The notes under the pieces: generated by a model | Told to the model about the DNA's origin: nothing | The model's database searches: none | What the model saw: only the letters and a program-made list of their open reading frames with translations | IMG/VR virus record: IMGVR_UViG_3300026286_000004 | Direction: 5' to 3' (one strand) | DNA length: 64,000 nucleotides | Source of the DNA: a virus | Taxonomy: Duplodnaviria > Heunggongvirae > Uroviricota > Caudoviricetes | Translations under genes and position numbers: made by a program | Shown: one piece after another, positions 1 through 64,000 of the stretch | How positions within the stretch are numbered: the first letter of the stretch is position 1 | Layout of the letters: every line of letters starts with the position of its first letter

Positions 1-18
1 ACCCGGGAGCAGGAGGTC

Positions 19-969
19 GTGGTCCCCAAAGATCGTCCGACCGTTTCGCAGCGGGTCAAGAAGCTGGTGTTGTGGACGATCCTGCTGATGTTCCCGTTGC
101 AGACGCTGGTGACGTTCGCCTCGATGCAGGCGACGCAGAAGGCGCAGCAGACCTCCCCGGAGGCCGGCGCGGCGAAGGTCAGCTCTCCGGGACGGTTCGT
201 GGCGACCCGCGCGATCGAGCAGTGGCTGGCAGCGACGCCGGCGCCCATCCCCGGCGGCCGGATCGTGTCCTGGGATGGCGCGACCACCCGGCAGGCCCCG
301 CTGGACGCGAACGGGAACCCGACGGCGGACTGGCTGTCCTCGACGGAGAACTTCACGATCGCCGACGCGTCCGGAAACCAGTTCACCACGGCGGTGCAGG
401 TGGCGCTGGATCCGCGCGGCGGCGCGAAGACGATCTCCGGGCCGTCGCTGCTCCCGGTGGCGACCGCCGCGTCCGATGAGTGGGTGTCGAACACCGACCC
501 GTGGCCCGGCCTTGACTCGTCCGTCGCGTCCGATCCGGTGAACGCCGCGATCGGGTCGTGGGCCGCGGCGTTCACCGGTGGTGATGCGGATGCACTTCGG
601 CTCGCCGTCGGCGACCCGAACCCGACGCACGGGTACGTCCCGCTGTCCGGCATGCAGCTCGACGGGGCAACGATCGACCGGGCCGCGAAGCTCGCGGATC
701 CGTCCCGGCTGTTGGTCCGGGCGGTGCTGACGTTCGCCGACCGGCAGGCCGACCCGACCTCCAGCATCAAGCCGGAAGTGTCGACCGTCATCTACGACGT
801 CCTGCTGGCGCGGGCCGACACCGCGGCCCCTGCCGTGGTCGCGTGGGGTCCGCCCGGTTCCGGGCCGTCCTTGGTTCCGTTCATGAACGCCGTGACCGCC
901 GTCGCGCGCGAGCCGCTGGTCACGCCGTCCCCGTCCTCCTCATCCCCGACCAGCGAAGGAAGCAAGTAG
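19..969 (+). CDS. hypothetical membrane protein with an N-terminal TM helix; possibly a VirB8/TcpC-like conjugation partner of the downstream ATPase
   Basis: GGAGG RBS at 11-15 followed by a GTG start. N-terminal hydrophobic helix LVLWTILLMFPLQTLVTFA. The stop overlaps the start of the 970 gene (TAGATG). No recognisable motif, so the function is inferred from context only. Confidence 0.5.
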   Translation: MVPKDRPTVSQRVKKLVLWTILLMFPLQTLVTFASMQATQKAQQTSPEAGAAKVSSPGRFVATRAIEQWLAATPAPIPGGRIVSWDGATTRQAPLDANGNPTADWLSSTENFTIADASGNQFTTAVQVALDPRGGAKTISGPSLLPVATAASDEWVSNTDPWPGLDSSVASDPVNAAIGSWAAAFTGGDADALRLAVGDPNPTHGYVPLSGMQLDGATIDRAAKLADPSRLLVRAVLTFADRQADPTSSIKPEVSTVIYDVLLARADTAAPAVVAWGPPGSGPSLVPFMNAVTAVAREPLVTPSPSSSSPTSEGSK

Positions 970-3900
970 ATGGCACGCGGCGGTATCAAGGACGTCCACT
1001 TCGACGTCACTCACCGGTGGGCGACGTCGATGGGGCGCGTCCACGACGGCGGGATCGTGCAGTCCTCTGACGGCGGTTCGACCTGGCTTTTTCGGTCCGT
1101 CCCGATGGGCCCGGTCGTTGATGCCCGGTCGCCGGCGGAATCCCTTCAGCCCGGCAGTCCGTTGATGCTCGCGTTCGACGAGCTGGCCGAACTCGCACCC
1201 CCGGCCCAGTTGAACCGGCGCCGGCTGGCGAAGTCCGGTTACCGCCGGATCCACTTGCTGCGGTTGCGGGTGCCGGCGAAGTATGTGCCGCCGGCGGAGT
1301 CGCAGCTGCGTGAGCACCTGTCGTCGACCTTCCACGACACGATGACGACCGCCTCCGTGCTGCTGATCGGGATCCAGTTGAAGGCGTCGGTGCGCCGGAC
1401 CGGCTGGCGCGACACGGCGGACGGGATCATTGCGTCCCTGACCGAGGGTGTCACTCCGGTCGGTGACTTCATGCGCGACGCCCGGCTGGTCGGCGACGCG
1501 ATGACGCGGTGCGGGCTGCAGGTGCCGACGGCGCAGCAGATGCAGCTGGCGAACTCGTGGTGGGCGGACTACGGCCAGCCGGACCCGCCGTACCTGATGC
1601 ACGCTGACCATCTGCACTCGTTCTCCTCGATGGAGGCGTTGCGGGCCGCCGCGAAGATCGGGCCGGACCGGTGCACCGACTGGGACAACATGCCCGGAAC
1701 GCACGCCCTCAGTTTCGCGACCGTTGCGGCGACGAACCTGTCGTACGTCCAAGCGGATAGCCCGTCCTCGCACTGGATGTCGGCGCTGCTGATGTCGGGT
1801 GCGCAGGCGATCTCGGTCCGCGGGCTGATCGAACCGCCGAAGGTGACCCGCGAGGAACTGCGGCGGATGCGCAAGGGCTACCAGGACGACATCCGGGAGC
1901 GCCTGAACGAGGGGAAGATGGAGCGCACCGAGCAGCTCGAGCTGGAACAGTCGCTGCAGGATGCGGAAGCCTTCTACGCCCAGGGCGGGACACCGACGCT
2001 GACGGACACCTCCGTCCTGGTCGCCTTTTCCGGCCGGCACCCGATCCACGGGTACGACCCGGTCCCGGTCGGGCAGCGTGCCGGGGTGACGCTCTACCCG
2101 ATGGTCAACCGGCAGCAAGAGGCATGGTCGGAGATGATGCCGTGCTCGAAGACGATGTCGAACCCGTATCTGCTGGACCTGCCGGCGCAGACGATCTCCT
2201 TCTCCGGCCTGCCGTCACTGTCGGTGGTCGGTGACAAGTCGGGAGCGCAGCCGGGATTCACCGAGACGGACAACCAGCCGGTCTTCATCGACCACATGGC
2301 GTCCGTCGACGAGGACACCCTCCCGATCGCGGTGATCGTGGGGCAGTCCGGGTCCGGTAAGGCGATGACGATTGACACGCGACTGCGGACGCCGTCCGGG
2401 TGGACGACGTTCGGCCTGGTCGATGTCGGCGACAAGGTCATCGGCTCGAACGGGCTGCCGTGCACGGTGCTGAACGTGACGACTCCGCAGGTCCGCGACG
2501 ACCTGCTCGAGGTCACCCTGAACGACGGCCAGTCGATGCGGGTCGACGGACAGCACCAGTTCGTCGCACGATTCCGCGGCTGGCCTGCCCGCGGGCTGCC
2601 GGAGCGGCTGGATGCGGCCAGCGGCCAGCTGGTCGAACTGGCCGAGTCGACCATCGACAAGGAGGTCGTGACCGCGCCGGCGCTGGCCCGGGAGTTGGCC
2701 GGCACGGGCGCAGGCGAGTTCTTCCCCTCCACGAACGCTGTCGCTGCGGCGCTGGCGATGATGGATGTCCGGCCGGGCACGCTCGGCCGGTACCGCAGAG
2801 CGGTCGCTCTGGCCGCCCTGGCAGCCCGGCTGAAGCAGCGTGCCAGCCATCCGGATGTCGCCGACGGCTGGATGGTCGTTTCGACGGCGGAGATGATCTC
2901 CACCGGTTCGGCGCAGCACTGGTCGCTGCCGTTGCCGGCCCCGGTCGCCGGCTCCGGGGAGAGCCTGGTTACCGATGCCCTTGCTGGGTGGCGCCCGTCG
3001 AAGGCGCTGCCGGAGCGGGTGATTTTCGCGCCAGTGGAGCAGCGCCGGGAACTGCTTCTGGACCTGATCCGCGGCCATGGGTCGATGCCGGGGGATTGCG
3101 AGTTCGCCGTGGCGGAGATGGCCGGCCTGTCCCCGGAAGGGGTCGAGTCGGTGCTGACGCTGGCCCGGTCGCTCGGGGTCTTCTCTGTCGAGGTCCCGTG
3201 GGGCGGTGGGGTCCGCCTCGCGATGACCGCGGACGGCTTCCCGGCCGTGTCATGCGTCGGGATCGAGACGATCGACGCGACCGGTGCGGACATCGTGTGC
3301 TGCATCGAGGTCGACTCGCCCGATTCGACGTTCCTGGTGGACGATCACGTGGTTACGCACAACACGCAGACGGCGCTCTTCTTGGCCGATCAGTACGCCC
3401 GGATGCGCACCAGCAGGGGCCAGCGCATCCCGATCGTGTTCGTCGACCCGAAGCTGGAGTCCAATCACTCCCGCACGGTCGCCCGGTCCGGCGGGACGGT
3501 CTTCTCGCTGGACCGGCTGATCACCTCCGACGGAGTGTTCGACCCGATCCGGTTCGCCAAGACGGCCGAGTCCGGGGCGTCCATGGCGGCCAGCATCATC
3601 CTCGAGGTCAACCCGTTCGGGTCGAAGATCGAGGACTACGAGACCGAGCTGATCCACTCGCTGAACTTCGGCGCCTCCAACGGGGCCCGGTGCACGATGG
3701 AAGCCCTGGCGATGGCTGAGACGGCCGGTCACGCATCCCGGGCGATGGTCGACCGGATCGAGAAGCTCGTTGCCGCGTCGACGTATTTCCGGGCGATGTG
3801 CGGCTCGGACCCGGAGGGTACCCCGCTGCAGGCGTCCGAGGGCATCACGTACATCATGCTCGGCTCGGCGCAGCTGAACTTGCCGGACCCGGACGCGAAG

Positions 3901-4491
3901 CACAAGGCCGACATCGGCCAGCGGACCGCGCTCGTGCTCGTCAAGGCGATGGTGTACGGCTCGATGATGGCGCTGGCCGGCCGGGAGGGCATCGTCATCC
4001 TGGACGAGGGCTGGATCTTCCTCGAGGCCGGCAAGTCCGAGGTCGTCCGTGCCGGGCGTCTGGCCCGGTCCTGGCAGGTGTGGCTGCTGCTGCTGACGCA
4101 GCGCGTCAAGGAGGTCGTGGACGCCGAGATCCAGCACTTCATCTCCCGCGGCGGGATCCTGCCGATGGAGGTGCAGTCGGAGGCGATCGCGGCGTGCCGG
4201 TTGTTCGGCCTGGAACCGACGGCGCAGCGACTGGAACGGATCACCGGGAAGGCGTCCCGCGCCGAGGGCGCATCGAACGCGCCGAACTGGAATTCGATGC
4301 GCGCGCTGCGTGACGACGACGGGAATGTGCTGCGTGGCTCGATCATGCTGTACTGCGACCAGAAGGGGCGCGCTGTCCCGGTCGAGGTGAAGATCCCACC
4401 GGCGTTCCTCGGGATCAGCTCGACGAGCCGGAAGGACATGCTCCGACGGGACAAGGCGTCCGCAGCAGTTCAGGATTCGTCCGCCGGTTAG
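970..4491 (+). CDS. VirB4/TrbE/TraC-family (conjugative T4SS-type) P-loop ATPase-like protein, interrupted by an intein
   Basis: 1173-aa ORF. Walker A GQSGSGK|T is split by an insertion at about residue 464. Walker B VILDEGW, then an LLLLTQ motif and an Arg-rich C-terminal domain. A ~460-aa N-terminal domain precedes the P-loop, as in VirB4-like ATPases. Confidence 0.6.
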   Translation: MARGGIKDVHFDVTHRWATSMGRVHDGGIVQSSDGGSTWLFRSVPMGPVVDARSPAESLQPGSPLMLAFDELAELAPPAQLNRRRLAKSGYRRIHLLRLRVPAKYVPPAESQLREHLSSTFHDTMTTASVLLIGIQLKASVRRTGWRDTADGIIASLTEGVTPVGDFMRDARLVGDAMTRCGLQVPTAQQMQLANSWWADYGQPDPPYLMHADHLHSFSSMEALRAAAKIGPDRCTDWDNMPGTHALSFATVAATNLSYVQADSPSSHWMSALLMSGAQAISVRGLIEPPKVTREELRRMRKGYQDDIRERLNEGKMERTEQLELEQSLQDAEAFYAQGGTPTLTDTSVLVAFSGRHPIHGYDPVPVGQRAGVTLYPMVNRQQEAWSEMMPCSKTMSNPYLLDLPAQTISFSGLPSLSVVGDKSGAQPGFTETDNQPVFIDHMASVDEDTLPIAVIVGQSGSGKAMTIDTRLRTPSGWTTFGLVDVGDKVIGSNGLPCTVLNVTTPQVRDDLLEVTLNDGQSMRVDGQHQFVARFRGWPARGLPERLDAASGQLVELAESTIDKEVVTAPALARELAGTGAGEFFPSTNAVAAALAMMDVRPGTLGRYRRAVALAALAARLKQRASHPDVADGWMVVSTAEMISTGSAQHWSLPLPAPVAGSGESLVTDALAGWRPSKALPERVIFAPVEQRRELLLDLIRGHGSMPGDCEFAVAEMAGLSPEGVESVLTLARSLGVFSVEVPWGGGVRLAMTADGFPAVSCVGIETIDATGADIVCCIEVDSPDSTFLVDDHVVTHNTQTALFLADQYARMRTSRGQRIPIVFVDPKLESNHSRTVARSGGTVFSLDRLITSDGVFDPIRFAKTAESGASMAASIILEVNPFGSKIEDYETELIHSLNFGASNGARCTMEALAMAETAGHASRAMVDRIEKLVAASTYFRAMCGSDPEGTPLQASEGITYIMLGSAQLNLPDPDAKHKADIGQRTALVLVKAMVYGSMMALAGREGIVILDEGWIFLEAGKSEVVRAGRLARSWQVWLLLLTQRVKEVVDAEIQHFISRGGILPMEVQSEAIAACRLFGLEPTAQRLERITGKASRAEGASNAPNWNSMRALRDDDGNVLRGSIMLYCDQKGRAVPVEVKIPPAFLGISSTSRKDMLRRDKASAAVQDSSAG
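2362..3363 (+). other. intein (334 aa) inserted between K and T of Walker A; class-3-like (Ala1, Cys in block F, Thr before the terminal HN); possible degenerate LAGLIDADG segment
   Basis: Block A is AMTIDTRLRTPSGW..VGDKV, block B is DGQHQF, block F is IVCCIEVD..STFLV and block G is DDHVVTHN followed by the +1 Thr. Excision restores GQSGSGKTQTALFL. The internal RRELLLDLIRGHGSM segment looks LAGLIDADG-like. Confidence 0.6.
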
Positions 4492-4526
4492 CGTGTTCAC
4501 CTCGTGCTCCCGCACTCATGTATGTC

Positions 4527-5657
4527 ATGAGTCTTGATCGCGTCATTCCCGCACGCCTTCCCGCAGCCCAGATCGACAACGAAGCCACCGCCATTGCCAG
4601 GGCGCACCAGAGCGGTGAGGTGGACTACGCCACGGCGATGACGTGGCTGAGCCGGCTCATCGTCCTGTCGACGATCCCGCACGAGGAGATGGTCACCCGC
4701 TTGCGCAGCGGGGCGTTGCGCAGGGAGGATGCCGTCACGGCTGAAGACCAGCTCCGGGACATGTTGTGCGACAAGCTCGATCCGACTCCGGGCGATACTC
4801 GGGTGAGGGCGGAGGTCGACTTCAAACTGCTGGCCGGCGGGTCGAGCTTTTCGGCGTGGATGCGCAGCTTCAGCGGCGCGCTGCTGGACCGCACGATCAT
4901 CCGTGGCGTGGGACGGTATCGCACCAAGAACATGCTGTCGCTGACAGGTTCGCTGGCGGATGCCGCCGGGTCGGACTATGTCACGGACGAGGACGCGGAG
5001 CGCGCCGACGACGAGTTGCATGTTCTCCACCGTCAACTGCGGGGCGCGAGCGAGGGGGCCAGCGTTATCGCGCGGTCGACGTCGTTGCTGCGGTACCGCC
5101 AGCTGCCGGAGCCGCGCCGCCCGGTTACGGAAGACGGCCGCCGGCAGGTGCGCGAGGCGATCAAGGCGGGCACGCTGGCGCAGTATCTGCGGTCCGGCCA
5201 CACCGGTCCGGTGCAGGATCTCTTTGCGGACTTCACGGCGGAGCAGGTTGGTGATCTGGACGCGTTGTCACTAGAACTGCTCGCAGAGTTGGCTATCACG
5301 CCGCTGCCGGCGATCTCTCGCACGGTCCAGCGGGAACTGGTCGCCTGGGCTGCTGCTCAGGTCCCGCGTGAGCACGCCGCGGCGGCTCGGGCCGTCACGG
5401 ATGCGTGGCTGACGCAGCGCACCGAGATCACGGGCGGCCGGGAAGGCCCGGTCGAGGTGAAGTCCGATCAGCAGCGGCTGCAGGAGCGCTCCGACTTCTG
5501 GACGGCGGCATCGGTGTTGCTGGATTCCTTCTGCTACGAGCTGGGGGAGACCATCGACGAGATCTCGACGGCCTTGCGGGAGCGGTACTTCACCATCGAG
5601 CGAGAGCGCTTCTTGAGCGCCCCGGAGGCGGCTCCGAGGAGTCAGACGACGGCCTGA
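4527..5657 (+). CDS. hypothetical protein
   Basis: Clean ORF with protein-like composition. A class-1 start motif (GCGTGTT-N18-TCATG-N6-ATG) precedes ATG 4527, and its first element overlaps the TAG stop of the upstream gene. Confidence 0.5.
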   Translation: MSLDRVIPARLPAAQIDNEATAIARAHQSGEVDYATAMTWLSRLIVLSTIPHEEMVTRLRSGALRREDAVTAEDQLRDMLCDKLDPTPGDTRVRAEVDFKLLAGGSSFSAWMRSFSGALLDRTIIRGVGRYRTKNMLSLTGSLADAAGSDYVTDEDAERADDELHVLHRQLRGASEGASVIARSTSLLRYRQLPEPRRPVTEDGRRQVREAIKAGTLAQYLRSGHTGPVQDLFADFTAEQVGDLDALSLELLAELAITPLPAISRTVQRELVAWAAAQVPREHAAAARAVTDAWLTQRTEITGGREGPVEVKSDQQRLQERSDFWTAASVLLDSFCYELGETIDEISTALRERYFTIERERFLSAPEAAPRSQTTA

Positions 5658-5778
5658 TCCACCCGGCCGCCGGGAACGCGCCTGTCTGCGGCAAAGAGGC
5701 GGTGGAGATGTCTCGATGAGCCCCGCGCATATCTACATCACCACTGTTCCCGCACTTCGATGTTAGGACCGACCTCTC

Positions 5779-8700
5779 ATGGCAGCATCCGCCTCCCCGG
5801 CGACCCCCGGATTGACGATCAAGCGCATCCACACCACCGCGGGTGTTCACCCGTACGACGAGGTCGACTGGGAGGGCCGGGACGTCATCCAGACGAACCG
5901 GCGCACCGGCGAGACGATCTTCGACCAGCGTGGCGTGGAGTTCCCGACGTTCTGGTCGGAGAACTCATCGACGATCGCGGTCACGAAGTATTTCCGCGGC
6001 AAGCACGGCACCCCCGAGCGGGAGCACAGCCTCCGGCAGCTGATCGACCGGGTTGTGCTCACGTACGGCAAGGCGGGCCGCGAGCACGGCTACTTCGCCA
6101 CCGAGGATGACGCTGTCATCTTCGAGCACGAGCTGACGTACGCACTGCTGCACCAGATGTTCTCGTTCAACAGTCCGGTCTGGTTCAACGTCGGCACGAA
6201 GGCGAAGCAGGCCGTCTCGGCTTGCTTCATCCTGTCGGTCGCCGACTCGATGGAGTCGATCCTGAACTGGTACACCGAAGAGGGCATGATCTTCAAGGGC
6301 GGCTCGGGCGCCGGGGTGAACCTGTCCGCCATTCGCTCCTCCAAGGAGTTGCTCTCCTCCGGTGGCACGGCGTCCGGCCCGGTCTCGTTCATGCGTGGTG
6401 CGGACGCCTCCGCTGGCGGAATCAAGTCCGGTGGCGCGACCCGTCGTGCCGCCAAGATGGTCGTCCTCGACGTCGACCACCCCGACATCGTCGAGTTTGT
6501 CGAGACCAAGGCCCGCGAAGAGGACAAGATCCGCGCCCTGCGTGACGCCGGCTTCGACATGGACCTCGGCGGCAAGGACATCAACTCCGTCCAGTTCCAG
6601 AACGCCAACAACTCGGTCCGGGTCACGGACGAGTTCATGCGAGCCGTCGAGGCCGGGTCCGGCTTCGACTTGATCGCCCGCACCACCGGCGAGGTCGTCA
6701 AGTCCGTCGACGCCCGCGACCTGTGGCACCGGATCGCGAAGGCCGCGTGGGAGTGCGCCGACCCGGGCGTCCAGTACGACGGCACGATCCAGGACTGGCA
6801 CACCAACCCGGTCACCGGCCGGATCACCGCGTCCAACCCGTGTTGCTTCGTCGGGGACACCCTGGTGATGACCGGCGACGGGGATTACCGCACGATCCGC
6901 GGGATCACCGAGGATGTGGCCGCCGGGATCGACGTCGACGTCATGTCGTGGGATGCCGCCGAACGCTGCTTCACGATCAACCAGGTCAAGAAGGGCTGGG
7001 TCGCCGGCCGGACGAACAAGCTGGTCCGGCTGCGCACCTCCGCCGGGGCGGCAACCGTTTCGACGCCGGAGCACAAGCACATGCTCGTTGACGGCACCTG
7101 GGTGGAGGCGCAGGACCTGCTCTCCGGGATGCAGCTGCGGGCGCATGCCGACGAGATCGTCACGGTTGTCTCGGCGACGCTGTCCACGGACGGGCCTGAG
7201 GTCGACGTGTACGACCTCGAGGTCGAAGACACCCACACCTTCCTCGTCGGTGAACTGGGCCGCGACCCGGTCGTCGTGAGCAACAGCGAGTACATGTCCA
7301 TCGACAACAGCTCGTGCAACCTCGCGTCGATCAACCTGCTGAAGTTCCTGCGCGACGACGACACGTTCGATGCGCAGCGGTTCGCCGACCTGTGCGAGCT
7401 GGTCATCACCGCGATGGACATCTCGATCTGTTTCGCGGAGTTCCCGACGAAGGCGATCACGAAGAACACCCGCGACTATCGTCAGCTCGGCATCGGGTAC
7501 GCGAACCTCGGCGCGCTGCTGATGGCGACCGGGCACCCGTACGACTCCGACTCGGGCCGTCAGGTTGCGGCCAGCATCACGTCGCTGATGTCGGCTGCCT
7601 CGTACCGCCGGTCCGCGGAGCTGGCCGGCGTGTTCGGACCGTACGCCGGGTATAAGAAGAACACCGGCGCGCACCTGCGGGTCATCGGCAAGCATCACGC
7701 GGCGAACATCGACCTTCGGGTGACGGACGCCTTCGCCGCCCCGATCCACGACCTCGCGGGAGCCGAATGGGAGGCTGCGGAGCGTCTCGGCGTCCGTCAG
7801 GGCTTCCGGAACGCGCAGATTTCACTACTCGCGCCCACTGGCACGATCAGCTTCTTGATGAACTGCGACACGACCGGTATCGAGCCGGACTTCTCCCTGG
7901 TGAAGTTCAAGAAGCTCGTCGGCGGCGGGTCGATGAAGTTCGCGAACCTGACGATCCCGCGGGCGCTGCGCAAGCTCGGCTACGACGATGACACCGTGTC
8001 CGCGATCGTCGCGCACATCACCGAGCACGGCCACGTCCTGGACGCCCCCGGCTTGAAGACCGAGCACTACGCGATCTTCGACACCGCGATCGGGGCCCGG
8101 TCGATCTCCCCGATGGGCCACGTCAACATGATGGTTGCCTGCCAGCCGTTCCTCAGTGGCGCCATAAGCAAGACGATCAACCTTCCGGAGAGTGCGACCG
8201 TTGAAGATATCGAGGCCGTCTACATGGCCGGCTGGAAGCTGGGCCTGAAGGCTCTGGCGGTGTACCGGGACAACTGCAAGGTTGGTCAGCCGCTGTCCGA
8301 CGGAGCGGTCAAGCCGGTCGCTGTCGCTGACCCTGCGGCGCCCGCTGCAGCCGTCCCGGCGACGATCACGGCACCGGTCCCGGTCCGTGTTCGGCTGCCG
8401 CGCAAGCGGGTCAGTGAGACGACGTCGTTCACGGTCGGTGGGGCTGCCGGGTACTTGACGGCGGGCACCTATCCGGACGGTCGTATCGGGGAGTTGTTCA
8501 TGAAGTTCGGCAAGCAGGGCTCGACCCTGGCCGGCGTCATGGACTCGTTCTCGATCGCGATCTCCATCGCGCTGCAGTACGGGGTGCCGTTGGAGACGTT
8601 GGTGGAGAAGTTCACGAACACCCGGTTCGAGCCGGCCGGCCTGACAGACGACGCGGATATCCGGATAGCGCAGTCGCCGATGGACTACGTCTTCCGCCGG

Positions 8701-9033
8701 CTTGCTCTCGACCACATGGACTTCGAGACCCGGGCGTCGTATGGCATCTACACGGCAGCGGAGCGGGCCCGTCACCTCGAGACCGGGTCGTACGAGCCCG
8801 AGCTGGTCGAGGAGGAGATGGACGGATTGTCCGACGGCATCGGTGAAGACATGGTCCCGGCTCCGAAGCCGGCCCCGGCCGCGCTCCCGGCGCCGGTCCG
8901 CCATGACGCGCTGAACGAGGGCTTGCGCAAGTCCGAGGATGCCCCGCTGTGCTTCACCTGCGGGGTACGCATGGTGAGAGCTGGAAGTTGTTTCTCGTGC
9001 GAATCGTGCGGGGCGACGTCCGGTTGTAGCTAG
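5779..9033 (+). CDS. nrdJ: class II (adenosylcobalamin-dependent) ribonucleotide reductase NrdJ, intein-containing
   Basis: The N-terminal region and the NPC catalytic-cysteine motif are recognised from memory as NrdJ-like. The ORF carries a C-terminal CxxC..CxxC Zn ribbon and is 1084 aa including the intein. Confidence 0.85.
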   Translation: MAASASPATPGLTIKRIHTTAGVHPYDEVDWEGRDVIQTNRRTGETIFDQRGVEFPTFWSENSSTIAVTKYFRGKHGTPEREHSLRQLIDRVVLTYGKAGREHGYFATEDDAVIFEHELTYALLHQMFSFNSPVWFNVGTKAKQAVSACFILSVADSMESILNWYTEEGMIFKGGSGAGVNLSAIRSSKELLSSGGTASGPVSFMRGADASAGGIKSGGATRRAAKMVVLDVDHPDIVEFVETKAREEDKIRALRDAGFDMDLGGKDINSVQFQNANNSVRVTDEFMRAVEAGSGFDLIARTTGEVVKSVDARDLWHRIAKAAWECADPGVQYDGTIQDWHTNPVTGRITASNPCCFVGDTLVMTGDGDYRTIRGITEDVAAGIDVDVMSWDAAERCFTINQVKKGWVAGRTNKLVRLRTSAGAATVSTPEHKHMLVDGTWVEAQDLLSGMQLRAHADEIVTVVSATLSTDGPEVDVYDLEVEDTHTFLVGELGRDPVVVSNSEYMSIDNSSCNLASINLLKFLRDDDTFDAQRFADLCELVITAMDISICFAEFPTKAITKNTRDYRQLGIGYANLGALLMATGHPYDSDSGRQVAASITSLMSAASYRRSAELAGVFGPYAGYKKNTGAHLRVIGKHHAANIDLRVTDAFAAPIHDLAGAEWEAAERLGVRQGFRNAQISLLAPTGTISFLMNCDTTGIEPDFSLVKFKKLVGGGSMKFANLTIPRALRKLGYDDDTVSAIVAHITEHGHVLDAPGLKTEHYAIFDTAIGARSISPMGHVNMMVACQPFLSGAISKTINLPESATVEDIEAVYMAGWKLGLKALAVYRDNCKVGQPLSDGAVKPVAVADPAAPAAAVPATITAPVPVRVRLPRKRVSETTSFTVGGAAGYLTAGTYPDGRIGELFMKFGKQGSTLAGVMDSFSIAISIALQYGVPLETLVEKFTNTRFEPAGLTDDADIRIAQSPMDYVFRRLALDHMDFETRASYGIYTAAERARHLETGSYEPELVEEEMDGLSDGIGEDMVPAPKPAPAALPAPVRHDALNEGLRKSEDAPLCFTCGVRMVRAGSCFSCESCGATSGCS
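6844..7284 (+). other. mini-intein (147 aa, no endonuclease domain) inserted immediately after the catalytic Cys of NPC
   Basis: Sequence context is ASNPC|CFVGDTLVMTGDG...VYDLEVEDTHTFLVGELGRDPVVVSN|SEY. It has Cys1, a C-terminal Asn and a +1 Ser. The penultimate residue is Ser rather than His. Confidence 0.75.
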
Positions 9034-9563
9034 ACAGTTTGACCAGCACGGCAGGTTCGGGATGAACGTTTTCCCGGGCCTGCGGTGCTGTTTCTTGGGT
9101 CGGCTGCCGCATCGCTCTTGGCATGAACCATCGAACGGCAGATGACCCGGTCGGGGCAGTACCCGCTGTGGCTGGTGCCGCCGGACGACCAGTGCCCGAC
9201 GTACCGTCCGTCGGTGAAGCTGACCCTCGCCCGGCGCGTGGACGAGATGGTGCTGGCGACGCGGAACTGCGGCGAGAGGACGGTGCTGATCCTGCCTCCG
9301 GGCGGCTGCCACGCTCTCGGGGCTGCGCTGAGCCGGCTGGTGCGGACACGGTCACCGCTGCCGGTCTCTGCCTCGCTGGGGCGGTGTCACGGTGAAAGGT
9401 TTTCCCGTACGCCCATCAGGCTGCGGTGCCGGCGGTTCTGATCGACGCCCGGATCGCCCGGCTGGGCGGCCTGTTGCGGCGCCGGGTGCAGTTCGGGCTG
9501 ATCGAACTGCGCGATGCCTCGAGCATCTCGAGGAAATTGCTGAGCGCAGCCGGCTGAATCAAA

Positions 9564-9603
9564 CGAACAGGGTGCCGAGGATCTCTCCCCGGCACCCTGT
9601 TCG
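9564..9603. terminator. perfect 14-bp inverted repeat hairpin (cgaacagggtgccg / cggcaccctgttcg) with an 11-nt loop
   Basis: Seen directly in the sequence. It lies downstream of the small minus-strand ORF and shows no U-tract, as is usual in high-GC genomes. Confidence 0.4.
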
Positions 9604-9619
9604 GCGTGTGCTGAATCAG

Positions 9620-9684
9620 CCGTTGCGCCACTCCCAGTGGTCACCCTTGGTCACGGTGTTGCCGTTGCGCCACTCCCAGTGGTC
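9620..9684. repeat. two copies of a 23-bp direct repeat ccgttgcgccactcccagtggtc with a 19-bp spacer
   Basis: Exact copies at 9620-9642 and 9662-9684. Confidence 0.8.
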
Positions 9685-9763
9685 GGCCGCGGACAGACGC
9701 AGATGTCGCGCCGACGAAGACCGCGGTGGCCGCGAGCGTCACTGCTGCAATGCGACGAATCAT
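9641..9763 (-). CDS. possible small signal-peptide ORF (40 aa) preceded by an AGGGAG RBS
   Basis: Translates as MIRRIAAVTLAATAVFVGATSASV.., with RBS agggag 7 nt upstream. A Trp-rich repeat DHWEWRNG is encoded twice in the adjacent -1 frame. Confidence 0.2.
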   Translation of the reverse strand: MIRRIAAVTLAATAVFVGATSASVRGRPLGVAQRQHRDQG

Positions 9764-9899
9764 GTCGGCTCCCTGCTCTCTCGATTCCATGGGGTCGGTG
9801 CGTCAACATCCGGATTGATCACGCTCACGCTCCCCTGCTGAGATGTATGCGGCAAGGCACCTTGCCCCCGATGCGTAACGACCCTCTCTTACCGGAGTC

Positions 9900-10754
9900 A
9901 TGGATGGCATGACTGATCTCGTTGCACCTGGCGACCCGCGGCACGGCACGTACACGGGCTACAAGCAGCTTCGCTGTCGCTGCGAAGACTGCCGGGCAGC
10001 TCAGGCCCGGCGGTACCGGGAGAGGGTGCGCAAGGGCCTTCCGAAGAACGACCCGAAGCACGGGACGCTGACGGGGTACAACAACTACGGGTGCCGGTGC
10101 GAGCCCTGCTGCGAGGCGTATGCCGCGTACCGCCGCAAGAAGTTGTCCAACGGTCTTCCCGAGGGTGACTCGCGGCATGGGACGCTAACGGGGTACAACC
10201 ACTATGGGTGCCGGTGCGAGCCCTGCTGCGAGGCGGATGCCGCGCACCGCCGCAAGAAGATGTCCGGCGGCCTTCCCGAGGGTGACTCGCGGCATGGGAC
10301 GCTGACGGGGTACAACAAATACGGGTGCCGGTGCGATAAGTGCGGCGAAGCCCGTTCCGTGTACCGCCGCAAGAAGATGTCCGGCGGCCTTCCCGAGGGT
10401 GACTCGCGGCATGGGACGCTGACGGGGTACAGACACTATGGGTGCCGGTGCGAGCCCTGCTGCGAGGCGGATGCCGCGCACCGCCGCAAGAAGTTGTCCG
10501 GCGGCCTTCCCGAGGGCGATCCGCGGCACGGGACGCTGACGGGGTACAACCATCACGTATGCCGGTGCAAGCCCTGCTGCGAGGCGCTTGCCGCGTACCG
10601 CCGCAAGAAGGCGTCCGGCGGCCTTCCGAAGAACGACCCGAAGCACGGGACGACGACGGGGTACGACAACTACGGGTGCCGGTGCGAGTCCTGTCGTCGA
10701 GGGTATGCCGCGTACCGGCGAGAACGCAGGCAACGGCCTGACCCCGCCGCCTGA
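9900..10754 (+). CDS. Cys-rich tandem-repeat protein: seven 40-aa repeats, each with an [28 protein letters not shown] motif (putative Zn-binding or DNA-binding module)
   Basis: Seven near-identical 120-bp DNA repeats. Each unit is P(E/K)(G/N)D(S/P)(R/K)[20 protein letters not shown](D/Y)AA(H/Y)RRKK(L/M)SGGL. Class-1 promoter motif upstream at 9873-9911. Confidence 0.7.
9945..10735 (+). repeat. seven ~120-bp near-identical tandem direct repeats (coding)
   Basis: Seen directly. Shadow ORFs on the opposite strand (9898..11013, 10185..10733) are artefacts of this repeat. Confidence 0.85.
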
Positions 10755-10767
10755 CCGGCTGTCTCCG

Positions 10768-10783
10768 GCAAAGAGGGAGTATG
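10768..10783 (+). promoter_or_regulatory. class-2 start element GGCAAAGAG-N5-ATG (thyA)
   Basis: One of 9 copies. The others lie before starts at 13033, 20746, 25599, 31913, 38212, 43021 and 60520(-), plus an orphan at 5690. Confidence 0.55.
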
Positions 10784-11572
10784 CGACAGTACCTCGACCT
10801 GATGCAACGAGTCCTCGACGAGGGTGTGGAGCGCCCGGACCGCACCGGCACGGGCACGCTCGGGGTCTTCGGCCACCAGATGCGCTTCGACCTCGCCGAC
10901 GGGTTCCCCGTCGTGACCACCAAGAAGCTGCACCTGCGCTCGATCATCGGTGAGCTGCTGTGGTTCCTGCGCGGCGACACGAACGTGGCGTGGCTGAACG
11001 AGCGCGGCATCACGATCTGGGACGAGTGGGCCGACGAGAACGGCGACCTCGGGCCGGTATACGGCTACCAGTGGAGATCGTGGCCGGCACCGGATGGCCG
11101 CAGCATCGACCAGATCGCGGACGTGATCGCCTCGATCCGGTCCAACCCGAACGGCCGCCGGCATGTCGTGTCCGCATGGAACCCGGCCGACGTCGACAAG
11201 CAGGCCCTGCCGCCGTGTCACGCACTGTTCCAATTCCACGTTGCGGACGGACGCCTGTCGTGCCAGCTGTACCAGCGGTCTGCGGACATCTTCCTCGGTG
11301 TCCCGTTCAATATCGCCTCGTATGCCCTGCTCACCCACCTCGTCGCCCAGCAGACCGGGCTTGAGGTCGGCGACTTCGTGCACACCCTCGGCGATGCCCA
11401 CCTCTATCTCAACCACCTCGATCAGGCCCGCGAGCAGCTGGCCCGCGAGCCCTTCCCGCTGCCGACCCTGCGATTGACGCCGCGGGAGTCCATCGACGCC
11501 TACGAGTTGGAGGACGTCGAGCTGGTCGGCTACCAGGCGCACCCGTCGATCAAGGCGCCGATCGCGGTATGA
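10781..11572 (+). CDS. thyA: thymidylate synthase ThyA
   Basis: [38 protein letters not shown]..., ending PIAV. Confidence 0.9.
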
Positions 11573-11630
11573 GCACGTGGTGGAGCCGGTGCCAAGACCG
11601 GACCGTGAAGTCAACCGTGGGGATGGCAGC

Positions 11631-12872
11631 ATGATCACCTTGATCGCGGCGGTCGCGCAGAACCGGGTGATCGGGAACGGGCCACAGATCCCGTGGCGGG
11701 TACCGGGGGAGCAGGAGCATTTCCGGGACACCACGATGGGCCACGCCGTCATCATGGGCCGGGCCACGTTCGACTCTATCGGCCGGGGGCTGCCGGGCCG
11801 GCGCGTCATCGTCGTCACGCGCGCACCGATCGTTTCCCATCCGGACGTCGAGACCGCGTCGAGCCTGGATGACGCGATCGCGTTGGCCGGGGCCGGCACG
11901 GAGATTTTCATCGCCGGCGGCGGGCAGCTCTACGAGGCGGCGATGCCGTACGCGGATCGGTTGATCCTGTCGGAGATTCCGCTGGCGCCGGACGGCGACG
12001 TGCTGTTCCCGGAGTTCACGCTGTTCGACGGCCGGGATCTGCTGACCCGTCCAAGCCTCGATGCGTGGGTGGAGACCAGCCGCGCCGACCACTGGTCCTT
12101 TCAGGTGGTCACGTACGCCCGCCCGGTGCCCGTGCACGACCCGGACGCCCCGGTCCTGGTCGCCGGCGACTGGCACGGCGAGGTTAGGCTGGCGGTGGCT
12201 GCGGTCCAGGCCGCGAAGGGGCGCGGGATCGACCTGATCCTGCACACGGGCGATTTCGGGATCTGGCGCGGCGACGAGTTCTTTCTCGACGCCCTGCAAC
12301 GCGAGCTGGAGGCTGCCGGCGTCCAGTTGTGGTTCGTCGATGGCAACCATGAGGACTTCGAGCGGTTGTACGCCTATGCGCCGGACCCGGATGGCCGCCG
12401 CCGGGTGCGCCGGTCGGTGTGGCATCTGCCGCGCGGGCACCGGTTCGCCGCGGCCGGCCGGTCGTGGCTGGCGTGCGGCGGGGCGGCGTCGATCGACCGA
12501 TCGTTCCGGACCCCGGTTCTCAACTGGTGGCCGCAGGAGACGATCACGCAGGCGGATCTACACCGGTGCGCCATCGGCGGCCGCGTTGATGCCCTGCTTG
12601 TCCACGAGGCCCCGGATGAGTCGCCGACGTTGCGGGCCGCGTATGCCAGCCCGTCGCAGTGGCCGGAGTCCGGACTGGCCGAGTCGGAGCAGTCGCGCCG
12701 GATGATCTCGGCGCTGGTCGCGGCGACCGGGCCGCGGTTCCTCTTCCACGGTCACCATCACCTGCGGTACGTCGACGTCCTCGACGAGTTGACGATCACA
12801 GGCCTCGGGACGCTCCCGAGCGACAACCTGGCCGTCTTCGACGGCGAGACGATCGAGCTGCTCGGACCGTGA
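11631..12872 (+). CDS. folA: dihydrofolate reductase (N-terminal ~165 aa) fused in frame to a calcineurin-like metallophosphoesterase domain
   Basis: DHFR N-terminus MITLIAAVAQNRVIGNGPQIPWRVPGEQEHF. Phosphoesterase motifs follow from about residue 175: GDWHGE, TGDFG, VDGNHE, FHGHHH. The ATG at 11631 has a GGGGATGG RBS-like upstream sequence and sits 59 nt after the thyA stop. Confidence 0.8.
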   Translation: MITLIAAVAQNRVIGNGPQIPWRVPGEQEHFRDTTMGHAVIMGRATFDSIGRGLPGRRVIVVTRAPIVSHPDVETASSLDDAIALAGAGTEIFIAGGGQLYEAAMPYADRLILSEIPLAPDGDVLFPEFTLFDGRDLLTRPSLDAWVETSRADHWSFQVVTYARPVPVHDPDAPVLVAGDWHGEVRLAVAAVQAAKGRGIDLILHTGDFGIWRGDEFFLDALQRELEAAGVQLWFVDGNHEDFERLYAYAPDPDGRRRVRRSVWHLPRGHRFAAAGRSWLACGGAASIDRSFRTPVLNWWPQETITQADLHRCAIGGRVDALLVHEAPDESPTLRAAYASPSQWPESGLAESEQSRRMISALVAATGPRFLFHGHHHLRYVDVLDELTITGLGTLPSDNLAVFDGETIELLGP

Positions 12873-12965
12873 CATCTCGCCGCGCGAAATGCTTCCGCCC
12901 GAAGTGTCCATATGGTAAGATGCGCACACTGCGATAGAGGCTATGTCCGCGGGAACGGGAAGCCT

Positions 12966-12998
12966 GAGAGGCGAGGTCAGAAATGGCCTCGCCTCTCG
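12966..12998. terminator. 11-bp perfect inverted repeat hairpin (gagaggcgagg / cctcgcctctc) between the folA fusion and dinG
   Basis: Seen in sequence. Confidence 0.4.
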
Positions 12999-13032
12999 CC
13001 GTCTCCGGGCCGGCCTGCGGCAAAGAGGAAGC

Positions 13033-15324
13033 GTGACGATCCCTGATGCCGACGCTCTGCACGCGACTCTCGATGATGTCCTGACCCGGACCGTCATCGA
13101 GATCACCGGCGACCCGGACGCGAAGCCGCGGCCTGGGCAGTCCGCTCTCGCGCACGACATCCTGACCGCGATGATCAACGCGACGTCACGCGATGCGCAG
13201 GCCGGCTCCGACCATGTGCTCGGGTGCGCCCCGACCGGCGTCGGCAAGGCGATCGCGTGCGCCGCCCCGGCCGCCGTCATGGCTGCGAAGCGCGGTCACC
13301 GGACGGTTGTGTCGACCGAGTCGCTGGCGTTGCAGGCCCAACTGCTGACCAAGGATCTGCCGGACATCGCGAACGCGATCTTGAACGCGACCGGGCACGA
13401 GCTGACGTTCTCGGTCCGCAAGGGATGGTCGAACTACGGCTGCGTCGTCCAGGCCGTCACGAAGCTGCGCTCCGACCTCGAGCTTGCCGGGATCAAGGAC
13501 ACCATCCCGGACCCGGCGGACACCGACCCGGAAGAGGTCGTCGACGCGGCGATGACCATCATCCAGGACCACCCGGAACTGGACACTGCCCTGGTGAACT
13601 GGGTTCTCCTGGAAGCCATCTCCGGTGGTGAGGGAGACCGGGCGACGTGCGATGAGGACGTGACCGAGTGGGACAAGGTGTCCATCGGCCCGACCGAATG
13701 CCTCGGCAACCAGGACAAGGGCTGCCCGTTCGCGAAGCAGTGCCCGGCCGTCCGGGGCCGTGAGGCGTCGCGGGAGTCCGACATCGTCGTCACCAACCAT
13801 TCGCTGCTCGCGGTGCAGGCATCCCAGTCGGCGCCCGTGCTGCTGTCGAACCCGTCCAACGGGTTGTTTCGGCACCTGATCATCGACGAGGCGCACGCCC
13901 TGCCCGGCCAGGTCCGCGGTGCCGGGGCGCGAGACCTGTCGGCTCGCCGGATCACGCGGGTCGCCCGGGAACTGGCCCGCAACTTCGGCACGATCAACGA
14001 CTTGAAGGCGCCCGCCGTGGACGCCGTCGTCGACGACGGCTACCTGGTCGCGACCGAGGTCGACCACCTGGTGACGGCGTGGGTGCGCGGCCAGGTCGGC
14101 GAGACCCCGGCCCTGCCGCCCGATCTCAGCACGACAAGCCTTTCACCGATCTACGACAAGCTGCTCACCTGGGGTGCCGCGGTGAAGCGGGCTCTGCCCG
14201 GTGGCGACGGCCTGCCGACGTCGGCCGAGCTGTCCCGGCATCGCGTCCTGGGGCAGCTCGGATCGTTGCTGCGAGACGTGTCCGACCTGTTCGACCCGGA
14301 CGTTGCCGCGGCCCGGTGGGTCGAGGTCGGTCATGTCACCGACTCCGAGCGCGCCCGTGGCTGGACCGGTCTCGTGATGCGTTTGTCCCCGATCGACGTG
14401 TCGGAGGCGATCTCCGGCAACCTGTTCTCCACGACCGACCGGAAGCCGGGGGAGAAGCGCCCGAAGGACGAGGTGGAGCCGCGGCTCCCTTTGTCGGTGT
14501 CGATGGTGTCGGCGACCTTGCCGGCGGGTTTCGCCCGCGAGTCCGGGATCCGTGCGAAGGCGCAGGAGTACGAGTCGCCGTTCGCGACCGCGTACGAGAA
14601 TTCGATGCTCTACGTCCCGCGCGTCGACGACCCGGCCGAGCTGGCACGGATCGCGACCCGCAACGAGCGTGGCCGGTGGCGGTTCGACGTCTACCGGCAC
14701 CCGCAGTGGGCGGCCGACTACGTGACCGAACTGGTCAGCGCCAACGACGGCTACGCGCTCGTGCTGGCGGCGACGGCGGCGACCGGGAAGATGTATGCCG
14801 ACGAGTTGCGCCGTCGCACCCGGCTGCACGTCCACTCCCAGTGGGACGGCGGTGACCCGGCCCGGATCGCGGCGTCCTGGAAGGACGACCCGTCATCGGT
14901 CATGGTGGGCACGAAGTCGTTCATGACGGGCTTGGACGCGGCCGGGGACACGTGCTCCCTGGTCATCATCGACCGGGTGCCGCGGGCCCCGCAGAACGTC
15001 GTCGACGACGCCCGGGCGCAACTGCTGATGGACGAACTCGACATCGACAAGTGGGCAGCGGACCGGATGGTCTACGGCGCGGACGCCTCGCTGACGTTCG
15101 AGCAGGCCCTCGGCCGGTTGATCCGCCGGGTGTCCGACCACGGGATGGCGGTCTGCCTGGATCCGCGGCTGATGAAGAACGCCCCGCTGTCGCAGCCGGA
15201 GACGACCCGGGCGGCGTACATGGCGGCGGCCCGCCACTTCACGCGCCGCACGTCCAGCAAGGCGGACGCTCTCGCGTTCCTGCGCGAGCAGGCGGCTGCC
15301 CGGGCCGTGGCCGGGGCAGCGTAA
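13033..15324 (+). CDS. dinG: DinG/XPD-family Fe-S DNA helicase-like protein
   Basis: CAPTGVGKA P-loop (K followed by A rather than T/S), a DEAH box LIIDEAHAL, and a 4-Cys cluster CLGNQDKGCPFAKQCPAV. The class-2 element GGCAAAGAG lies 5 nt before GTG 13033. The ORF is open from 12943. Confidence 0.8.
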   Translation: MTIPDADALHATLDDVLTRTVIEITGDPDAKPRPGQSALAHDILTAMINATSRDAQAGSDHVLGCAPTGVGKAIACAAPAAVMAAKRGHRTVVSTESLALQAQLLTKDLPDIANAILNATGHELTFSVRKGWSNYGCVVQAVTKLRSDLELAGIKDTIPDPADTDPEEVVDAAMTIIQDHPELDTALVNWVLLEAISGGEGDRATCDEDVTEWDKVSIGPTECLGNQDKGCPFAKQCPAVRGREASRESDIVVTNHSLLAVQASQSAPVLLSNPSNGLFRHLIIDEAHALPGQVRGAGARDLSARRITRVARELARNFGTINDLKAPAVDAVVDDGYLVATEVDHLVTAWVRGQVGETPALPPDLSTTSLSPIYDKLLTWGAAVKRALPGGDGLPTSAELSRHRVLGQLGSLLRDVSDLFDPDVAAARWVEVGHVTDSERARGWTGLVMRLSPIDVSEAISGNLFSTTDRKPGEKRPKDEVEPRLPLSVSMVSATLPAGFARESGIRAKAQEYESPFATAYENSMLYVPRVDDPAELARIATRNERGRWRFDVYRHPQWAADYVTELVSANDGYALVLAATAATGKMYADELRRRTRLHVHSQWDGGDPARIAASWKDDPSSVMVGTKSFMTGLDAAGDTCSLVIIDRVPRAPQNVVDDARAQLLMDELDIDKWAADRMVYGADASLTFEQALGRLIRRVSDHGMAVCLDPRLMKNAPLSQPETTRAAYMAAARHFTRRTSSKADALAFLREQAAARAVAGAA

Positions 15325-15350
15325 CGACGTCGGAGGACCGGACCGGCGTC

Positions 15351-15635
15351 ATGGACGGCATGAAGAAGAAGCTCCGGATCCGCGTCGTGGATTACGCCAC
15401 CACGTGCTACGCCTGCCCGACGATCTTCGACATGACGACGACCGGCCGGCCGGGGTACTTCCGGCTCCGGGACGGCTCCTTCCGGCTGGCGTACGACGAC
15501 GGCGACCGGGCCGTGATCGTCTCCGGTTCCGCGCCGGATGACTTGGACGGGGTGTGCACGTTCGAGGACGCCCTCGGCCTGGTTCGCGCCGCCGGCGTCG
15601 ACATCACGTATGAGCCTGCCCGGCAAGGAGGTTGA
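15351..15635 (+). CDS. hypothetical small protein (about 94 aa)
   Basis: Class-1 motif GCGTAAC..CCGGCGTCATGGACGGCATGAAG. Its GCGTAA contains the dinG stop codon. Alternative start at 15360. Confidence 0.5.
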   Translation: MDGMKKKLRIRVVDYATTCYACPTIFDMTTTGRPGYFRLRDGSFRLAYDDGDRAVIVSGSAPDDLDGVCTFEDALGLVRAAGVDITYEPARQGG

Positions 15636-15639
15636 CGTC

Positions 15640-16050
15640 ATGACCATCGCCACGGTTCTTGTCCCGGTCGTCGATGCCCCGTTCGTTGTCGACATGGTCC
15701 GCCCGATCGGGGCCGGCCGGATCGCAACGCTCAGCGCGATCCTGTACACGCCCGGCTCGACCCGCACGGTCGCGGCCGATGTCGTTCTCGACGAGAACGG
15801 TCGTGTCGGGGTTGGACAGTTCGGCGAGGACGCCCTCCGGGCGCTCGTGGCGACGGTGCGCGCCGGGCATGTGGCCGACATCTTCCTCGGGGTTTCCGCT
15901 TCCGCTGACGCACCCGAGCAGGCGGCGGCGTGGGTGGCCGCCGGCGGGCGGCTCAGGCCGCGGAGCGCGACGGAGATCGCGGCGTTCACCTGGTTCGGTG
16001 ACAAGGCCGATCCGATCCGTTTCGTCGACGCGTGGCCGGTGCAGCTGTGA
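15640..16050 (+). CDS. hypothetical protein; paralog of 38679..39095 (shared C-terminus ..D(P/Q)(I/L)R(F/Y)(V/L)DAWPV)
   Basis: AAGGAGG RBS at 15624-15630. Aligns with the 38679 product across the second half. Confidence 0.6.
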   Translation: MTIATVLVPVVDAPFVVDMVRPIGAGRIATLSAILYTPGSTRTVAADVVLDENGRVGVGQFGEDALRALVATVRAGHVADIFLGVSASADAPEQAAAWVAAGGRLRPRSATEIAAFTWFGDKADPIRFVDAWPVQL

Positions 16051-16144
16051 GCGCGCAGCGAGGCGCGGCAGTCGCTGTTCTTCGACGCCGAGTTCTCGGC
16101 CGCGAACCGGGCAGAAGCTCGCGCACATCGTCGGCGAACCGCGG

Positions 16145-16387
16145 ATGCGCGAGGAGGTCACCCGTGTCGGAGTTTCGAAGACCGACCTGCGGTACCGGCC
16201 GGAGTTCCCGGACTGGTCGAGCACGTTGTGGGTGACGTTCGTGACGTCGATGCTGACCGGTGACAGCGTGCTGTCCCTGATCGACGCCGGCGGGCTGAGC
16301 GTCGGTGTCGGGGAGTGGCGGCCGGAGCGCAGCGGGGACTTCGGAACGTTCCGTGTTGACACGACCAGAGACGTCGTCATCGCCTGA
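16145..16387 (+). CDS. hypothetical small protein
   Basis: Protein-like C-terminal 80 aa of the 15659 ORF frame. Start uncertain. Confidence 0.3.
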   Translation: MREEVTRVGVSKTDLRYRPEFPDWSSTLWVTFVTSMLTGDSVLSLIDAGGLSVGVGEWRPERSGDFGTFRVDTTRDVVIA

Positions 16388-16462
16388 AGATCATCTCGGC
16401 AGGGTAGGCACGGTTAGGCGCGTCGTGCTCTGGCAACGCAAGCTACGACACGGTACGGGCGC

Positions 16463-16495
16463 GGCCCCGGTCCGGATTCTCCGGACCTGGGCCGC
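16463..16495. terminator. bidirectional hairpin (ggtccgga-ttc-tccggacc with a GC-clamp extension) between convergent genes
   Basis: Seen in sequence between the stops at 16387 (+) and 16499 (-). Confidence 0.45.
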
Positions 16496-16498
16496 GTT

Positions 16499-16786
16499 TC
16501 ATACCCGGCGCAGCGCGTCCTGGACGTATTCGACGACCTCGGAGCGTTTCTTGGTCCAGCGGTAGTCCTTGACGACGATCGAGTCGGCGTTCTCGATCCA
16601 GACGTTCCACCCGACCCAGACATCCCGGTTCTTGCGCCACCATATGTCGTTGACGTGGATGATGTGCTTGCCGGAGCGGATCTGGATCTGGTGCGACATG
16701 CCGTTGATGCCGCTGCGCACGATCACTTTCGTCTCGATCCCGGCCTGTTGCAGGCTGGCTTGCAGTCGATTCCATCGCGCACTCAT
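16499..16786 (-). CDS. hypothetical protein (95 aa, Trp-rich), the only minus-strand gene in a long plus-strand block
   Basis: Clean protein-like ORF. A class-1-like motif on the minus strand (GCGTGTC..N18..TCAAC-N7-ATGAGT) precedes it. Local GC content appears lower. Confidence 0.55.
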   Translation of the reverse strand: MSARWNRLQASLQQAGIETKVIVRSGINGMSHQIQIRSGKHIIHVNDIWWRKNRDVWVGWNVWIENADSIVVKDYRWTKKRSEVVEYVQDALRRV

Positions 16787-16890
16787 GCCCGTGTTGATGC
16801 CGGTCAGGCCGGCTGGACACGATGTTGTCAGCATTTGCCAAGCACTGCCCTTTCTGTTAACAGATTCTGCTACCCGCACACATTCCGGGC

Positions 16891-18153
16891 GTGACGATTT
16901 CCGCGGCGAGCGTGTCCGCTCGTGAGCAAGCCCGCCAGGTCGACGGCAAGTTCGGCGCGCACCGGCACGCCGAGCAGGACGCCGACCTCGCGCCGGCCCA
17001 GGACCCTATCCCGCCGACGCCGCGGCACCTGGTGGTCTACGGCACGGACCAGCACGGTTTCGACGAGGCCATGACGTCCGATCTGTTCGCCCGGGCGTAC
17101 CGGGAGGCATCGGACGGACCCATCACCGGTCAAACCGAGAAGGCGTGGCGGAACTTCTGCTCCTGGCGCGCGAAGCACGCGCACTCCCCAGCGATCGCCG
17201 GTGGTTACCGGCGCCTGGCGGCCCAGCCGCCGGACGACCCGCGGACACTGCGAGCCGCCCTCGACATGAACCGGCGGGATGACAGAGCCTCGAAGGCCCT
17301 GAGCGCGCACGTCGCCTCGATCGCCGCCGTGCACGGCGTCGACCCGGACCGGGTGCGCTCGTACGTCCGGGCCGCCCGGATCCAGCATCAGGGCGCCGAA
17401 CCCGGGACGCTTCCGGCGCCGCCAGCCGAATGGGTGGCCGGCGTGACCGAGCGGGCCTACGACGTCCGTTCCGCCCCGCACGACCCGGCGACCCTGTACG
17501 CGCTCTACCGTGCCGAAGCGGATCCGGAGGCGTTCGGGCGGATTGCCGACCGGCCGCGCCAGTTCGCCTCCGTCGACCTCGAGACTGCCGGGCCGTTCGA
17601 CAAGTCCGGCTTCAAGCCGGAGAACGGCTGCATCATCGAGGTCGGGGTGTCGATCTGGAACGAGCGCGGCGAACGGGTCGGGGAGTTCGCGTCCCTGGTC
17701 CGGCCGGAGCCGCGGGCCGCGGGCACGTACCGGACCGGTGCCGTCGACGTGCACGGCATCCAGTGGGAGGACGTCGAGAACGCCCCGGAATGGCCGGCCG
17801 TCGCCACGCAGCTCGAGACGCACCTGCGCGGCTCGACGATGATCGCGCAGAACAGCCCGTTCGAGAGCACGTGGCTCGATCACCACATGCCGGCCGCCGG
17901 AGCGAGTTTCGACCGGTACATCCCCACCGCGGACACCTTCCGCGTGGCCCAACGGCACTTCGGGACGCTGGAGAACCACAAGCTCGAGACGATCGCCGGG
18001 CATGTCGGCGTCGAGTACGCCGACGGGCACCGGGCGTTGCATGATGCCGACGTCGCAGCTCGCACCCTGTTCGCGATGCAGGGGAGAATCGAGCAGACGT
18101 ACCAGTCCGACCCGGCCTGGGCGAACGCACCGAAGGTCGATGCCGAATGGTGA
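16891..18153 (+). CDS. two-domain protein: shared N-terminal family-X module plus a C-terminal DnaQ-like (DEDDh) 3'-5' exonuclease
   Basis: N-terminus MTISAASVSAREQARQVDGKFGAHRHAEQDADL. Exo I motif FASVDLETAG..ENGCIIEVGV and Exo III motif HRALHDADVAARTLF. GTG start preceded by CCGCACACATTCCGGGC. Confidence 0.7.
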   Translation: MTISAASVSAREQARQVDGKFGAHRHAEQDADLAPAQDPIPPTPRHLVVYGTDQHGFDEAMTSDLFARAYREASDGPITGQTEKAWRNFCSWRAKHAHSPAIAGGYRRLAAQPPDDPRTLRAALDMNRRDDRASKALSAHVASIAAVHGVDPDRVRSYVRAARIQHQGAEPGTLPAPPAEWVAGVTERAYDVRSAPHDPATLYALYRAEADPEAFGRIADRPRQFASVDLETAGPFDKSGFKPENGCIIEVGVSIWNERGERVGEFASLVRPEPRAAGTYRTGAVDVHGIQWEDVENAPEWPAVATQLETHLRGSTMIAQNSPFESTWLDHHMPAAGASFDRYIPTADTFRVAQRHFGTLENHKLETIAGHVGVEYADGHRALHDADVAARTLFAMQGRIEQTYQSDPAWANAPKVDAEW

Positions 18154-18404
18154 GCCCGGACATTCCCGTGATCGCCGCACTCATGGTGTTCGCGCTGTCC
18201 TGCCAGTTGGCGGCGCTGCGTCCGGACTACGGCGCGCCCGTCCTGAGCCTGGCGGCCCTCATCACGGGGATCGCCGGGTGGCTGTGGGTGCTGCAGCAGA
18301 CCGGGTGGCTGAACCGGGTCACGGCCGCGGCGATCATGCTCGGGGTCTGCCTCGCGTCGGCGCTGCTCGCCGCGGTCACCCGCGAATCTGCCGCATCGGT
18401 ATAG
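18147..18404 (+). CDS. small integral membrane protein
   Basis: Three predicted TM helices. ATG overlaps the upstream stop (ATGGTGA). Confidence 0.5.
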   Translation: MVSPDIPVIAALMVFALSCQLAALRPDYGAPVLSLAALITGIAGWLWVLQQTGWLNRVTAAAIMLGVCLASALLAAVTRESAASV

Positions 18405-18443
18405 GTGTCAGGGCTTTCCTCTCCACCTAAGCAGGTACCCGTC

Positions 18444-18602
18444 ATGCGCGACATCCACGAAGCGCTGAAGCATCTCGAGCAGCACCTCCCGCCCGACCTG
18501 GACCCAGGCCAGGTCGTCGACTACATCGCCGAGCACGCCGAGGAGCTGCGTCACCCGGCCTGCTGCGGCCAGCCGTTGCGGGCGCCCGAGGTCTTTCAGT
18601 GA
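18444..18602 (+). CDS. hypothetical small protein
   Basis: Product MRDIHEALKHLEQHLPPDLDPGQVVDYIAEHAEELRHPACCGQPLRAPEVFQ. Stop overlaps the next GTG start. Confidence 0.35.
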   Translation: MRDIHEALKHLEQHLPPDLDPGQVVDYIAEHAEELRHPACCGQPLRAPEVFQ

Positions 18603-18826
18603 AGTTCGCCTACCTCGCCGCGGCGGCATTGACGGTCCTGATGGCCGCCAACGTGCTGCTGTGGAAGCGGGCCGGCTCCCCGGTCGATCACGACCGCAAG
18701 CACGACCCGGTGCCGGTGACCGTCGCCGGCGCGATCGCCGCGTTCACCACGGGGATCACGTTGCTCATGCTGCTCTGGTGGGTGGTCGAGCAGGCGCTGT
18801 CGGCGTGGCGATCCCGCGGCGCGTAA
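18599..18826 (+). CDS. small membrane protein
   Basis: Two hydrophobic helices. The stop sits inside the GCGTAA of the next promoter motif. Confidence 0.45.
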   Translation: MKFAYLAAAALTVLMAANVLLWKRAGSPVDHDRKHDPVPVTVAGAIAAFTTGITLLMLLWWVVEQALSAWRSRGA

Positions 18827-18856
18827 CCACCCCTGGTCACCGGAGTCATCACGATC

Positions 18857-18961
18857 ATGGACATGGAAACGGCAGTCGAGATGGTCAAGCTGATCTTCCC
18901 CGGTTCGACCGTCATCGACGTCACCGTCGAGCCGATCCTCGCAGAGGCCGGCGATGAGTGA
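18857..18961 (+). CDS. tiny ORF (34 aa) behind a class-1 motif
   Basis: GCGTAAC-N18-TCATC-N7-ATG. Overlaps the start of the 18954 gene. Confidence 0.3.
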   Translation: MDMETAVEMVKLIFPGSTVIDVTVEPILAEAGDE

Positions 18962-19655
18962 CGGCCAGACCCGCATACTCGACCACGACGCGCAGCCATA
19001 CCTGGTTGCGGCGCTGGTGGCGACCCGGCAGGCGGACCTCCCCGGTTTCGAGGATGCCGTGCGAGAGTCCCGGACCTGGCTGCACCCCGGTCATGGTGCG
19101 CATCCGTATCTGGACCGCGCGATTCTGGCGGCGACATCCGGCTGGTGGGCGTGTGCTTACCTCGCGATCCGTGCGGCGATCGCCGTGCTGATGTTCACCG
19201 TCCCGGTGGACCTGCCGGCGTCGCCCATGGTGGCCGACTGCGAGTGCGGGGCGATGCCGCTGTCCGGTGCGCTGTTCTGCGCCGAGTGCGGGGCCGACCT
19301 CCAACTGCCGCTGACCGTCTCCCGGCTGCCGGTCGCGTCCGCCGACGACCCGGACCTGTGGACGGACCTGCCGATGACGCTGAGCAGTGTCGCCCTACAC
19401 GGCACCACGGTCGTGATCACCTATGGCTCCGACGCGGGGCTGCTGCACGATGAGCCCGTCGACGGCCTGGTCGGGCGGCTGGTGTTCGACCTTGGCCCGG
19501 ACCCGGCAGCGGCAGCAGCGATCGACCAGGCGCACGCCCGGCTGCGGGAATGGTCCGCATCCGTCACGACTGTGCGCCTCCTGGAAGGCCCTGGACGGCT
19601 TTCGCGGCTTGTCGCTCCGGACGGCGCGTCCGTGACCCTTCCGAGCGGGATGTGA
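18954..19655 (+). CDS. Zn-ribbon hypothetical protein, paralog 1 (CxCG..CxxCG)
   Basis: PASPMVADCECGAMPLSGALFCAECGADL. Shares roughly half its positions with the 20023 product over its full length. Confidence 0.6.
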   Translation: MSDGQTRILDHDAQPYLVAALVATRQADLPGFEDAVRESRTWLHPGHGAHPYLDRAILAATSGWWACAYLAIRAAIAVLMFTVPVDLPASPMVADCECGAMPLSGALFCAECGADLQLPLTVSRLPVASADDPDLWTDLPMTLSSVALHGTTVVITYGSDAGLLHDEPVDGLVGRLVFDLGPDPAAAAAIDQAHARLREWSASVTTVRLLEGPGRLSRLVAPDGASVTLPSGM

Positions 19656-20026
19656 TGGCGATGCGTCTGGCTCGGGCGGCTGCGATCGGGGCTGTCGCGC
19701 TCACTCTTGTCGGCGTGGCGAAGATCGGCGACGACGAGGTGCTCTACATCCACGTCCCTGCCGAGGTGACGCATTTCGTGGTGACGAACCCGCATTCCTC
19801 GCCGTGGGTGGTCGAGGTGGACACGGACGAAGGCCGCTTCTCCCGGTGTGACCTGTCCCGGTATGACGGGCCGGAGGACATCTTCGGCGACCAGTTCGAG
19901 CTGCCCGGTCGTGCGACGGTCCCGTGCGTGACGTGGGAGTCCGGGCAGGAGGAACCGAACCCGGTCCCGGTGTTCGTCGCGGGTGGGCGTGCCGACGCCG
20001 AGGCACCGGCATCATCGCAGGCATGA
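19655..20026 (+). CDS. secreted or membrane-anchored hypothetical protein
   Basis: Product begins MAMRLARAAAIGAVALTLVGVAKIG.. The start overlaps the upstream stop. Confidence 0.5.
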   Translation: MAMRLARAAAIGAVALTLVGVAKIGDDEVLYIHVPAEVTHFVVTNPHSSPWVVEVDTDEGRFSRCDLSRYDGPEDIFGDQFELPGRATVPCVTWESGQEEPNPVPVFVAGGRADAEAPASSQA

Positions 20027-20709
20027 ACGACGCATACGAGCCGCTCCGGGACGCCATGCTGGCGACCCGCGTCTACGACGTCGATGCGTTCGAGCGTGCG
20101 CTGGCGGACGCCGAGCAGTGGCTGCATTCCCAGCACGCCGCCCGGAACATGACCGCGAAGGCGCGCCAGTACGCCGTCAAGGGCCGCTGGTATGCCGCGT
20201 ACGTCGCGGTCTGGCATGCGATGTGTGACCTGGTGTTCACCTCCGCTCCGTCGCAGATCGTTCTGCCCGCCTCGCCGGCAATCGCTGACTGCGCGTGCGG
20301 GGCGATCCCGTTCTCGGGGGCGAAGTTCTGCACCGAATGCGGGCGCGCCGTTCTCGAGCGGGAGTCGGAACCGCTGGATGTCGCTCGCCCGGACGATGCG
20401 GACCTGACGACGAACATGGAGATCACGGTGCGCCGGGCCGCTGTGCACGGGACTGCGCTGATCGTCCTGTACGCGCAGGAAGGCACCGGGATCTCCGACG
20501 GGTGCCTTACCCGGAACCAGGTCGGGCAGTTCACGATCGACCTCGGCGATCAGCCCGCGGCCGTTCAAGCCCTCGACCAGGCGCAGGCCCGCCTGTCGGG
20601 ATGGTCGGCCGCCGGCACCGTCGTCACGTTCGTCGACGCGCCGGGGCGCCTGGCCCGGCTGATCGCTCCGGACGGGACCGCCGTCACGATCCCCTCCCTC
20701 GTCTGGTAG
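20023..20709 (+). CDS. Zn-ribbon hypothetical protein, paralog 2
   Basis: PASPAIADCACGAIPFSGAKFCTECGRAV and the C-terminal APGRLARLIAPDGTAVTIPS both match paralog 1. Class-1 motif at 19987-20025. Confidence 0.6.
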   Translation: MNDAYEPLRDAMLATRVYDVDAFERALADAEQWLHSQHAARNMTAKARQYAVKGRWYAAYVAVWHAMCDLVFTSAPSQIVLPASPAIADCACGAIPFSGAKFCTECGRAVLERESEPLDVARPDDADLTTNMEITVRRAAVHGTALIVLYAQEGTGISDGCLTRNQVGQFTIDLGDQPAAVQALDQAQARLSGWSAAGTVVTFVDAPGRLARLIAPDGTAVTIPSLVW

Positions 20710-20745
20710 CGCCGCGTCCGGCGCCCTGTCCGGCAAAGAGCAGAC

Positions 20746-21123
20746 ATGAAACGGATCCTGGTCACCGGCCCGCGCTGGCTCGACGACGTGTCTGTCATCG
20801 GGCCGGCGCTTGATGCCGCATATGCCGGGCTTCAGGCCGGCGACGACGACGTCGAGCTGGTGCACGGCAACTGCCGGGGCGTCGACCGGGTGTCTGCGGC
20901 GTATTGGTCCTCGAAGGGCTTGCCGGTCAAGCCGGTCGTGGTGACCTGGCAGCATGGACGGTACGCCCGGTTCGCGAGCAGTGAGCTGGCGACGTCCACC
21001 GGGGTCGACCTGTGTGTCGCGTTCGTTGCCGACCCGGTCTCCCGCGGCACCGCGTACTGCGTGGCCCGCGCCCAGGACCGGTCCATCCCGGTCACCATCG
21101 TCCCGATCGCCAGGAGCACGTCG
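20746..21123 (+). CDS. SLOG/DUF2493-like Rossmann-fold protein (tentative)
   Basis: ILVTGPR...VELVHGNCRGVDRVSAAYW pattern. Class-2 GGCAAAGAG 5 nt before the ATG. Confidence 0.45.
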
Positions 21124-21458
21124 TGATCACCGTGACCGTCACCCCCGTGCTGATGACGATCTTCTTGATCGTTTTCTCGCTGGCAACGGGCGTGTTCAGC
21201 ACCTTTCTGCTGTTCTGGGCGCACGGCGGCGGCTGGCATCCGCTGCGCATGGCACGCGACATCGTCGACGACCTGCGGGCCGTCCAGGCAGATCCGGTCA
21301 TGATCGGCTACGCACCAACACTGGCCGTCGTGTTCGTCCTGATCGTCGTGTGGTGCGTGGTGCTGGCGACGTTCAGCACCACCACGCCCACGAGCAAGCC
21401 TGCCGCCGGGTTCCACCCGGTCCACGACATCATCGACTTCTTCCGAGGTGCCCTGTGA
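21123..21458 (+). CDS. small membrane protein (3 TM helices)
   Basis: GTG overlaps the upstream stop (GTGA). Hydrophobic helices present. Confidence 0.45.
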   Translation: MITVTVTPVLMTIFLIVFSLATGVFSTFLLFWAHGGGWHPLRMARDIVDDLRAVQADPVMIGYAPTLAVVFVLIVVWCVVLATFSTTTPTSKPAAGFHPVHDIIDFFRGAL

Positions 21459-22078
21459 ACGTCAAGTACCGTCCGCTGTCGGACCGATCCTGGATACGGC
21501 CAGCCGGTCGTTCGTCGACCCGGTTCCGGGCCACGTGGACCGACACGCTGCGCTTGTTGAAGCAGGAGGCGAAGTATCTCGGCGCGACCGAGCTGGTCAT
21601 CGGGGTCGACGTGGCCGAGATGGACTTGACGCTTTCCGGACAGCCACGGGCGCGCGCGAACTTCCGTTCTCCCGCAGTCGAAGTCGCGTTCACCTCGAAG
21701 CACGGCCCGGTCCTGATGCGGTGCGATGAGTACACGACGGCGTACTACGACCAGGGTGCTGCGTGGAAGCACAACGTGCGCGCGATCGCGATGACGCTGG
21801 AGGCGTTGCGCGCGGTCGACCGGTACGGCGCGTCCCGGTCCGGGGAGCAGTACCGCGGCTATGTGCAGATCACGTCCGAACCGGAGGTCATGTCCCACAC
21901 GACGGCGGTCATCGTGGTCGTCGACATGGCCGGGGCGGCGATGGGCCCGCAGGTCGAGGACGAACTGCCGGTGCTGTGGAAGCTCGCTCGCCGTAACGCG
22001 CACCCGGATCTGCATCGCGGCGATCGCGCCAGGTGGGACCAGCTCGAGGCGGCCGGGAAGGTACTGAACCTGCTATGA
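21455..22078 (+). CDS. hypothetical protein
   Basis: GTGA-coupled start. Protein-like composition. Confidence 0.5.
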   Translation: MNVKYRPLSDRSWIRPAGRSSTRFRATWTDTLRLLKQEAKYLGATELVIGVDVAEMDLTLSGQPRARANFRSPAVEVAFTSKHGPVLMRCDEYTTAYYDQGAAWKHNVRAIAMTLEALRAVDRYGASRSGEQYRGYVQITSEPEVMSHTTAVIVVVDMAGAAMGPQVEDELPVLWKLARRNAHPDLHRGDRARWDQLEAAGKVLNLL

Positions 22079-22362
22079 GCACCGACCCGTCGATCACGTT
22101 GCGGGAGTACATGGCCCGCGACATCGCGAACCTGTCCGGCATCGACCACGAGATGTGGGCTGCGATGGACCAGACCGAGCGGCGCACGTTCCACGTCACC
22201 GCAGACCGGGCCCTGCTCGCCCTCACCGACTGGGCCGCAGGACTGGGCGGCCAGCGCCAGATCGTCGACGCGATCCGCCAGGCCGGCGAACCCGTGTGGA
22301 CCCACTACGACGACTTCGGCTACCCGAAGCCGGCAACCCGAGAAGGACGACCCGATGGCTGA
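22075..22362 (+). CDS. hypothetical protein
   Basis: ATGA-coupled start. Confidence 0.45.
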   Translation: MSTDPSITLREYMARDIANLSGIDHEMWAAMDQTERRTFHVTADRALLALTDWAAGLGGQRQIVDAIRQAGEPVWTHYDDFGYPKPATREGRPDG

Positions 22363-22495
22363 ACTTGCATTGACCATCACCGCTGACCGGCTCACCCCGG
22401 ACCGGATCGACGACATCGGCTTGGACGGCCTGATGCGTGCCCGGACCGAGGCCGGCAGCGACGACGTGCTGATCACCTACGGCGGCCCCGCGTAA
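22355..22495 (+). CDS. small hypothetical protein (46 aa)
   Basis: Overlapping start. The stop is the TAA inside the GCGTAAT of the next promoter motif. Confidence 0.35.
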   Translation: MAELALTITADRLTPDRIDDIGLDGLMRARTEAGSDDVLITYGGPA

Positions 22496-22525
22496 TCACG
22501 CGCGGGCACCGGCGTCATCTCGGAC

Positions 22526-22663
22526 ATGAACGCCACCAAGCGCACCGAAAACCCCGTGCTCCGATTCCAGCGCCAGGGTGCCTCCGGCGTGTACAAACAC
22601 CAGGCGCCGATGACCGAGTCGGTTGCCCGGCCGGACCTGGCTCACTATCTGCAACTGATCTGA
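22526..22663 (+). CDS. small hypothetical protein (45 aa)
   Basis: Class-1 motif at 22489-22528. Confidence 0.35.
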   Translation: MNATKRTENPVLRFQRQGASGVYKHQAPMTESVARPDLAHYLQLI

Positions 22664-22678
22664 TCGGTAGGGACGACG

Positions 22679-25339
22679 ATGAATGAGATCATTCCGACCG
22701 GCCAGGCCGCCCTGGATGCCCGGGCCGATGCTGCCGCGGCGAAGGCCGAGGCGACCCGCCGGAAACTAGAGCTGGAAGCGCTGGAACGCGCAGCGAAGGC
22801 CGACCTCGCGGCGCAGCGTGCCGAGCTGGACCGCCAGCACCGGGAGCAGATGGCTGCCCTGGCTGCGCGGATGGCTCCGGTGGAGGCAGAGCTGGCCGTG
22901 TTGAAGAAGAAGGCCGAGTTGATCGACCTCTACCTGGGTCGCGGCGAGAATGTCGAGATGCTGCGAGGCGGCAAGCCGGCACCGGCGGATACCCCGCTGG
23001 TGGTCCGCTCGACGGTCCTGTTCGCCGACGAGGAGTCGCTCATCCTTGTCGAACACGGCGGCCTCGACTTCCGCACGATGGGAGCTTTCCTCGACTGGAT
23101 CGTCGCCGCGCCGGAGAACCTGGACCGGGTCGTCCCGGACCAGCGTGGCATCGTCGTGGTCAAGCCGTCCCGGCAGGCCCGCGATTACGGCGACCCGTGG
23201 CTGAACAGCACGGTGATGACCGAGAACGAGCGTCCGCACTGGATCCTCCGCAACGGGGAACGGGTATATGTGCTGATCACCGGCGTCGACCTCCCGGTGG
23301 GCCGGCGGATCGTGCCGGCGGCCGATGAGTTCACGGCCATGTTCACCAAGAACGGAAAGCCGCTGGAACCCGGATCCAAGAAATGGATCGAAGCAGAAGA
23401 TCAGGCCGAGGCGAAGCAGAAGCACTTCATGCGGCTGATGCTCGTCATCCAAGGACTGGTCGACCGGTCGGTGGTCTTCCGGCCACTGCCCGACGGCGGA
23501 CTGAACGTCATGTCCCTGGCCGCACAGGATGCTGGACATGTTGTCCTGCTCGACGAAGAAGCCAAGGCGCTGACCGACGGCCGGCCGAGCTTCCGCGCCT
23601 GGCAGAAGTCGCTGAACTCCCGGCTCCGGCCTGGAATGCGGGTCATCCTGGCAACCGGATCGGACGCCTTCGACGACGACGACAAATCGCGCAGTAGCGA
23701 CGGCTGGGGCTACCGGCACCTGCGGATCACTCCGGAGAGGTGTGGGTCGCTGCCGGAGCAGGACGCTCCGCATCTGATCGAGCAGCACAAAGGCGGCCGG
23801 TTCATCATCCGGTTCGCCCGCACCGACGAGGTGTGGCGGCGCAATGTGCCCGTCCCGGACAAGCCGGGTTACATCTACCGCGGCGAGCGCCCGGTGGTCC
23901 CATCGAAGCGGGCGTCGTTGTGGTTCACCGGCGAAGAGTCGTGGGTGCTGCCGTTCGACGCGGCGACCCGAGACGAGCTGGCCTACTACCTGCACCGCCG
24001 CAGCGACCGCCAGGACTACCTGAACATGGTGCCCGTGCTACGCGCCGCCCTGGCCGCGAAAGACGCTGAGGCGGCGCAGGAGGCCGGTTTCCGAGGCTAT
24101 CTGGCTGCCCAGCTCGGCGACGACGGACACCTGCTGGATGAGCTGGTGGCCTGGTTCAAGACCGCTCACGGTTCGGCCCGCCCGCTGACCGGTGACGGCC
24201 CGCATGAAGCGAAGGCCGCGAAGGCGATCCTGACCGAATACGCCCGCCGGCAGAAGACGGTGGCGCTGGCCGGCACGGACGCTGCCGTGGTCGCCGGCGC
24301 CCGGGCTTCGATTGCGGATGTGCTCGCAATCGTCCGGCTCGCCTCCGGGGCCTACCGGGCGTTCACGCTTACCGATCCTGATCGGGGTCCATGGCTGACG
24401 ACGCATGCCCTGGATGCCACTGGCGAAGTCACCTCGACGATCCCGTGGAGCATCATCCCGGCGGCGGCCCTGCCGCGTATGGATGTGTTGTGGTCGGACC
24501 CGAAATGGGATGACGTCCCGCTCCGGCCGAAGCTGGCTGCGTTCCTGACCACTCCGGAGATCCAGAACATGATCGCCAACGGTCGGGCATGGCTGGACGA
24601 AAAGGGCGCGAGGCCGATCGCGGCAGTCCTGACGTGGGGCAAAGATTACTCATCGCAGCGGGACGCGGTCACCGTGTACGGCTGGAAGCAAGGCGTCGAC
24701 TTCACCGACACCAGCGATCCGGTCGATGACCACATGATGTCTGTCGTGGTTTACTGGCGCCGGGATGCCAAAGGTGGGCTGCGCACCGAATGTCATGACC
24801 GTAAGGCCCTGTGGTACCGCTACGAGCACGAGGGGCGTCGGCGTCCGTGGCGCGAACGTGGTAGCCATTGGTTCCGCGCCGGCCAGTCCGCCGAGCTGGT
24901 CTGGTGCGACCCGGATCAGGTCGCACTGGTCGACGGCTACGTTGAAACCCAGGAAGCACGGTCCAGGAAATCCATGGAGCAGTCAGACCGTCGCGCCAGC
25001 GCGACTCTTGTGCTGCGGAACCGCCTGGAACGGGCGTGGCTGGAAAGGGAGACCGCACGGGAGCGTGCCAGCTTCGTGATCGACTTCGGCTACGACGCCG
25101 GAGCCGACCTGTGGGAACACCACCTGCGTACCGTGAAACTGGCCCAGAGGTATCGGGAGCCCCGGTGGGCGTTCGCCGTGTTCAGTGCCTGCGTCGGCGC
25201 CGGAGTGGACCTGGCGGGTAAGACCGTCGGCCAGATCGTCGAGATGTACCTCGGCGAGCTGACCACCGGCGAGAAGACAATCGACGCCGGTGACTTCGCC
25301 GATCTCGTCATGCCCGGCGATCAGCCCGCGGACGTGTAG
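22679..25339 (+). CDS. large hypothetical protein (886 aa) with an N-terminal coiled coil
   Basis: Long clean ORF. The first ~80 aa are Ala/Glu/Leu-rich and heptad-like. No recognisable catalytic motif. Confidence 0.6.
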   Translation: MNEIIPTGQAALDARADAAAAKAEATRRKLELEALERAAKADLAAQRAELDRQHREQMAALAARMAPVEAELAVLKKKAELIDLYLGRGENVEMLRGGKPAPADTPLVVRSTVLFADEESLILVEHGGLDFRTMGAFLDWIVAAPENLDRVVPDQRGIVVVKPSRQARDYGDPWLNSTVMTENERPHWILRNGERVYVLITGVDLPVGRRIVPAADEFTAMFTKNGKPLEPGSKKWIEAEDQAEAKQKHFMRLMLVIQGLVDRSVVFRPLPDGGLNVMSLAAQDAGHVVLLDEEAKALTDGRPSFRAWQKSLNSRLRPGMRVILATGSDAFDDDDKSRSSDGWGYRHLRITPERCGSLPEQDAPHLIEQHKGGRFIIRFARTDEVWRRNVPVPDKPGYIYRGERPVVPSKRASLWFTGEESWVLPFDAATRDELAYYLHRRSDRQDYLNMVPVLRAALAAKDAEAAQEAGFRGYLAAQLGDDGHLLDELVAWFKTAHGSARPLTGDGPHEAKAAKAILTEYARRQKTVALAGTDAAVVAGARASIADVLAIVRLASGAYRAFTLTDPDRGPWLTTHALDATGEVTSTIPWSIIPAAALPRMDVLWSDPKWDDVPLRPKLAAFLTTPEIQNMIANGRAWLDEKGARPIAAVLTWGKDYSSQRDAVTVYGWKQGVDFTDTSDPVDDHMMSVVVYWRRDAKGGLRTECHDRKALWYRYEHEGRRRPWRERGSHWFRAGQSAELVWCDPDQVALVDGYVETQEARSRKSMEQSDRRASATLVLRNRLERAWLERETARERASFVIDFGYDAGADLWEHHLRTVKLAQRYREPRWAFAVFSACVGAGVDLAGKTVGQIVEMYLGELTTGEKTIDAGDFADLVMPGDQPADV

Positions 25340-25598
25340 CCCGGCGGGTAGTACGGCTGGCCCGCGTCGATCGTGTGAAGGTACGCGACCGCGGCGGGTG
25401 TTTCGCAGTAGCTGTACGTGCTGGTGTCCCCGTACGACATCAGCCCGCCCCAGCGTCGTCGCGACAGCGAGCGGAGCCGGCAGGCGGGGTGGCTTCATGC
25501 AGGGCTCCAAGAGGTCTGAAACGGTGGTCGTTTCCTCTATGAATGCGGCGGGCGGTCCAGCTCGCCGTGTTCATACTCGCCGGCGGCAAAGAGGAGCC

Positions 25599-26138
25599 GT
25601 GAAGTCAGCTCGAGCGGGAGAGAATGTCGGCGGTCCAGCCCAGCCGGCCGCGGTGCCGCGCACTGGCGTTCGCGCTGTGCGCCGGCTGTCTCCCCGGTTG
25701 CTGCTCGCCCTCGCCGTCGCGGTCCTGCTGGCGCAGTTGATGGTCACGAATGCCCGGGTCGTCCCAGACCCGGCATCGTTCCGGCCGGTGTCGACGGTTG
25801 CCGATGCACTGGCGCTCGTGCCGCAATACCGCGACGCTCCGCAGGGCGACGACCCGGACGAGAACGTCACCGTCATCGAAGGCGAGAACTGGTCGGTCAC
25901 CCTCCCGGTCATGGCCCGGATGACCGGCACCGGCCTGCCCGGCATCCCGTTGTGGACGAAGAAGAAGGACGGGATGTGCGCCCAGTTCATTGACGGGACG
26001 GTCGAGCTGTTCGACCAGACTGCGCCGTTCCTGGCGACGCCGTCCTGCCCCTCCGACGGGGCCGCCGAATGGGCGATGAACCCGGATGGTTCATGGCGGG
26101 AAGCGGTCGAGGACGTCGATTATCCGGAGGACTGGTGA
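25599..26138 (+). CDS. secreted hypothetical protein (signal/TM RRLSPRLLLALAVAVLLAQ)
   Basis: Class-2 GGCAAAGAG 5 nt before the GTG. Confidence 0.5.
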   Translation: MKSARAGENVGGPAQPAAVPRTGVRAVRRLSPRLLLALAVAVLLAQLMVTNARVVPDPASFRPVSTVADALALVPQYRDAPQGDDPDENVTVIEGENWSVTLPVMARMTGTGLPGIPLWTKKKDGMCAQFIDGTVELFDQTAPFLATPSCPSDGAAEWAMNPDGSWREAVEDVDYPEDW

Positions 26139-27082
26139 CCGGGAAGGTGCGTCCCGCGGACGTGCCACGGATCGCGCGGGAGATCATGACGCAGATCGCA
26201 GCGAATCAGCGCCGCATCCGTGAACAGGGCACTCCCGCAAGCGTTCTCGCCGACCCGTACGTGGCCGCGTTCCTCGAGACCGGGACGGTCCTGGCCGGCG
26301 CCGACCTGATCCTGGTCTCGCCGGACATGACGACCCTCGCGGTCGACGCGGCACGGGACATCCCGGACTTCTCGATCACCGGCCTGGCGCCGGCCCGCAA
26401 CGGGATGATCGTGTTCGGCCGCGCGCTGCCGCCGATCACCCCGACTGCCGCCGACGGCCCGAACGCGACGGACAGCTTCCGAACCGCGACCGGCTTCGTC
26501 CTCACCTGGGCGTGGATCCGCGACGACGCGGTCCACATCCTGCTCTGGGGCCACAGCGACGACATCGACTGGGTGCACTCGGACAGCGCGGACGACGACC
26601 AGTGGCGATGGGACACGATGTTCGCGGCGACGTTCGAGGCGAACCGCGTGTACAACCTGGCCGACGTGGAGCGGACCGCCCCAACCGGCGCGTCCGTGCT
26701 CGCTGTGATCGCGTCGACGTGGGCGCACATGTCCTCGCCCGGTGTCGCGCGGGAGCGGGTGGTGGTCTCGGCGAAGAAGGCGAAGGGACGCCGCGGCAGC
26801 GACCGGGTCCGGCCGGTGAAGGTTGTCGAGCTATGCCCGCCGAAGTCCGCGCCGGCGGCAGCCGAATCCGGGCGGGTCTACACGCACCGCTGGTGGGTCG
26901 ACCCGTACTGGCGGTCGCAGCCGTACGGCCCGGGAAGCACACTGCGCCGCCCGGTCCGGGTGCCCGGCCACATCAAGGGGCCGGAGAGCGCCCCGATGTT
27001 GCCGTCCCGGCAGCGGGTCTATCAGTGGCGGAACGCCCCGGAGCGTGCCGACGGCCAGCCACCGGCATCATCCGCGTCATGA
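26135..27082 (+). CDS. hypothetical protein, paralog A (C-terminal HRWWVDPYWRSQ..RPVRVPGHIKGPE)
   Basis: GTGA-coupled start. Homologous to the 27441 product. Confidence 0.55.
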   Translation: MTGKVRPADVPRIAREIMTQIAANQRRIREQGTPASVLADPYVAAFLETGTVLAGADLILVSPDMTTLAVDAARDIPDFSITGLAPARNGMIVFGRALPPITPTAADGPNATDSFRTATGFVLTWAWIRDDAVHILLWGHSDDIDWVHSDSADDDQWRWDTMFAATFEANRVYNLADVERTAPTGASVLAVIASTWAHMSSPGVARERVVVSAKKAKGRRGSDRVRPVKVVELCPPKSAPAAAESGRVYTHRWWVDPYWRSQPYGPGSTLRRPVRVPGHIKGPESAPMLPSRQRVYQWRNAPERADGQPPASSAS

Positions 27083-27444
27083 ACAAGCAAATCGCATCCG
27101 CACTGACCGCCGCCGCCCTCCTCTCGCTGGTACCCGTCCCCGCCGGCGCGAGCACCGATGACTCGCGGACGCTCATGCTTCGCACCAGTTCGGCCACCCC
27201 TATCCCGCAAGCATGGGCCGGCCAGTTCTGGTACTGGAGCGCCGTTGCTGAACAGGTCGCCGAGTGCGCCGAGACCGAGTGGCGCAACTACGTCGAGAAC
27301 ACGCGTCGCTGGAACCCTGATGTCACCACGGTTAGCTACACCGGTTGCTGGTTCGACGCGGCGAGCCACCAGGTGGTCTCAACCTTCACCGTCACTGCGC
27401 CTGCCGGGACCACGCTGAACGAAGCGCTGACCGACCGGCCATGA
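27079..27444 (+). CDS. small secreted protein (signal peptide MNKQIASALTAAALLSLVPVPAGA)
   Basis: Class-1 motif at 27043-27081. ATGA overlap with the upstream gene. Confidence 0.5.
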   Translation: MNKQIASALTAAALLSLVPVPAGASTDDSRTLMLRTSSATPIPQAWAGQFWYWSAVAEQVAECAETEWRNYVENTRRWNPDVTTVSYTGCWFDAASHQVVSTFTVTAPAGTTLNEALTDRP

Positions 27445-28448
27445 CGCTGCGCTTGCGGCCCATCCAGATCCTGGAAGCCGTCGAGGACTTGGGCCGCCGT
27501 GTCCGGCAGCCGAAGTTCATCCAGTACCTGACGTTCACGGCGTTCGGCGCCGACGATCCGGCCAAGAATCAGCAGCTGGTCTCGCGCATGTTCACGGCGC
27601 TGTCGACGATCGCGGAGCCGTTCCTGATCACCGACGACATGACGCATGTCGTCAAGGCCGCCGCGGACGCCCTCGACGATTCGGACATCCTCGACCCGAC
27701 GCTGGCGCCGTCCCCGTACGGGATCGCCCGGTTCAACACGCCGCTGCCGGTGCTGGACGCCCGCGGCCGGAAGATGCTCGCGCACTGGATGATGTGGCAG
27801 CCCGTAACCAAGAGCGGACCGGACGCGTTCGGGGTGGTCCGGGAACGAGCCGGGGTCGCTGTGTCGTCGTGGAACGACACGGACGACCCGGACGACATCT
27901 ACGGGATCTTGAAGGATCTGCTGCCGGAGAAGATCCCGCAGTTCGATGCCATCGTCGGGCGGTGGGGCCTGCTCGGGGTCGACTTCGTTCCGTCCGGGAG
28001 CCAGCTCGGACCGCCCGCGACCGGTTTACCGGCCGAAGCAGAGCGAAGGATCGTCGCCGACGGCGACACCCCGAACCGGCCGACCAACATGATCCGGTAT
28101 GCACACGCCCTCTGGCTGCTGCTCGGGCAGACGATCGTCGAAACCGAACGGCAGGACATCCGGCCGCGCCGGAAAGGTCCGCGCCGGATGAACCTGCCGA
28201 AACCGGTCACCGTGGTGAAGTTGCGGCATATCGCCAAGCCGCCGTCCGGCGAGCCCGCTGACGTGCACTGGCGGCACCGTTGGTACGTCCGTGGGCATTG
28301 GGCGTGGCGGCAGTGCGGGAAGGATCACCCGATGGCGCAGGAGTATGACCGCGGCCACCGGGTCCGGCTCTGGATCAGCCCGTACGTCAAGGGCCCGGAC
28401 GGTGCGCCGTTCGTGCAGTCGGAGAAGGTCAACGTCCTGGCCCGGTGA
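27441..28448 (+). CDS. hypothetical protein, paralog B (HRWYVRGHWAWRQ..RVRLWISPYVKGPD)
   Basis: Homologous to the 26135 product in both the N- and C-terminal blocks. Confidence 0.55.
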   Translation: MTLRLRPIQILEAVEDLGRRVRQPKFIQYLTFTAFGADDPAKNQQLVSRMFTALSTIAEPFLITDDMTHVVKAAADALDDSDILDPTLAPSPYGIARFNTPLPVLDARGRKMLAHWMMWQPVTKSGPDAFGVVRERAGVAVSSWNDTDDPDDIYGILKDLLPEKIPQFDAIVGRWGLLGVDFVPSGSQLGPPATGLPAEAERRIVADGDTPNRPTNMIRYAHALWLLLGQTIVETERQDIRPRRKGPRRMNLPKPVTVVKLRHIAKPPSGEPADVHWRHRWYVRGHWAWRQCGKDHPMAQEYDRGHRVRLWISPYVKGPDGAPFVQSEKVNVLAR

Positions 28449-28520
28449 CCCGCGTTAACTCGCCTGCCGCATTGATCTTCATGGAGGTCACTGCACAGCC
28501 TCCGATCCTCCCCAGGATGA

Positions 28521-28565
28521 GGCCGGCCCTGGAGTTCCACCCCAACCCCCACTTCAGGGCCGGCC
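28521..28565. terminator. 11-bp perfect inverted repeat (ggccggccctg / cagggccggcc) with a 23-nt loop
   Basis: Seen in sequence after the stop at 28448. Confidence 0.4.
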
Positions 28566-28642
28566 GCCGGGGAGGGAATTTCGCTCCGGGAAACACCCCG
28601 TCCCCGGCGTAACCACGACCGCCTACCGGCCTCATCAAGGGC

Positions 28643-30625
28643 ATGGATAAGACCACTTACGACGCAGTCGTCGCCCAGCTTCAAGCCGCCTCCGCTGCCT
28701 ACTACGGCGACGGCAATTCGGTGATGTCGGACGCCGAGTTCGACGACCTGCTCGCGCAGGTCCGCGACTTCGATGCCACGAACGGCATCACCGACGGGAT
28801 CGCCGGGAAGGTCGCCGTCGGCGCCGTCACCGGCGATGTCGCGCACAGCACCCCGATGCTGTCGCTGGACAACATCTTCGACACCAGTGTGTTGCGGACG
28901 TGGATGAAGCGGGCCGACGTGACCGAGTGGGCGATCGAGCCGAAACTCGACGGTCTCGCGGTCGCCATCCAGTACGAGAGCGGCAAGCCCGTCCAGATGG
29001 TCACACGCGGTGACGGCCAGCACGGCGAGGACGTCACGTTCGCGATCGGCCAGATCGCCAACCTGCCCACGCTCGCCGGAGCGTTCTTCGGCGAGGTCCG
29101 GGGCGAGATCATCTTCACCCGCGAGCAGTTCGATGCCGCGAACAGCGCCCGTGTCGCCCACGGCAAACCTGCGTTCGCGAACGCCCGCAATGGCGCCGCA
29201 GGTGCTCTGCGTGGCGCGAAGGACCGCGCCTACGACATGCCGATGTCGTTCTTCGCCTACGACCTGACCGGCTCGCATGTCTCGCACACCGAGTCCATGC
29301 ACCGGCTGCGCGTCCTCGGGTTCGAGGTCGCCGTGGACGTGACCGCCGGGATGTCGCTCATCCCGCTCGACCGTTCCCTGGACGCTGTCGAGGTGGCGGG
29401 CGTTGTGACCGCGACGGCGGACCCGCTGGTGCGCGGCCAGCTGCCGGTCGAAACCGACGGTCTGGTCATCAAGGCCAACCAGCCCGCCGACCGGGATCGT
29501 CTCGGCGCCGGGTCGCGTGCGCCCCGCTGGGCGGTTGCTTTCAAGTTCCCTGCCGAGCAGGGAACGACGAAGCTGATCGGCTGGGACATGGAGGTCGGAC
29601 GGACCGGCGTCCTGACGCCACGGGCGATCCTGAACCCGGTGTTCGTCGGCGGCACGACCGTCACGTATGCGACCCTGCACAACTTCGAGGATGTGGCGCG
29701 CAAGGACATCCGGGTCGGCGACACGGTCGTGATCGTTCGGGCCGGCGAGGTAATCCCGCGCGTCGAAGCCGCCGTCCTCGCCGGCCGTGACGGGTCGGAA
29801 ACCCCGATCGTCGCCCCGACCTCCTGCCCGCGCTGCGGTGGCCCGCTCGATGCGTCCCAGGCTCGCCTGCGGTGCGCTGCCGGGCGTGACTGCGGTGTCG
29901 CGGAAGCGATCTCGTATGCCGTGGGCCGCGATGCCCTCAACATCGAAGGTCTCGGCAAGACCCAGGTGAGCAACCTGGTGGCGTCCGAGACGTTCGTGGA
30001 CGTGGCCTCCATCTTCGAGACCGGCGCGGTCGAGAACCTGCTTGTGACCGGCGGCAAGGTCGCCCCGGCGAACGCCCCGAAGATCGTCGCCCAGGTCGAG
30101 AAGGCGAAGTCGGCCCCGCTGGCGCGAGTCATCACCGCGCTCGGGATCAAGGGCACCGGACGGTCGATGAGCCGCCGCCTGGCCGCGCACTTCGGCTCGA
30201 TGGCCGCGTTGCAGGCCGCGACGGTGACCGAGCTGGCTGCCGTGGACGGTGTCGGTGATGTCAAGGCCGAGTTGATCCGAACCGAACTGGACGTTCTGGC
30301 GAACGTCATCACACGTCTCGCTGCCGCTGGCGTGGTCGCCGCGCAGGACCAGCCTGCCGCCCCGGCCACCGACGCCCCGGCGTCCGCGCTTCCGCTGGCA
30401 GGCAAGTCGGTGTGCGTCACCGGGACGATGGTTTCCCGGTCCCGGAACGAGATGAACGAGTTCGTCGAGTCGCTCGGCGCCAAGGCGTCATCGTCGGTCA
30501 GCAAGAACACGGACATCCTTCTCGCCGGTCCTGGTGCCGGAAGTAAGCTCGCCAAGGCCGAATCGCTCGGCGTCACGGTCATGTCCGAGGATGAGTTCCT
30601 CGCCGAGTTCGGCGGTGGGTCGTGA
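28643..30625 (+). CDS. ligA: NAD-dependent DNA ligase LigA
   Basis: Adenylation motif EPKLDGLAV, Zn finger CPRCG..C..C, and a C-terminal BRCT-like region. Class-1 motif at 28607-28645. Confidence 0.9.
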   Translation: MDKTTYDAVVAQLQAASAAYYGDGNSVMSDAEFDDLLAQVRDFDATNGITDGIAGKVAVGAVTGDVAHSTPMLSLDNIFDTSVLRTWMKRADVTEWAIEPKLDGLAVAIQYESGKPVQMVTRGDGQHGEDVTFAIGQIANLPTLAGAFFGEVRGEIIFTREQFDAANSARVAHGKPAFANARNGAAGALRGAKDRAYDMPMSFFAYDLTGSHVSHTESMHRLRVLGFEVAVDVTAGMSLIPLDRSLDAVEVAGVVTATADPLVRGQLPVETDGLVIKANQPADRDRLGAGSRAPRWAVAFKFPAEQGTTKLIGWDMEVGRTGVLTPRAILNPVFVGGTTVTYATLHNFEDVARKDIRVGDTVVIVRAGEVIPRVEAAVLAGRDGSETPIVAPTSCPRCGGPLDASQARLRCAAGRDCGVAEAISYAVGRDALNIEGLGKTQVSNLVASETFVDVASIFETGAVENLLVTGGKVAPANAPKIVAQVEKAKSAPLARVITALGIKGTGRSMSRRLAAHFGSMAALQAATVTELAAVDGVGDVKAELIRTELDVLANVITRLAAAGVVAAQDQPAAPATDAPASALPLAGKSVCVTGTMVSRSRNEMNEFVESLGAKASSSVSKNTDILLAGPGAGSKLAKAESLGVTVMSEDEFLAEFGGGS

Positions 30626-31054
30626 TGCGGGCCGCGCTGCGGGAGCTGGCCGCCACGGTCGCCGACCGGATCGCCTACGCCCCGGAGGTCGCGAAGGCCC
30701 GGACCGAATGGCGCCGCGCCGGCAACTTCCGCTCGCGCGCTGGCCGCAGCTGTGGCGGGCCTGCAACGGCGACTTCCGCTACCCGGTCCCCGGCCCGGAG
30801 ACGCTCGAGCAGCACGCGGCGGACATGCTCGACGATGTTCGGCTCGGCCCGGACACACCCTGAACCACCTGCTCCCGTCCGGGCTCACCGTCACCGTGGA
30901 GACCGAACGGCCAGCACGCACGGTCGCGGAACGGCACCAGCGCCTGACCGGACCTCGCGTCCGCCTGTTCGACCCTGACCTCCTGCGGGTGGCCTTCTGG
31001 CTGGTCCTGGCGGGCGGTGTCGCGTACCAGGCCGCCGAACTTTTCTTGCCGTGA
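30622..31054 (+). pseudogene. hypothetical gene whose protein-like segments lie in three successive frames, consistent with two 1-nt deletions
   Basis: Frame A reads MMRAALRELAATVADRIAYAPEVAKARTEW. Frame A-1 reads ..WPQLWRACNGDFRYPVPGPETLEQHAADMLDDVRLGPDTP. A further -1 frame reads TLNHLLPSGLTVTVETERPARTVAERHQRL..AAELFLP. The segments abut near 30720 and 30855. Confidence 0.4.
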
Positions 31055-31082
31055 TGCGTGCCGACGCCGGGGTGCCGCACTC

Positions 31083-31370
31083 ATGAAGATCATGAGCAGC
31101 ACGACGACCAACGACATGATCACAGTCAAGGGTCACAAGCAGATCATGACCGGCGACCCAGCCATCTTCGTTCTGGAGACTGGCGGGCACGGCGACCTCT
31201 ACCTGCGTCACGAGCGCGGCCAGTTGCACCTGTACTACGCCTTCTGCGGCGGGGTCCTGGCGCACACCACGGCACCCCGCGATTTCGACGGCACGGTCGA
31301 GTCGGCCGTGGCGGCATTCGCCGCCGTGAAGGTTCCGATTCGGATCGGCGTGCCTGCGGGCCGCTTCTGA
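31083..31370 (+). CDS. hypothetical protein
   Basis: Class-1 motif GCGTGCCGACGCC..CCGCACTCATGAAGATCATGAGC. The alternative start is 31092. Confidence 0.45.
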   Translation: MKIMSSTTTNDMITVKGHKQIMTGDPAIFVLETGGHGDLYLRHERGQLHLYYAFCGGVLAHTTAPRDFDGTVESAVAAFAAVKVPIRIGVPAGRF

Positions 31371-31391
31371 CCCGCAGGCCGACCGGGCCCG

Positions 31392-31835
31392 CTAGGACAT
31401 GTCCGCCCGGGTCCAGTGCAGCAGCTGCTGAATGGCCGCGACGACCGGACTGCCGTCCGCCCGCGGGTGTTCGATCCGGTCGTCGAACCAGCGGACCCCG
31501 CTCGAGGTCCTGACGAACGGACGCACCTTCACGTCCGTGTGTATGGGGGAGACCGTCACGGTGATGGCCGCCTCGGCAAGATGCTCGTCGTCGCCGTCCG
31601 AGGCGACCGAGCGCACCCATGCCTCGAAGCACAGGCGCGCTTCGTCGCATCGCATTCCTTGGCGGACCAGCTGTGCGATGACGGCCTTCGGGTCCTGGTC
31701 GCCGGATATCAGGAGCACCTTCGGCTGGTCGCCGGTCCGCATGCACAAAACTGGCTTCGCCAGGTCGTACTTTTCGACCACCTCGTAGAAGGTCTCTTCC
31801 AGTCTCTCGATGAGGGGTGTGTTCCGATCAGTCAT
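31392..31835 (-). CDS. hypothetical protein (147 aa)
   Basis: Clean ORF. Minus-strand class-1 motif GCGCGCC-N18-TCATT-N6-ATGACT at 31833-31871. Confidence 0.55.
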   Translation of the reverse strand: MTDRNTPLIERLEETFYEVVEKYDLAKPVLCMRTGDQPKVLLISGDQDPKAVIAQLVRQGMRCDEARLCFEAWVRSVASDGDDEHLAEAAITVTVSPIHTDVKVRPFVRTSSGVRWFDDRIEHPRADGSPVVAAIQQLLHWTRADMS

Positions 31836-31912
31836 GCCTTGAATGACGCCGCTGATGCCTGGTAGGCGCGCTTCGCCGCCGCCGTATCGGGGTGTTTTGG
31901 CAAAGAGCAGGC

Positions 31913-32572
31913 ATGCCCCTCGTTCCCGGCCTGTCGTTCGTCGCCCTCGACTTCGAATGCGCCAACAGCAGCCACGGCTCGGTGTGCAGCGTCGGGGTGA
32001 CCCGTGTCGTCGATGGTGTGGTGCACGAGCCCCGGCACTGGTTCATCCGTCCCGTGCCGCCGTTCGACTTCATCGCGCCGTACAACGCGCACCTGACCGG
32101 CATCACCGTCGCCGACCTCGCGGACGCCCCTGGGTTCGACTACTTCGGACCGCACCTGGTCCGCAACATCGGTGCGGGGATCGTCGTCGGCCACTGCGTG
32201 CGGTCCGCTGACCTGTCGATGTTCGAGCAGGCGTGGCATGCGAACCGGCTCGGCACCTCGCCGACGTTCCGCGCCCTGTGCACGCACGAGCTGGCGCGGG
32301 CGGTCCGTCCCGGACTGTCGTCGTACCGGCTCAACGACCTGGTCCGCTCCGTCCTCGGCGAGGACATGAAGGACCACCATAACGCCGGCGCGGACGCGCA
32401 TGCGACGGCCCGGCTCGCCGTTGCCCTGCTCGCTCAGAATCCGGCCCTGTTGGAGCGGTACTCCCGGCTGCGTCCCGGCCGTCCGCACCGGGAACCGAAG
32501 CCGCCGAAGCATCCGGGCATGGGAAACCCGCTCCCGCCGCGTAATGACCTCGTGCTACCGCACTCATGTTGA
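31913..32572 (+). CDS. DnaQ-like (DEDDh) 3'-5' exonuclease
   Basis: Exo I motif FVALDFECAN and Exo III motif HNAGADAHATARL. Class-2 GGCAAAGAG 5 nt before the ATG. Confidence 0.7.
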   Translation: MPLVPGLSFVALDFECANSSHGSVCSVGVTRVVDGVVHEPRHWFIRPVPPFDFIAPYNAHLTGITVADLADAPGFDYFGPHLVRNIGAGIVVGHCVRSADLSMFEQAWHANRLGTSPTFRALCTHELARAVRPGLSSYRLNDLVRSVLGEDMKDHHNAGADAHATARLAVALLAQNPALLERYSRLRPGRPHREPKPPKHPGMGNPLPPRNDLVLPHSC

Positions 32573-32574
32573 GC

Positions 32575-33372
32575 ATGACGACGATTCCGACCGTTTACGT
32601 GCCAGGCACCACGCCGCCGCGCGTCACGCCCGGCTGCGAGTGGGTGGTCGCCGGCGAGGGACGGGCGACGAAGAAGTATCGCGGCGTCCGGTTCCGTTTC
32701 GACGGCACCGCCTGGTTAGCGCGCCGCCTCGCGTGGGAGTTCCTGGACAACGCCTGGCAGCTGATCGAGATCGGCCCGGCGCTGGACCGGGATGATCTGT
32801 GGGAGCCGGCCGAGAACAGCAAGGCGTTCTTCTTCTTCGCATCCGCCCGCAACTTGCAGCGCGAGTGGACTCCCGGCCAGTACGACCTGATCGGGCCGCT
32901 CATCGAGCGCAACCTCGACCACGCGGAGGAGTACCTGCTCGCCGGGTCCGGGAACGCGGAGGAGTTCCTTCCCGCCCGGGGCCGGGACCCGCTGGACGCA
33001 ATGATCCTTGCCGCGCGCTACGGCTACGCGGGGCTGGTGTGGCGGCACCCGGACGGCCGGGAGGCACAGATGTTCGCGTCCGATGTCCCGCAGCCCACCC
33101 GGATCACCAGCGAGGCCGTACGTGCCGCCGCCTTCCACGACGTCACCGGCCGTGACGACCGGATTATCGCCGAGAAGCGGACCGGACGCACGTGGGCGGC
33201 GGAGCTTCCCGTCGTCCTGCCGTGCGAGTTGCACAACCCGTGCCGGCCGCTCGACGTGGACGAAGCCTTCGCCGTCGCAGAGGTTCTCGGCGAGCAGATC
33301 CCGCACCTGTCCGCGTGCAAAGCCAGGGCCCTGCTCAAACGCTGGGCGATCAACCACTTACAGAAAGGCTGA
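32575..33372 (+). CDS. hypothetical protein (begins MTTIPTVYV)
   Basis: Variant class-1 motif CCGCACTCATGTTGAGCATGACGACG. The ORF is open from 32566. Confidence 0.5.
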   Translation: MTTIPTVYVPGTTPPRVTPGCEWVVAGEGRATKKYRGVRFRFDGTAWLARRLAWEFLDNAWQLIEIGPALDRDDLWEPAENSKAFFFFASARNLQREWTPGQYDLIGPLIERNLDHAEEYLLAGSGNAEEFLPARGRDPLDAMILAARYGYAGLVWRHPDGREAQMFASDVPQPTRITSEAVRAAAFHDVTGRDDRIIAEKRTGRTWAAELPVVLPCELHNPCRPLDVDEAFAVAEVLGEQIPHLSACKARALLKRWAINHLQKG

Positions 33373-33378
33373 AACCCG

Positions 33379-33600
33379 ATGAGCACCAGGAAGATCCGCG
33401 TCACGATGAGACAGACGACTGTCACTGACGTCGAATTCGAATTCACCGCCACCGATCTCGCCCGCCATGGGATTCCGTTCGATATGGACGTCCTGGAAGA
33501 GGGGGGCTACGACGAGGCGCTGTTCACCATGATCGACAAGGTCAAGGAGCCGGTCGGGTACAGCGTCACGGACCGCATCTTCGAGTTCGAGTCCGCTTGA
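33379..33600 (+). CDS. hypothetical small acidic protein
   Basis: RBS AAAGG 8 nt upstream. Confidence 0.45.
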   Translation: MSTRKIRVTMRQTTVTDVEFEFTATDLARHGIPFDMDVLEEGGYDEALFTMIDKVKEPVGYSVTDRIFEFESA

Positions 33601-33644
33601 GGGTCGGTGCGTACCAACGGCATTCGACCGGCGTCATCCTCGGT

Positions 33645-33860
33645 ATGAAGCTGATCGAGAACCGGACCGATTACCGGGACGCCATCACGGTCGCCTGGTC
33701 GCTGATCGGCGCGGGAGTGCTGATGATCGCCTGGGCGGCCCTGGCACCCGTATCGCCGCTCGTGCCGTCCTGGCTGCCGCCGCTGCTGGCCGGCGGTACC
33801 ACGGCAGCCGGCTGCTGCCTGCTGGTTCTCGCGCACGTCCTTTGGGACCGGTTCCAGTGA
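33645..33860 (+). CDS. small membrane protein
   Basis: Class-1 motif at 33609-33647. Two TM helices. Confidence 0.4.
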   Translation: MKLIENRTDYRDAITVAWSLIGAGVLMIAWAALAPVSPLVPSWLPPLLAGGTTAAGCCLLVLAHVLWDRFQ

Positions 33861-34276
33861 GCGCGCGCACGTTCGATCCGTCGCTGCGCGGAACATGCAA
33901 GCAGGCGGCGGAGGCAGCGGTCGCCGCAGACCCGGCGTTGCGGCTGGTGCGCGGCTGGTACTTCGACCCGGTTTGGGGGCAGCAGGAGCATTGGTGGGCG
34001 GCAGCCGACGACGGCACCATCGTCGACCCGACAGCGGCGCAGTTCCCGCACGGTGGGGTCGCCGCGTTCTACGCCGAGTTCGACGGCTGGGGCGTGTGCG
34101 AGGAATGTGGGCACGATGTGCACGAGGACGACATGTACCGCTGCGAGGCACCCATGATGATCTGTTCCGCGTACTGCTACGGCTTGATGATCGGGCTGCC
34201 CGGGAACGTCGACCGGTCCGACCTGGAAGCCGCATGGGCCACGGCGAACGCCCGACAGGAAAGCGAAAGACTATGA
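33857..34276 (+). CDS. Cys/His-rich hypothetical protein (CEECGHDVHEDDMYRCE..CSAYCYG)
   Basis: GTGA-coupled start. Confidence 0.45.
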   Translation: MSARTFDPSLRGTCKQAAEAAVAADPALRLVRGWYFDPVWGQQEHWWAAADDGTIVDPTAAQFPHGGVAAFYAEFDGWGVCEECGHDVHEDDMYRCEAPMMICSAYCYGLMIGLPGNVDRSDLEAAWATANARQESERL

Positions 34277-34530
34277 CCGGCAACCATTTCGGCACTCGCG
34301 TTGAGCTTCCGGACGGCGTCGACTTCAAGGGTGCCGGGCACGGGCCGGAGCACCTGTGCTGGTTCTGCGCGACCCGCCAGCAGCGGGAGGACTTCTTTCC
34401 GGAAATGCCGTACGGGCACACCTTGTGCGCCCGTTGCGGTGCATTCATGAAGACCGGGATCGACGACCCGTCGAACCAACAGATGCGCGTGTGCAGCGAA
34501 TGCGGGAAGACCCTGGCCGGCGATCTGTGA
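34273..34530 (+). CDS. Zn-ribbon protein (CWFC..CARCG..CSECG)
   Basis: ATGA-coupled start. Confidence 0.45.
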   Translation: MTGNHFGTRVELPDGVDFKGAGHGPEHLCWFCATRQQREDFFPEMPYGHTLCARCGAFMKTGIDDPSNQQMRVCSECGKTLAGDL

Positions 34531-34546
34531 CGTCTCGCGAAAACCG

Positions 34547-35098
34547 TTGCCGGAGCGTACGATCACGGCATCCGGCCGCCAGCTCCCCGTGGCCCGAACC
34601 GAAAGGTCGCCGCCGATGCCGGTGGACGTTTCCGAAGTTCATGTCCGCACCGTGGCGCAATGCCTTACGTTGACGCACGCCTTCCACGACGAGAATGGCC
34701 GGGCGGACCTGCGGCTGCTCGTGCAGCGGCTGAACGGGACGGTCGTGGCCGGCCGGCCACAACTGACCGTCGGCGATGACGGCACTTTCACGATCGCGAC
34801 GCTGCACGGATCCCGGTACGAGACTGCTCACTTCCTCGGGCATTACGTGCTCGGCTTCCTCGACGCCGGACGTAGTGGTCCGGCGTTGGTCTGGTGCCCG
34901 ACAACGATTTCCGGGGAGCGGGCGGCGAACCTGTTCGCGGACGAGATCCTCATGCCGCCGCAGTTCTTCCACGACTCGGTCGCGGCGCACCGCAACGACA
35001 TGCGCTCGATCGCGGAACAGTTCGGGGTCACCCCGCTGACCGCGAGGATGCGGTCGCACCGGTTGCGCACCGGCGCCGGGATTGCGTCCGTGCGCTGA
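34547..35098 (+). CDS. ImmA/IrrE-family metallopeptidase-like domain protein with a degenerate HExxH (HFLGH)
   Basis: ETAHFLGHYVLGFLD followed by NLFADEILMPP, the family's C-terminal motif. The catalytic Glu is replaced by Phe. Confidence 0.5.
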   Translation: MPERTITASGRQLPVARTERSPPMPVDVSEVHVRTVAQCLTLTHAFHDENGRADLRLLVQRLNGTVVAGRPQLTVGDDGTFTIATLHGSRYETAHFLGHYVLGFLDAGRSGPALVWCPTTISGERAANLFADEILMPPQFFHDSVAAHRNDMRSIAEQFGVTPLTARMRSHRLRTGAGIASVR

Positions 35099-35106
35099 CG
35101 GACGCC

Positions 35107-35145
35107 GCGTAACGACCGTCGCTGACCGGCGTCATCTGCGGCATG
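35107..35145 (+). promoter_or_regulatory. class-1 start-associated motif (representative): GCGTAACGACCGTCGCTGACCGGCGTCATCTGCGGCATG
   Basis: GCGTAAC-N18-TCATC-N7-ATG. One of about 25-30 copies. Confidence 0.6.
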
Positions 35146-35832
35146 AAGACCGATCACGTCTCCCGGCTGCTGACCGCGCCGCGCCTGTTCACCGCCGTTG
35201 TCGGTTCTCGCGCGTACGGTCTGGCGAACACGGGTAGCGATACGGACAAGTTCGGTGTCGCCCTACTGCCTGCGACCGTCTTCCTCGGCCTGAACCCGCC
35301 GGCGAAGGAAGCACTGACGTACCACTCGACAGGGACCGCCGACGACATCACGGTCCACGAGGCCGGTAAGTACCTGTCGCTGGCGCTGCGCGGCAACCCG
35401 TCCGTCCTCGAGACGTTCTGGCTGACCGACTACCTCGATGTCTCGCCGCTTGGTCGGTCCCTGCTGGAGCTACGCGACGCGGTCCTTTCCCGGCGCGAGG
35501 TCGCGTCCTCCTACCTCGGGTACTGCTCCGCGCAAGCCCACGGGATCGCCGTGAAGCAGGCCACGAAGCACGAGAAGTTCGGCCGGCACCTGTACCGGCT
35601 CGCCGAGCAGGCGACCGGCCTGTGGACCACCGGTCGGATCGACCCGGTCGTCGCCGACCCGGAGGCATGCCGGGCGTTCGGACGGTCCTGCGCGAACGGT
35701 GAGACCGCTCCGGCCGAGGCCCTGATCGCCCGGTTGAAGGACACGTTCGAGCAGCCGACACCGCTGCCGGTGCGCGCCGAACAGGACCGGATCAACGACT
35801 GGCTGGTCGCCACCCGCAAAGCGACCCTCTGA
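35143..35832 (+). CDS. Pol-beta-superfamily nucleotidyltransferase-fold protein
   Basis: GSRAYGLANTGSDTDKFGV matches the GS..DxD NTase motif, followed by a helical C-terminal domain. Class-1 motif at 35107-35145. Confidence 0.55.
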   Translation: MKTDHVSRLLTAPRLFTAVVGSRAYGLANTGSDTDKFGVALLPATVFLGLNPPAKEALTYHSTGTADDITVHEAGKYLSLALRGNPSVLETFWLTDYLDVSPLGRSLLELRDAVLSRREVASSYLGYCSAQAHGIAVKQATKHEKFGRHLYRLAEQATGLWTTGRIDPVVADPEACRAFGRSCANGETAPAEALIARLKDTFEQPTPLPVRAEQDRINDWLVATRKATL

Positions 35833-35890
35833 GCGCGGAACCCCCTCTCTCGCAACATCATCAAAGTAGCAACCCGACACAGAAAGACAC

Positions 35891-36877
35891 ATGATGGTCA
35901 ACAAGATCAAGGGCTACGCCCTGCTCGCCGCGGTAGCGGTCGTCATCCTCAGCGTCCTCGGATTCCTCATCTCCGGGACCGTGTCCGCGCAAGCCGACGA
36001 GGTCGCCGTGCACAAGGGCGGCGGCATCATCGAGTCGCCCAACTCGAAGGGCTGCGTGAAAGCGAACTCGCGCGAGATCCAGAAGCCCGGCGACAAATAC
36101 TTCTGGTACCCCGCGTCCCAGCGCACGTACAACTTCACCGGAGTCGAAGGCTCCGACCACGGCTCGTTCACTGTCGTGTCCAAGGACTACCAGCCGCTGT
36201 CCGTGCCGGGCTCGGTCGAGTTCACCCTGAACACCGACTGCGAGGTGCTGACCCGCTTCCACGACTCGATCGGCAACCGGTACTCCGCCTTTCACTCTGG
36301 CTCCGGAGACTGGTCGGAGACCCCGGACGGCTGGCGGATTATCCTTGACCTGTACTTCGCGCCCGCGCTCGACGCGACCCTGGACCGGGTGGCGAAGAAG
36401 TACACGTGGAAGGAGCTATACGCCGACCCCACGATCAAGGACGAGATGAACAAGACGGTCAACGAGCAGCTGGCCGCCCTGATCCAGCAGAAGATGCCCG
36501 GCGAGGACGAGTTCTTCCAGGGCTTCTCCGCGCTCATCCAGCAGCCGCAACCGGCGGAGACCCTCGTGACCGCCCTCGGCAATGAGGAGTCGGCGAAGGC
36601 TCAGGCGAATGCCGCCAAGGCGAAGGCTGTCGCGGACGCCGAGACGCAGCGTGCGAAAGCCGTCGCGGATGCCGAAGCGGCGAAGGCTGCCGCCGAGGCG
36701 CAGGTGGCGACGAAGGAGGCCGAGGCCCGGATCGCCAAGCTCGATGCCGAGATCCTCGAGCAGAAGATCAAGCCGTTCGGTTCCGTTGAGGAGTACAACA
36801 GCCACCTCGCGATCGAGCAGGGTCTCAACCCCTACCAGCCGACGTACGGCGGCAACGTCCTGACCCCGGCCAAGTAG
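35891..36877 (+). CDS. SPFH/band-7-like membrane protein (N-terminal TM, Ala/Glu-rich coiled-coil tail)
   Basis: TM helix LLAAVAVVILSVLGFLI. C-terminal AKAQANAAKAKAVADAETQRAKAVADAEAAKAAAEAQ. Confidence 0.5.
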   Translation: MMVNKIKGYALLAAVAVVILSVLGFLISGTVSAQADEVAVHKGGGIIESPNSKGCVKANSREIQKPGDKYFWYPASQRTYNFTGVEGSDHGSFTVVSKDYQPLSVPGSVEFTLNTDCEVLTRFHDSIGNRYSAFHSGSGDWSETPDGWRIILDLYFAPALDATLDRVAKKYTWKELYADPTIKDEMNKTVNEQLAALIQQKMPGEDEFFQGFSALIQQPQPAETLVTALGNEESAKAQANAAKAKAVADAETQRAKAVADAEAAKAAAEAQVATKEAEARIAKLDAEILEQKIKPFGSVEEYNSHLAIEQGLNPYQPTYGGNVLTPAK

Positions 36878-36983
36878 CCAAGACCCCAGTCCTGGTCCGC
36901 CATGCGGGCCGGCCCGGACGCACAGTACGAGCGCTGCGCCGGCCCGCAGGCGGCATCCGGATTCAACCACGAAAGACCCGCTG

Positions 36984-37208
36984 ATGCGCATCTTCCTGAT
37001 CCTCGCGATCATCCTCGGTTTCGTCGCCGGCTACATCGCCTCGGTCGCCGTCGGAACACGCTCTCGCACACCGCAAGACCAGCGTGTCGTGCAGCCGTGG
37101 GAGCGGGCCCTGCTGTTGGCCGGCACCGCGGCGATCATCCTGACCGGCGCAGCCGTGCTCGTGCTCGTCATCGTGATCCTCTTCCGATCCGTCCTCGATA
37201 TCGCGTAA
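36984..37208 (+). CDS. small membrane protein (2 TM helices)
   Basis: The stop TAA lies inside the GCGTAA of the next motif. Confidence 0.4.
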   Translation: MRIFLILAIILGFVAGYIASVAVGTRSRTPQDQRVVQPWERALLLAGTAAIILTGAAVLVLVIVILFRSVLDIA

Positions 37209-37241
37209 CGACGTCCGATCACCGGGCTCATCTTGGTCATG
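37203..37241 (+). promoter_or_regulatory. class-1 motif: GCGTAACGACGTCCGATCACCGGGCTCATCTTGGTCATG
   Basis: Same architecture. Its first element contains the TAA stop of the 36984 gene. Confidence 0.6.
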
Positions 37242-37514
37242 AAACGCGCTCTCACTGTCCTGGCTGCGGCGCTGTTGCTCGGTGGCTGCGGCAGCTCTGT
37301 CTCGCCCAAAGACCCCAACGTCAACGGCGCCCCGTCGCCGGTCACGTCCAAAAAGGTGAAGGTCATCCCGATCACCGGGGATCAGCTGGTCCCGCGGGAC
37401 GTGTCCGTCCTCTGCGTGGACGGGTTCGCCTTCCTGTCCGTTTTCTACGAAGTCATGTACGCCGGGAACCCGCCGCTCGCGCGGTTCCCCGAGATGGACG
37501 AGACGTGCCGGTAG
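37239..37514 (+). CDS. lipoprotein (MKRALTVLAAALLLGGCGSS)
   Basis: Lipobox LGGC. Class-1 motif at 37203-37241. Confidence 0.5.
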   Translation: MKRALTVLAAALLLGGCGSSVSPKDPNVNGAPSPVTSKKVKVIPITGDQLVPRDVSVLCVDGFAFLSVFYEVMYAGNPPLARFPEMDETCR

Positions 37515-37590
37515 TAGCGGTCGACCTCGCCCGCCTGGTGGCCGAAGCCATCCAAGGCCATCGAGAATCCGCCCCGCCTCCGCGGGGGAT

Positions 37591-37620
37591 ACCGATCGGT
37601 ATGCCAGATCCGGCATACCG
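37591..37620. promoter_or_regulatory. 12-bp perfect palindrome gatcggtatgcc-N6-ggcataccgatc immediately upstream of a class-1 motif
   Basis: Seen in sequence. Candidate operator or terminator. Confidence 0.35.
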
Positions 37621-37651
37621 ATCCGCGTGCTTACCTTGACGGACCGGCTTC

Positions 37652-38170
37652 ATGACCAGCATGACCTTCGACCGTCAGACCCCGCCCGTCAAGGGCCACC
37701 GTCTCGTTGTCACGCGCGACCAGGTGGACGAGTTCGCTCAAGCCCAGTCGTCGTCGCGTGTCTCCACGCGGCTGGCCCGTGGGTTCACCGCCCACGATGT
37801 CGCCAAGCATGGCCTCGGTTTCGACCCAAGTATCGGCAAGCCCGGCGCGGACTTCGGCGGGAAGAGCCGGGACGGCTGGGTCCGCGAGTACGTCGACCTG
37901 GCGAAGCTGAACCGTCTACTGGCCCAGATGGTTGCCGACGGCGACCTCACCCCGGTGTCCGCGAGCGATGCGCACGTCGTGCTCCCGCCCAGGGCCCGAA
38001 GCGGTTTCGTCTGGACCGCGGACCTGGATGTCGCCCGGCAGGCCGCCGAACAGGCGCGGGCAGCTAAGCTCGACACGCAGCTGCGTGACCGCGCCCTGCG
38101 GATCGTCGCAGAACGGCACGCCGACGAGGTCGAAGCGGTCCTGGCCGAACTGCGGGCGGCGCAGAGCTGA
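37652..38170 (+). CDS. hypothetical protein; paralog of 40470..40907 (shared LN(R/E)LL(A/R)QMVADG(D/T)L)
   Basis: Class-1 motif at 37625-37663. The alternative start is 37661. Confidence 0.55.
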   Translation: MTSMTFDRQTPPVKGHRLVVTRDQVDEFAQAQSSSRVSTRLARGFTAHDVAKHGLGFDPSIGKPGADFGGKSRDGWVREYVDLAKLNRLLAQMVADGDLTPVSASDAHVVLPPRARSGFVWTADLDVARQAAEQARAAKLDTQLRDRALRIVAERHADEVEAVLAELRAAQS

Positions 38171-38211
38171 TGACCCGCCGCGAAACCGCGGCTCGGCGGC
38201 AAAGAGCCGAT

Positions 38212-38682
38212 GTGCACAACTCACCGTTGATCCGCATCACCGACCCGTCGACGCTAACCGCAGGCGACAGCGTCTTCGTAGTCCGCTTCGGGCACGAGAG
38301 CGTCGGCGAAGTGAACACGTGGATGACCGTGAAGGTGCCCAACGAGCAGTTCCGGCTGCGCGTGCGCGCCGCGAAGGACGCCGACCTCGTCATCGGGTTG
38401 CGCCCGATCGGCGACCTGGCCGGCGGGGAGGCGTACCTCGCCACCGACACCGACCTGATCACGCCCGCCCTCGACCTTGTCGCAAAGCAGGGCGGCGGCG
38501 TGTCGACCTGGCTGGCCGGCCAGCTCGCATCCGATGCGCACACCGCACTCCCGCAAGGCACCTGCGCAACGTGCGTCACGGCCTTCCCGTGCGATCCGCG
38601 CCGGGACCAACTCGAACTTGCGGCGCTCCTGCTGATCGACGCCGGATCCGTCAAACACCGACAGAGTAAGGAAATCCCATGA
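38212..38682 (+). CDS. hypothetical protein
   Basis: Class-2 GGCAAAGAG 5 nt before GTG 38212. An in-frame ATG at 38170, coupled to the upstream stop, is an alternative start. Confidence 0.45.
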   Translation: MHNSPLIRITDPSTLTAGDSVFVVRFGHESVGEVNTWMTVKVPNEQFRLRVRAAKDADLVIGLRPIGDLAGGEAYLATDTDLITPALDLVAKQGGGVSTWLAGQLASDAHTALPQGTCATCVTAFPCDPRRDQLELAALLLIDAGSVKHRQSKEIP

Positions 38683-39095
38683 CCGCCAACGACACTCAGA
38701 TCAAGGTTTCCGGGCAGGACGCCAAGTTCGTCCTCGACATCACGAGGCCGCTCGGTCCGCGCCAGACCGCGAAGATCACCGGCCTGCTGACCGGCCAGGG
38801 CGCGGTGCGCCGCATCGACATCGACGTCGCCAAGAACGACCAGGGCCAGGCCGGGTTCGAGAAGGCCGACATGGACGCGTTGCACACCCTCGTGGGGACG
38901 ATCCGTCTCGGAATGAGGGTGGATGTGTTCCTAATCGTGCCGCGCACCGACACCGCGCCGCCGCAGCTGGCTGCCTGGTCCTCCGCCGGCGGGAACCTCG
39001 TCGGTCGGACCGCGATCGAGTGCCGGGCTTTGCCGCTCAATGGTGAGGACGTCGACCAGCTGCGCTACCTCGACGCCTGGCCCGTCCGGGTCTGA
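38679..39095 (+). CDS. hypothetical protein; paralog of 15640..16050
   Basis: AAGGAAA RBS. C-terminus LRYLDAWPVRV. Confidence 0.55.
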   Translation: MTANDTQIKVSGQDAKFVLDITRPLGPRQTAKITGLLTGQGAVRRIDIDVAKNDQGQAGFEKADMDALHTLVGTIRLGMRVDVFLIVPRTDTAPPQLAAWSSAGGNLVGRTAIECRALPLNGEDVDQLRYLDAWPVRV

Positions 39096-39100
39096 CCTCC

Positions 39101-39140
39101 GCGTGCCGACGCCGCCCGACCGGCCTCATGGGTGACCATG
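39101..39140 (+). promoter_or_regulatory. class-1 motif, GCGTGCCGACGCC subfamily
   Basis: GCGTGCCGACGCCGCCCGACCGGCCTCATGGGTGACCATG. The same subfamily occurs at 19987, 27043, 31056, 54426(-) and 55068(-). Confidence 0.55.
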
Positions 39141-39401
39141 ATGAACATCGCGCATGAGCTGGACCGGATCGAAGAGGCCGCGCGGCAACTCCGTGCGGGC
39201 GCGGACGGGCTCCCGGAGCGCTACCTGATCGAGATCAGCCACGACACGCCGCCGCACGAGCAGATGCTTGGGCACCCGTTGTTCGTCAACGGGGTCGCGG
39301 ACATCCTCGAGAATCACGCCGCGCTGTGCCGCGCGACCGGCTGTTCGCCGTCGGCGTCTGCGCGGTCCGTCGCTGACGTCATTCTCGGGGCGAACCTCTG
39401 A
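39138..39401 (+). CDS. hypothetical small protein
   Basis: Class-1 motif at 39101-39140. The ORF is open from 39132. Confidence 0.4.
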   Translation: MMNIAHELDRIEEAARQLRAGADGLPERYLIEISHDTPPHEQMLGHPLFVNGVADILENHAALCRATGCSPSASARSVADVILGANL

Positions 39402-39907
39402 TGGACAGTCAGGTGGCCGACCGCATCGAGGCCGAACACCCGGAGTACCGGTTCCGGCGCCGCGATGATGGCACGGTGCACGACTGGGGCACCCAGCCGC
39501 TGCACGCCGTCGGCGAGTTCGCCAGGCGGATACCGTTCGCGTTCCGGGTCTTTCACGGCCGAGCGCACCTGTGGCTGGGCCGGTCGGTCGACCCGGTCGC
39601 CTCGGCGCACCTGGAAAGCCTGACCGCCGCCGCGATGGACGACATCGCCGGAATCTTCGCCACCCTCGCTGCGAAGGTCGCCGTCGACGTCGTGCACGGT
39701 TTCACCACGGGAGACACGGTCGTGGTCGTTTCCGCGGTGCCCGGTTCTTCCTGGCACATCACGACGATCGGGACAATCATCGGCTGCGACGATGTGTGGC
39801 TGTTCGTCGACACCGGCGATGCGCTGCCGTTCGGGACTGCGGTCCGGCGGGCACGGATCGTCTCGGTGCGTGCCCACGACCTGGTACCGGCATCAACATC
39901 GGCATGA
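39401..39907 (+). CDS. hypothetical protein
   Basis: TGATGG-coupled start. Confidence 0.45.
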   Translation: MDSQVADRIEAEHPEYRFRRRDDGTVHDWGTQPLHAVGEFARRIPFAFRVFHGRAHLWLGRSVDPVASAHLESLTAAAMDDIAGIFATLAAKVAVDVVHGFTTGDTVVVVSAVPGSSWHITTIGTIIGCDDVWLFVDTGDALPFGTAVRRARIVSVRAHDLVPASTSA

Positions 39908-40473
39908 GTGAGATCTGGCTGACGTCCGACTTGCATTTCGGGCACCCGCACGTCGCGCGGTTGCGCGGCTTTGACGACGTTGACGACCACGACAAGCACG
40001 TCGTGGGGAACCTGTCCCGGATGGTGCGCCACCGCGACGAGCTGTTCGTCCTCGGCGACCTGAGCGTCGGCCGGCTCGACCAGGCCCTCGCGTTGATGGC
40101 GTCCGTCCCGGGGACGAAACACCTGATCCTCGGCAACCACGACGCGGCATTCCCGGGGGCGCGCGGGCACCGGTCCGCGTTCCGCCGCTACCTCGACGTG
40201 TTCGCCACCGTGGCCCTGCACGGCGCGCTGCGAACCGACCACGGACAGATCCTGCTGTCGCACTTCCCGTACGAGGGCGACCACGGCCCGGACCGGTTCA
40301 CGCAGTGGCGGTTGCGGGACAACGGGTTCCCTGTCGTGCACGGGCACACGCACGGCCCGGAACGGTTGACCACATCCGGCGCCGGTAGCGCCCAGGTCCA
40401 TGTCGGCCTGGACGCCTGGGACATGGGACCGGCCAGCGTGCACGACGTCACCGCCTTGATCGGGAGCCGATGA
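39904..40473 (+). CDS. calcineurin-like metallophosphoesterase (second copy in this window)
   Basis: Motifs SDLHFGH, GDL, GNHD and GHTHG. ATGA-coupled start. Confidence 0.65.
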   Translation: MSEIWLTSDLHFGHPHVARLRGFDDVDDHDKHVVGNLSRMVRHRDELFVLGDLSVGRLDQALALMASVPGTKHLILGNHDAAFPGARGHRSAFRRYLDVFATVALHGALRTDHGQILLSHFPYEGDHGPDRFTQWRLRDNGFPVVHGHTHGPERLTTSGAGSAQVHVGLDAWDMGPASVHDVTALIGSR

Positions 40474-40907
40474 TGACGACGAAGCTCCGTGTCATCACGA
40501 CCGGCGATGTCCTGCGCCGCCGCCGGGTCCCGTCCGCCCCGCACGCCCAGGTAGCGTACGGCTTCACCCCGTTCATGCTGGCCGACGACGTTCTCGGGTT
40601 CACCCCGACCGACGGCTACGACCGGCACATCGACGTGGTCGCGCTGAATGAGCTGCTGCGCCAGATGGTTGCCGACGGGACCCTGGCGACCGTCACCCGC
40701 AGGACGCCGTTCGTCTCTCTGCCGTGGTGGGCGCAGAGCGGGTACGTGTTCGCCGACGAGTACGCGCGTGTCACGCTGAACCGGGCCAAGAAGGACAACG
40801 AGGACGTGCTCCGCCGGGCCTATCAGATGGTCGCCGAAGCGCACCCGGAGGAACTGCTGAGCACCCTGCTCCGGCTGCACACAGACCAATGGAAGGGCAC
40901 GTCGTGA
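40470..40907 (+). CDS. hypothetical protein; paralog of 37652..38170
   Basis: Aligned blocks ALNELLRQMVADGTLATV and SGYVFADEYARV. Confidence 0.55.
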   Translation: MMTTKLRVITTGDVLRRRRVPSAPHAQVAYGFTPFMLADDVLGFTPTDGYDRHIDVVALNELLRQMVADGTLATVTRRTPFVSLPWWAQSGYVFADEYARVTLNRAKKDNEDVLRRAYQMVAEAHPEELLSTLLRLHTDQWKGTS

Positions 40908-41066
40908 CCACTCACGACGACGAGGTTGCCGCGCTGCGCGCGACCGTCGAGGCGGAGAAGCTGGCCGCAGCGATGCCGCGCTGCTACAGCGAGCCAGGAA
41001 CGTTGTCGCGCAGCGGTATCCCGACCAGGTGCAGGCCGAGCTCGGCCGGCTGAAAGGCGAAAGTCA
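40903..41066 (+). pseudogene. small coiled-coil ORF apparently frameshifted (VTTHDDEVAALRATVEAEKLAAA then -1 frame ..LLQRARNVVAQRYPDQVQAELGRLKGESHA)
   Basis: Protein-like reading continues only after a -1 shift near 40975. Confidence 0.25.
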
Positions 41067-41191
41067 TGCCTAGCTTCCTGTCCGTCCCGATGGTGTGCGT
41101 GCCTTGCCGCCGGGTGTGGCGGGCCGCGCTGTCCGGTCCGAACCGGCCGTCGTCGGGATCGTGCTCGTCATGCGGCCGCGCGGGACGGCGG

Positions 41192-41626
41192 ATGCCGACG
41201 ACGTGGCGGGCACCGCGACGCGACAACGATCGCGCGTGGGCGTTGATCGAGGCCGGCCGGTGGCTGTGGGATCGTCGCGCCGTGACCGGCAAGGCGGTGC
41301 GCGAGCGTCGCCGGCGGGAGCCGGTGAAGGTGCTCTCGCACCGGACGACCGATGCGATCCGGGACTCCCTGGCGCCGATGCGCGTGGTCGTGCACGGCCG
41401 GAACGGCAGACTGGTCATCGTCTGGTCCGGACAGGATGTTTCGGCCGCCGGGGACCGGAGCCGTTTGGAGCGGGCATTGATCCGGGCGGGGTTCCGCACC
41501 CCGGGCGTGCACCTGGTCCACGTCGTTGACGGGCCCGCGTGGGTTGAGACGCTGCTGCTGTCCACGGCACGCGACTACCCGCAGCACCAGGTGCAGGTCT
41601 CGACCCGGCACCGGTCGCGCGTCTAG
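41192..41626 (+). CDS. hypothetical protein
   Basis: The protein-like part of the 41066 ORF begins at M43. The upstream region is ambiguous. Confidence 0.35.
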   Translation: MPTTWRAPRRDNDRAWALIEAGRWLWDRRAVTGKAVRERRRREPVKVLSHRTTDAIRDSLAPMRVVVHGRNGRLVIVWSGQDVSAAGDRSRLERALIRAGFRTPGVHLVHVVDGPAWVETLLLSTARDYPQHQVQVSTRHRSRV

Positions 41627-41692
41627 ATCTCGATCACCGGCACGTCGAGGTCACGGCGGCTTGCGCCTGCTCTGCGTTCAAGGACCCCGGGT

Positions 41693-42357
41693 TTAGCCGG
41701 ACCGACCTGAGCGCAGTCGTGAGCGGCTCTTTGCATCCGCGCAGATTCGCGGCAGCTCGACTTGATCCTCCGACCGGTCGACGATCAGGTACCGGAGGGC
41801 GGCGGGCAGCTGCTGCAGGACCGGCACCACCATGTCGACGGCGCGCTGTCCGCTGTTACGCACTCCGAGCATGACGTTCGGGAGCGGCCAGGCGACATAT
41901 TCGGTGGCCGGCAGGTTGACGTCCGGGTGGAGCGACATCATCAGGTTCCGGCCGTTGTGGTAGGTGTTGCGAACCATATGTTCGAGCGTCAGGCCGCCGG
42001 CGTCGGGAACCTCGCCGGTGTTCAGGCGGAGCAGGCCGTCGGGGTCGGCGACCACCACCCGGAATGTCAGGGTCGGGTGCAGGCCCATCTCGGCGAACGA
42101 GGCCGCGACGGCGCTGGCTTGCCCGGATCCGTTAACGACGGCCGGAATGGCCGGCGGTAGGTGGCTTCGATCTGGTTCACGGCGGCGTCTTTCGGTGTTG
42201 GTCCGGTTGCTTTCTCTTTGCCACCGGACGCCGGCGCAGTCAGGTCGACGTCCTGCTCGGGATGCGGCTTGGTGGCGAACTTCCCGCCCGATCCGCGTGG
42301 GTGGTCGGCTTCGGTGAATTGCGTCGTCGTGCCCTGGATGTGTGCGGGGACATGCAC
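41693..42357 (-). pseudogene. decayed family-X gene: the N-terminal module is intact but the canonical ATG reads ACG, and it is followed by a frame break into the 41693..42088 ORF
   Basis: The reverse strand reads CCGCACACATCCAGGGCACGACGACGCAATTC, compared with CCGCACACATCCAGTGCATGACGACG at 44260. It encodes TTQFTEADHPRGSGGKFATKPHPEQDVDLT. Protein-like reading switches frame near 42140-42160. Confidence 0.4.
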
Positions 42358-42437
42358 ACAGTGCAGGTAGCGCGTCTGGGACGTCAGCCAATCCGGCCGC
42401 CGCGTACCGATCCTCTCGTCCCGGCCTCATCATCGGC

Positions 42438-42983
42438 ATGGACAACACCTTGCTGATGTGGACCGACGTCGAAACGAGCGGCCTGGACGCCGAGCGTGAC
42501 CACTTGCTCGAAATCGCCGCCGTCATCACCGACCCGACCGGCCGATACGAGATGGGCTGCTTCGAGCGCACGATCGCCTACAGCCCGGACGAAGCGTCCG
42601 CGATCCGCGCGAACAGCGGCCCCGTCGTGCAGAACATGCACGACCAGACCGGCTTGTGGGGCCGGCTGCCGGGAGGCACGCCGCTGGCCGAGGTCGACGC
42701 GCAGCTGCTCGACTTCATGGGCCAGTTTTCCGGCCGCCCCCGCCAGCTTCGGGTCGCCGGCAACTCCGTCCGGCTCGACCTCAACTTCCTCGAGCGGCGC
42801 CTGCCCGGTACGTACGGGATGCTGCACTACCGTTCCGTCGACGTCACCGCGCTGGCGTACGTGATGTTCGCCAACGGTTTCGTCACCGAGGGGTTCCCGA
42901 AGGAGAAGCAACACTCGGCGATGTCCGACATCCGCGAGTCGATCGCCGAATACCGGTGGATCATGGAGCGATTGCGGGGCTGA
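42438..42983 (+). CDS. orn: oligoribonuclease (DEDDh 3'-5' exoribonuclease)
   Basis: LLMWTDVETSGLD, HLLEIAAVITD and a DxxxH C-terminal motif. Class-1 motif at 42402-42440. Confidence 0.75.
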   Translation: MDNTLLMWTDVETSGLDAERDHLLEIAAVITDPTGRYEMGCFERTIAYSPDEASAIRANSGPVVQNMHDQTGLWGRLPGGTPLAEVDAQLLDFMGQFSGRPRQLRVAGNSVRLDLNFLERRLPGTYGMLHYRSVDVTALAYVMFANGFVTEGFPKEKQHSAMSDIRESIAEYRWIMERLRG

Positions 42984-43020
42984 TCGCCGCCGCAGTCGGG
43001 GTCCGCGGCAAAGAAGAGAC

Positions 43021-43827
43021 GTGGACCCCTCCATGAAGCGTCTCGACCCGGTGCCCGGCCTGCCGCCGGTCGGCACCGCGGTCTCGCTTGCTCTCGGGGT
43101 GCTCAAGCATGCGAAAGTGCGCCGCTGGTCCGACCTGCCGCACTTTCCGGAGGACCTCGCACTGACGACCGGCCAGCCGGAGCTGCTGACCCGGTTCGCC
43201 CCGGCAATCACCCACGTCGCTGCCGCCGCCGACGGACGCCCGCTCGTCACCGTTGTCGTGTGCACCGCCTGCCGCCGCTGGCTGTTGTTCGCGCGCGGCA
43301 CCGCACCGAAGTCGTGCCCGATGTCGCTGGACTGTCCGGGCGAGCTGATCAAGGTGGCCCCGGCCCAGCTCGTTCCGCTGGTGCCGCGAATCTCCGGGCG
43401 GATCGAGCGCCCCGACGGGACGGTCGAGTTCCGTCTCGATGACGTGCTGCACAACCCGGACGGACCGGCCGTGATATTGCCGGACGGGGAGACCCAGTTC
43501 TGGGTGAAGGGCAAGCTGCACAACGCCGACGGTCCGGCGATCTCCCGCCCGGACGGCACGTTCGAGCACTGGGTTCGCGGACGCCGGCACAACCCGGACG
43601 GTCCCGCGGCGAAGTACCCGGACGGGACGGTCGAGTTTTGGGTGAACGGGAAGCTGCGCAGCAAGGACGGGCCGGGTCGTATCCGCCCGGACGGGACCCG
43701 CGAGTTCTTCGACACGCAGGGCCGCTGGCACCGCGCCGGCGCTCCCGCTGTTGAACGACCAGACGGGACCGGCGAATGGTTCGCCCATGGCAGACAGAAA
43801 TCCACTCCATTGAAGGGAACATCATGA
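43021..43827 (+). CDS. MORN-variant repeat protein (~8 repeats of RPDGTxEFWVxGKLHNxDGPA) with an N-terminal Cys cluster
   Basis: Tandem repeats of 11-12 aa. Class-2 element GGCAAAGAA before the GTG start. Confidence 0.55.
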   Translation: MDPSMKRLDPVPGLPPVGTAVSLALGVLKHAKVRRWSDLPHFPEDLALTTGQPELLTRFAPAITHVAAAADGRPLVTVVVCTACRRWLLFARGTAPKSCPMSLDCPGELIKVAPAQLVPLVPRISGRIERPDGTVEFRLDDVLHNPDGPAVILPDGETQFWVKGKLHNADGPAISRPDGTFEHWVRGRRHNPDGPAAKYPDGTVEFWVNGKLRSKDGPGRIRPDGTREFFDTQGRWHRAGAPAVERPDGTGEWFAHGRQKSTPLKGTS

Positions 43828-44228
43828 ACGCGCGTAACGCCTTGCTCCGCGGGGTCGGAGCTGCGTTCGACAACGGCGAAGCGATCGAGACTCTCGCGGA
43901 CGACATCAACCTGATGCTGGACGTGCTCATCCCCAACCCGGAAGACCGGGTTCGGGCGGTGACCAGGTTGCAACGGATCGAGGCGCTGGCGGGTCACGGC
44001 AGGGCAACCGGAGAGGCCCGCAAGGTGGCGTCGCTGATCGCGGTGCGCACCCTCAGCGCGGACCTGACCGTCCAGCTCGGCGAGGCGGGCGGAGTCCGGC
44101 TGTTCAACAACGCGAACGATCAGGTCGCCGACGTTCGAGCGGACGGCTCGGTCTTCATCTCCGGCCTGTCGATGACGGTCGACGAGGTGGCCCGTCGCTG
44201 GGACTGTTCGGCACAGCCCGCGTCCTGA
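43824..44228 (+). CDS. hypothetical protein
   Basis: GAAGGGA RBS 7 nt upstream. Confidence 0.45.
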   Translation: MNARNALLRGVGAAFDNGEAIETLADDINLMLDVLIPNPEDRVRAVTRLQRIEALAGHGRATGEARKVASLIAVRTLSADLTVQLGEAGGVRLFNNANDQVADVRADGSVFISGLSMTVDEVARRWDCSAQPAS

Positions 44229-44259
44229 CCGGTCTGTTCGCCCCGCACACATCCAGTGC

Positions 44260-45489
44260 ATGACGACGATCTCGACGCATGCGGAGTCGGCCCGCGAGTC
44301 CGCCCGGCAGAGCAACGGCCAGTTCGGAACGCAAGCTCACGGTGAGCAGGACGTTGACCTCTCCGAGCTGATGTCGACGCCGGATGTGCGCGAATACCTG
44401 GTCTCGCTCGGGCATGACGCGCACGTCGTTGACGGGATGCTGGAGGGGATCGACGAGGACGCCGTGTTCACGCCGCAGGCTGTTCAGGATCTGGCGGCCG
44501 GGTCGGAGGCGATGCAGCCGACCGGGAACGACGTGCGGATGACAACCGTCTTCTCGAACGTCGACATCAAGGAGCGGGCCGCACGGATCGAGCAGGAGCT
44601 GCTCGCCTCCGTCGAGCAGATCGTCGCCGAGGGGAAGCTGCGGGACTTCCTTGACCTGTGTGCCGCGAACCGGATGTCGAGCTGGTCGTTCGGTAACCAG
44701 ATGCTCGCCCACCTGCAGGGTGCGGAGCGCCGGGCCAACGCAACCGAGGAAGAGCTGGAGGGCTGCCCGCCGGACCTGATGCTCATGTCGGCGGCGGCGT
44801 GGAAGCGGACGTACAAGCGGCACCCGCGCGCCGGCGCGAAGGCGATCTGGATCCTGCGCCCGAACAAGATCACGATCACCGAGAAGGACCCTGGCACCGG
44901 TGAAGAGAAGAAGCGGTCCTTCATCAAGGGCTGGTCGGGGCAGGCCGAGTTCGACGCGTGCCAGACGACCGGCGGGCCGATCCCGCAGCAGGAGCTGGTC
45001 TCGTTCAGTTCGGCGGCTCCGCCGGAGGGCGCATACGAGGCGCTCAAGGATGCCGTCGGCAAGGCGGGCTACCAGTACGAGGAGAAGGAGATCCCGCGCT
45101 ACCGTCCGGGTGACCCGACGTCGAACGTGGGCTACACCGATCCGAAGACGAAGACCGTTGTCGTCGACTCGCGGCTGCCGGAGGCGCAGAAGGTCTCGAC
45201 TCTCGCGCACGAGCTGGGCCACATCCACTGCGGCCACGTCGACGAAATGGACGACTACCACACCCGCTCCGGGCGGTCTCGCGCAGAAACCGAGGCCGAG
45301 GCGACGGCGTACATGACGATGCGGCACTGGGGGATGCCCCCGTCCGAGGCGTCCAGTTTCTCGCCGGGCTACATCGCGTCCTGGTCGCGCGGGGACCCCG
45401 AGACGATCAGCAAGGCAATGGCGAAGGCGACGAAGGCGTTCCAGGCGATCACCGGGCTCCGCCCGCAGGCTCAGGAATCGTCGTCCTGA
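44260..45489 (+). CDS. family-X N-terminal module plus an ArdC-N-like ssDNA-binding domain and an HExxH Zn-metallopeptidase (ArdC-like anti-restriction or polyvalent-type protein)
   Basis: N-terminus MTTISTHAESARESARQSNGQFGTQAHGEQDVDL. Middle block SWSFGNQMLAHLQG..MSAAAWKRTYKRHPRAGAKAIWILRP. Metallopeptidase motif STLAHELGHIHCGH. Confidence 0.65.
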   Translation: MTTISTHAESARESARQSNGQFGTQAHGEQDVDLSELMSTPDVREYLVSLGHDAHVVDGMLEGIDEDAVFTPQAVQDLAAGSEAMQPTGNDVRMTTVFSNVDIKERAARIEQELLASVEQIVAEGKLRDFLDLCAANRMSSWSFGNQMLAHLQGAERRANATEEELEGCPPDLMLMSAAAWKRTYKRHPRAGAKAIWILRPNKITITEKDPGTGEEKKRSFIKGWSGQAEFDACQTTGGPIPQQELVSFSSAAPPEGAYEALKDAVGKAGYQYEEKEIPRYRPGDPTSNVGYTDPKTKTVVVDSRLPEAQKVSTLAHELGHIHCGHVDEMDDYHTRSGRSRAETEAEATAYMTMRHWGMPPSEASSFSPGYIASWSRGDPETISKAMAKATKAFQAITGLRPQAQESSS

Positions 45490-45596
45490 GTCCGCAGGCT
45501 GCCAATGACCGACCGGAGCGGGTAGGTGTCCCGTCCGCGAAGGAGTACCGCAACGTCGGCCGTGGTGATGACCTGCATTTCGTAGGGGTTATCCAT
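45471..45596 (-). CDS. tiny ORF (41 aa) behind a minus-strand class-1 motif
   Basis: ACGTAAT-N18-TCATC-N7-ATGGAT. Overlaps the 3' end of the 44260 gene. Confidence 0.3.
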   Translation of the reverse strand: MDNPYEMQVITTADVAVLLRGRDTYPLRSVIGSLRTQDDDS

Positions 45597-45679
45597 GCCC
45601 ATGATGACGCCGGTCCGTTCCAGTGATTACGTTGCCCAGCAACGGTTTTCGGCATTTTGTGTGACGGATTTCCGCCACG

Positions 45680-48600
45680 TCAGAAGCTCCATTCGTCCGC
45701 AGTTTTTGCCGGCACCGGCACCGGGTCCGGGACGTCGCCGAAGTTCCAGTCGTCGGCGTTGGCCGGCTTCGGTGCGGGCCGCTCGACCGGTTCGGAAACG
45801 AAGTCCCAGCCCTCGTCGTCTGCGTCGGCGAGGTCGACGTCGTTGACCACGTCCTTGACCACCTGCTCGACCGGATCTTCGCCGAAGTCCCAGCCGTCGT
45901 CGGCCGGTTCCGATTTGTTGTCCGGCCGCGCGTCCGGGGCGTCGATGGACCACAGGTCGTCGTCGTCGTCGGTCTCTGTCTCGACTGGCTCCGACGCGCC
46001 GAAGACATCCCACGCATCGTCCGTTTCCGGCTCGCTGACCGGGCTGGCGGGCTCGCTGGCAGCCTCCTGCTCCAGACCGGGCTGATCGGTCACGGGCTGC
46101 CCGTCCAGTGCTTCTGCGGCCTCGGAAGCCTCGTCGGCAAAGTCGTCCAGGTCCAGCTCTATCTCTACGGCGTTCTCCAGATCGCCAAGGTCCAGCTCGA
46201 TCTCGTCTTCCAGGTCCCATGCCTCGTCCAGGTCGATGTCCTCGACGGCCGGGCCGCGGTCCTTGCGGACCTGGATGAACGGGGACAGGTCTACGGGCAC
46301 GACCGGTTCGCGCTCCTGCGCGATCTTCGCACCCATCACGGCAGTATCGGTGAAGGCGACCTGCACCGTGTGCGGCATACCGGTCGACGGTTCGTAGATG
46401 CCACGGCCCGGCGGGATCGCGCCCGGGAAGATCGGGGCTTCTTCGGCACGCCGCAGCGCCGACATCCGGTCGCCGGAGGTGGTCGCGCCGACGAGCAGCC
46501 GGGCCAGGTTCGTCTTCAGGCTGCCGAGGCCGCCGATCTTCGCCAGGTCGTCCTGGCGCAACTTCTGGCCGCCGAGCACCAGCGAGACACCCGCGGACCG
46601 GGCCTCCCGGGTGATCTTCCCGGCCAGCGACCCGATCGTGTCCTTGAAGCTGTTCTCCAGCAGCAGCAGTTGCCGCTCTTCCTCGAGGTCCGGGTCGTCC
46701 ATCGGGGTCTTCGGCACGGATGACTTCTCGATCAACGACGTGAACTCGTCGATGAACACGACCAGCCTGCGCGGACGAACCTCATCCGGCAGCTTGTCGA
46801 TGGACTCGGTCCCGTGCTGCTTGTTCAGATCCTTGCGGCGCAGTACCTCCTGGTAGGCCCACCGCATCGCCGCTGCACCGTTCTGCCACGTGTCGGCCGT
46901 CGCGAGAGCGAACGACGTCGCGTACTTGAAGTCGGCGGCCCCCTTGACCGGGTCGACGACGATCGCGTCATGCCCGGCCAGCAGCACGCCGGTCAGCAGG
47001 TTCGTCATCGCGACCGACTTACCTGACCCGGACCCACCGATCACGCCCAGGTGCGGCGACTCCTTCATGTTCCAGTTGTCCGGGACTCCGGCCACGTTCA
47101 CGGCCAGCGGGATCGACAGCGACCCGTCCGGGATGCCGTCCATGATCAGTTCGACGCGCGAGGGCATCGGGTCCCGCTCGGAGACCTGCAGCACCAGCCG
47201 GGCGGCCGTGGTCCGCTCCCGGTCAAGCTCGATGAAGTCGTTCCCGGTCGAGGTCCGCAACGTCGGCAGGATCTTCACGATCCCCGGAATCGACGCACCC
47301 TGCGGCAGGTCGAACGTCAACACGGTCACCTGCGGGTTCGTCTCGACCGGCTCCACCTTCGCCAGCACCGGGGTGAGCGCGCCCGGGATGTCGAGTTTCG
47401 ACTTCAGCCACGCCTGGTCCCAGTCGAGGGCCACAACCTTGTCGCGGTCCTTGACGGAGACGATCTCGACGGACGACGGTCTCGCGCCGGCGTAGATGAT
47501 GCACCCGTCCGCGGCAGCATCCACGCGCAGCCACGGCGTCGCCAGTGCCTGCCGCATCCGGTCCGCCGCGCCGCGCACGTCCGCGAGGGTCACCCCGCCA
47601 TACAGCCGCAGCGTGATCTCCCAGACGGACGGCTCGGCGAACCGCCTGTTCCCGGACGGCTCCGGGGTCAGCGCGCGAACCGCGACGACCTCGGGGCGCG
47701 CGAGACGAGCCGCATCGAAGGCATGGTTGACGTGCGAGGCGAGCAACCACTGGTACGCCGGCGTCGGCCGGGATGCGGACACGACCTTCTCCGGTGCCGT
47801 CGGCAGGCCCGGTTCGGAGGACCACGTGACGCAGAACGCGGTTGCGTGGCGGGTCGCCTTCCGGCCCACGCTCGGCGGGGTCCACCCGGTCACAGACACG
47901 AACGGGGCCGCGTTCAACGTGGACGCCAGTTTCGTCTCCGCCTTCGGGTTGCCGTGCTCCATCGGGTCCATGCCCTTGCGTACCTGGAAGACGGTGTGCT
48001 TGATCCGCTTCCCCTGGTAGGTGTCCTCGCTCGAGACCCGGGGCGCGATCGTAGGCGGGTTCACCCCCTGCTTGAGCACCTCCGTCCAGACGCCGTTCCA
48101 CCAGTCCTCTTCGAAGATCTCGCCCAGCGCGTCCGGGAATTTCGGGTCGATCGTCTTCAGATCGTCCGTCGCGGCGCCGAGGAACAGGTGCCCGCCGTCG
48201 GGTGACCGGTGGTCGATCGCAGCGTCCAGTCGCGTCCCGCCGCCGAGCATCGGAGCGAACCCGAGGGCGCGTGCCGTGGTCCAGCCCGGGCCTTCCGGCC
48301 ACGCCCCGTTCACCTGCCACATCGCGACCGGTGAGTCGTCGGTGTGCATCGCCGTGACCGCGGTGACCATGACGGGCGCGACCTTGAGCGCGTCGCAGAC
48401 CTGCTGAACCCAGGTGCGGACTGCGGTGTCCAGGACCTCCGGGGATGTTGCCGGATCGCCGATGTCGGGGATGTCGCCGGACGGGGAGATGACGATCGCG
48501 AACTTGCGTGGGTGGATCGTCCCGGTGACCTCGACCCCGTCCACGTCGTTCGGTCTCGGGATGAGTGTCATGTCCACGCCGGCGCCGACGGTCGGCGCGA

Positions 48601-50131
48601 TCTTCGGCGCCTTCAACCGCATCGTCTCGGACGACTCGGCACCGAGCGTCTCGAACTCGTAGACCGTCCACGTCCCGACGGACCGGACCTCGTACAGGTC
48701 CGGCGCCGGGTCGACCTTCAGGATCTCCCACCGGGCGCGCCACTGGTCTTCGGCGGCGAGCATCAGCACGATCGGGCGGACGCTCTCGTCCTTCAACGGC
48801 ATGTCGTCATCGACCGCACCGACGAACATCGACCCGCCGTCGCGGCGGTGGTCGACCACGGCCGGCATACCGGAGACCGCCATGAACCGGTCGCCGAACT
48901 TGTTCGACCCGCCGTCGGTGACCCGCTTGGCGACCTTTCCCGACCGGGCCGCCTCCCATCCGGGGCCGTCCGGCCAGTCCGCGGTGACTCGCCACAGCGC
49001 CTTCGTCGCACCGTCGGCGTGCATGCCTTCGACGCCGGTGACGACGGCCGGGGGCAGGCCGAGCGCGATGCATGTGCGCCGCATCAGGACGTCGATGACG
49101 ACCTGGACGATGTCCGCCGGGGTGCCCGGGTCGGTCAGATCCGGGGCGTTCCCGGACGGCGCGGTCACGATGGCGAACTTCTGCGGGTGGATCGTGCCGG
49201 GCAGCGGTTGCCCGCCGGCCTCGTTCGGTCGGGTCAGGACGGTCACCTCGACGCCGCCGCCGACGGTGGTCGCGACCTTGTCGGCCTTGTCGCGGACCTC
49301 CGCCGCGCCACCGACGCTGGTTGCGATGAAGTCGTCGATCTGCCAGTCGCCGACCATGACCGAGTCGATCAGCTGTGGCAACGGATCGAACTTCAGCGAC
49401 TCCCACCGCGGGCGCCACTCCCGCCGGGCCCGGACGACCGCGCGCCACCGGGCCAGCGCCTTGTTCGACCAGGCCGGGTACAGCCCGGCGAGGAAGCCGA
49501 GGAACGCAAGCCCGGAGACGATGACCATCGGCGGGCCGAACTCGAGGCCGGGGACGGCCTCTTCGATCTTCGGCGGCCCGTACTTCCCGGCCGCAGCGCC
49601 CGCCCCGGCGCCGGCCAGGCCGGACAGCAGTGCCAGCGGGCGGAACGGGAAGGTGTTCAGTCGCAGGCCGGGGGATCCGGACTTGCGGCGCATCGCGGCC
49701 GTCATCACGGCGACCACGATGAACATTGCTGGCGGGTTCGCCAGCGCGTACACCGGCTCCTTCACCGGCAACGCGATCGAGGTCCACGCAGCCGCGACCG
49801 CAGCGAACCACGACGCGCGCGGCGGCCACCCGGGCAGCCAGTCGAGCGTCGGGACGAGCAGGCGCCACCGCAGGCTGCGCCACATCTGGTACGACGCCTG
49901 CAGGTCTTCCTCCTTCTCGCCCGCGGGTTGCGCGCCGCGGCCCGGGACCTTCCGCCCGGTCATCAGCGGCGGCTTCTCCAGGATTGCCGAGATCACGAGC
50001 GCAGCGAGCAGGACCGGGACGCCCGGGTAGCCCTTCCACGCGGCCACGCCGATACCGATGATGCCGACGAAGAACGCGAACGGCGCCAGCGACGCCGACC
50101 CGGCCTGCTGCTGGCTGCGAGTGGCAGGCAT
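45680..50131 (-). CDS. FtsK/SpoIIIE-family DNA translocase-like giant membrane protein (TraB/TcpA-like), with a duplicated internal domain and an acidic Trp-rich C-terminal tail
   Basis: N-terminal TM helices. Two repeats of about 250 aa carry the TIHP(Q/R)KFAI(V/I)..PSG..PD motif. Walker A GSGKSVAMTNLL and Walker B LVVFIDEF. The tail holds six (D/E)(D/E)xW(D/N)F motifs and ends DEWSF. Start ATG 50131 overlaps the upstream TAA. Confidence 0.75.
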   Translation of the reverse strand: MPATRSQQQAGSASLAPFAFFVGIIGIGVAAWKGYPGVPVLLAALVISAILEKPPLMTGRKVPGRGAQPAGEKEEDLQASYQMWRSLRWRLLVPTLDWLPGWPPRASWFAAVAAAWTSIALPVKEPVYALANPPAMFIVVAVMTAAMRRKSGSPGLRLNTFPFRPLALLSGLAGAGAGAAAGKYGPPKIEEAVPGLEFGPPMVIVSGLAFLGFLAGLYPAWSNKALARWRAVVRARREWRPRWESLKFDPLPQLIDSVMVGDWQIDDFIATSVGGAAEVRDKADKVATTVGGGVEVTVLTRPNEAGGQPLPGTIHPQKFAIVTAPSGNAPDLTDPGTPADIVQVVIDVLMRRTCIALGLPPAVVTGVEGMHADGATKALWRVTADWPDGPGWEAARSGKVAKRVTDGGSNKFGDRFMAVSGMPAVVDHRRDGGSMFVGAVDDDMPLKDESVRPIVLMLAAEDQWRARWEILKVDPAPDLYEVRSVGTWTVYEFETLGAESSETMRLKAPKIAPTVGAGVDMTLIPRPNDVDGVEVTGTIHPRKFAIVISPSGDIPDIGDPATSPEVLDTAVRTWVQQVCDALKVAPVMVTAVTAMHTDDSPVAMWQVNGAWPEGPGWTTARALGFAPMLGGGTRLDAAIDHRSPDGGHLFLGAATDDLKTIDPKFPDALGEIFEEDWWNGVWTEVLKQGVNPPTIAPRVSSEDTYQGKRIKHTVFQVRKGMDPMEHGNPKAETKLASTLNAAPFVSVTGWTPPSVGRKATRHATAFCVTWSSEPGLPTAPEKVVSASRPTPAYQWLLASHVNHAFDAARLARPEVVAVRALTPEPSGNRRFAEPSVWEITLRLYGGVTLADVRGAADRMRQALATPWLRVDAAADGCIIYAGARPSSVEIVSVKDRDKVVALDWDQAWLKSKLDIPGALTPVLAKVEPVETNPQVTVLTFDLPQGASIPGIVKILPTLRTSTGNDFIELDRERTTAARLVLQVSERDPMPSRVELIMDGIPDGSLSIPLAVNVAGVPDNWNMKESPHLGVIGGSGSGKSVAMTNLLTGVLLAGHDAIVVDPVKGAADFKYATSFALATADTWQNGAAAMRWAYQEVLRRKDLNKQHGTESIDKLPDEVRPRRLVVFIDEFTSLIEKSSVPKTPMDDPDLEEERQLLLLENSFKDTIGSLAGKITREARSAGVSLVLGGQKLRQDDLAKIGGLGSLKTNLARLLVGATTSGDRMSALRRAEEAPIFPGAIPPGRGIYEPSTGMPHTVQVAFTDTAVMGAKIAQEREPVVPVDLSPFIQVRKDRGPAVEDIDLDEAWDLEDEIELDLGDLENAVEIELDLDDFADEASEAAEALDGQPVTDQPGLEQEAASEPASPVSEPETDDAWDVFGASEPVETETDDDDDLWSIDAPDARPDNKSEPADDGWDFGEDPVEQVVKDVVNDVDLADADDEGWDFVSEPVERPAPKPANADDWNFGDVPDPVPVPAKTADEWSF

Positions 50132-50703
50132 TACGCCACCAGTGACCGGATGCGTTGCACGATGCGCGGGTCGGCCTGCTTCGTGACAGGGACTGCCCGC
50201 CGCACGACACGCTCGAGCGCTGCGCCGTGGACCAGCCTCGCGGACGGGAACGTCGCCGCCCACAGCGACACCTTCCCCTCCCGCCGGGACGGCCACACGA
50301 CGACGACCGGGACGGTCAGGTGCACGTCATACATGGACAGGTACGCCGTGAACGCCTCCTGCGCCATCTGCACGGACTTCTTGTCGCACGCCGCGAACGG
50401 CTGGAAACCGCGGCGGGTCTTCCCGCCGAACGTCCACAGGAAACCCGGCTTCCACGACTTGCTGTCGATGAGCATGACGCGGTTGCTGGCGATGACCACG
50501 TGGTCGATGTTGATCGACATGCCGGGGATCGGGACACTCACGTCATGCATGACCGTGATCTCGGTACTGCCGGCCATCTGGTTGAGTACGTACGCGGTCG
50601 CCGCCTCGCCGCGGGTGCCGGCGCTGACCGTGCCCGCGTTCGTGGCCCACCTGGTGTCACCGGAGAGCGAGGTCGCGGCCCGTCCGATGATCTGCCCGCT
50701 CAC
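50131..50703 (-). CDS. NERD-like (nuclease-related domain) protein
   Basis: NIDHVVIASNRVMLIDSKSWKPG matches the NERD core. GTG start. Confidence 0.5.
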   Translation of the reverse strand: MSGQIIGRAATSLSGDTRWATNAGTVSAGTRGEAATAYVLNQMAGSTEITVMHDVSVPIPGMSINIDHVVIASNRVMLIDSKSWKPGFLWTFGGKTRRGFQPFAACDKKSVQMAQEAFTAYLSMYDVHLTVPVVVVWPSRREGKVSLWAATFPSARLVHGAALERVVRRAVPVTKQADPRIVQRIRSLVA

Positions 50704-50873
50704 AGGAGCCCCTGGATGATCCGGACGATGAACATCACGGCGAGGGCCGCGAGGATCACCATGACCACGGTCGATCCCGGTCCGTTCAGCCAGTTCGTGA
50801 CGTCATCGTTCGACCGGCCGGTGCCACCTGCCGGCGCCCGGTTGCCGATGTCGGTGCTGTTGTCGTCCGCCAT
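50700..50873 (-). CDS. small membrane protein (57 aa)
   Basis: AAAAGGG RBS. C-terminal TM helix VVMVILAALAVMFIVRIIQGLL. Confidence 0.4.
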   Translation of the reverse strand: MADDNSTDIGNRAPAGGTGRSNDDVTNWLNGPGSTVVMVILAALAVMFIVRIIQGLL

Positions 50874-50899
50874 ACCCTTTTCAATGCGGCAGATCGGGC

Positions 50900-51250
50900 G
50901 TTACGGCGGCGAACTCCCGGGCGGCGGGAGGGCACCTTCGCTCGCGCGACCACGGGAGGGAGCCCGTGCCGCCCGGCGTTGACAGCCGGTCAGACCGGCG
51001 CAGGTGCCCCGTCGTCCGGTGGGTAGGATCAGCCGTCTTACCCGCCGCCCGGGGTCCTACCCGGCATGAGTGCGGGGGCAGACAATCCAGCCCTCCGGGG
51101 AGAGGCAGCCTTCGGTTCGGGACCGAGGCCACACCACCACAGAGAGCCTTCGACGTCGCCGATGCCGTTAACAGCCGGACAGGCCGGTGCAGGCTGCCCT
51201 TCGGGGCGAAAGGGGAAATCTCCTACTCCCCGGAGGGCCGGTCTTGTCTT
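50900..51250 (-). ncRNA. candidate structured non-coding RNA or long 5' leader, transcribed from a class-1 promoter with no ORF
   Basis: On the minus strand, GCGTAAC-N18-TCATT (51259-51288) is followed by about 350 nt of GC-rich self-complementary sequence with no start codon. A long-range helix gccctccgggga...tccccggagggc is visible. Confidence 0.25.
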
Positions 51251-51302
51251 GCACCCGTAATGACGCCGGTGGCCGGAGGTCGTTACGCGCTTTGGGAAAA
51301 GA

Positions 51303-51347
51303 AATCCCCGGCCCGCAATGAGTGAGTGAGGGTGCGGGCCGGGGATT
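51303..51347 (-). terminator. rho-independent terminator (14-bp perfect stem, 16-nt loop, T-run on the minus strand)
   Basis: aatccccggcccgc-aatgagtgagtgaggg-gcgggccggggatt, followed by TTTT on the minus strand. Directly downstream of the 51354 stop. Confidence 0.55.
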
Positions 51348-51353
51348 CCCGGT

Positions 51354-51908
51354 TCAGGACGGGATGTCGATCCCGTGGTCGGCCAAGAGGTTCTCGAGCA
51401 CCGTGACCCGTGCTTCGGCGTCGCGGTGCAATTCGCCCGGGGTCTGCCCTTCGGACCAGCACGCCGCGACGGCGATCCGGTCGCGCACGGTACCGTCCGG
51501 GCCGGTGACCGGGTGGAGCAGGACGGTGGCCTGTTCGACGTAGTTCGGCGCGTCCGGGAACGCTTCCAGTACGGTCAATGCCCACGCCGCGAGGTTCGTC
51601 AAAGCGTCTTCCGGGGTGATGACGGTCGTCTGCCCGTCCTGGAGGCCCGTGACGAACGACCCGGCCGTCGTGTCGCCGTCGGCGGTTAGATCCTGGTATT
51701 CGTCGCGGACCTCGACGAGCGCCCATTCCGCGTCGGAGCGCCCGTTCGGGTTCGGGACGCGCAGCACCAGGTGGTCCCGGGCGGCCGGGTCAGCCTGGTC
51801 GATGACCGCCTCGGGCCATACCGTCCCGATGGCCCGGATCAGTGTCGCGGACAGGACCAGCGGAAGCGGGTAGGCGACCTTGATCGTCAGCCAGCCAGTG
51901 GTGTCCAT
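51354..51908 (-). CDS. hypothetical protein (184 aa)
   Basis: GGGAAGG RBS before the M21 start of the ORF. Confidence 0.5.
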   Translation of the reverse strand: MDTTGWLTIKVAYPLPLVLSATLIRAIGTVWPEAVIDQADPAARDHLVLRVPNPNGRSDAEWALVEVRDEYQDLTADGDTTAGSFVTGLQDGQTTVITPEDALTNLAAWALTVLEAFPDAPNYVEQATVLLHPVTGPDGTVRDRIAVAACWSEGQTPGELHRDAEARVTVLENLLADHGIDIPS

Positions 51909-51939
51909 GGGCAGTACCTTCCCTTCTGGATACTGGCGG

Positions 51940-53103
51940 TCACGCGACCGCAAGGATGACCTTTCCAAGTTCGTCGCGCATCCGCTGCGGGATGGCCGCG
52001 TCCTGCGGCTTCATCGCGAGCAGCGAACGGACGGCGGGGACGACAACATCCTTGCGGCCAGCGGCGATAGCGGAGTCGCACACGTCGATGGCGGCGTTCC
52101 AGCGGTTCAGCGTTGGGTTGTGGCCCATCAGGGCGACGATGGCCTGGGTGAGGGCGAACAGGACGTCCGGTGTGTCGGTCGTCCACTTCACGAGCGACGG
52201 GTCCGCGAGGACCGCTTCGGGGTCGTACAGGCCGCGGGCCTTGAACCACTGGAAGAACATCTTGCCCTCGCCTTCTCCGACGCACCCGTTGATCACGAGC
52301 ATCAGGGTGGGGGCGTCGCCACGGCGGACGTAGCGCAGCATCTTCTGCAGGTTGTCCCATGACCGGGGCGACGGCCAGGCACCGGAGGACTTGTCCGCGT
52401 CGGCCGGGCAGCCGGGGTCGATTTTGGACGGGTTGTGTTGGAGATAGCCGACAACGGCTGACGCATTGGCGAGCTGCTCCGCCTCGGTCGGGTTGCCGGT
52501 CAACTGCTCCAATGACGGGACGATCTCGTTGGCGAACCCGGACAGGACACCGTTCAGCCACGCCTCGCGGTCGAACTGCCACTTGCAGTGCCAGAAGCGG
52601 TTCGCTGTCGCGGGAGCCAGTTCCTGGCCGTTCACGGCGGACTCGGGCGGGTTCATCGCCGCGACCATCGAGACCGTCTTGGGGAGCTGGAAGTCGCCCG
52701 CGCACCGTTCCTGGATCACGCGGAGCATCCCGGCCTGCGTGGACGGCGGGACGGTGGTCAACTCGTCGAAGAAGATGGTCGCCTTCGGGGCGGCCGCGGC
52801 CCGGATCGCGAACGCCGGGACGGTGTTGACCGTGGTCGGCTGCGCGACCACGTCGCCGTTCGGCATTGTCGTGACATCGGAGATCACGGGCAGGCCGGAA
52901 AAGTCGACCGCCTCCCGGATCGAGCCGATCATCGTTTCCAGGTGACGGCCCCACGCGGCCGACCACTTGGTCAGCTGGGCGGTCTTGCCGATGCCCGGGT
53001 CGCCGATGAAGGCGGCGGGCACGTCCGCGAGGACGGCTGCGGCATACGCGCGCAGCATTGGTGTTCCGGGCAGGTTTTTCAGGTTCTCACTCATGCCCCA
53101 CAT
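51940..53103 (-). CDS. MoxR-like AAA+ ATPase
   Basis: Walker A GDPGIGKT and Walker B IFFDELT. Minus-strand class-1 motif GCGTAACGACGTGCGATCACCGGCGTCATGTGGGGCATG. The alternative start is 53094. Confidence 0.7.
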   Translation of the reverse strand: MWGMSENLKNLPGTPMLRAYAAAVLADVPAAFIGDPGIGKTAQLTKWSAAWGRHLETMIGSIREAVDFSGLPVISDVTTMPNGDVVAQPTTVNTVPAFAIRAAAAPKATIFFDELTTVPPSTQAGMLRVIQERCAGDFQLPKTVSMVAAMNPPESAVNGQELAPATANRFWHCKWQFDREAWLNGVLSGFANEIVPSLEQLTGNPTEAEQLANASAVVGYLQHNPSKIDPGCPADADKSSGAWPSPRSWDNLQKMLRYVRRGDAPTLMLVINGCVGEGEGKMFFQWFKARGLYDPEAVLADPSLVKWTTDTPDVLFALTQAIVALMGHNPTLNRWNAAIDVCDSAIAAGRKDVVVPAVRSLLAMKPQDAAIPQRMRDELGKVILAVA

Positions 53104-53130
53104 GACGCCGGTGATCGCACGTCGTTACGC
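53092..53130 (-). promoter_or_regulatory. class-1 motif on the minus strand: GCGTAACGACGTGCGATCACCGGCGTCATGTGGGGCATG
   Basis: 26 of 30 positions identical to the 37203 copy. Contains the helicase TAA stop. Confidence 0.6.
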
Positions 53131-54390
53131 AATCGGCTGGGAAAGAATCCGCTGCCGCACGGCGACAGCGGCCCGTTCCGCGCCGATCTTCACGAGCTGG
53201 GCCACGGACGTACTGTCGTGAACCCACACCAGTCGGGCCTTGTGCCGGGAGAGCATCACGCAAGTACGGCCCAGCGAGATTTGGTGCGACCCGAGGTCGG
53301 GTGCGCCAGTGATCGGGTCGAGCGCGACCACGACCGCCCACTGCCCGCCCTGCAACTTGTCCGCCGTGCCGATCGAGATCCGGGAGCGGCCCCTGGCGCG
53401 CAGCATCGCGGTGATCTTCGTGACCTGGGTGGACCGTGAAACGACGATGGCGATATCGGATTCGACGACCGTCCGCTGCTGGCCGTCCTCGACCAGGGTG
53501 TCCCCGAGGTGGGAGACGGCGAGATCGACAACGGCGCGCATCATCGCGGAGTCGTCCACCCCGTCCGGTTCCGGGACGGTGAAGTGGGCAACTTCGGGCA
53601 GCCGCGCACCGCCACGGGCGACGTACTTGTCCGGGCGCGCCGAACCGAACGGGAAGTCGTACAGCGGAGCGATCACCTTCGCTGAAATCTCGCCGAGCCG
53701 CCACGTAGCGTCCATCGTGTGCACCTTGGGTGTCACCCCGTACAGGTGCTCGAACGCTTCCGGGGAGCGGCGGTGCGGAGCGATCCGCATCGCCTCCCAT
53801 GCGGACGTGTCGGCGGTGATCACCGGACCGATCTGGCCGGGATCGCCAACCAGGACGAGCTGCGGGGTGTTCGCGGCAGCGGTCGCGACCTCATCGAACG
53901 GCAGCTGGTACGCCTCGTCGATGAGCAGCACGTCGAACTGCGGTGCCGACCTATGTGCCGTCAGTGACGCGCACGTCATTACTGACACCTTCGTGCCCGG
54001 CACGCCTGGCATGGGCTTGGTCAGGTGCTTCAAACCATCCGGGACGTTGCTTCTGCCTTCGAGGCGGACCATGCCGTCGGGCAGGTCCAGCGCGAGCCGT
54101 TCGGCGACCGCGTTGCGCTGTTCCGTCGTGAATGTTGCGACGCCGACGCGCAGGTCTCCGAACCCGGCGAGCCACGCCGTGAGGATGCCGAGCAGGTGCG
54201 TCTTGCCGCCACCGGGCGGCGACTTCACGATCGTTACAGCCGCGCCGCCGTACACGTCGGCGACAACCGCCGCGGCAACCGAACCGGGCACCAGGGTCGG
54301 CGGAGCCCAACCGGCTTCCGGCTCATCCTGAACCGCTTCCGGCTTGACGTTCTGCTCGCCAATCAGCCCGGCCAGGTCATCGAGATTCAT
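53125..54390 (-). CDS. SF1 (RecD/AAA_30-like) helicase
   Basis: Walker A SPPGGGKT, Walker B LLIDEAYQL and LVGDPGQIGPV. Minus-strand class-1 motif at 54388-54426. Confidence 0.65.
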   Translation of the reverse strand: MNLDDLAGLIGEQNVKPEAVQDEPEAGWAPPTLVPGSVAAAVVADVYGGAAVTIVKSPPGGGKTHLLGILTAWLAGFGDLRVGVATFTTEQRNAVAERLALDLPDGMVRLEGRSNVPDGLKHLTKPMPGVPGTKVSVMTCASLTAHRSAPQFDVLLIDEAYQLPFDEVATAAANTPQLVLVGDPGQIGPVITADTSAWEAMRIAPHRRSPEAFEHLYGVTPKVHTMDATWRLGEISAKVIAPLYDFPFGSARPDKYVARGGARLPEVAHFTVPEPDGVDDSAMMRAVVDLAVSHLGDTLVEDGQQRTVVESDIAIVVSRSTQVTKITAMLRARGRSRISIGTADKLQGGQWAVVVALDPITGAPDLGSHQISLGRTCVMLSRHKARLVWVHDSTSVAQLVKIGAERAAVAVRQRILSQPIA

Positions 54391-54444
54391 GCCCTACATG
54401 AGTGCGGTCAGGCGGCGTCGGCACGCATTTCGCGGGACCGATTT

Positions 54445-55041
54445 CTATCGGCCGGCGACCTTCTCGGCCCGGTCCAGGTCGGCGGACTCCTGTGCCGTCC
54501 CGCCACCGTTGACGAGCAGGTAGATTTCCGCTTCGGCGGCAACCGTCGACACCCGGCTCGTGACGACCGGCACCAACGCCCGGTTGCCGAGCAGCCGCCG
54601 GCCACGCTCGCTCAGGCCGGACCGGGTCGCGTACGGGCCGTCGCCGGTGTCGATGGTCTTCTCGACCCACTCGGGTTCCAGCCAGGACGCCGGGATCGCA
54701 ATCTCATTGTCCTCGAACGCCATCCACGCGGTCAGCCGCTGCTTGCCGTCGATGACGGCGTACATGTCGATGCCGTCGTTGAGCGGGTTTGGGCCGTCGG
54801 ACCACTCGTGCGTGCGGTCGTTGATGACGATCGCCGGGATCGGGACGCCGCGCAGGACCGACTCGATCAGCCGGACCTGCTGCATCGTCGTCCAGACCTG
54901 GCCGCGCTGGTACGGCGCGTCCAGAGTCATGCCGTCCCCCCGCACCAGCCGGGACAGCTCCGACAGCATCCGGGAGGAGGCCGGCAAGGACTGGTGCCGG
55001 ATCGGCTCGGTCGTCTGCAGCGTGATCGTCATGTCGTCCAT
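54445..55041 (-). CDS. DUF262/ParB-sulfiredoxin-like domain protein (DGQQR-like IDGKQRL)
   Basis: YAVIDGKQRLTAW. Minus-strand class-1 motif GCGTGCCGACGCC..CCGGCCTCATGGACGACATGACG. Confidence 0.55.
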   Translation of the reverse strand: MDDMTITLQTTEPIRHQSLPASSRMLSELSRLVRGDGMTLDAPYQRGQVWTTMQQVRLIESVLRGVPIPAIVINDRTHEWSDGPNPLNDGIDMYAVIDGKQRLTAWMAFEDNEIAIPASWLEPEWVEKTIDTGDGPYATRSGLSERGRRLLGNRALVPVVTSRVSTVAAEAEIYLLVNGGGTAQESADLDRAEKVAGR

Positions 55042-55072
55042 GAGGCCGGTCCGCCGGCGTCGGCACGCGGCG

Positions 55073-55504
55073 TCAGAGAATCCACGCCTCCCAGTAGAAC
55101 TTGACGGTCTCCGTCGAGGCGAGGGCGTCGGCGACGTCGGCCCAGGACAGCCCGCCGATGCCGCACCCGATCTGCGGGATCGCGACCCGGGCAATGCCGT
55201 TCGCGCCGGCCCATTCCGCGGTCGCTCGGGCCGCGTCGAGCACGAGACCGATCCGGGCGTCCCGGCCGGGCCAGACCTGGGTTGCCATGTTGATGATCGC
55301 CGGGCCAGTCTCCGGCTGCCAGACGTATATGCCGCCGGGGTGCAGGGCGCGGGAGTGGCATGCGTCCCGGTAGGCGGTCACCATGTCGGGGTGGCGGGCG
55401 GCGAACTGCTTCGCGATCCCGGCACCCATGACGCCGGCAAGGTTGACTCCATGTCCGAGGGCGGGCGCGTCCGAGTCGAACAGGTTGCCGCGCTTGACGA
55501 TCAT
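55073..55504 (-). CDS. macro-domain protein (ADP-ribose binding or hydrolase)
   Basis: GNLFDSDA..GHGVNLAGVMGAGIAKQF. Confidence 0.7.
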   Translation of the reverse strand: MIVKRGNLFDSDAPALGHGVNLAGVMGAGIAKQFAARHPDMVTAYRDACHSRALHPGGIYVWQPETGPAIINMATQVWPGRDARIGLVLDAARATAEWAGANGIARVAIPQIGCGIGGLSWADVADALASTETVKFYWEAWIL

Positions 55505-56028
55505 GCGGGAAGCCTTTCCAGGAACGCGCGGGCCTTAGCGATGTGCTCGTCGGTCAGTCCGGTGAACTGGTCGACCTGGATGACCAGGTGCGCGCTGCCG
55601 TGCTCGGCGAACATCTCCCGGTCGTCCGTGGTCGGCTCGTCGTCGAACCAGACGAACGGGCGGTCGCCGGCGACCTCGAGGATCCCGCGGCCTTTCGTGT
55701 ACTCGCTCATCTTCCGGTACGCGACCGGCAGCCCGCCGGGCAGCCCGATCCGGTTCCCGATCAGGTCGGCCAGGTCGGTCCACGTCGTCGCCCACGCCAG
55801 GTCGGCCAGGTCGGTCAGCGACAGCAGCCGCTGACCGTCGGCCGGGTCCAGACGCATCGTCCACGTCCTGCCGATCCAGTCTTCCTGGTCGTAGACGATC
55901 AGGCCCTTCTGGCTGGCTTCCGTGACCGGGATCCGGTAGCGGTTCAGGACACCGTCGATGTCGATGAACACGAGTGGACGCCGCTCGTAGGCAGAGTCGT
56001 CCAGCGTCTGTGCGCGTGAGTCCTTCAT
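55501..56028 (-). CDS. HAD-superfamily phosphatase-like protein
   Basis: Motif I VFIDIDGVLN. Confidence 0.55.
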   Translation of the reverse strand: MKDSRAQTLDDSAYERRPLVFIDIDGVLNRYRIPVTEASQKGLIVYDQEDWIGRTWTMRLDPADGQRLLSLTDLADLAWATTWTDLADLIGNRIGLPGGLPVAYRKMSEYTKGRGILEVAGDRPFVWFDDEPTTDDREMFAEHGSAHLVIQVDQFTGLTDEHIAKARAFLERLPA

Positions 56029-56038
56029 TACCGTTCTC

Positions 56039-56761
56039 TCACAATCCGGTCGGGAGGTGGTCGCCGGGGTGGCCTTCGACGCGGGTACAGCGCGGGGAGT
56101 ACCGGTCGCCGCCGAACCCACACTTCTGCGGCCTGTTCCAGAGCAGGCTGAACCGTTTCGCCACCGCCACAGCGACGTGCGCGCCGACAACGTCAGCGGG
56201 CTGGGTGGCGTCGACGATGATGAACCGCGTCGGGTCGTCGGCGGCTTGGGCGAGGAAGCCTTCTCGGACCTTCCTGTGAAAGTCGATGATCTTCGACTCC
56301 ATCCGGTCCTTCTGGCCGCGCTGACCGACTCGTTCCAGGCCGACCGCCGGGTCCAGGTCGAGCAGGATCGTCAGGTCCGGGACCAGGCCGCCGGTCGCGG
56401 TCATCGACATGTTCCACACCACGTCCCGGGTCAGGTGCCCGTCGGCGGTCTGGTACGCGACCGAGCTGTCGATGTACCGGTCGCAGATCACGTCCACGCC
56501 GCTGCGCAGCGCCGGCCACAACACCTGGTCGGCGTGGTGTCCGCGGTCCGCGGCGAACAGCAGCGTTTCGACGACCGGGGACAGGTGCTCGCCGTGCAGG
56601 ACCATCTGCCGGATCTCGCGGCCCAGGCCGGTGCCGCCCGGTTCCCGGGTCACCAGCGGTGTCCGGCCGGCGAGCCGGAGAGATTCCTCGATGCTTTTGA
56701 TGGCGGTCGTCTTGCCGGCACCTTCGATGCCTTCGACGGTGATGAACTTTCCGGTCGTCAC
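56039..56761 (-). CDS. tmk: thymidylate kinase
   Basis: FITVEGIEGAGKTT and a LID region REPGGT. GTG start coupled by GTGA. The N-terminal extension of the 397-aa ORF is rejected. Confidence 0.75.
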   Translation of the reverse strand: MTTGKFITVEGIEGAGKTTAIKSIEESLRLAGRTPLVTREPGGTGLGREIRQMVLHGEHLSPVVETLLFAADRGHHADQVLWPALRSGVDVICDRYIDSSVAYQTADGHLTRDVVWNMSMTATGGLVPDLTILLDLDPAVGLERVGQRGQKDRMESKIIDFHRKVREGFLAQAADDPTRFIIVDATQPADVVGAHVAVAVAKRFSLLWNRPQKCGFGGDRYSPRCTRVEGHPGDHLPTGL

Positions 56762-57195
56762 AAGATCACCCCACGGTCGATCAGGAGCGCGATGGAGAAC
56801 TTCTCGATCAGGTACCGGACGGTGCACGGCGCCATCTGGTCGCATTCGTTGCAGATCCCGGACACCGGGTGGTCGCCATCCTCGCCGAGCAGTTCGTCCA
56901 GAGCCCGCGACACGGCCCGGCCCGAGAACACCAGCGAACGAGCTTGCGTGACAAGGTCTTTCCGGTCGCTGATCCGGTACGCGATCCCATCCGCCATGTC
57001 GTCGAGGGAGTACGTGAACGCCGCCATCTCCCGGCCTTGAAGCGCCGGGTTGATCGCGACCAGCGCGTCGGTCACCTTCTGCACGACGCGGATGTCCGGG
57101 TCGCTCGTCGGCGCCCCGTCGGCGGTGTGCGTGACGATCACCAGGTCGCCCTCGCGGACCGCCCCGGCTTTCACGATGCGGGTCAAGGTCTTCAT
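56758..57195 (-). CDS. hypothetical protein with a C-terminal Cys cluster (CNECDQMAPC); tandem paralog of 57192..57605
   Basis: Begins MKTLTRIVKAGAVREGDLV, compared with MKTIFEQLTLDSTLAEGDLV in the neighbour. Confidence 0.45.
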   Translation of the reverse strand: MKTLTRIVKAGAVREGDLVIVTHTADGAPTSDPDIRVVQKVTDALVAINPALQGREMAAFTYSLDDMADGIAYRISDRKDLVTQARSLVFSGRAVSRALDELLGEDGDHPVSGICNECDQMAPCTVRYLIEKFSIALLIDRGVIL

Positions 57196-57605
57196 GGCAG
57201 ACGGCCAGCGTCGCGCAGTGCTGCCACGGCAAGCTCCGCGATCTCTTCGTGCCGTTCGCACGGTCCGACGGCGTTGCAGGTCCGGCAGCAATCAGTGCGG
57301 CGGTGCGAGGGCCACTCGTTCAGGATGTCGCGGACGAAGTTGTCCACGCGCGATCCGGTCAGGCACGTCTTCGCCTCGTCGACAAAGGCGGCCATGTCGT
57401 GGATGCGGACCGCGCCGTCGTCGACGAGAGCGCACAAATCCAGGACTCCGACCGTCACGCCGACGCCGTCGAGGTGCGGGTAGATCGCCTTCCACCCGTC
57501 CGACGGCAGACCGGCCGAACCCGGCTGCGCCCACGATGACGGCAGCACCAGGTCGCCCTCGGCCAGCGTGCTGTCCAGGGTCAGCTGTTCGAAGATCGTT
57601 TTCAT
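57192..57605 (-). CDS. hypothetical protein with a C-terminal Cys cluster (CCRTCNAVGPCERH); tandem paralog
   Basis: Minus-strand class-1 motif GCGTGTC-N18-TCATGGTGGTCATGAAA. Confidence 0.45.
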   Translation of the reverse strand: MKTIFEQLTLDSTLAEGDLVLPSSWAQPGSAGLPSDGWKAIYPHLDGVGVTVGVLDLCALVDDGAVRIHDMAAFVDEAKTCLTGSRVDNFVRDILNEWPSHRRTDCCRTCNAVGPCERHEEIAELAVAALRDAGRLP

Positions 57606-57775
57606 GACCACCATGAAGCCGGTCGTGAAGGATCGACACGCGCGGCCGGCCGTGCCGGGTCGCGAAGCGCCTGCCGGAACGACGCAGGCTTCCGGGCGCG
57701 CAGCCGCTGGGCGTCGGCCCGAGCCTGCAGCGCCCTCGCGGTCTTCTCCTTCCAGTCGGGTACCAAGTCAGTCAT
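57602..57775 (-). CDS. small coiled-coil ORF (57 aa)
   Basis: ATGA-coupled to the downstream gene. Protein-like composition. Confidence 0.3.
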   Translation of the reverse strand: MTDLVPDWKEKTARALQARADAQRLRARKPASFRQALRDPARPAARVDPSRPASWWS

Positions 57776-57887
57776 CGTCGCGCTTCCCGGGGAGACGGAT
57801 GATCACGATCAGCAGGACGAGCGCGGTCACCACTGTCGCGGCGCACGAGAGCGCGATGACACCGATCGCATACAGGACGGTCGCCAT
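57768..57887 (-). CDS. small membrane peptide (39 aa)
   Basis: MATVLYAIGVIALSCAATVVTALVLLIVIIRLPGKRDDD. The start overlaps the recG stop (TGATG). Confidence 0.3.
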   Translation of the reverse strand: MATVLYAIGVIALSCAATVVTALVLLIVIIRLPGKRDDD

Positions 57888-60520
57888 CACGCGCTCATCA
57901 GCCACGCCGCGGCTTCCTCTCCGACCGCCGCGGCGACCTCGGAGCGCAGGCCGGGCCGGCGCACCAGGTGCGGGTCGTCGCGTGTCAACGCTGCCGCGTC
58001 CTCGTTCGCCCACGCCAGCAGCTTCGTATCGTTCGTCACTGACGCGACCCGCAGGTCCCGGCCCGTTCCGGACTGGGTCGTTCCGAGCACCTGACCGGCG
58101 CCGCGGATCTCCAGGTCGAGTTCGGCCAGGGCGAATCCGTCGGTCGTCGACACGATCGCCTCCATGCGCTGCTTCGCGACGGCGGTCTTCGGGTCGCCGA
58201 CGAGGATGCACCGCCCGGACGCATGGCCGCGCCCGACCCGGCCCCGTAGCTGATGCAGTTGTGCGAGACCGAACTTCTCCGCCCCGAGCACCACCATGAC
58301 GGTCGCGTTCGGGATGTTCACGCCCACCTCAATCACGGTGGTCGCGACGAGCACGTCGAGCTTCTTCGCCGCGAAATCGGCCATCGTCGCGTGCCGGTCC
58401 GCTGGGGTGTCCTTGCCGGTGATGACACCGATCCGCATTCCGGCCAGCGCGCCGATGACGAGCTGCTCCGCGGTCGCGTGCGCGGCGGCGGCCTCTCGGG
58501 TCGCAGAAGACGTCACCAGCGGGACGACGACGAATGCCTGATGGCCGGCGTCCACTGCGGTGCGGACCGCGGCCCACGCCATCGACGCCGGGTCCATCAG
58601 GTCGGCCTGGTCGCCGCTGATGTGGTGGGTCAAGATCGGGGTCCGGCCGGGCGGCATCTCGTCCAGGACGGACAGGTCCAGGTCGCCGAACGTCGTCAGC
58701 ACGGCGGTTCGCGGAACCGGCGTCGCCGAGGCGTACAGGACATCCGGGACCCGGACCCCCTTCGCGCGCAACGCGGCCCGCTGCTCGACGCCGAACCGGT
58801 GCTGCTCGTCGATCACGGCCACCGTCAGGTCGTGGAAGACCACCTTCTCGTCCAGCAGGGCGTGCGTGCCGATCACGATGTCGATCGAACCGTCAGCCAT
58901 CCCGGCAAGGGTCTCCTTGCGCTTCTTCCCGGTGACCTTCCCGGTCAGCAGGCGCACCTGGACCGGTTCGCCGTCGGCCTTCGTCAGCCCGGACAGCGAA
59001 TCCTCGACGTCCTCGAAGTGCTGGAGCGCGAGGATCTCGTTCGGCGCGATCATCGCGGCCTGGGTGCCGTTCTCGACCGCTCCGAGCATCGCGATCAGGG
59101 CCACCAGCGTCTTGCCGGACCCGACGTCTCCCTGCAGCAGGCGGTGCATCGGCGCCGGGACGGCCATGTCGTTCAGGATCGCCGTCACGGCGCGCTGCTG
59201 TGCCCCGGTCGGGGTGTACGGCAGCGACGCGAGGAAGTCGCGCATCAGGTCACCGGTCAGGACGTGCGCGGTCGCCTCCTGGCCGCTGTTCGCTGCCTTG
59301 GCGGCCGAGATCACCAGTTGCAGCCGCAGCAGTTCGTCGTACGCGAGCCGGTCGCGGCCGGACTGCGCCTCATCGGCATTGGCCGGGTCGTGCACCATCC
59401 GGTACGCGGACGCCCGGTCCGGCAGCCCGTGCTCGCCGAGCAGTTCCGGTGGCACCGGGTCGATCATCGACCCCAGGCGGCGGGCCGCTTCCCGGGCGGC
59501 AGCGAAAATCTGCCACGTCGCCAGCTCATTCACCCCGGATGCCGGGTAGACGCCGATCATCTTCGCGGACGATTCGACGATCGGTTCCGCGAGTGGGTTC
59601 GTCATCCCGAACCCGTTGCCGCCGTCGCTGTAAGGGAACGTCTCGAGCTTGCCGTGCATGATGACGCGCGTGCCGACGGGGATGCGCCGGCCCAGGCCGC
59701 GGGCATGGAACCAGCGCACATGCAGGTACGTGCCGGCGTCGTCCCGGATGGTTGCCTTGCTCATCGCGCCCCGCTCCTTCGGGACCTCGAGCTTCGTCAC
59801 CGTCCCGAACACGGTCGCGGTCGTGCCGGGCACGAACTGTCGCACCTGGCCCGGCGAGGTCAGGTCGATGTACCGGCGCGGCAGGGTGTGCAGCAGGTCG
59901 TGCACGTTGCTGATCCCGGTGGCGTGCATCGCGTCGGCGATCACCGGCGAGACGGCGGCCAGCTCGTCCAGGCCGACCCCGCGCAGGCCGTCGATGTTGC
60001 CGTCGAACGGCAACGGCGGCAACGCCTCGGTCGCGACGACCGGGTTCTTCTCGCACCACTGCACGATCGTCTCGGGCACCTCGCACCAGCCGACGGGGGA
60101 GCCGGCCTTGACGAGCGCGTGCGACGGCAGCAGCCAGCAACTGTCGGCCTTGCGCCACATCGCGGTCGCCCCCATGTGGGAGCGCACCAGGTCCGGGCCG
60201 TCCAGTCGTGGGTGCACCTCGACCAGTGACGGGTCGCCGGGACGTGCACGTGCGGCCGCCTTCGCAAGCCCGTTCAAGGCGGCCGGCCGGCCGTCCGGCC
60301 CGATCACGGTGATGCCCGCTTCGGTGAAGGTCCGGTCCGGGTTCTTACCGGTCGCGGTGATCGTCCACGACTTGTCGGCGTCGTTGAACTGCCGCCCCGG
60401 GAAGCGCTTCACCCATTCACGCAAGGATTCTCCCGTGATTGCGTGGATGTCGTGGTAGCCGAAGTACAGCACGACGGCAGGGGTGTACCAGCTGCCGGTG
60501 ATCTCCGCTTGTGCCGTCAT
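57887..60520 (-). CDS. recG: ATP-dependent DNA helicase RecG
   Basis: GDVGSGKTLVA, DEQHRFG and the wedge and helicase domains. Class-2 GGCAAAGAG 5 nt before ATG 60520. Confidence 0.85.
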   Translation of the reverse strand: MTAQAEITGSWYTPAVVLYFGYHDIHAITGESLREWVKRFPGRQFNDADKSWTITATGKNPDRTFTEAGITVIGPDGRPAALNGLAKAAARARPGDPSLVEVHPRLDGPDLVRSHMGATAMWRKADSCWLLPSHALVKAGSPVGWCEVPETIVQWCEKNPVVATEALPPLPFDGNIDGLRGVGLDELAAVSPVIADAMHATGISNVHDLLHTLPRRYIDLTSPGQVRQFVPGTTATVFGTVTKLEVPKERGAMSKATIRDDAGTYLHVRWFHARGLGRRIPVGTRVIMHGKLETFPYSDGGNGFGMTNPLAEPIVESSAKMIGVYPASGVNELATWQIFAAAREAARRLGSMIDPVPPELLGEHGLPDRASAYRMVHDPANADEAQSGRDRLAYDELLRLQLVISAAKAANSGQEATAHVLTGDLMRDFLASLPYTPTGAQQRAVTAILNDMAVPAPMHRLLQGDVGSGKTLVALIAMLGAVENGTQAAMIAPNEILALQHFEDVEDSLSGLTKADGEPVQVRLLTGKVTGKKRKETLAGMADGSIDIVIGTHALLDEKVVFHDLTVAVIDEQHRFGVEQRAALRAKGVRVPDVLYASATPVPRTAVLTTFGDLDLSVLDEMPPGRTPILTHHISGDQADLMDPASMAWAAVRTAVDAGHQAFVVVPLVTSSATREAAAAHATAEQLVIGALAGMRIGVITGKDTPADRHATMADFAAKKLDVLVATTVIEVGVNIPNATVMVVLGAEKFGLAQLHQLRGRVGRGHASGRCILVGDPKTAVAKQRMEAIVSTTDGFALAELDLEIRGAGQVLGTTQSGTGRDLRVASVTNDTKLLAWANEDAAALTRDDPHLVRRPGLRSEVAAAVGEEAAAWLMSA

Positions 60521-60573
60521 ATTTGCTCTTTGCCGCTGCACGTCGTTCCGGCGGCACCGCACACATACTGGGC

Positions 60574-61212
60574 ATGACGACCCCGTTCAACGAGAGCGAT
60601 CATCCGCGCGGAGCAGGTGGGCAGTTCGCGCCGAAGGCTCGCTCGGAGCAGGCCCGGCTGGACGCTCCATACGGCGACGGGCACCCGTGGAACCAGGATG
60701 CGGAGCAACGGGAACGGTTGGAGGTCGAGCTGGCTGGGCAGATCGCCGCGTTCCCGCATTTCGTGGCCGACCCGCGAGCGTGCGCCGCGCGCATCTTCCA
60801 GATCGTCGCCGTGTACCGCGGTGTCCCATCCGAGGTCGCCGAAGCCGCGACACCGGATGCCGTGGCGGCAGCCAGCCGCGGCGGGCCGTCCGGCGAGGGG
60901 ATGTACCGGGCGATGCTTCCGGTGATCGACGCCGCCCAGGCCCGCGAGTACGCCCCGAAACCGCAGCCGGACCGGATCCCCGACGTCCCGACGCTGAGAG
61001 AAGTCGAAGCCGCGAAGGCGTACCTGGATGCGCTGGAGCCGGTCCGGCAGATGTACCGGCCCGACTGGGAGCGGAGGAACGGCGGGTACGGGCCGACCGT
61101 CGCGCAAGTTCGCACACATGCCCATGAACGCTCCTTACAGGATGACCGGATCCGTGCCGCGAAAGTCGAGTACGACCGGCTGAAGGCGGCCTACGACGCC
61201 GCGAACGGCTAG
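60574..61212 (+). CDS. family-X N-terminal module protein (213 aa)
   Basis: N-terminus MTTPFNESDHPRGAGGQFAPKARSEQARLD. Promoter variant CCGCACACATACTGGGCATGACGACC. Confidence 0.55.
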   Translation: MTTPFNESDHPRGAGGQFAPKARSEQARLDAPYGDGHPWNQDAEQRERLEVELAGQIAAFPHFVADPRACAARIFQIVAVYRGVPSEVAEAATPDAVAAASRGGPSGEGMYRAMLPVIDAAQAREYAPKPQPDRIPDVPTLREVEAAKAYLDALEPVRQMYRPDWERRNGGYGPTVAQVRTHAHERSLQDDRIRAAKVEYDRLKAAYDAANG

Positions 61213-62489
61213 CTGTCGAACACGACCAGGTACCGCAGCGCAACCTGGTCGATCGGGGTGATGACTTCCTGGTTGAGGACGTTGCACGTTCCCGCCCGGA
61301 CGTGGATCGAGTCGAACCGGCGGCCCTTGGTGTCGCTGACCTTGCCGCGCAGGATGTCGTCCCACACGTACTGGCCTTTGCGGTCCGGGAGGCACTCGTT
61401 GCCCATGATCACGTCGGCGCTGAACATGAACCACTGCCGGTCGACCCCGGACGACCAAACCCCGCCCGCGGCATACCCAGCCGCCTTCGTCGACGTTTCG
61501 GACGTGTACACGCAGTTGTAGCCGCCGAACATGTTGCCGGCCAGGCCGACGGTCGAGATCGACCCGCGCGGCACGAACCCGGTCGTCAGGATCGACAGCA
61601 CGTTGTGGTTTCGGGTGCCGTGCCAGTTGCGCTGGACGTTCCCTAGCTTCGCGGCGAGGGCGTCGAACTGGTCGGCCTTACGGGTGTCGGTGATCTCGTA
61701 CGCGCCGACGAGCTTCGCGCCTGTGACGCGCGCCGAATGCTGGGCTTTCACGGTCGAGGTGAACCGTCGGCCCAGGTCATCCATGACCTTCCCGTCGCTG
61801 ACGGGTGCCAGGCGGTACCGGAACAGCGCCAGCGGGTCGATGTCAGCGCCGGCTTCCTCCTTGACCAGCCCGACCTGCACGGAGGCACGCAACCGGTCGA
61901 GGAAATCAGCTTGTGCCGCAACCTGATCGGGCGTGACCAGGAAGTCCTCATGCCAGCCGCGGCGCGCACCGACCTGCTGCGGGATCAGCCGCAGGTACCG
62001 TTCCAGGTTCTCGATGCGGGCGCTGCCGGTCAGCTTCGGCAGTTCGTTCAGCAGCACCGCAGCCTCATCGATCGTGCGGGTCGTGACCAGCCCGAGCGGA
62101 GTGGTGACCTGCCCGTCCCGGACAGTCATCCGTCCGCCGGAGATGTTCGCGATCTGGTGGGCGTTCGAGGCGACCAGCCGGTCGATCAGGGCGACCACGG
62201 ACGGGTCGGACACGGACGCAAGACCCTCGCGCGCCAACGATTTCAGGGGTGTGTCGTCGCTGGTTTTCGCCGCGTGCGCGGTGACCGTCTTGACTTCGCT
62301 GTACCCTTCGCGCGTCTTGGACCGCACGAGCCGGTCGAACGTGTGCTGCCCGCCGGGATACGGCTTGGTCCGGCCAGTGTTCCCGACTCGCCCCCAACGG
62401 GCGTGCACCGTATCGCCGTCGAGGCGCAGGTGGTAGAACTTGTTGTTGTTCTCCTGCGTGTTGACCTTCACGAGCATGATCTCGCTCAT
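61209..62489 (-). CDS. PARP-like ADP-ribosyltransferase (WGR domain, helical domain, ART domain with an H-Y-E triad)
   Basis: WGR motif NKFYHLRLDGDTVHARWGRVGNTG. Catalytic motifs NWHGTRNHNVLSILTTGF, GNMFGG..STKAAGYA and LNQEVIT. GGGAGAGAAG RBS before M17. Confidence 0.7.
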   Translation of the reverse strand: MSEIMLVKVNTQENNNKFYHLRLDGDTVHARWGRVGNTGRTKPYPGGQHTFDRLVRSKTREGYSEVKTVTAHAAKTSDDTPLKSLAREGLASVSDPSVVALIDRLVASNAHQIANISGGRMTVRDGQVTTPLGLVTTRTIDEAAVLLNELPKLTGSARIENLERYLRLIPQQVGARRGWHEDFLVTPDQVAAQADFLDRLRASVQVGLVKEEAGADIDPLALFRYRLAPVSDGKVMDDLGRRFTSTVKAQHSARVTGAKLVGAYEITDTRKADQFDALAAKLGNVQRNWHGTRNHNVLSILTTGFVPRGSISTVGLAGNMFGGYNCVYTSETSTKAAGYAAGGVWSSGVDRQWFMFSADVIMGNECLPDRKGQYVWDDILRGKVSDTKGRRFDSIHVRAGTCNVLNQEVITPIDQVALRYLVVFDS

Positions 62490-62583
62490 CGCTTCTTCTC
62501 TCCCGAAAGCACTTGTGCTGCAAGGTTTCGCAGCCACCGGGCGGTGTCACTCAGGCCGTCGCGGAAAGCCTGCGCGGCAGCCC

Positions 62584-62955
62584 TCAGATGACCTTCGCGA
62601 CCGCGGCGTCCACGATGTCGGAGATCATCTTCGACAGGTCGTCGACGGTGACCGTGAACAGGTCTGTCGTCTCCGCGACCCGCTCGGCGGTCTTGACCAT
62701 CGCCAAGTGCCGGACGCCGTGCTCGTCGATGTAGTCGTGGCCCTCGTCGCGGTGGTCGGTCCAGGTGGACTTGACCGTCACGAGGCGGCCCTTCTCGGTC
62801 AGCCAGTGCTTCTTGCTGACACGCCATCCGAGGCGCGGATCGGTGCCGGACGCGACGCGCTGCGTCGGGACGCCGAGGTTGTGCAGCAGCTCTCGCATGG
62901 TGTTGATGAGGCCGACCTTGGCGGTCGCAAGGATCTGGTCGGAAACGCTGTTCAT
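62584..62955 (-). CDS. hypothetical protein (123 aa)
   Basis: AGGAGC RBS. An upstream class-1 motif (GCGTAAG-N18-TCATA) sits about 40 nt before the start, with a short hairpin in the leader. Confidence 0.5.
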   Translation of the reverse strand: MNSVSDQILATAKVGLINTMRELLHNLGVPTQRVASGTDPRLGWRVSKKHWLTEKGRLVTVKSTWTDHRDEGHDYIDEHGVRHLAMVKTAERVAETTDLFTVTVDDLSKMISDIVDAAVAKVI

Positions 62956-63060
62956 GGGTTCTGCTCCTAATGGTTCGGGGTGCTTCTACCCCTTATGACG
63001 CCGGTCGCCGATGATGCTTACGCTACCGGGGAGGTCTGACAGTCCTCGGGCCAGAAAACG

Positions 63061-64000
63061 TTACGCAGCAGTCGATTTCGTCAATTCCTCGCGATCCACG
63101 ACGACCGTTTTGATCCACTCCGGCAGCGGGCAGCACCACGGGCTCTCAACGTTGTCGGTGACGACGACGGCGACCACCGGAATGTCGTTGATCATCTTGT
63201 TGGGCCAGCCCGTCCCGCCGTCCGTCGCGCAGATCACGACATGCGGTCGCGGCTTGAGGTTGCACGCCTGCTCGATGGCGCGGGCCATGTCAGTGCCACC
63301 GCGCCCGGTGACCTGCTCCATCGTCTTGCGGCCCTGGTACTTCTTCACGTCGTAGATGTGCGTGTCGGCGTCCACGACCCGGAAGTCATCGCCCCTGATG
63401 CCCATCCGCTTCGCAATCGCCTCGCACTCACGGGACACGGCGGCGAGGTCTGCCTGCCCCATCGACCCGGAGGTGTCCCGGATCAGGATGATCTGTGGGA
63501 CGGGGCGGACCAGGCCACGGTTCGGTGACTTCCGGTCGCCGAGCATCGTGTACTGGCGGCGACGGTTGGGACGCTGGAACGTCGTGTCGTCATACCCGGA
63601 GCGCCACGCCTTCGCGCGACGGATCGTCTTGCCGAGCACCGTCTGCCACGGCACCTTCGACGGACTCATGTGCTCCTTCGCGGTCCCCAGCAGACCGGCC
63701 GGGACGTTGCCGATGCCCTTGCCCTGATGGTCGAGGATGTTCACCGCGGTGTCGAGAATCGTCGCTTCGATCTCGACCGGAGACACGCCCTGGACCGGAT
63801 TCTCGCCGTCATCGCTGCCGGGAACCGGCATGCCTCCTGCCCCCTGCCCGCAGCCGCTGAACGTGACTTCCTGGCCGCAGTCCGGGCAGCACTGGCCCTG
63901 CTGACCGCCCTGGCCCTGCTGACCACCCTGACCGCCCTGGCCCTGCTGACCACCCTGACCGCCCTGACCGCCCTGGCCCTGCTGACCGCCCTGACCGCCC
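63061..64000 (-). CDS. von Willebrand factor A (vWA/MIDAS) domain protein; frame open to the window edge through a Gly/Gln-rich repeat and CPDCG
   Basis: MIDAS motif LIRDTSGSMG, plus GGTD and ATDGG. M at 63831 is the only internal start. Upstream in frame lies (GGQ/GQQ)n..QCCPDCGQEVTFSGCG. Confidence 0.6.
   Translation of the reverse strand, partial: GGQGGQQGQGGQGGQGGQQGQGGQGGQQGQGGQQGQCCPDCGQEVTFSGCGQGAGGMPVPGSDDGENPVQGVSPVEIEATILDTAVNILDHQGKGIGNVPAGLLGTAKEHMSPSKVPWQTVLGKTIRRAKAWRSGYDDTTFQRPNRRRQYTMLGDRKSPNRGLVRPVPQIILIRDTSGSMGQADLAAVSRECEAIAKRMGIRGDDFRVVDADTHIYDVKKYQGRKTMEQVTGRGGTDMARAIEQACNLKPRPHVVICATDGGTGWPNKMINDIPVVAVVVTDNVESPWCCPLPEWIKTVVVDREELTKSTAA

Follow-up and report, generated by a model that had tools for sequence, protein, structure and literature searches.

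A tandem pair of covarying RNA domains between an ECF-like promoter motif and a small-protein/NERD/FtsK-like operon in a megaplasmid-like element

The DNA analysed here, a stretch of 64,000 nucleotides from an IMG/VR virus record (IMGVR_UViG_3300026286_000004; the window), contains a 480-nt intergenic gap on its minus strand (50874-51353), which we judged to be non-coding and which holds a hairpin/T-run terminator, one copy of a promoter motif and two tandem homologous RNA domains, h1 and h2. The gap leads into an operon whose first gene encodes a 57-aa small protein (50700-50873, minus strand), and this gene has the ribosome-binding site GAAAAGGG and a C-terminal hydrophobic stretch that fits a membrane helix, in agreement with the sequence-only reading, which had ended the region at the ribosome-binding site of a 57-aa membrane-protein gene (50873). 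Its stop codon overlaps the start of a gene for a 190-aa NERD-domain protein (50131-50703, minus; Pfam PF08378, E = 1e-10), followed by a Pfam-recognised FtsK/SpoIIIE-TrwB-like ATPase of about 1480-1538 aa (45680-50296, minus), whose true start probably lies near 50130, since in relatives the ATPase gene comes directly after NERD. Homologues of the ATPase were found in Micrococcales and Bifidobacterium megaplasmids only, with zero phage matches, and the element resembles actinobacterial megaplasmids bearing a T4SS; the operon is a DNA-transfer operon (small membrane protein, NERD, FtsK-like).

Small ORFs related in sequence precede the NERD gene in four relatives (L042, L043, L047 and L048), and plasmid pACHL01 has a small ORF in the same position. 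The same operon occurs without the RNA module in L048, L043 and pACHL01, indicating that the module is dispensable for the operon. We ruled out the 57-aa gene as a type I toxin, because it is the conserved first cistron whether the module is present or absent. The linker between h2 and this gene (50874-50913, minus) contains a conserved box, GATCTGCCGCATT (50883-50895), and the Shine-Dalgarno sequence AAAGGG (50875-50880); the box was also found in L047 and in L048, the latter without the RNA module.

At the other end of the gap, the upstream 184-aa gene is followed by a terminator-like hairpin (51293-51347, minus) with a stem of 51333-51347 paired with 51303-51317, a 15-nt loop and the T-run TTTCTTTTCC (51293-51302), giving the GC-rich hairpin and ensuing U-run of an intrinsic terminator. 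The perfect stem and T-run announced for 51303-51347 were both found there; the stem is 15 bp long and not 14 bp as first described. Our automatic terminator scan missed this hairpin because its loop limit was 8 nt.

Next on the minus strand is a 30-mer, GCGTAACGACCTCCGGCCACCGGCGTCATT (51259-51288, an exact and unique match), which had been labelled a class-1 promoter and which indeed belongs to a repeated motif. The core GTAAS-N15-17-CGTCAT has 4 exact copies in the window against 0.04 expected, and with relaxed searches we counted six, each in the orientation of the gene that follows it. Besides the copy in the gap (GCGTAAC-N16-CGTCAT, 51260-51288, minus), these lie upstream of a MoxR-type AAA_5 gene (53102-53128, minus; ATG 53094), at an RlaP-family gene (35109-35135, plus; ATG 35143), at an NAD-dependent ligase gene as a CCTCAT variant (28609-28635, plus; ATG 28643), at 37205-37231 as a GCTCAT variant (plus; ATG 37233), and at 62995-63021 (minus; ATG 62955), where a leader with a Shine-Dalgarno sequence follows. 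The ATG stands exactly 8 nt past TCAT in four copies, a spacing that suggests leaderless mRNAs, and by the same spacing the putative transcription start in the gap would be the G near 51252. The classical ECF promoter is AAC-N16-17-CGT, and the class-1 motifs have this geometry (GTAAC, a 16-nt spacer and CGTC), with the -35 AAC, the -10 CGT and repetition upstream of genes, whereas the extended conserved ACCGGCGTCAT is specific to the element here. Among the roughly 60 window ORFs scanned we found no sigma-factor gene for these promoters. In L047 the -10-side half (GGYGTCATTACNGGTG) recurs, and the -35 box there is only loosely similar.

The region following the promoter had been described as ORF-free, and base composition as well as indels speak against coding: GC3 in all six frames of the gap is 0.67-0.72, as compared with 0.82-0.95 in the called genes of the window, close relatives differ in the gap by 1-2-nt indels, and no conserved coding frame with homologues was seen on either strand. 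These close relatives (L003-L012) are 96-99% identical and therefore too similar to be used for covariation, and in them the gap is conserved no better than the flanking genes. Gene callers place ORFs of 85 aa (L047) and 122 aa (L042) in the corresponding slots, and the L047 call overlaps an RNA copy. Rfam returned zero matches at gathering score and nothing meaningful at E <= 10, in line with the proposed absence of RNase P, tmRNA, SRP and common riboswitch signatures; ARAGORN found no tRNA in the window and no tmRNA was detected, and neither Rfam nor inspection matched a hammerhead or other ribozyme core.

Folding of the 391-nt stretch was more stable than that of shuffled sequences (z = -3.5), bearing out the high structure claimed for about 350 nt, and the long-range complementarity noted earlier (gccctccgggga / tccccggagggc) is real pairing. 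The plus strand of the same stretch folds nearly as well (z = -3.3), such that folding energy alone leaves the strand undecided. What the earlier reader had missed is the pairing of copies: the ~350-nt region consists of one module present twice in tandem, and h1 and h2 share a 38-nt direct repeat that is 79% identical. Domain h1, taken as an extended rod from the inferred start (51075-51252, minus; core match 51088-51240), has an outer stem P1 (51226-51238 with 51090-51102), an inner stem P2 (51191-51199 with 51103-51111) and the motifs GUUAACG (51166-51172) and CGAAGG (51109-51114); folded from the inferred start it reaches z = -3.95, with nucleotide 1 already paired. Domain h2 (50914-51055, minus; z = -2.55) has P1 at 51041-51053 with 50916-50928, P2 at 51002-51010 with 50929-50937, a hairpin A (50985-50999), GUCAACG (50977-50983) and CGAAGG (50935-50940).

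A covariance model seeded from h2 alone found h1 (52.6 bits) and copies in L042 (34 bits), L047 (23 bits) and L043 (18 bits), and later models (R2, R3) added L234/L226, L099, L199, L228, L127 and L136, so that metagenomic and viral contigs together provided about 10 more copies, all divergent, with h1 scoring 52.6, 93.9 and 83.8 bits under three models; L205, which lies inside a probable ORF, and L106/L137, in which P2 is weak, were not counted as secure. In a set of 5 sequences, pairing reached 99.2% and 20 of 25 pairs showed compensatory changes. Across 12 divergent copies, 94.7% of pair cells paired, versus 40-51% with the partners slid, compensatory changes occurred in 23 of 30 pairs and none of 500 shuffles reached the observed values, these counts being somewhat inflated by fitting the alignments to the model and coming from only about 10 independent copies. 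All 13 pairs of P1 covaried and CGAAGG was invariant (12/12). Counts of G·U and A·C were asymmetric (18 and 5), and it is therefore the gene-sense strand that folds. We consider it very probable that the gap holds a genuine structured non-coding element, conserved and folding on the sense strand, and h1 and h2 represent an RNA family that has not been catalogued before and that no Rfam family matches.

Other searches placed limits on the distribution of this family. A sister pattern (a GTTMACG variant) selected 55 loci that served as a negative control; they yielded zero matches at E <= 0.1 and no new members, and the module was absent from the 28 loci returned by a search with a six-sequence NERD alignment. 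A blastn search of phage and plasmid records with this region returned nothing, and neither did protein-based scans of viral contigs with the two flanking genes. Scanning genome contigs with the 21-nt repeat core gave 27 single matches in unrelated phyla, none of which scored with the models and whose number is, by our own estimate, close to the chance expectation. Within the 64-kb window there are two copies only, h1 and h2, and their P1 stems differ at 13 of 13 pairs, on which grounds we ruled out a MITE- or REP-type repeat.

Each domain is a long rod, in the order P1, an insertion on the 5' strand and P2. Across the family, only pairing is kept in the outer stem P1 (9-16 or more bp by one count, 13-30 bp by another) and in the inner stem P2 (7-9 bp). 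The 3' strand is a near-unbroken run through P3, P2 and P1, and all extra material sits on the 5' strand, namely a 20-30-nt insertion, J1/2, and the optional hairpin A. The near-invariant letters CCU|GCG(CC)...GUCAA|CG...CG|A|AGG line a single asymmetric junction, in which GTCAAC is unpaired in the model. Such a layout is as expected for the recognition site of a protein or other macromolecule. Two further pairings considered by eye were rejected: a pseudoknot between J1/2 (GACGGC) and GCUGUC pairs in h2 only, and an anti-Shine-Dalgarno pairing of h1 J1/2 (CCCUUU) with the ribosome-binding site is not conserved in other members.

The hosts of the module are unrelated high-GC plasmid-like and phage-like DNA. 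The copies are intergenic, and they are co-oriented with their neighbours in all but one clear case, L127, which is apparently antisense to both called neighbours. The genes downstream of the copies differ and are unrelated between loci, and members in viral contigs share no flanking protein with the window. In four cases (L234, L047 copy 1, L042 and L199) the copy begins 3-40 nt after a stop codon, which for L234/L226 is that of a Ro60 gene on the same strand, a few nt away; in L234 the 3' strand of P1 abuts a ribosome-binding site. One viral-contig member locus carries a tRNA gene together with Ro60. The terminator of the window may itself be related to the family: its stem GAATCCCCGGCCCGCA resembles, when the sequences are compared by reading, the P1 stem GAACCCCGGCACGGGT that L047 has in the same place, as part of a full but divergent copy (1272-1393; 20.3 bits with R2 and 19.2 bits with R3, neither significant), and the window's stem is possibly the homologue of the outer stem of this further copy.

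In the sequence-only reading, a promoter was to drive transcription of structured sequence free of ORFs, a candidate sRNA or cis-regulatory leader, and the motif copies, covariation and non-coding composition support that description. Of these options we favour a leader acting in cis. A promoter of ECF-sigma-like geometry (AAC-N16-CGT), specific to the element, would start transcription near 51252; the first nucleotides of the transcript would pair at once, closing the 178-nt rod h1, and would be followed by rod h2 and then by the ribosome-binding site of the small-membrane-protein/NERD/FtsK-like operon. The module would work in cis on its own transcript, with a host factor, RNA polymerase or another conserved RNA-binding activity, reading the folded junction and thereby setting the amount of downstream message made or surviving, as happens with put, EAR, canT and leader-attenuators. 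We infer transcription, the partner and the direction of effect. We see an even chance that a real structured element acts on its own transcript; the specific form of cis-control outlined above is proposed tentatively and may well be wrong.

Cis-acting RNA control elements are known in the leaders of conjugation operons (PMC13401043, PMC8191782, PMC11658703). The zipper attenuator cATT of pLS20, conAn2 and canT of Tn916 are, like the module, structured, orientation-specific and non-coding over about 400 nt, with long imperfect stems, and lie between a promoter and the conjugation genes of Gram-positive mobile elements (PMC13401043, PMC8191782, PMC11658703). In contrast to the module, they come from Firmicutes, they show zero sequence or model similarity to it, and it occurs outside conjugation operons too. 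A zipper attenuator needs an intrinsic terminator overlapping the stem extension, and we saw long imperfect stems but no such terminator, either from 51252 to 50873 or beyond; conjugation antiterminators likewise have terminators to bypass, whereas none is visible here. Indeed, we detected no U-tract terminator in the downstream operon and no U-run after P1 at h1, h2 or any other full copy, leaving no visible target for attenuation or antitermination. The put RNA of HK022 and EAR of Bacillus are also compact folded RNAs, promoter-proximal or intergenic and co-oriented with their operons, that act without an element-encoded protein and whose stem pairing is kept by covariation (described in part in PMC11658703). 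Their architecture differs, put consisting of two hairpins of about 35 nt and EAR having a pseudoknot, and no homology was found; the location and orientation of the module fit the processive antiterminators (put, EAR, canT and conAn2), and no Rfam model matched the region.

On a wider view, the module may be a portable RNA class of high-GC Actinobacteria plasmids and phages that engages a conserved host machine, which we regard as a somewhat doubtful proposal. Portability of this kind would explain both retention beside unrelated genes and tandem duplication. The candidate machines are RNA polymerase, through protein-free antitermination or attenuation, and the Ro60/RNA-quality-control pathway, for which the module would be a partner resembling Y RNAs, with its binding helix circularly permuted.

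A role in trans, with the rods cut from the primary transcript and accumulating as stable scaffold or decoy RNAs in the style of Y RNA-Ro60 or 6S, we consider unlikely. In Y RNAs, too, the 5' and 3' ends pair as a long terminal stem and the conserved letters occupy an internal loop (PMC4201824), and tandem copies are common to both, with four consecutive YrlA matches in L235; the invariant NCGAAGG is similar to two Ro-binding motifs, GGUCCGA and GNCGAA(N)G, one member starts a few nt after the stop of a Ro60 gene, the window has RNA-repair-type genes (RlaP, HAD_SAK_2, Macro and PARP), and the module adjoins unrelated genes. YrlA and Yrn1 (RF02553, RF00019) further share with it the (N)CGAAGG-like motif (PMC4201824) and tandem occurrence on Actinobacteria mobile elements, but in them the motif is on the 5' strand, opposite to CGAAGG here, which is on the 3' strand, with CCGAAGG before P2 on the 5' strand in h1, L047 and L234 and in no other member. 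The tRNA-like domain is also absent, as no member gave an Rfam tRNA match and no GUUCRAAUC loop was visible by eye. Y_RNA, YrlA and sbRNA models (RF00019, RF02553, RF01656) matched no member: there was nothing at E <= 10 in the window region, the Y RNA models gave nothing at E <= 1 on eight member loci, and in a 2.2-kb search of L234 they gave nothing at E <= 5 on the module, while recovering a canonical Y-type RNA at 2196-2271, upstream of the Ro60 gene (28.4 bits, E = 0.004). Ro60 within ~4 kb on the same strand, as is typical of Y RNAs (PMC4201824), was found only in L234/L226; no TROVE gene was detected in the window or other member loci (tblastn with the L234/L226 Ro60; Pfam on ~60 window ORFs), and the module is missing from 14 other Ro60 loci. 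The 3' end of a stable RNA is marked by neither a terminator nor a known processing site, and membership of the Y-RNA family was rejected. Distinctly unlikely, in our view, is a role as processing or stability elements, that is RNase III-cut stems or exonuclease blocks that uncouple or stabilise neighbouring cistrons, or possibly terminators lacking a U-tract. The 13-30 bp of P1, the paired 5' end of h1 and the start of copies 3-40 nt past upstream stops would suit such a role, the last fitting a 3'-end or processing function equally well, and the window's terminator hairpin reads as the P1 of L047 copy 1 minus its interior, so a bare stem can fill the same slot. Yet a stem alone would then suffice, leaving unexplained the near-invariant junction, the P2/P3 geometry and the similarity in J1/2, and no full copy has a trailing U-run. 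Phage T7-type RNase III sites are intergenic processing hairpins; they are likewise long, imperfect and co-oriented between mobile-element cistrons, but have no conserved junction of several helices in which letters are invariant.

The nearly equal folding of the plus strand, together with the likeness of the element to T4SS-bearing actinobacterial megaplasmids, raises the idea that single-stranded DNA takes up the fold while the element is transferred by conjugation, and that it then serves for priming (single-strand origin) or as a single-strand promoter, comparable to F-plasmid Frpo or ssoA. TTGAC is the complement of GUCAAC, and L042, alone among the members, contains TAGCGT, the CS-6 motif of ssoA. 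We nevertheless find this quite improbable: the excess of G·U over A·C (18 versus 5) indicates that the sense strand folds, while a Frpo-type promoter needs a folded template strand; the stem contains no -35/-10 pair and no sigma-70-type boxes were found; the model leaves GTCAAC unpaired; a promoter lies immediately upstream, with its inferred start coinciding with the base of the rod; and several members are on contigs predicted to be viral, one of which also carries a tRNA gene and Ro60. It is very improbable that each domain is a riboswitch aptamer sensing a small molecule in tandem, despite the grouping of conserved letters in a junction enclosed by P1, the one optional hairpin, the P1 3' strand abutting the ribosome-binding site in L234, and the tandem arrangement known for glycine and other riboswitches. 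Switching P1 helices are much shorter and less stable than this P1, we saw no expression platform and neither a terminator nor an anti-Shine-Dalgarno element is conserved, the downstream genes have no common function, and no Rfam aptamer matched. Presence/absence polymorphism among relatives, and a high GC content that lowers folding energies generally, could be read as signs of a functionless GC-rich spacer, decayed gene or selfish inverted repeat, to which we give almost no credence, as 23 of 30 pairs are compensatory and the junction is near-invariant across contigs sharing no flanking protein with the window, and as the P1 arms are wholly different from copy to copy, which transposon terminal repeats are not, with two copies only per 64 kb.

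To our knowledge, very few regulatory RNAs of large Actinobacteria plasmids and phages have been described, and we know of none for the small-protein/NERD/FtsK-like transfer module of Micrococcales-type megaplasmids. The work adds an RNA family of about 100-150 nt that is supported by covariation and whose junction is sharply conserved, and a defined promoter class that apparently gives mostly leaderless mRNAs. The same operon with and without the module provides a natural contrast, and all three together make its function directly testable. If the module is a processing element only, its annotation would still be useful in averting false ORF calls, and if its partner is RNA polymerase or Ro60, put-like or Y-like biology would extend to a new phylum and to plasmids.

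The 480-nt gap at 50874-51353 (-) lies between a 184-aa gene (51354-51908, -; matching phrog_14583, function unknown), which ends 480 nt before the next gene, and a 57-aa ORF (50700-50873, -) with a C-terminal hydrophobic stretch. The stop of this small ORF and the start of a NERD-domain gene (50131-50703, -) overlap, and next comes the gene for an FtsK/SpoIIIE-TrwB-like ATPase of roughly 1500 aa (45680-50296, -). As the sequence-only reading had claimed, the gap is non-coding: GC3 is 0.67-0.72 across all six of its frames versus 0.82-0.95 for the window's called genes, and relatives of 96-99% identity differ by 1- and 2-nt indels inside it. The ribosome-binding site proposed there (GAAAAGGG, upstream of the ATG at 50873) and the long-range complementarity (gccctccgggga with tccccggagggc) are also real, while the terminator hairpin is perfect, at 51303-51347 and followed by TTTCTTTTCC, with a stem of 15 bp rather than 14 (loop 15 nt). 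Just 5' of the small membrane-protein gene's ribosome-binding site, a conserved box, GATCTGCCGCATT (window 50883-50895, -; relatives L047 1665-1677 and L048 725-737), is kept with or without the RNA described below, and could serve as an operator or as a second promoter element.

The promoter 30-mer reported at 51259-51288 is present, and its motif proved to be repeated. The core GTAAS-N15-17-CGTCAT occurs in four exact copies versus 0.04 expected, and slightly relaxed searches added two, giving six copies of GCGTAAC-N16-(C/G)(G/C)TCAT at 28609, 35109 and 37205 (+) and at 53128, 63021 and 51286 (-), all six co-oriented with the next gene; this fixed geometry upholds the proposed class-1 promoter. 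The AAC-N16-CGT arrangement is classical for ECF-sigma promoters; among the window ORFs scanned, none was identified as a sigma-factor gene. At 28609, 35109, 37205 and 53128 (4/6 copies) an ATG lies exactly 8 nt past TCAT, the genes being NAD-dependent ligase, RlaP, an unknown 93-aa ORF and MoxR, which suggests leaderless mRNAs beginning with the A of the ATG and an element-specific regulon with ECF-like promoter geometry. The copy at 63021 has a 38-nt leader with a Shine-Dalgarno sequence downstream, and the gap copy, with transcription predicted to start at about 51252, is alone among the six in leading into a long untranslated stretch, of 378 nt ahead of the ATG. L047, a 66%-identity relative, also carries the -10-side half of this copy, GGYGTCATTACNGGTG. 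As a side observation, the mechanical ORF list probably sets the start codons of 51940-53103 (-) and 45680-50296 (-) too far upstream: the promoter geometry places the start of MoxR at 53094, and the FtsK-like ORF, which overlaps NERD by 166 nt, begins right after NERD in L042, L043 and L047.

Because a 38-nt direct repeat was seen (51166-51203 versus 50977-51014, 79% identical), the 350 nt behind the promoter were compared half against half, and are two copies of one module, h1 (51075-51252, -) and h2 (50914-51055, -). Each is closed by an outer stem, P1 (h1 GCCCTCCGGGGAG/CTCCCCGGAGGGC; h2 CCCGGGCGGCGGG/CCCGCCGCCCGGG), and carries an insertion of 27-31 nt, J1/2, on the 5' strand only, leading to an inner stem, P2 (h1 GGGCAGCCT/AGGCTGCCT; h2 GGGGCACCT/AGGTGCCCT), after whose 5' strand come GCRCC, a small hairpin A, YGUYAACG, a variable hairpin P3, a single A and the P2 3' strand. 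Between h1 and h2 the stem sequences differ with pairing kept, and the junction letters are identical. P1 of h1 extends outward, the first nucleotides from the predicted start, GCAAGACAAG..., pairing with ...UUGUCUGC; folded from there, nucleotide 1 is already paired (z = -3.95).

Other contigs with this operon were reached through NERD-protein homologs. The module lies at 1488-1619 in L047 (NERD 66% identical), where another, divergent copy (1272-1393) immediately follows the MoxR gene; it lies two genes further upstream in L042 (58%; 1643-1755), and between unrelated genes in L043 (57%; 1838-1970). In L048/L049 (63%) and pACHL01 just about 80 nt precede the small ORF and the module is absent; it is thus dispensable for the operon. 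What separates the upstream gene from the small membrane-protein gene also varies: L042 has a 122-aa minus-strand ORF there (3089-3457) that may be a real gene, and in L047 the source calls an 85-aa minus-strand ORF (1556-1813) that is probably spurious and shares sequence with the RNA copy (1488-1619) and with the spacer behind it. A covariance model built from h2 alone retrieved h1, L042, L047 and L043; rebuilt models and two pattern scans of IMG/VR added L099, L226 (= L234, IMGVR_UViG_3300015374_000004), L199, L228, L127 and L136, and 55 negative-control loci from a sister pattern (CCTGCGCC..GTTMACG..CGAAGG) gave no match at E <= 0.1. Two loci are not counted secure, L205 (inside a 300-aa ORF, with a poor P2) and L127 (antisense to both called neighbours). 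Module copies are intergenic with unrelated neighbours, co-oriented with them in all but one clear case, and the viral-contig members share no flanking protein with the window.

Covariation in these related elements, the check proposed for the region, supports the fold. Five sequences had standard pairs in 99.2% of pair cells and both-side changes in 20/25 pairs; twelve gave 94.7% paired versus 40-51% with partners slid by 1-3 columns, and compensatory changes in 23/30 pairs, with 0/500 shuffles reaching any observed measure, counts that are flattered by the fitting of the alignments to the model. In view of the controls with slid partners and of P1 sequences that differ entirely, an artefact is unlikely. 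P1 covaries at all 13 pairs, while the three innermost P2 pairs (CCU/AGG), the two P3 closing pairs and the junction letters (CCUGCG 12/12, CGAAGG 12/12, GUCAACG 10/12) are invariant or nearly so. P2 is closed by G·U in 4/5 of the first five sequences, and overall G·U outnumbers A·C by 18 to 5, so the folding strand is the gene-sense strand. This asymmetry points away from single-stranded DNA acting as a Frpo-type promoter, where the template strand must fold, and a transposon-type repeat would keep arm sequences between copies, whereas the module keeps pairing only.

The claimed absence of known RNA signatures stood when Rfam 15 was run, with nothing at gathering score over the whole window; at E <= 10, the 900-nt region gave noise only, topped by a hairpin-shaped match of the terminator to F6, and ARAGORN found nothing. 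In L234 one member (4072-4203) follows a Ro60 (TROVE plus vWA) gene so closely that only a few nucleotides separate it from the stop; at its other end, 8 nt lie between it and the ribosome-binding site of a small ORF whose sequence is LexA-like by eye. That adjacency prompted a comparison with Y RNAs using the criteria of Chen et al. 2014 (PMC4201824). This identity was rejected: no member matches a Y_RNA, YrlA or sbRNA model, the module has no T or D arms, its CGAAGG sits on the opposite strand of the helix, and 14 other Ro60 loci have YrlA-like RNAs but no module. The same sensitive search found a canonical Y-type RNA upstream of the L234 Ro60 gene, in an RNA-rich locus (2074-4300) that runs from tRNA-Cys (2074-2145) through a Y/sbRNA-like RNA (2196-2271, 28.4 bits) and, by eye, a second Y RNA (about 2285-2410, GGUGUUCAAAUCC T-loop) to the 532-aa Ro60 gene, the module and the small ORF. 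Despite the rejection, the module's overall design resembles that of Y RNAs, and a Y-RNA-like role is retained as a rival reading and as the more novel possibility. No TROVE gene was found in the window by homology search and Pfam scans.

The window (GC 68%) encodes thymidylate synthase, DHFR, the NAD-dependent ligase, several helicases and exonucleases, a VirB4-like AAA_10 ATPase, MoxR-type AAA_5 and VWA proteins, and a class II (B12-dependent) ribonucleotide reductase (5779-9033, +) split by an intein (Intein_splicing and PT-HINT matches, residues about 372-500). RlaP, HAD_SAK_2, Macro and PARP/WGR proteins belong, with GmrSD_N/DUF262, to an RNA-repair/ADP-ribose-type cluster (35143-35832, +; 54445-56190 and 61209-62537, -), an unusual plasmid cargo that bears on the Ro60 lead. 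The FtsK-like protein has no match among 50,697 phage records; it matches Micrococcales megaplasmids of 370-600 kb at 32-36% identity and, over its C-terminal third, Bifidobacterium megaplasmids at 27%. In pACHL01 the trio of small ORF, NERD and FtsK-like genes adjoins a type IV coupling-protein gene. From these matches and this trio we infer that the window belongs to a large, plasmid-like conjugative element from an uncultured actinobacterium. Elsewhere in it, adjacent paralogous genes (26069-27082 and 27345-28448, +) both match phrog_15934 (function unknown), and 56191-56757 (-), a gap in the GC3-filtered gene list, is not intergenic because it encodes, by eye, a thymidylate-kinase-like protein (ITVEGIEGAGKTT...). 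Six other gaps of 450-1550 nt lack a confident gene (9442-9899, 16051-16890, 21127-22678, 39908-40469, 41627-42341 and 60563-61208), and covariance model R2 found no module copy in them.

The repeated promoter motif and the conserved sense-strand multi-helix fold, whose asymmetric junction is sharply conserved, support the earlier, hedged reading of the region as an sRNA or cis-regulatory leader. Tentatively, we favor action in cis on the carrying transcript, in which RNA made from about 51252 would control the downstream message through its elongation, termination or survival; the junction would be the recognition site and, as the module's copies are accompanied by no common element-encoded protein, the partner would be a host factor. 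Conjugative elements and phages offer precedents in put, EAR, canT, conAn2 and cATT (PMC11658703, PMC8191782, PMC13401043). Among specific devices, a zipper-type attenuator needs a terminator after the stem and an antiterminator needs terminators to bypass, none of which were seen, and a riboswitch is unlikely given the overlong P1, the absent expression platform and the unrelated downstream genes.

A processed stable RNA or RNP scaffold is only a little less probable than cis control. Slightly less probable again is a processing or stability hairpin, which is helped by our own reading of the terminator stem (51303-51347): it corresponds to P1 of the divergent L047 copy (1272-1393) with the interior missing, and appears homologous to that full module's outer stem. 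The bare hairpin may derive from the module by interior loss, or the module from the hairpin.

Whichever way it acts, the feature represents a new RNA family, supported by covariation and outside every catalogued one. As a structured non-coding module of mobile-element operons, placed in their leaders and spacers, it is of a familiar kind. Were its partner RNA polymerase or Ro60, its interest would rise sharply.

Follow-up and report, generated by a model that had tools for sequence, protein, structure and literature searches.

The 64-kb stretch of DNA analysed here (the window) encodes both a PARP with a WGR domain and a macrodomain protein. Do these two genes form a dedicated pair that writes and erases ADP-ribose, as an earlier note on this DNA proposed, or do they act independently? 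Both products are new members of known families. On balance, we lean towards two separate ADP-ribosylation functions carried as megaplasmid cargo: a break-activated PARP writer and an AdfM-like macrodomain remover, which would not make up an obligate pair.

Table 1. Features of the region carrying the PARP and macrodomain genes (window coordinates)
Feature	Coordinates	Strand	Description
p123	62584..62955	-	123-aa ORFan directly upstream of PARP, co-directional; GC3 0.90; called in all copies
PARP gene	61209..62489	-	426 aa; WGR / helical domain / ART
PARP WGR domain	62280-62489	-	about aa 1-70
PARP helical regulatory domain	61824-62252	-	about aa 80-222
PARP ART catalytic domain	61212-61823	-	about aa 223-426
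p212	60574..61212	+	212 aa, between PARP and RecG; GC3 0.80 on plus frame; called in all copies
RecG helicase	57887..60520	-	877 aa; Pfam DEAD, Helicase_C, RecG_dom3_C, RecG_wedge
39-aa ORF	57768-57887		
c140	57192..57614	-	small Cys-containing protein, paralogue of c145
c145	56758..57195	-	small Cys-containing protein, paralogue of c140
Thymidylate kinase (Tmk)	56039..56761	-	240 aa; Pfam Thymidylate_kin E 1e-42
HAD-family phosphatase (HAD_SAK_2)	55501..56028	-	Pfam 28.9 bits vs cutoff 27.5
Macrodomain protein	55073..55504	-	143 aa, stand-alone, TARG1/DarG (ALC1-like) class; Pfam Macro E 5e-12
DUF262/GmrSD_N-only protein	54445..55041	-	198 aa, directly downstream of macrodomain gene; Pfam GmrSD_N E 2e-14

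The PARP gene, its relatives and its carrier

The PARP gene lies in an open reading frame (61209-62537) that is supported by a GC3 of 0.87. A GGGAG-type ribosome-binding site is found about 10 nt 5′ of the ATG at 62489, and gene calls on at least 24 metagenome contigs give the identical 426-aa product.

The product is a true PARP1-3-type WGR-HD-ART protein with an aligned H-Y-E triad, as the earlier note had read it. Pfam recognised the WGR domain (E 3e-11, aa 4-67) and the PARP catalytic domain (E 1e-11, aa 245-364), and PHROG 23333 matched over the full length (E 1.5e-55). The motifs quoted in that note are present, namely ARWGRVGNTG (within HARWGRVGNTG), NWHGTRN and NQEVIT, and the WGR motifs RWGRVG and NNNKFY are conserved in the family. 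A profile of 34 family sequences aligned over positions 7-430 with the PARP1 WGR-HD-ART chains 7s6h and 4dqy (E 5e-43), which places WHG at H862, Y328 at Y896 and E408 at E988 of human PARP1. The triad itself (H290, Y328, E408) is invariant across the 34 homologues; K335 and Y339, which correspond to K903 and Y907 of the PARP1 acceptor site, are also invariant in the family.

Pfam PARP_reg scored the protein below threshold. The helical domain (HD) is present, as the profile runs continuously through the HD of PARP1 and aa 80-222 are helical in the AF2 model. In Foldseek, this model (pLDDT 83) was best matched by the WGR-HD-ART parts of PARP2 and PARP1 on DNA breaks, with alignments of 486-498 columns, so the protein is not an ART that lacks a WGR domain.

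This architecture, together with Herpetosiphon HaPARP and C. difficile CdPARP, which are DNA-activated PAR synthesisers (PMC5966428), suggests that the enzyme would respond to DNA nicks or ends and make poly(ADP-ribose). Its WGR domain would bind a nick or end and thereby lift the autoinhibition that the helical domain imposes. With NAD+, the H-Y-E ART domain would then ADP-ribosylate PARP, proteins close by and/or phosphorylated DNA ends. Marked in this way, breaks in the element's own DNA could be passed to RecG, encoded next to PARP, and to ligases for processing. The presumed DNA dependence, targets and poly- versus mono-ADP-ribosylation are extrapolated from human PARP1-3, HaPARP and CdPARP. 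The most likely role of the PARP is that of a break-activated writer serving the element's own DNA metabolism.

The element that carries it is best explained as a large actinobacterial (Micrococcales-like) conjugative megaplasmid-type element. Its NERD, giant FtsK/SpoIIIE, AAA_5, HAD and macrodomain genes are 35-43% identical to those of Micrococcales megaplasmids such as pYJN5-1, which bears out the mobile carrier suggested before, and no phage structural genes were found in the 64 kb. The macrodomain gene is present on pYJN5-1 and the PARP gene is absent from it.

Bacterial PARPs had been called uncommon, which holds in relative terms only: a protein search (8000 candidates scored) yielded at least 131 homologue clusters at E 1e-5, and 74 IMG/VR loci carry the gene. 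The two closest relatives are metagenomic (59-60% identity). Among sequenced isolates, identity reaches only 36-37% (actinobacterial sequences from Leifsonia sp. Leaf264, Nocardia and a Tsukamurella plasmid), and full-length homologues with 28-37% identity are encoded by the jumbo phages XacN1 and Xoo-sp13 of Xanthomonas, CM1 of Stenotrophomonas and FBKp34 of Klebsiella.

In general, the family resides in replication/repair modules of jumbo phages and megaplasmids. Neighbourhoods were counted over 72 non-redundant loci of the family. Within 10 kb of PARP, 11 of them encode an ATP-dependent DNA ligase (in 8 the ligase gene is on the same strand and no more than 1 kb away) and 8 encode a T4-type RNA ligase (in 6 it is no more than about 1 kb away). 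Taken together, 14/72 have a polynucleotide ligase gene about 1 kb or less from PARP. On a Variovorax megaplasmid the neighbours are SSB, a Rad52/22 protein, a helicase and a 3′-5′ exonuclease. RecG adjoins PARP also in the locus of a 60%-identical relative (L008).

The concentration of the family on jumbo phages and megaplasmids would also suit a PARP that, instead of sensing damage to the element, ADP-ribosylates host RNA polymerase, nucleases or defence proteins, like T4 Alt/ModA or AcrIF11. Host proteins as targets of phage PARPs, in the manner of phage ARTs, have been proposed by Iyer et al. (PMC7824862), and other ARTs or SIR2 genes are found near PARP in some loci. We consider such a takeover of the host improbable. 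The DNA-end-binding WGR domain, with its invariant motifs, and the autoinhibitory helical domain are both intact, although a constitutive modifier of host proteins would need neither, and the surrounding genes serve replication and repair rather than early functions or host shutoff.

Hyperactivated PARP1 depletes NAD+, and bacteria possess NADase defences. By analogy, phage DNA ends might hyperactivate a plasmid-borne PARP until NAD+ is exhausted and the cell dies, with the macrodomain protein limiting self-damage. The PARP is indeed plasmid cargo, and a DUF2397-type gene lies near it in Leifsonia and a Schlafen/AlbA_2 gene in Nocardia. However, the majority of the family is itself on phages, the genes conserved around it encode ligases and repair proteins, and PADLOC returned no match for the PARP; we give abortive infection very little credence.

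The macrodomain protein

The second gene does encode a macrodomain, of a hydrolase class. Its closest PDB match was DarG (phmmer, 5m3i, E 3.6e-16), to which the AF2 model (pLDDT 97) aligned in Foldseek with a TM of 0.87. The PADLOC DarG model matched with E 9e-31 in its macro part only (positions 4-131 of 329), and the NCBIfam DarG score of 94.9 bits is below the cutoff of 250. The C-terminal DarT-binding domain is absent from the 143-aa protein, and the 64-kb window contains no DUF4433/DarT gene.

The catalytic Lys of DarG is missing: the Lys80 position is occupied by Gln76, a residue kept in all 33 aligned homologues and all 80 viral relatives. Asn21 is likewise invariant in both sets. The protein shows the traits of a family of stand-alone macrodomains (about 145-175 aa) with the pattern HG(V/C)N...MG(A/S)G...(S/T)Q..(P)G...IG.GIGG. 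T4 Tk.4 (AdfM), with the same Gln, scored 89.9 bits on the HMM of this family.

Protection against DarT2 by Gln-type macrodomains is known from genetics for T4 Tk.4 only, whose knockout makes T4 sensitive to DarTG2 (bioRxiv 10.1101/2025.11.20.689424). Biochemical data on the Gln type come only from the more distant SCO6735, in which Gln85 is indispensable for cleaving ADP-ribose off both DNA thymidine and protein glutamate (PMC9411070). By analogy with these proteins, the element macrodomain is most likely a Gln-type stand-alone ADP-ribosyl hydrolase of the DarG/TARG1 class and the Tk.4 family, with a predicted AdfM-like activity that most likely removes ADP-ribose from DNA.

The earlier note had also raised a counter-defence role, an idea that fits the macrodomain half of the locus well; its relatives DarG and T4 Tk.4 act on DarT-modified DNA. 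Its main job is most likely counter-defence against DarT2-type DNA modification: it would cleave off the ADP-ribose that DarT2-type toxins of the host attach to DNA and in this way protect the incoming element. Additionally, it may take off the final ADP-ribose that PARP leaves on protein or DNA, an activity that TARG1 and SCO6735 show in vitro.

A different activity might be read from the 4-nt overlap between the HAD_SAK_2 gene and the macrodomain start codon. The macrodomain could be a Poa1p-like ADP-ribose-1″-phosphate phosphatase that works with HAD_SAK_2 in RNA repair or the clean-up of NAD metabolites, unrelated to macromolecular ADP-ribosylation. Poa1p appears among the fold matches, phage databases label the family 'phosphatase' or 'A1pp', and the window includes an RlaP gene. 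Yet the DarG match is much closer than that to Poa1p, the HAD adjacency is not conserved in the 80 viral macrodomain loci, the window contains no RNA ligase, KptA/Tpt1 or 2H phosphoesterase, and the DarTG2 phenotype of Tk.4 points elsewhere. We regard a Poa1p-like function as quite improbable.

Pair or independent genes

The genes around PARP and the macrodomain belong to DNA repair and nucleotide metabolism, which agrees with the repair flavour noticed earlier. RecG, Tmk, the HAD phosphatase and the two Cys-containing paralogues lie between the two genes as described (Pfam; c140 vs c145, 27% identity, BLASTP E 5e-11). The DUF262 protein, which had been placed among them, lies outside this interval, downstream of the macrodomain gene; PADLOC matched it to NsnA (E 4e-14). 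The cluster is mostly on the minus strand, as proposed, but p212 on the plus strand separates PARP from RecG.

The stop codons of p212 and PARP overlap tail to tail (CTAG), and a p212 homologue, 40% identical, sits beside RecG in L008. RecG was recognised by NCBIfam (E 1.7e-207, aa 185-868) and has about 185 extra aa at its N-terminus. A HAD_SAK_2 homologue, 37% identical, lies 0.6 kb from PARP in L176. The earlier note did not list the 39-aa ORF and p123. Family searches gave no match for p123, although ORFs with weak similarity to it adjoin PARP in L008 and L176; c140 had no match in Pfam or PHROG.

The PARP and macrodomain genes are co-directional and both present in every copy of the element. 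They are 5.7 kb apart with the opposite-strand p212 between them, an arrangement of separate units. No terminator was found between PARP and RecG, nor between the PARP and macrodomain units, and the divergent RecG/p212 spacer is only 53 nt, so that read-through co-transcription is possible.

A dedicated pair would work as a regulated, reversible cycle, with PARP as the writer on repair proteins or on DNA ends where the element is broken and the macrodomain as the cognate eraser. Such a cycle is chemically plausible, as TARG1 and SCO6735 remove PARP-made Glu-linked ADP-ribose and TARG1 also removes the ADP-ribose that PARP3 places on DNA 5′-phosphates (PMC9411070, PMC8385414). The same macrodomain family lies within 10 kb of PARP in 6/72 non-redundant loci, and is found near it in Leifsonia sp. 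Leaf264, where two copies follow PARP, and in 4 phage loci. Three of these have it on the same strand within about 2 kb (253 nt away in L047), while the match in L059 is weak and on the opposite strand. On the Tsukamurella plasmid, an ARH hydrolase gene lies 5 kb from PARP. This association is weak but non-zero, and some functional interplay is therefore possible.

Nevertheless, no eraser was detectable within 10 kb in 62 of the 72 PARP loci, and none of the 80 viral macrodomain loci has PARP within 10 kb. The macrodomain family (195 phage and 117 plasmid records, compared with 9 and 23 for PARP) is about ten times more widespread and nearly always occurs without PARP. It is also missing from the contigs, both short, of the two closest PARP relatives. 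The window contains no PARG, ARH, DarT or second ART, and no called gene in it belongs to a PARG/DUF2263 or ARH3-like Pfam family that could degrade PAR chains; the PAR-degrading signature GGG-X6-8-QEE was found in 0/72 loci. The two genes are thus probably not a dedicated pair, and we hold a cognate writer/eraser cycle to be unlikely.

Comparison with known systems

The element PARP shares the WGR-HD-ART order of human PARP1, PARP2 and PARP3 from end to end, and the catalytic and acceptor-site residues of PARP1 have conserved equivalents in it. Unlike the human proteins, it has no zinc fingers, BRCT domain or N-terminal tail, and identity in structural alignments is about 17%.

The WGR-(reg)-cat architecture and triad are common to bacterial WGR-PARPs, namely HaPARP, CdPARP and actinobacterial clade 2.6 (Garcia-Saura 2018, PMC5966428; Perina 2014, PMC4245714). 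The element PARP differs from these in its megaplasmid-like carrier, the adjacent RecG and a neighbourhood without PARG; compared with the bacterial PARP-PARG cycle, a PAR-degrading enzyme is absent from the window beside PARP. With jumbo-phage PARPs (PHROG 23333) it shares a replication/repair location, whereas its own carrier has the conjugation-type NERD-FtsK backbone of Micrococcales megaplasmids.

The macrodomain belongs to the same ALC1-like class as S. coelicolor SCO6735 and human TARG1, but the Lys84/Asp125 dyad of TARG1 is absent from it. In SCO6735, which cleaves thymidine-ADPr in DNA and Glu-ADPr on PARP1, Gln85 occupies the Lys position and is held by a conserved Asn (PMC9411070). 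Its sequence similarity to the element protein is marginal (phmmer E 0.08; Foldseek TM 0.82), and SCO6735 is known for a longer mobile loop.

The nearest experimentally studied relatives are DarG and T4 Tk.4. The DarG macrodomain (M. tuberculosis, T. aquaticus; 5M3I, 5M31) is the best match in both sequence and structure, with 32% identity; its Asn is conserved and Lys80 is replaced by Gln, and the element has neither the DarT-binding domain nor an adjacent DarT. Tk.4 is only 26% identical, and the element protein, with its putative anti-DarT role, comes from a plasmid-like element of a high-GC host. Tk.4 is, like the element protein, a stand-alone macrodomain (about 150 aa) with Gln in the DarG K80 column and the HG(V/C)N and MG(A/S)G motifs.

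The PARP gene and its locus

The earlier note had taken the 426-aa product for a WGR-HD-PARP protein, and this assignment held. Pfam recognized a WGR domain (aa 4-67) and a PARP catalytic domain (aa 245-364), while PHROG 23333 covers the full length of the protein (E 1.5e-55); no model for it exists in PADLOC or NCBIfam. H290, Y328, K335, Y339 and E408 are invariant in an alignment of 34 homologues. Positions 7-430 of the resulting profile align with human PARP1 WGR-HD-ART chains (E 5e-43), which matches the WHG motif with H862, the Tyr with Y896, the K/Y pair with K903/Y907 and the Glu with E988. The AlphaFold2 model (pLDDT 83, pTM 0.76) contains a beta-rich WGR, a helical block (aa 80-222) and an ART domain; in the PDB it most closely resembles PARP2 and PARP1 WGR-HD-ART on DNA breaks (E 1e-19 to 1e-21). 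The note had named a misaligned His or Glu, or an ART clade devoid of WGR, as grounds for doubt. Since the profile aligns His, Tyr and Glu with those of PARP1 and the predicted fold agrees, the product is, as judged from profile and model, a PARP1-3-type enzyme.

The gene is called on at least 24 metagenome contigs with the same neighbours (JGI, ENA and Logan, but also NCBI, where the longest contig reaches 161 kb; a JGI contig bearing the element spans 128 kb). A 442-aa version initiated at an upstream GTG is absent from the records, in which the 426-aa ATG start is used.

Based on GC3-guided gene calls, the window (68% GC) falls into two gene blocks, one on the plus strand (1-45489) and one on the minus strand (45680-64000). 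Between the PARP and the macrodomain gene we found RecG, Tmk, a HAD_SAK_2 phosphatase whose stop overlaps the macrodomain start, and two small Cys-containing paralogues (27% identity, E 5e-11), as the note had listed. The DUF262/GmrSD_N gene, which it also placed there, lies downstream of the macrodomain, and the proposed minus-strand cluster is broken by p212. The latter is a real gene (GC3 0.80, called in all copies), with a 40%-identical homologue beside RecG in a related element.

Features of the window discussed in the text
Feature	Coordinates	Strand	Remarks
Class II (B12-dependent) ribonucleotide reductase	5779-9033	+	split by an intein (Hint / Intein_splicing matches, aa 372-500)
YAcAr (SLOG) protein	20746-21126	+	
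RlaP nucleotidyltransferase	35143-35832	+	
Band_7 protein	35891-36877	+	
NERD gene and FtsK/SpoIIIE	45680-50703	-	NERD (nuclease-related) directly upstream of giant FtsK/SpoIIIE (1483-1538 aa)
MoxR-type AAA_5 ATPase	51940-53103	-	flanks the ~10-kb block from SF1 helicase to p123
Macrodomain	55073-55504	-	143 aa
39-aa ORF	57768-57887		between PARP and macrodomain
RecG	57887-60520	-	between PARP and macrodomain
p212	60574-61212	+	between PARP and RecG
PARP	61209-62489	-	426 aa
p123	62584-62955	-	123-aa ORFan directly upstream of PARP
DUF2201 VWA/metallopeptidase protein	63061-63831	-	flanks the ~10-kb block from SF1 helicase to p123

The stops of p212 and PARP overlap tail to tail in a CTAG palindrome, and this convergent arrangement could serve antisense regulation of PARP. 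The p212 N-terminus carries a conserved 'DHPRG.GG.F' motif, and the gene is antisense to the operons around it. Ahead of its wedge domain, RecG carries ~185 additional N-terminal aa that match no family. Weakly similar p123-like ORFs adjoin PARP in its two closest relatives. Among 1.8 billion representatives p123 has a single distant relative (55% identity), and no other distant homologues were detectable; it could be a PARP accessory factor.

The scan for sigma-70 promoters and terminators was uninformative in DNA of 68% GC. Actinobacterial RecA-independent damage-inducible promoters bear the motif TGTCRGTG-N7-9-TANNNT, which is absent from the window.

The carrier element

The window also encodes ThyA, a DHFR-phosphoesterase fusion, a DinG-like helicase, an NAD-dependent ligase, RNase_T exonucleases, an AAA_10 ATPase and M78 peptidases. 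The NERD-FtsK pair, which is likely a DNA-transfer backbone module, is present on Arthrobacter, Paenarthrobacter and Curtobacterium megaplasmids as well (35-36% identity). This pair, the AAA_5 ATPase, a HAD protein and the macrodomain all have homologues at 35-43% identity on megaplasmids of Micrococcales; one of these plasmids, Paenarthrobacter pYJN5-1 (440 kb), additionally encodes a type IV coupling protein. In the window we saw no capsid, portal or tail genes. The element is present in JGI metagenomes, and the viral contigs that IMG/VR yielded for the PARP family did not include it. Because of these homologues, the lack of structural genes and this absence, we read the carrier, from its gene content, as an actinobacterial conjugative megaplasmid-like element and prefer this to a phage-plasmid or a jumbo phage.

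Jumbo phages typically carry YAcAr, RlaP and Band_7 genes, and the plasmid-like element studied here has this set too; Band_7 also occurs near the PARP homologues of two other loci (L007, L009). Phage and plasmid collections contain no near-identical DNA, the sole match being 183 nt of RecG on a Rhodococcus plasmid. RecG is also carried by a Rhodococcus opacus plasmid.

MoxR-type AAA_5 and DUF2201 genes are usually neighbours. Here they flank the ~10-kb block, which suggests that the PARP/RecG/macrodomain genes were inserted between them. In other copies of the element (L002, L003, L005) a 458-515-aa gene stands in place of DUF2201, with IS605 and IS21 insertions upstream.

The macrodomain and its relation to the PARP

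The macrodomain call of the earlier note was confirmed by Pfam (E 5e-12) and by a confident AlphaFold2 model (pLDDT 97). Of all solved structures, the DarG macrodomains from M. tuberculosis (E 3.6e-16) and T. aquaticus are closest to the protein in sequence; by fold, DarG comes first (TM 0.87, 32% identity), followed by TARG1, Poa1p and SCO6735. That the protein is an Appr-1''-p phosphatase was considered and ranked low, as a very doubtful reading. DarG models of PADLOC and NCBIfam match the macro part alone, and the NCBIfam score (94.9 bits) is far under the cutoff of 250. The protein is devoid of the C-terminal DarT-binding domain, and there is no DarT in the whole 64-kb window.

At the column of the DarG catalytic Lys80 (TARG1 Lys84) the protein carries Gln76. 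All 33 aligned homologues, the 80 IMG/VR relatives without exception and every PARP-linked copy share this Gln. The equivalent Gln85 of S. coelicolor SCO6735, held by a conserved Asn, is essential for the removal of ADP-ribose from DarT-modified thymidine and Glu-modified PARP1 (PMC9411070). Phage T4 Tk.4, which scores 89.9 bits on the macrodomain family HMM, has this Gln too; it is the sole T4 gene needed for DarTG2 resistance, which a clean knockout bore out, and received the name AdfM (bioRxiv 10.1101/2025.11.20.689424). These two precedents show that Gln-type enzymes can be active. PhiKZ gp104, a Lys-type orphan, strips DarT2 marks from DNA (PMC13309987). We assign the protein to a large stand-alone family of Gln-type DarG-like hydrolases and predict that it is active.

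The earlier note saw the two proteins as a dedicated writer and eraser. Both genes are there, but the pairing fared worse and appears rather unlikely, as the macrodomain mostly occurs without PARP and the genes belong to separate units. The macrodomain family is far commoner (195 phage and 117 plasmid records vs 9 and 23 for PARP), its phage carriers being rV5-like and FelixO1-like coliphages, Campylobacter phages and large actinophages. None of 80 viral macrodomain loci has a PARP within 10 kb, and when their neighbours were clustered, no partner proved to be conserved; what looked like partners were antisense shadows of the macrodomain itself. Plasmid pYJN5-1 has the macrodomain and lacks PARP. 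In the window 5.7 kb separate the two genes, whose units are divided by the antisense gene, and a full PAR cycle is lacking, as neither PARG nor ARH is encoded.

On the other hand, a Gln-type macrodomain lies within 10 kb of PARP in 6 of 72 non-redundant loci. In three phage loci it is ~2 kb or less away on the same strand, Leifsonia sp. Leaf264 has two copies downstream of PARP, and a Tsukamurella plasmid carries an ARH 5 kb from PARP. Any eraser was found at 10 of the 72 loci, a lower bound because the probe for MacroD-type macrodomains was an E. coli YmdB sequence and the ARH probe a single Tsukamurella sequence. By a rough estimate, this proximity is modestly above chance for 300-kb genomes; the association is far from obligate.

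The most complete ADP-ribosylation toolkit among the loci examined is that of a jumbo phage (L047/L057; IMG/VR 3300009502_000028 and 3300025162_000016, ~9200-14900), in which a Gln-type macrodomain, a PARP 253 nt downstream, a metallophosphoesterase, a DNA ligase and an ARH lie within 6 kb. The Leifsonia macrodomain genes (14682-15470 and 20593-21066 of locus L013) follow a chromosomal or island PARP; both have Gln in place of the otherwise near-invariant family H18, and one bears a ~120-aa N-terminal extension.

PARP family contexts and possible roles

WGR-(reg)-cat PARPs of bacteria are already documented, among them an actinobacterial clade, and PAR synthesis by HaPARP and CdPARP is stimulated by DNA (PMC5966428, PMC4245714). 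PARPs in jumbo phages have been noted as well (PMC7824862, PMC9503650). Bacterial and phage WGR-PARPs are catalogued and two are active in vitro, yet none has a known biological role; we found no report of an in vivo function in the literature.

We found homologues (28-37% identity) in the jumbo phages XacN1, Xoo-sp13, Stenotrophomonas CM1 and Klebsiella FBKp34, and others on megaplasmids of Tsukamurella (302 kb), Variovorax (~800 kb), and Pseudomonas and Vibrio (~900 kb), in Leifsonia sp. Leaf264 and Nocardia altamirensis, and on 74 IMG/VR contigs, many of 150-480 kb. A scan of genome contigs with one narrow peptide pattern yielded 5 loci. To describe the neighbourhoods, ORFs within 10 kb of 83 PARP loci were clustered (72 groups at 90% identity). 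An ATP-dependent DNA ligase is present at 11 non-redundant loci, at 8 of them within 1 kb on the same strand, and a T4-type RNA ligase at 8, at 6 of them within ~1 kb. Metallophosphoesterases, dNMP kinase, topoisomerase II and Thg1 also recur. SSB, a Rad52/22 protein, a helicase and a 3'-5' exonuclease adjoin PARP on the Variovorax megaplasmid; in the two closest relatives (59-60% identity) the adjoining genes are RecG and p212 in one (L008) and a HAD_SAK_2 homologue in the other (L176). These neighbourhoods point consistently to repair and end processing of nucleic acids, which fits a WGR-mediated break sensor.

The family is therefore carried mainly by very large mobile elements (jumbo phages, megaplasmids) and sits inside replication/repair modules, often beside a DNA or RNA ligase and, in the window, RecG. 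This context leads to a concrete, testable hypothesis of break sensing for the element's own DNA. We lean slightly towards a joint picture in which PARP would be a break-activated writer serving replication and repair of that DNA, while the macrodomain would be an independently useful hydrolase like T4 AdfM, mainly reversing DarT-type ADP-ribosylation of the element's DNA and perhaps additionally cleaning up PARP marks. Modification of host proteins by PARP is improbable by our assessment, and an NAD-depleting, abortive-infection defence ranks low as well, being the least probable of all.

A bolder proposal, about as improbable as host-protein modification, is a reversible DNA-end ADP-ribosylation system of large mobile elements: PARP would cap 5'-phosphorylated nicks or ends of the element's DNA with ADP-ribose during transfer or replication, and the Gln-type macrodomain would uncap them. 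If true, capping would shield the ends against nucleases of the host or make them ready for the ligases that often lie nearby, and PARP-type DNA-end modification would gain its first physiological role.

As for the AdfM-like role, the presence of the macrodomain family on megaplasmids of actinobacteria hints that plasmids, and not just phages, benefit from protection against DarT. Neither the break-sensing hypothesis nor this suggestion changes current concepts; both genes are new, divergent members of known families.
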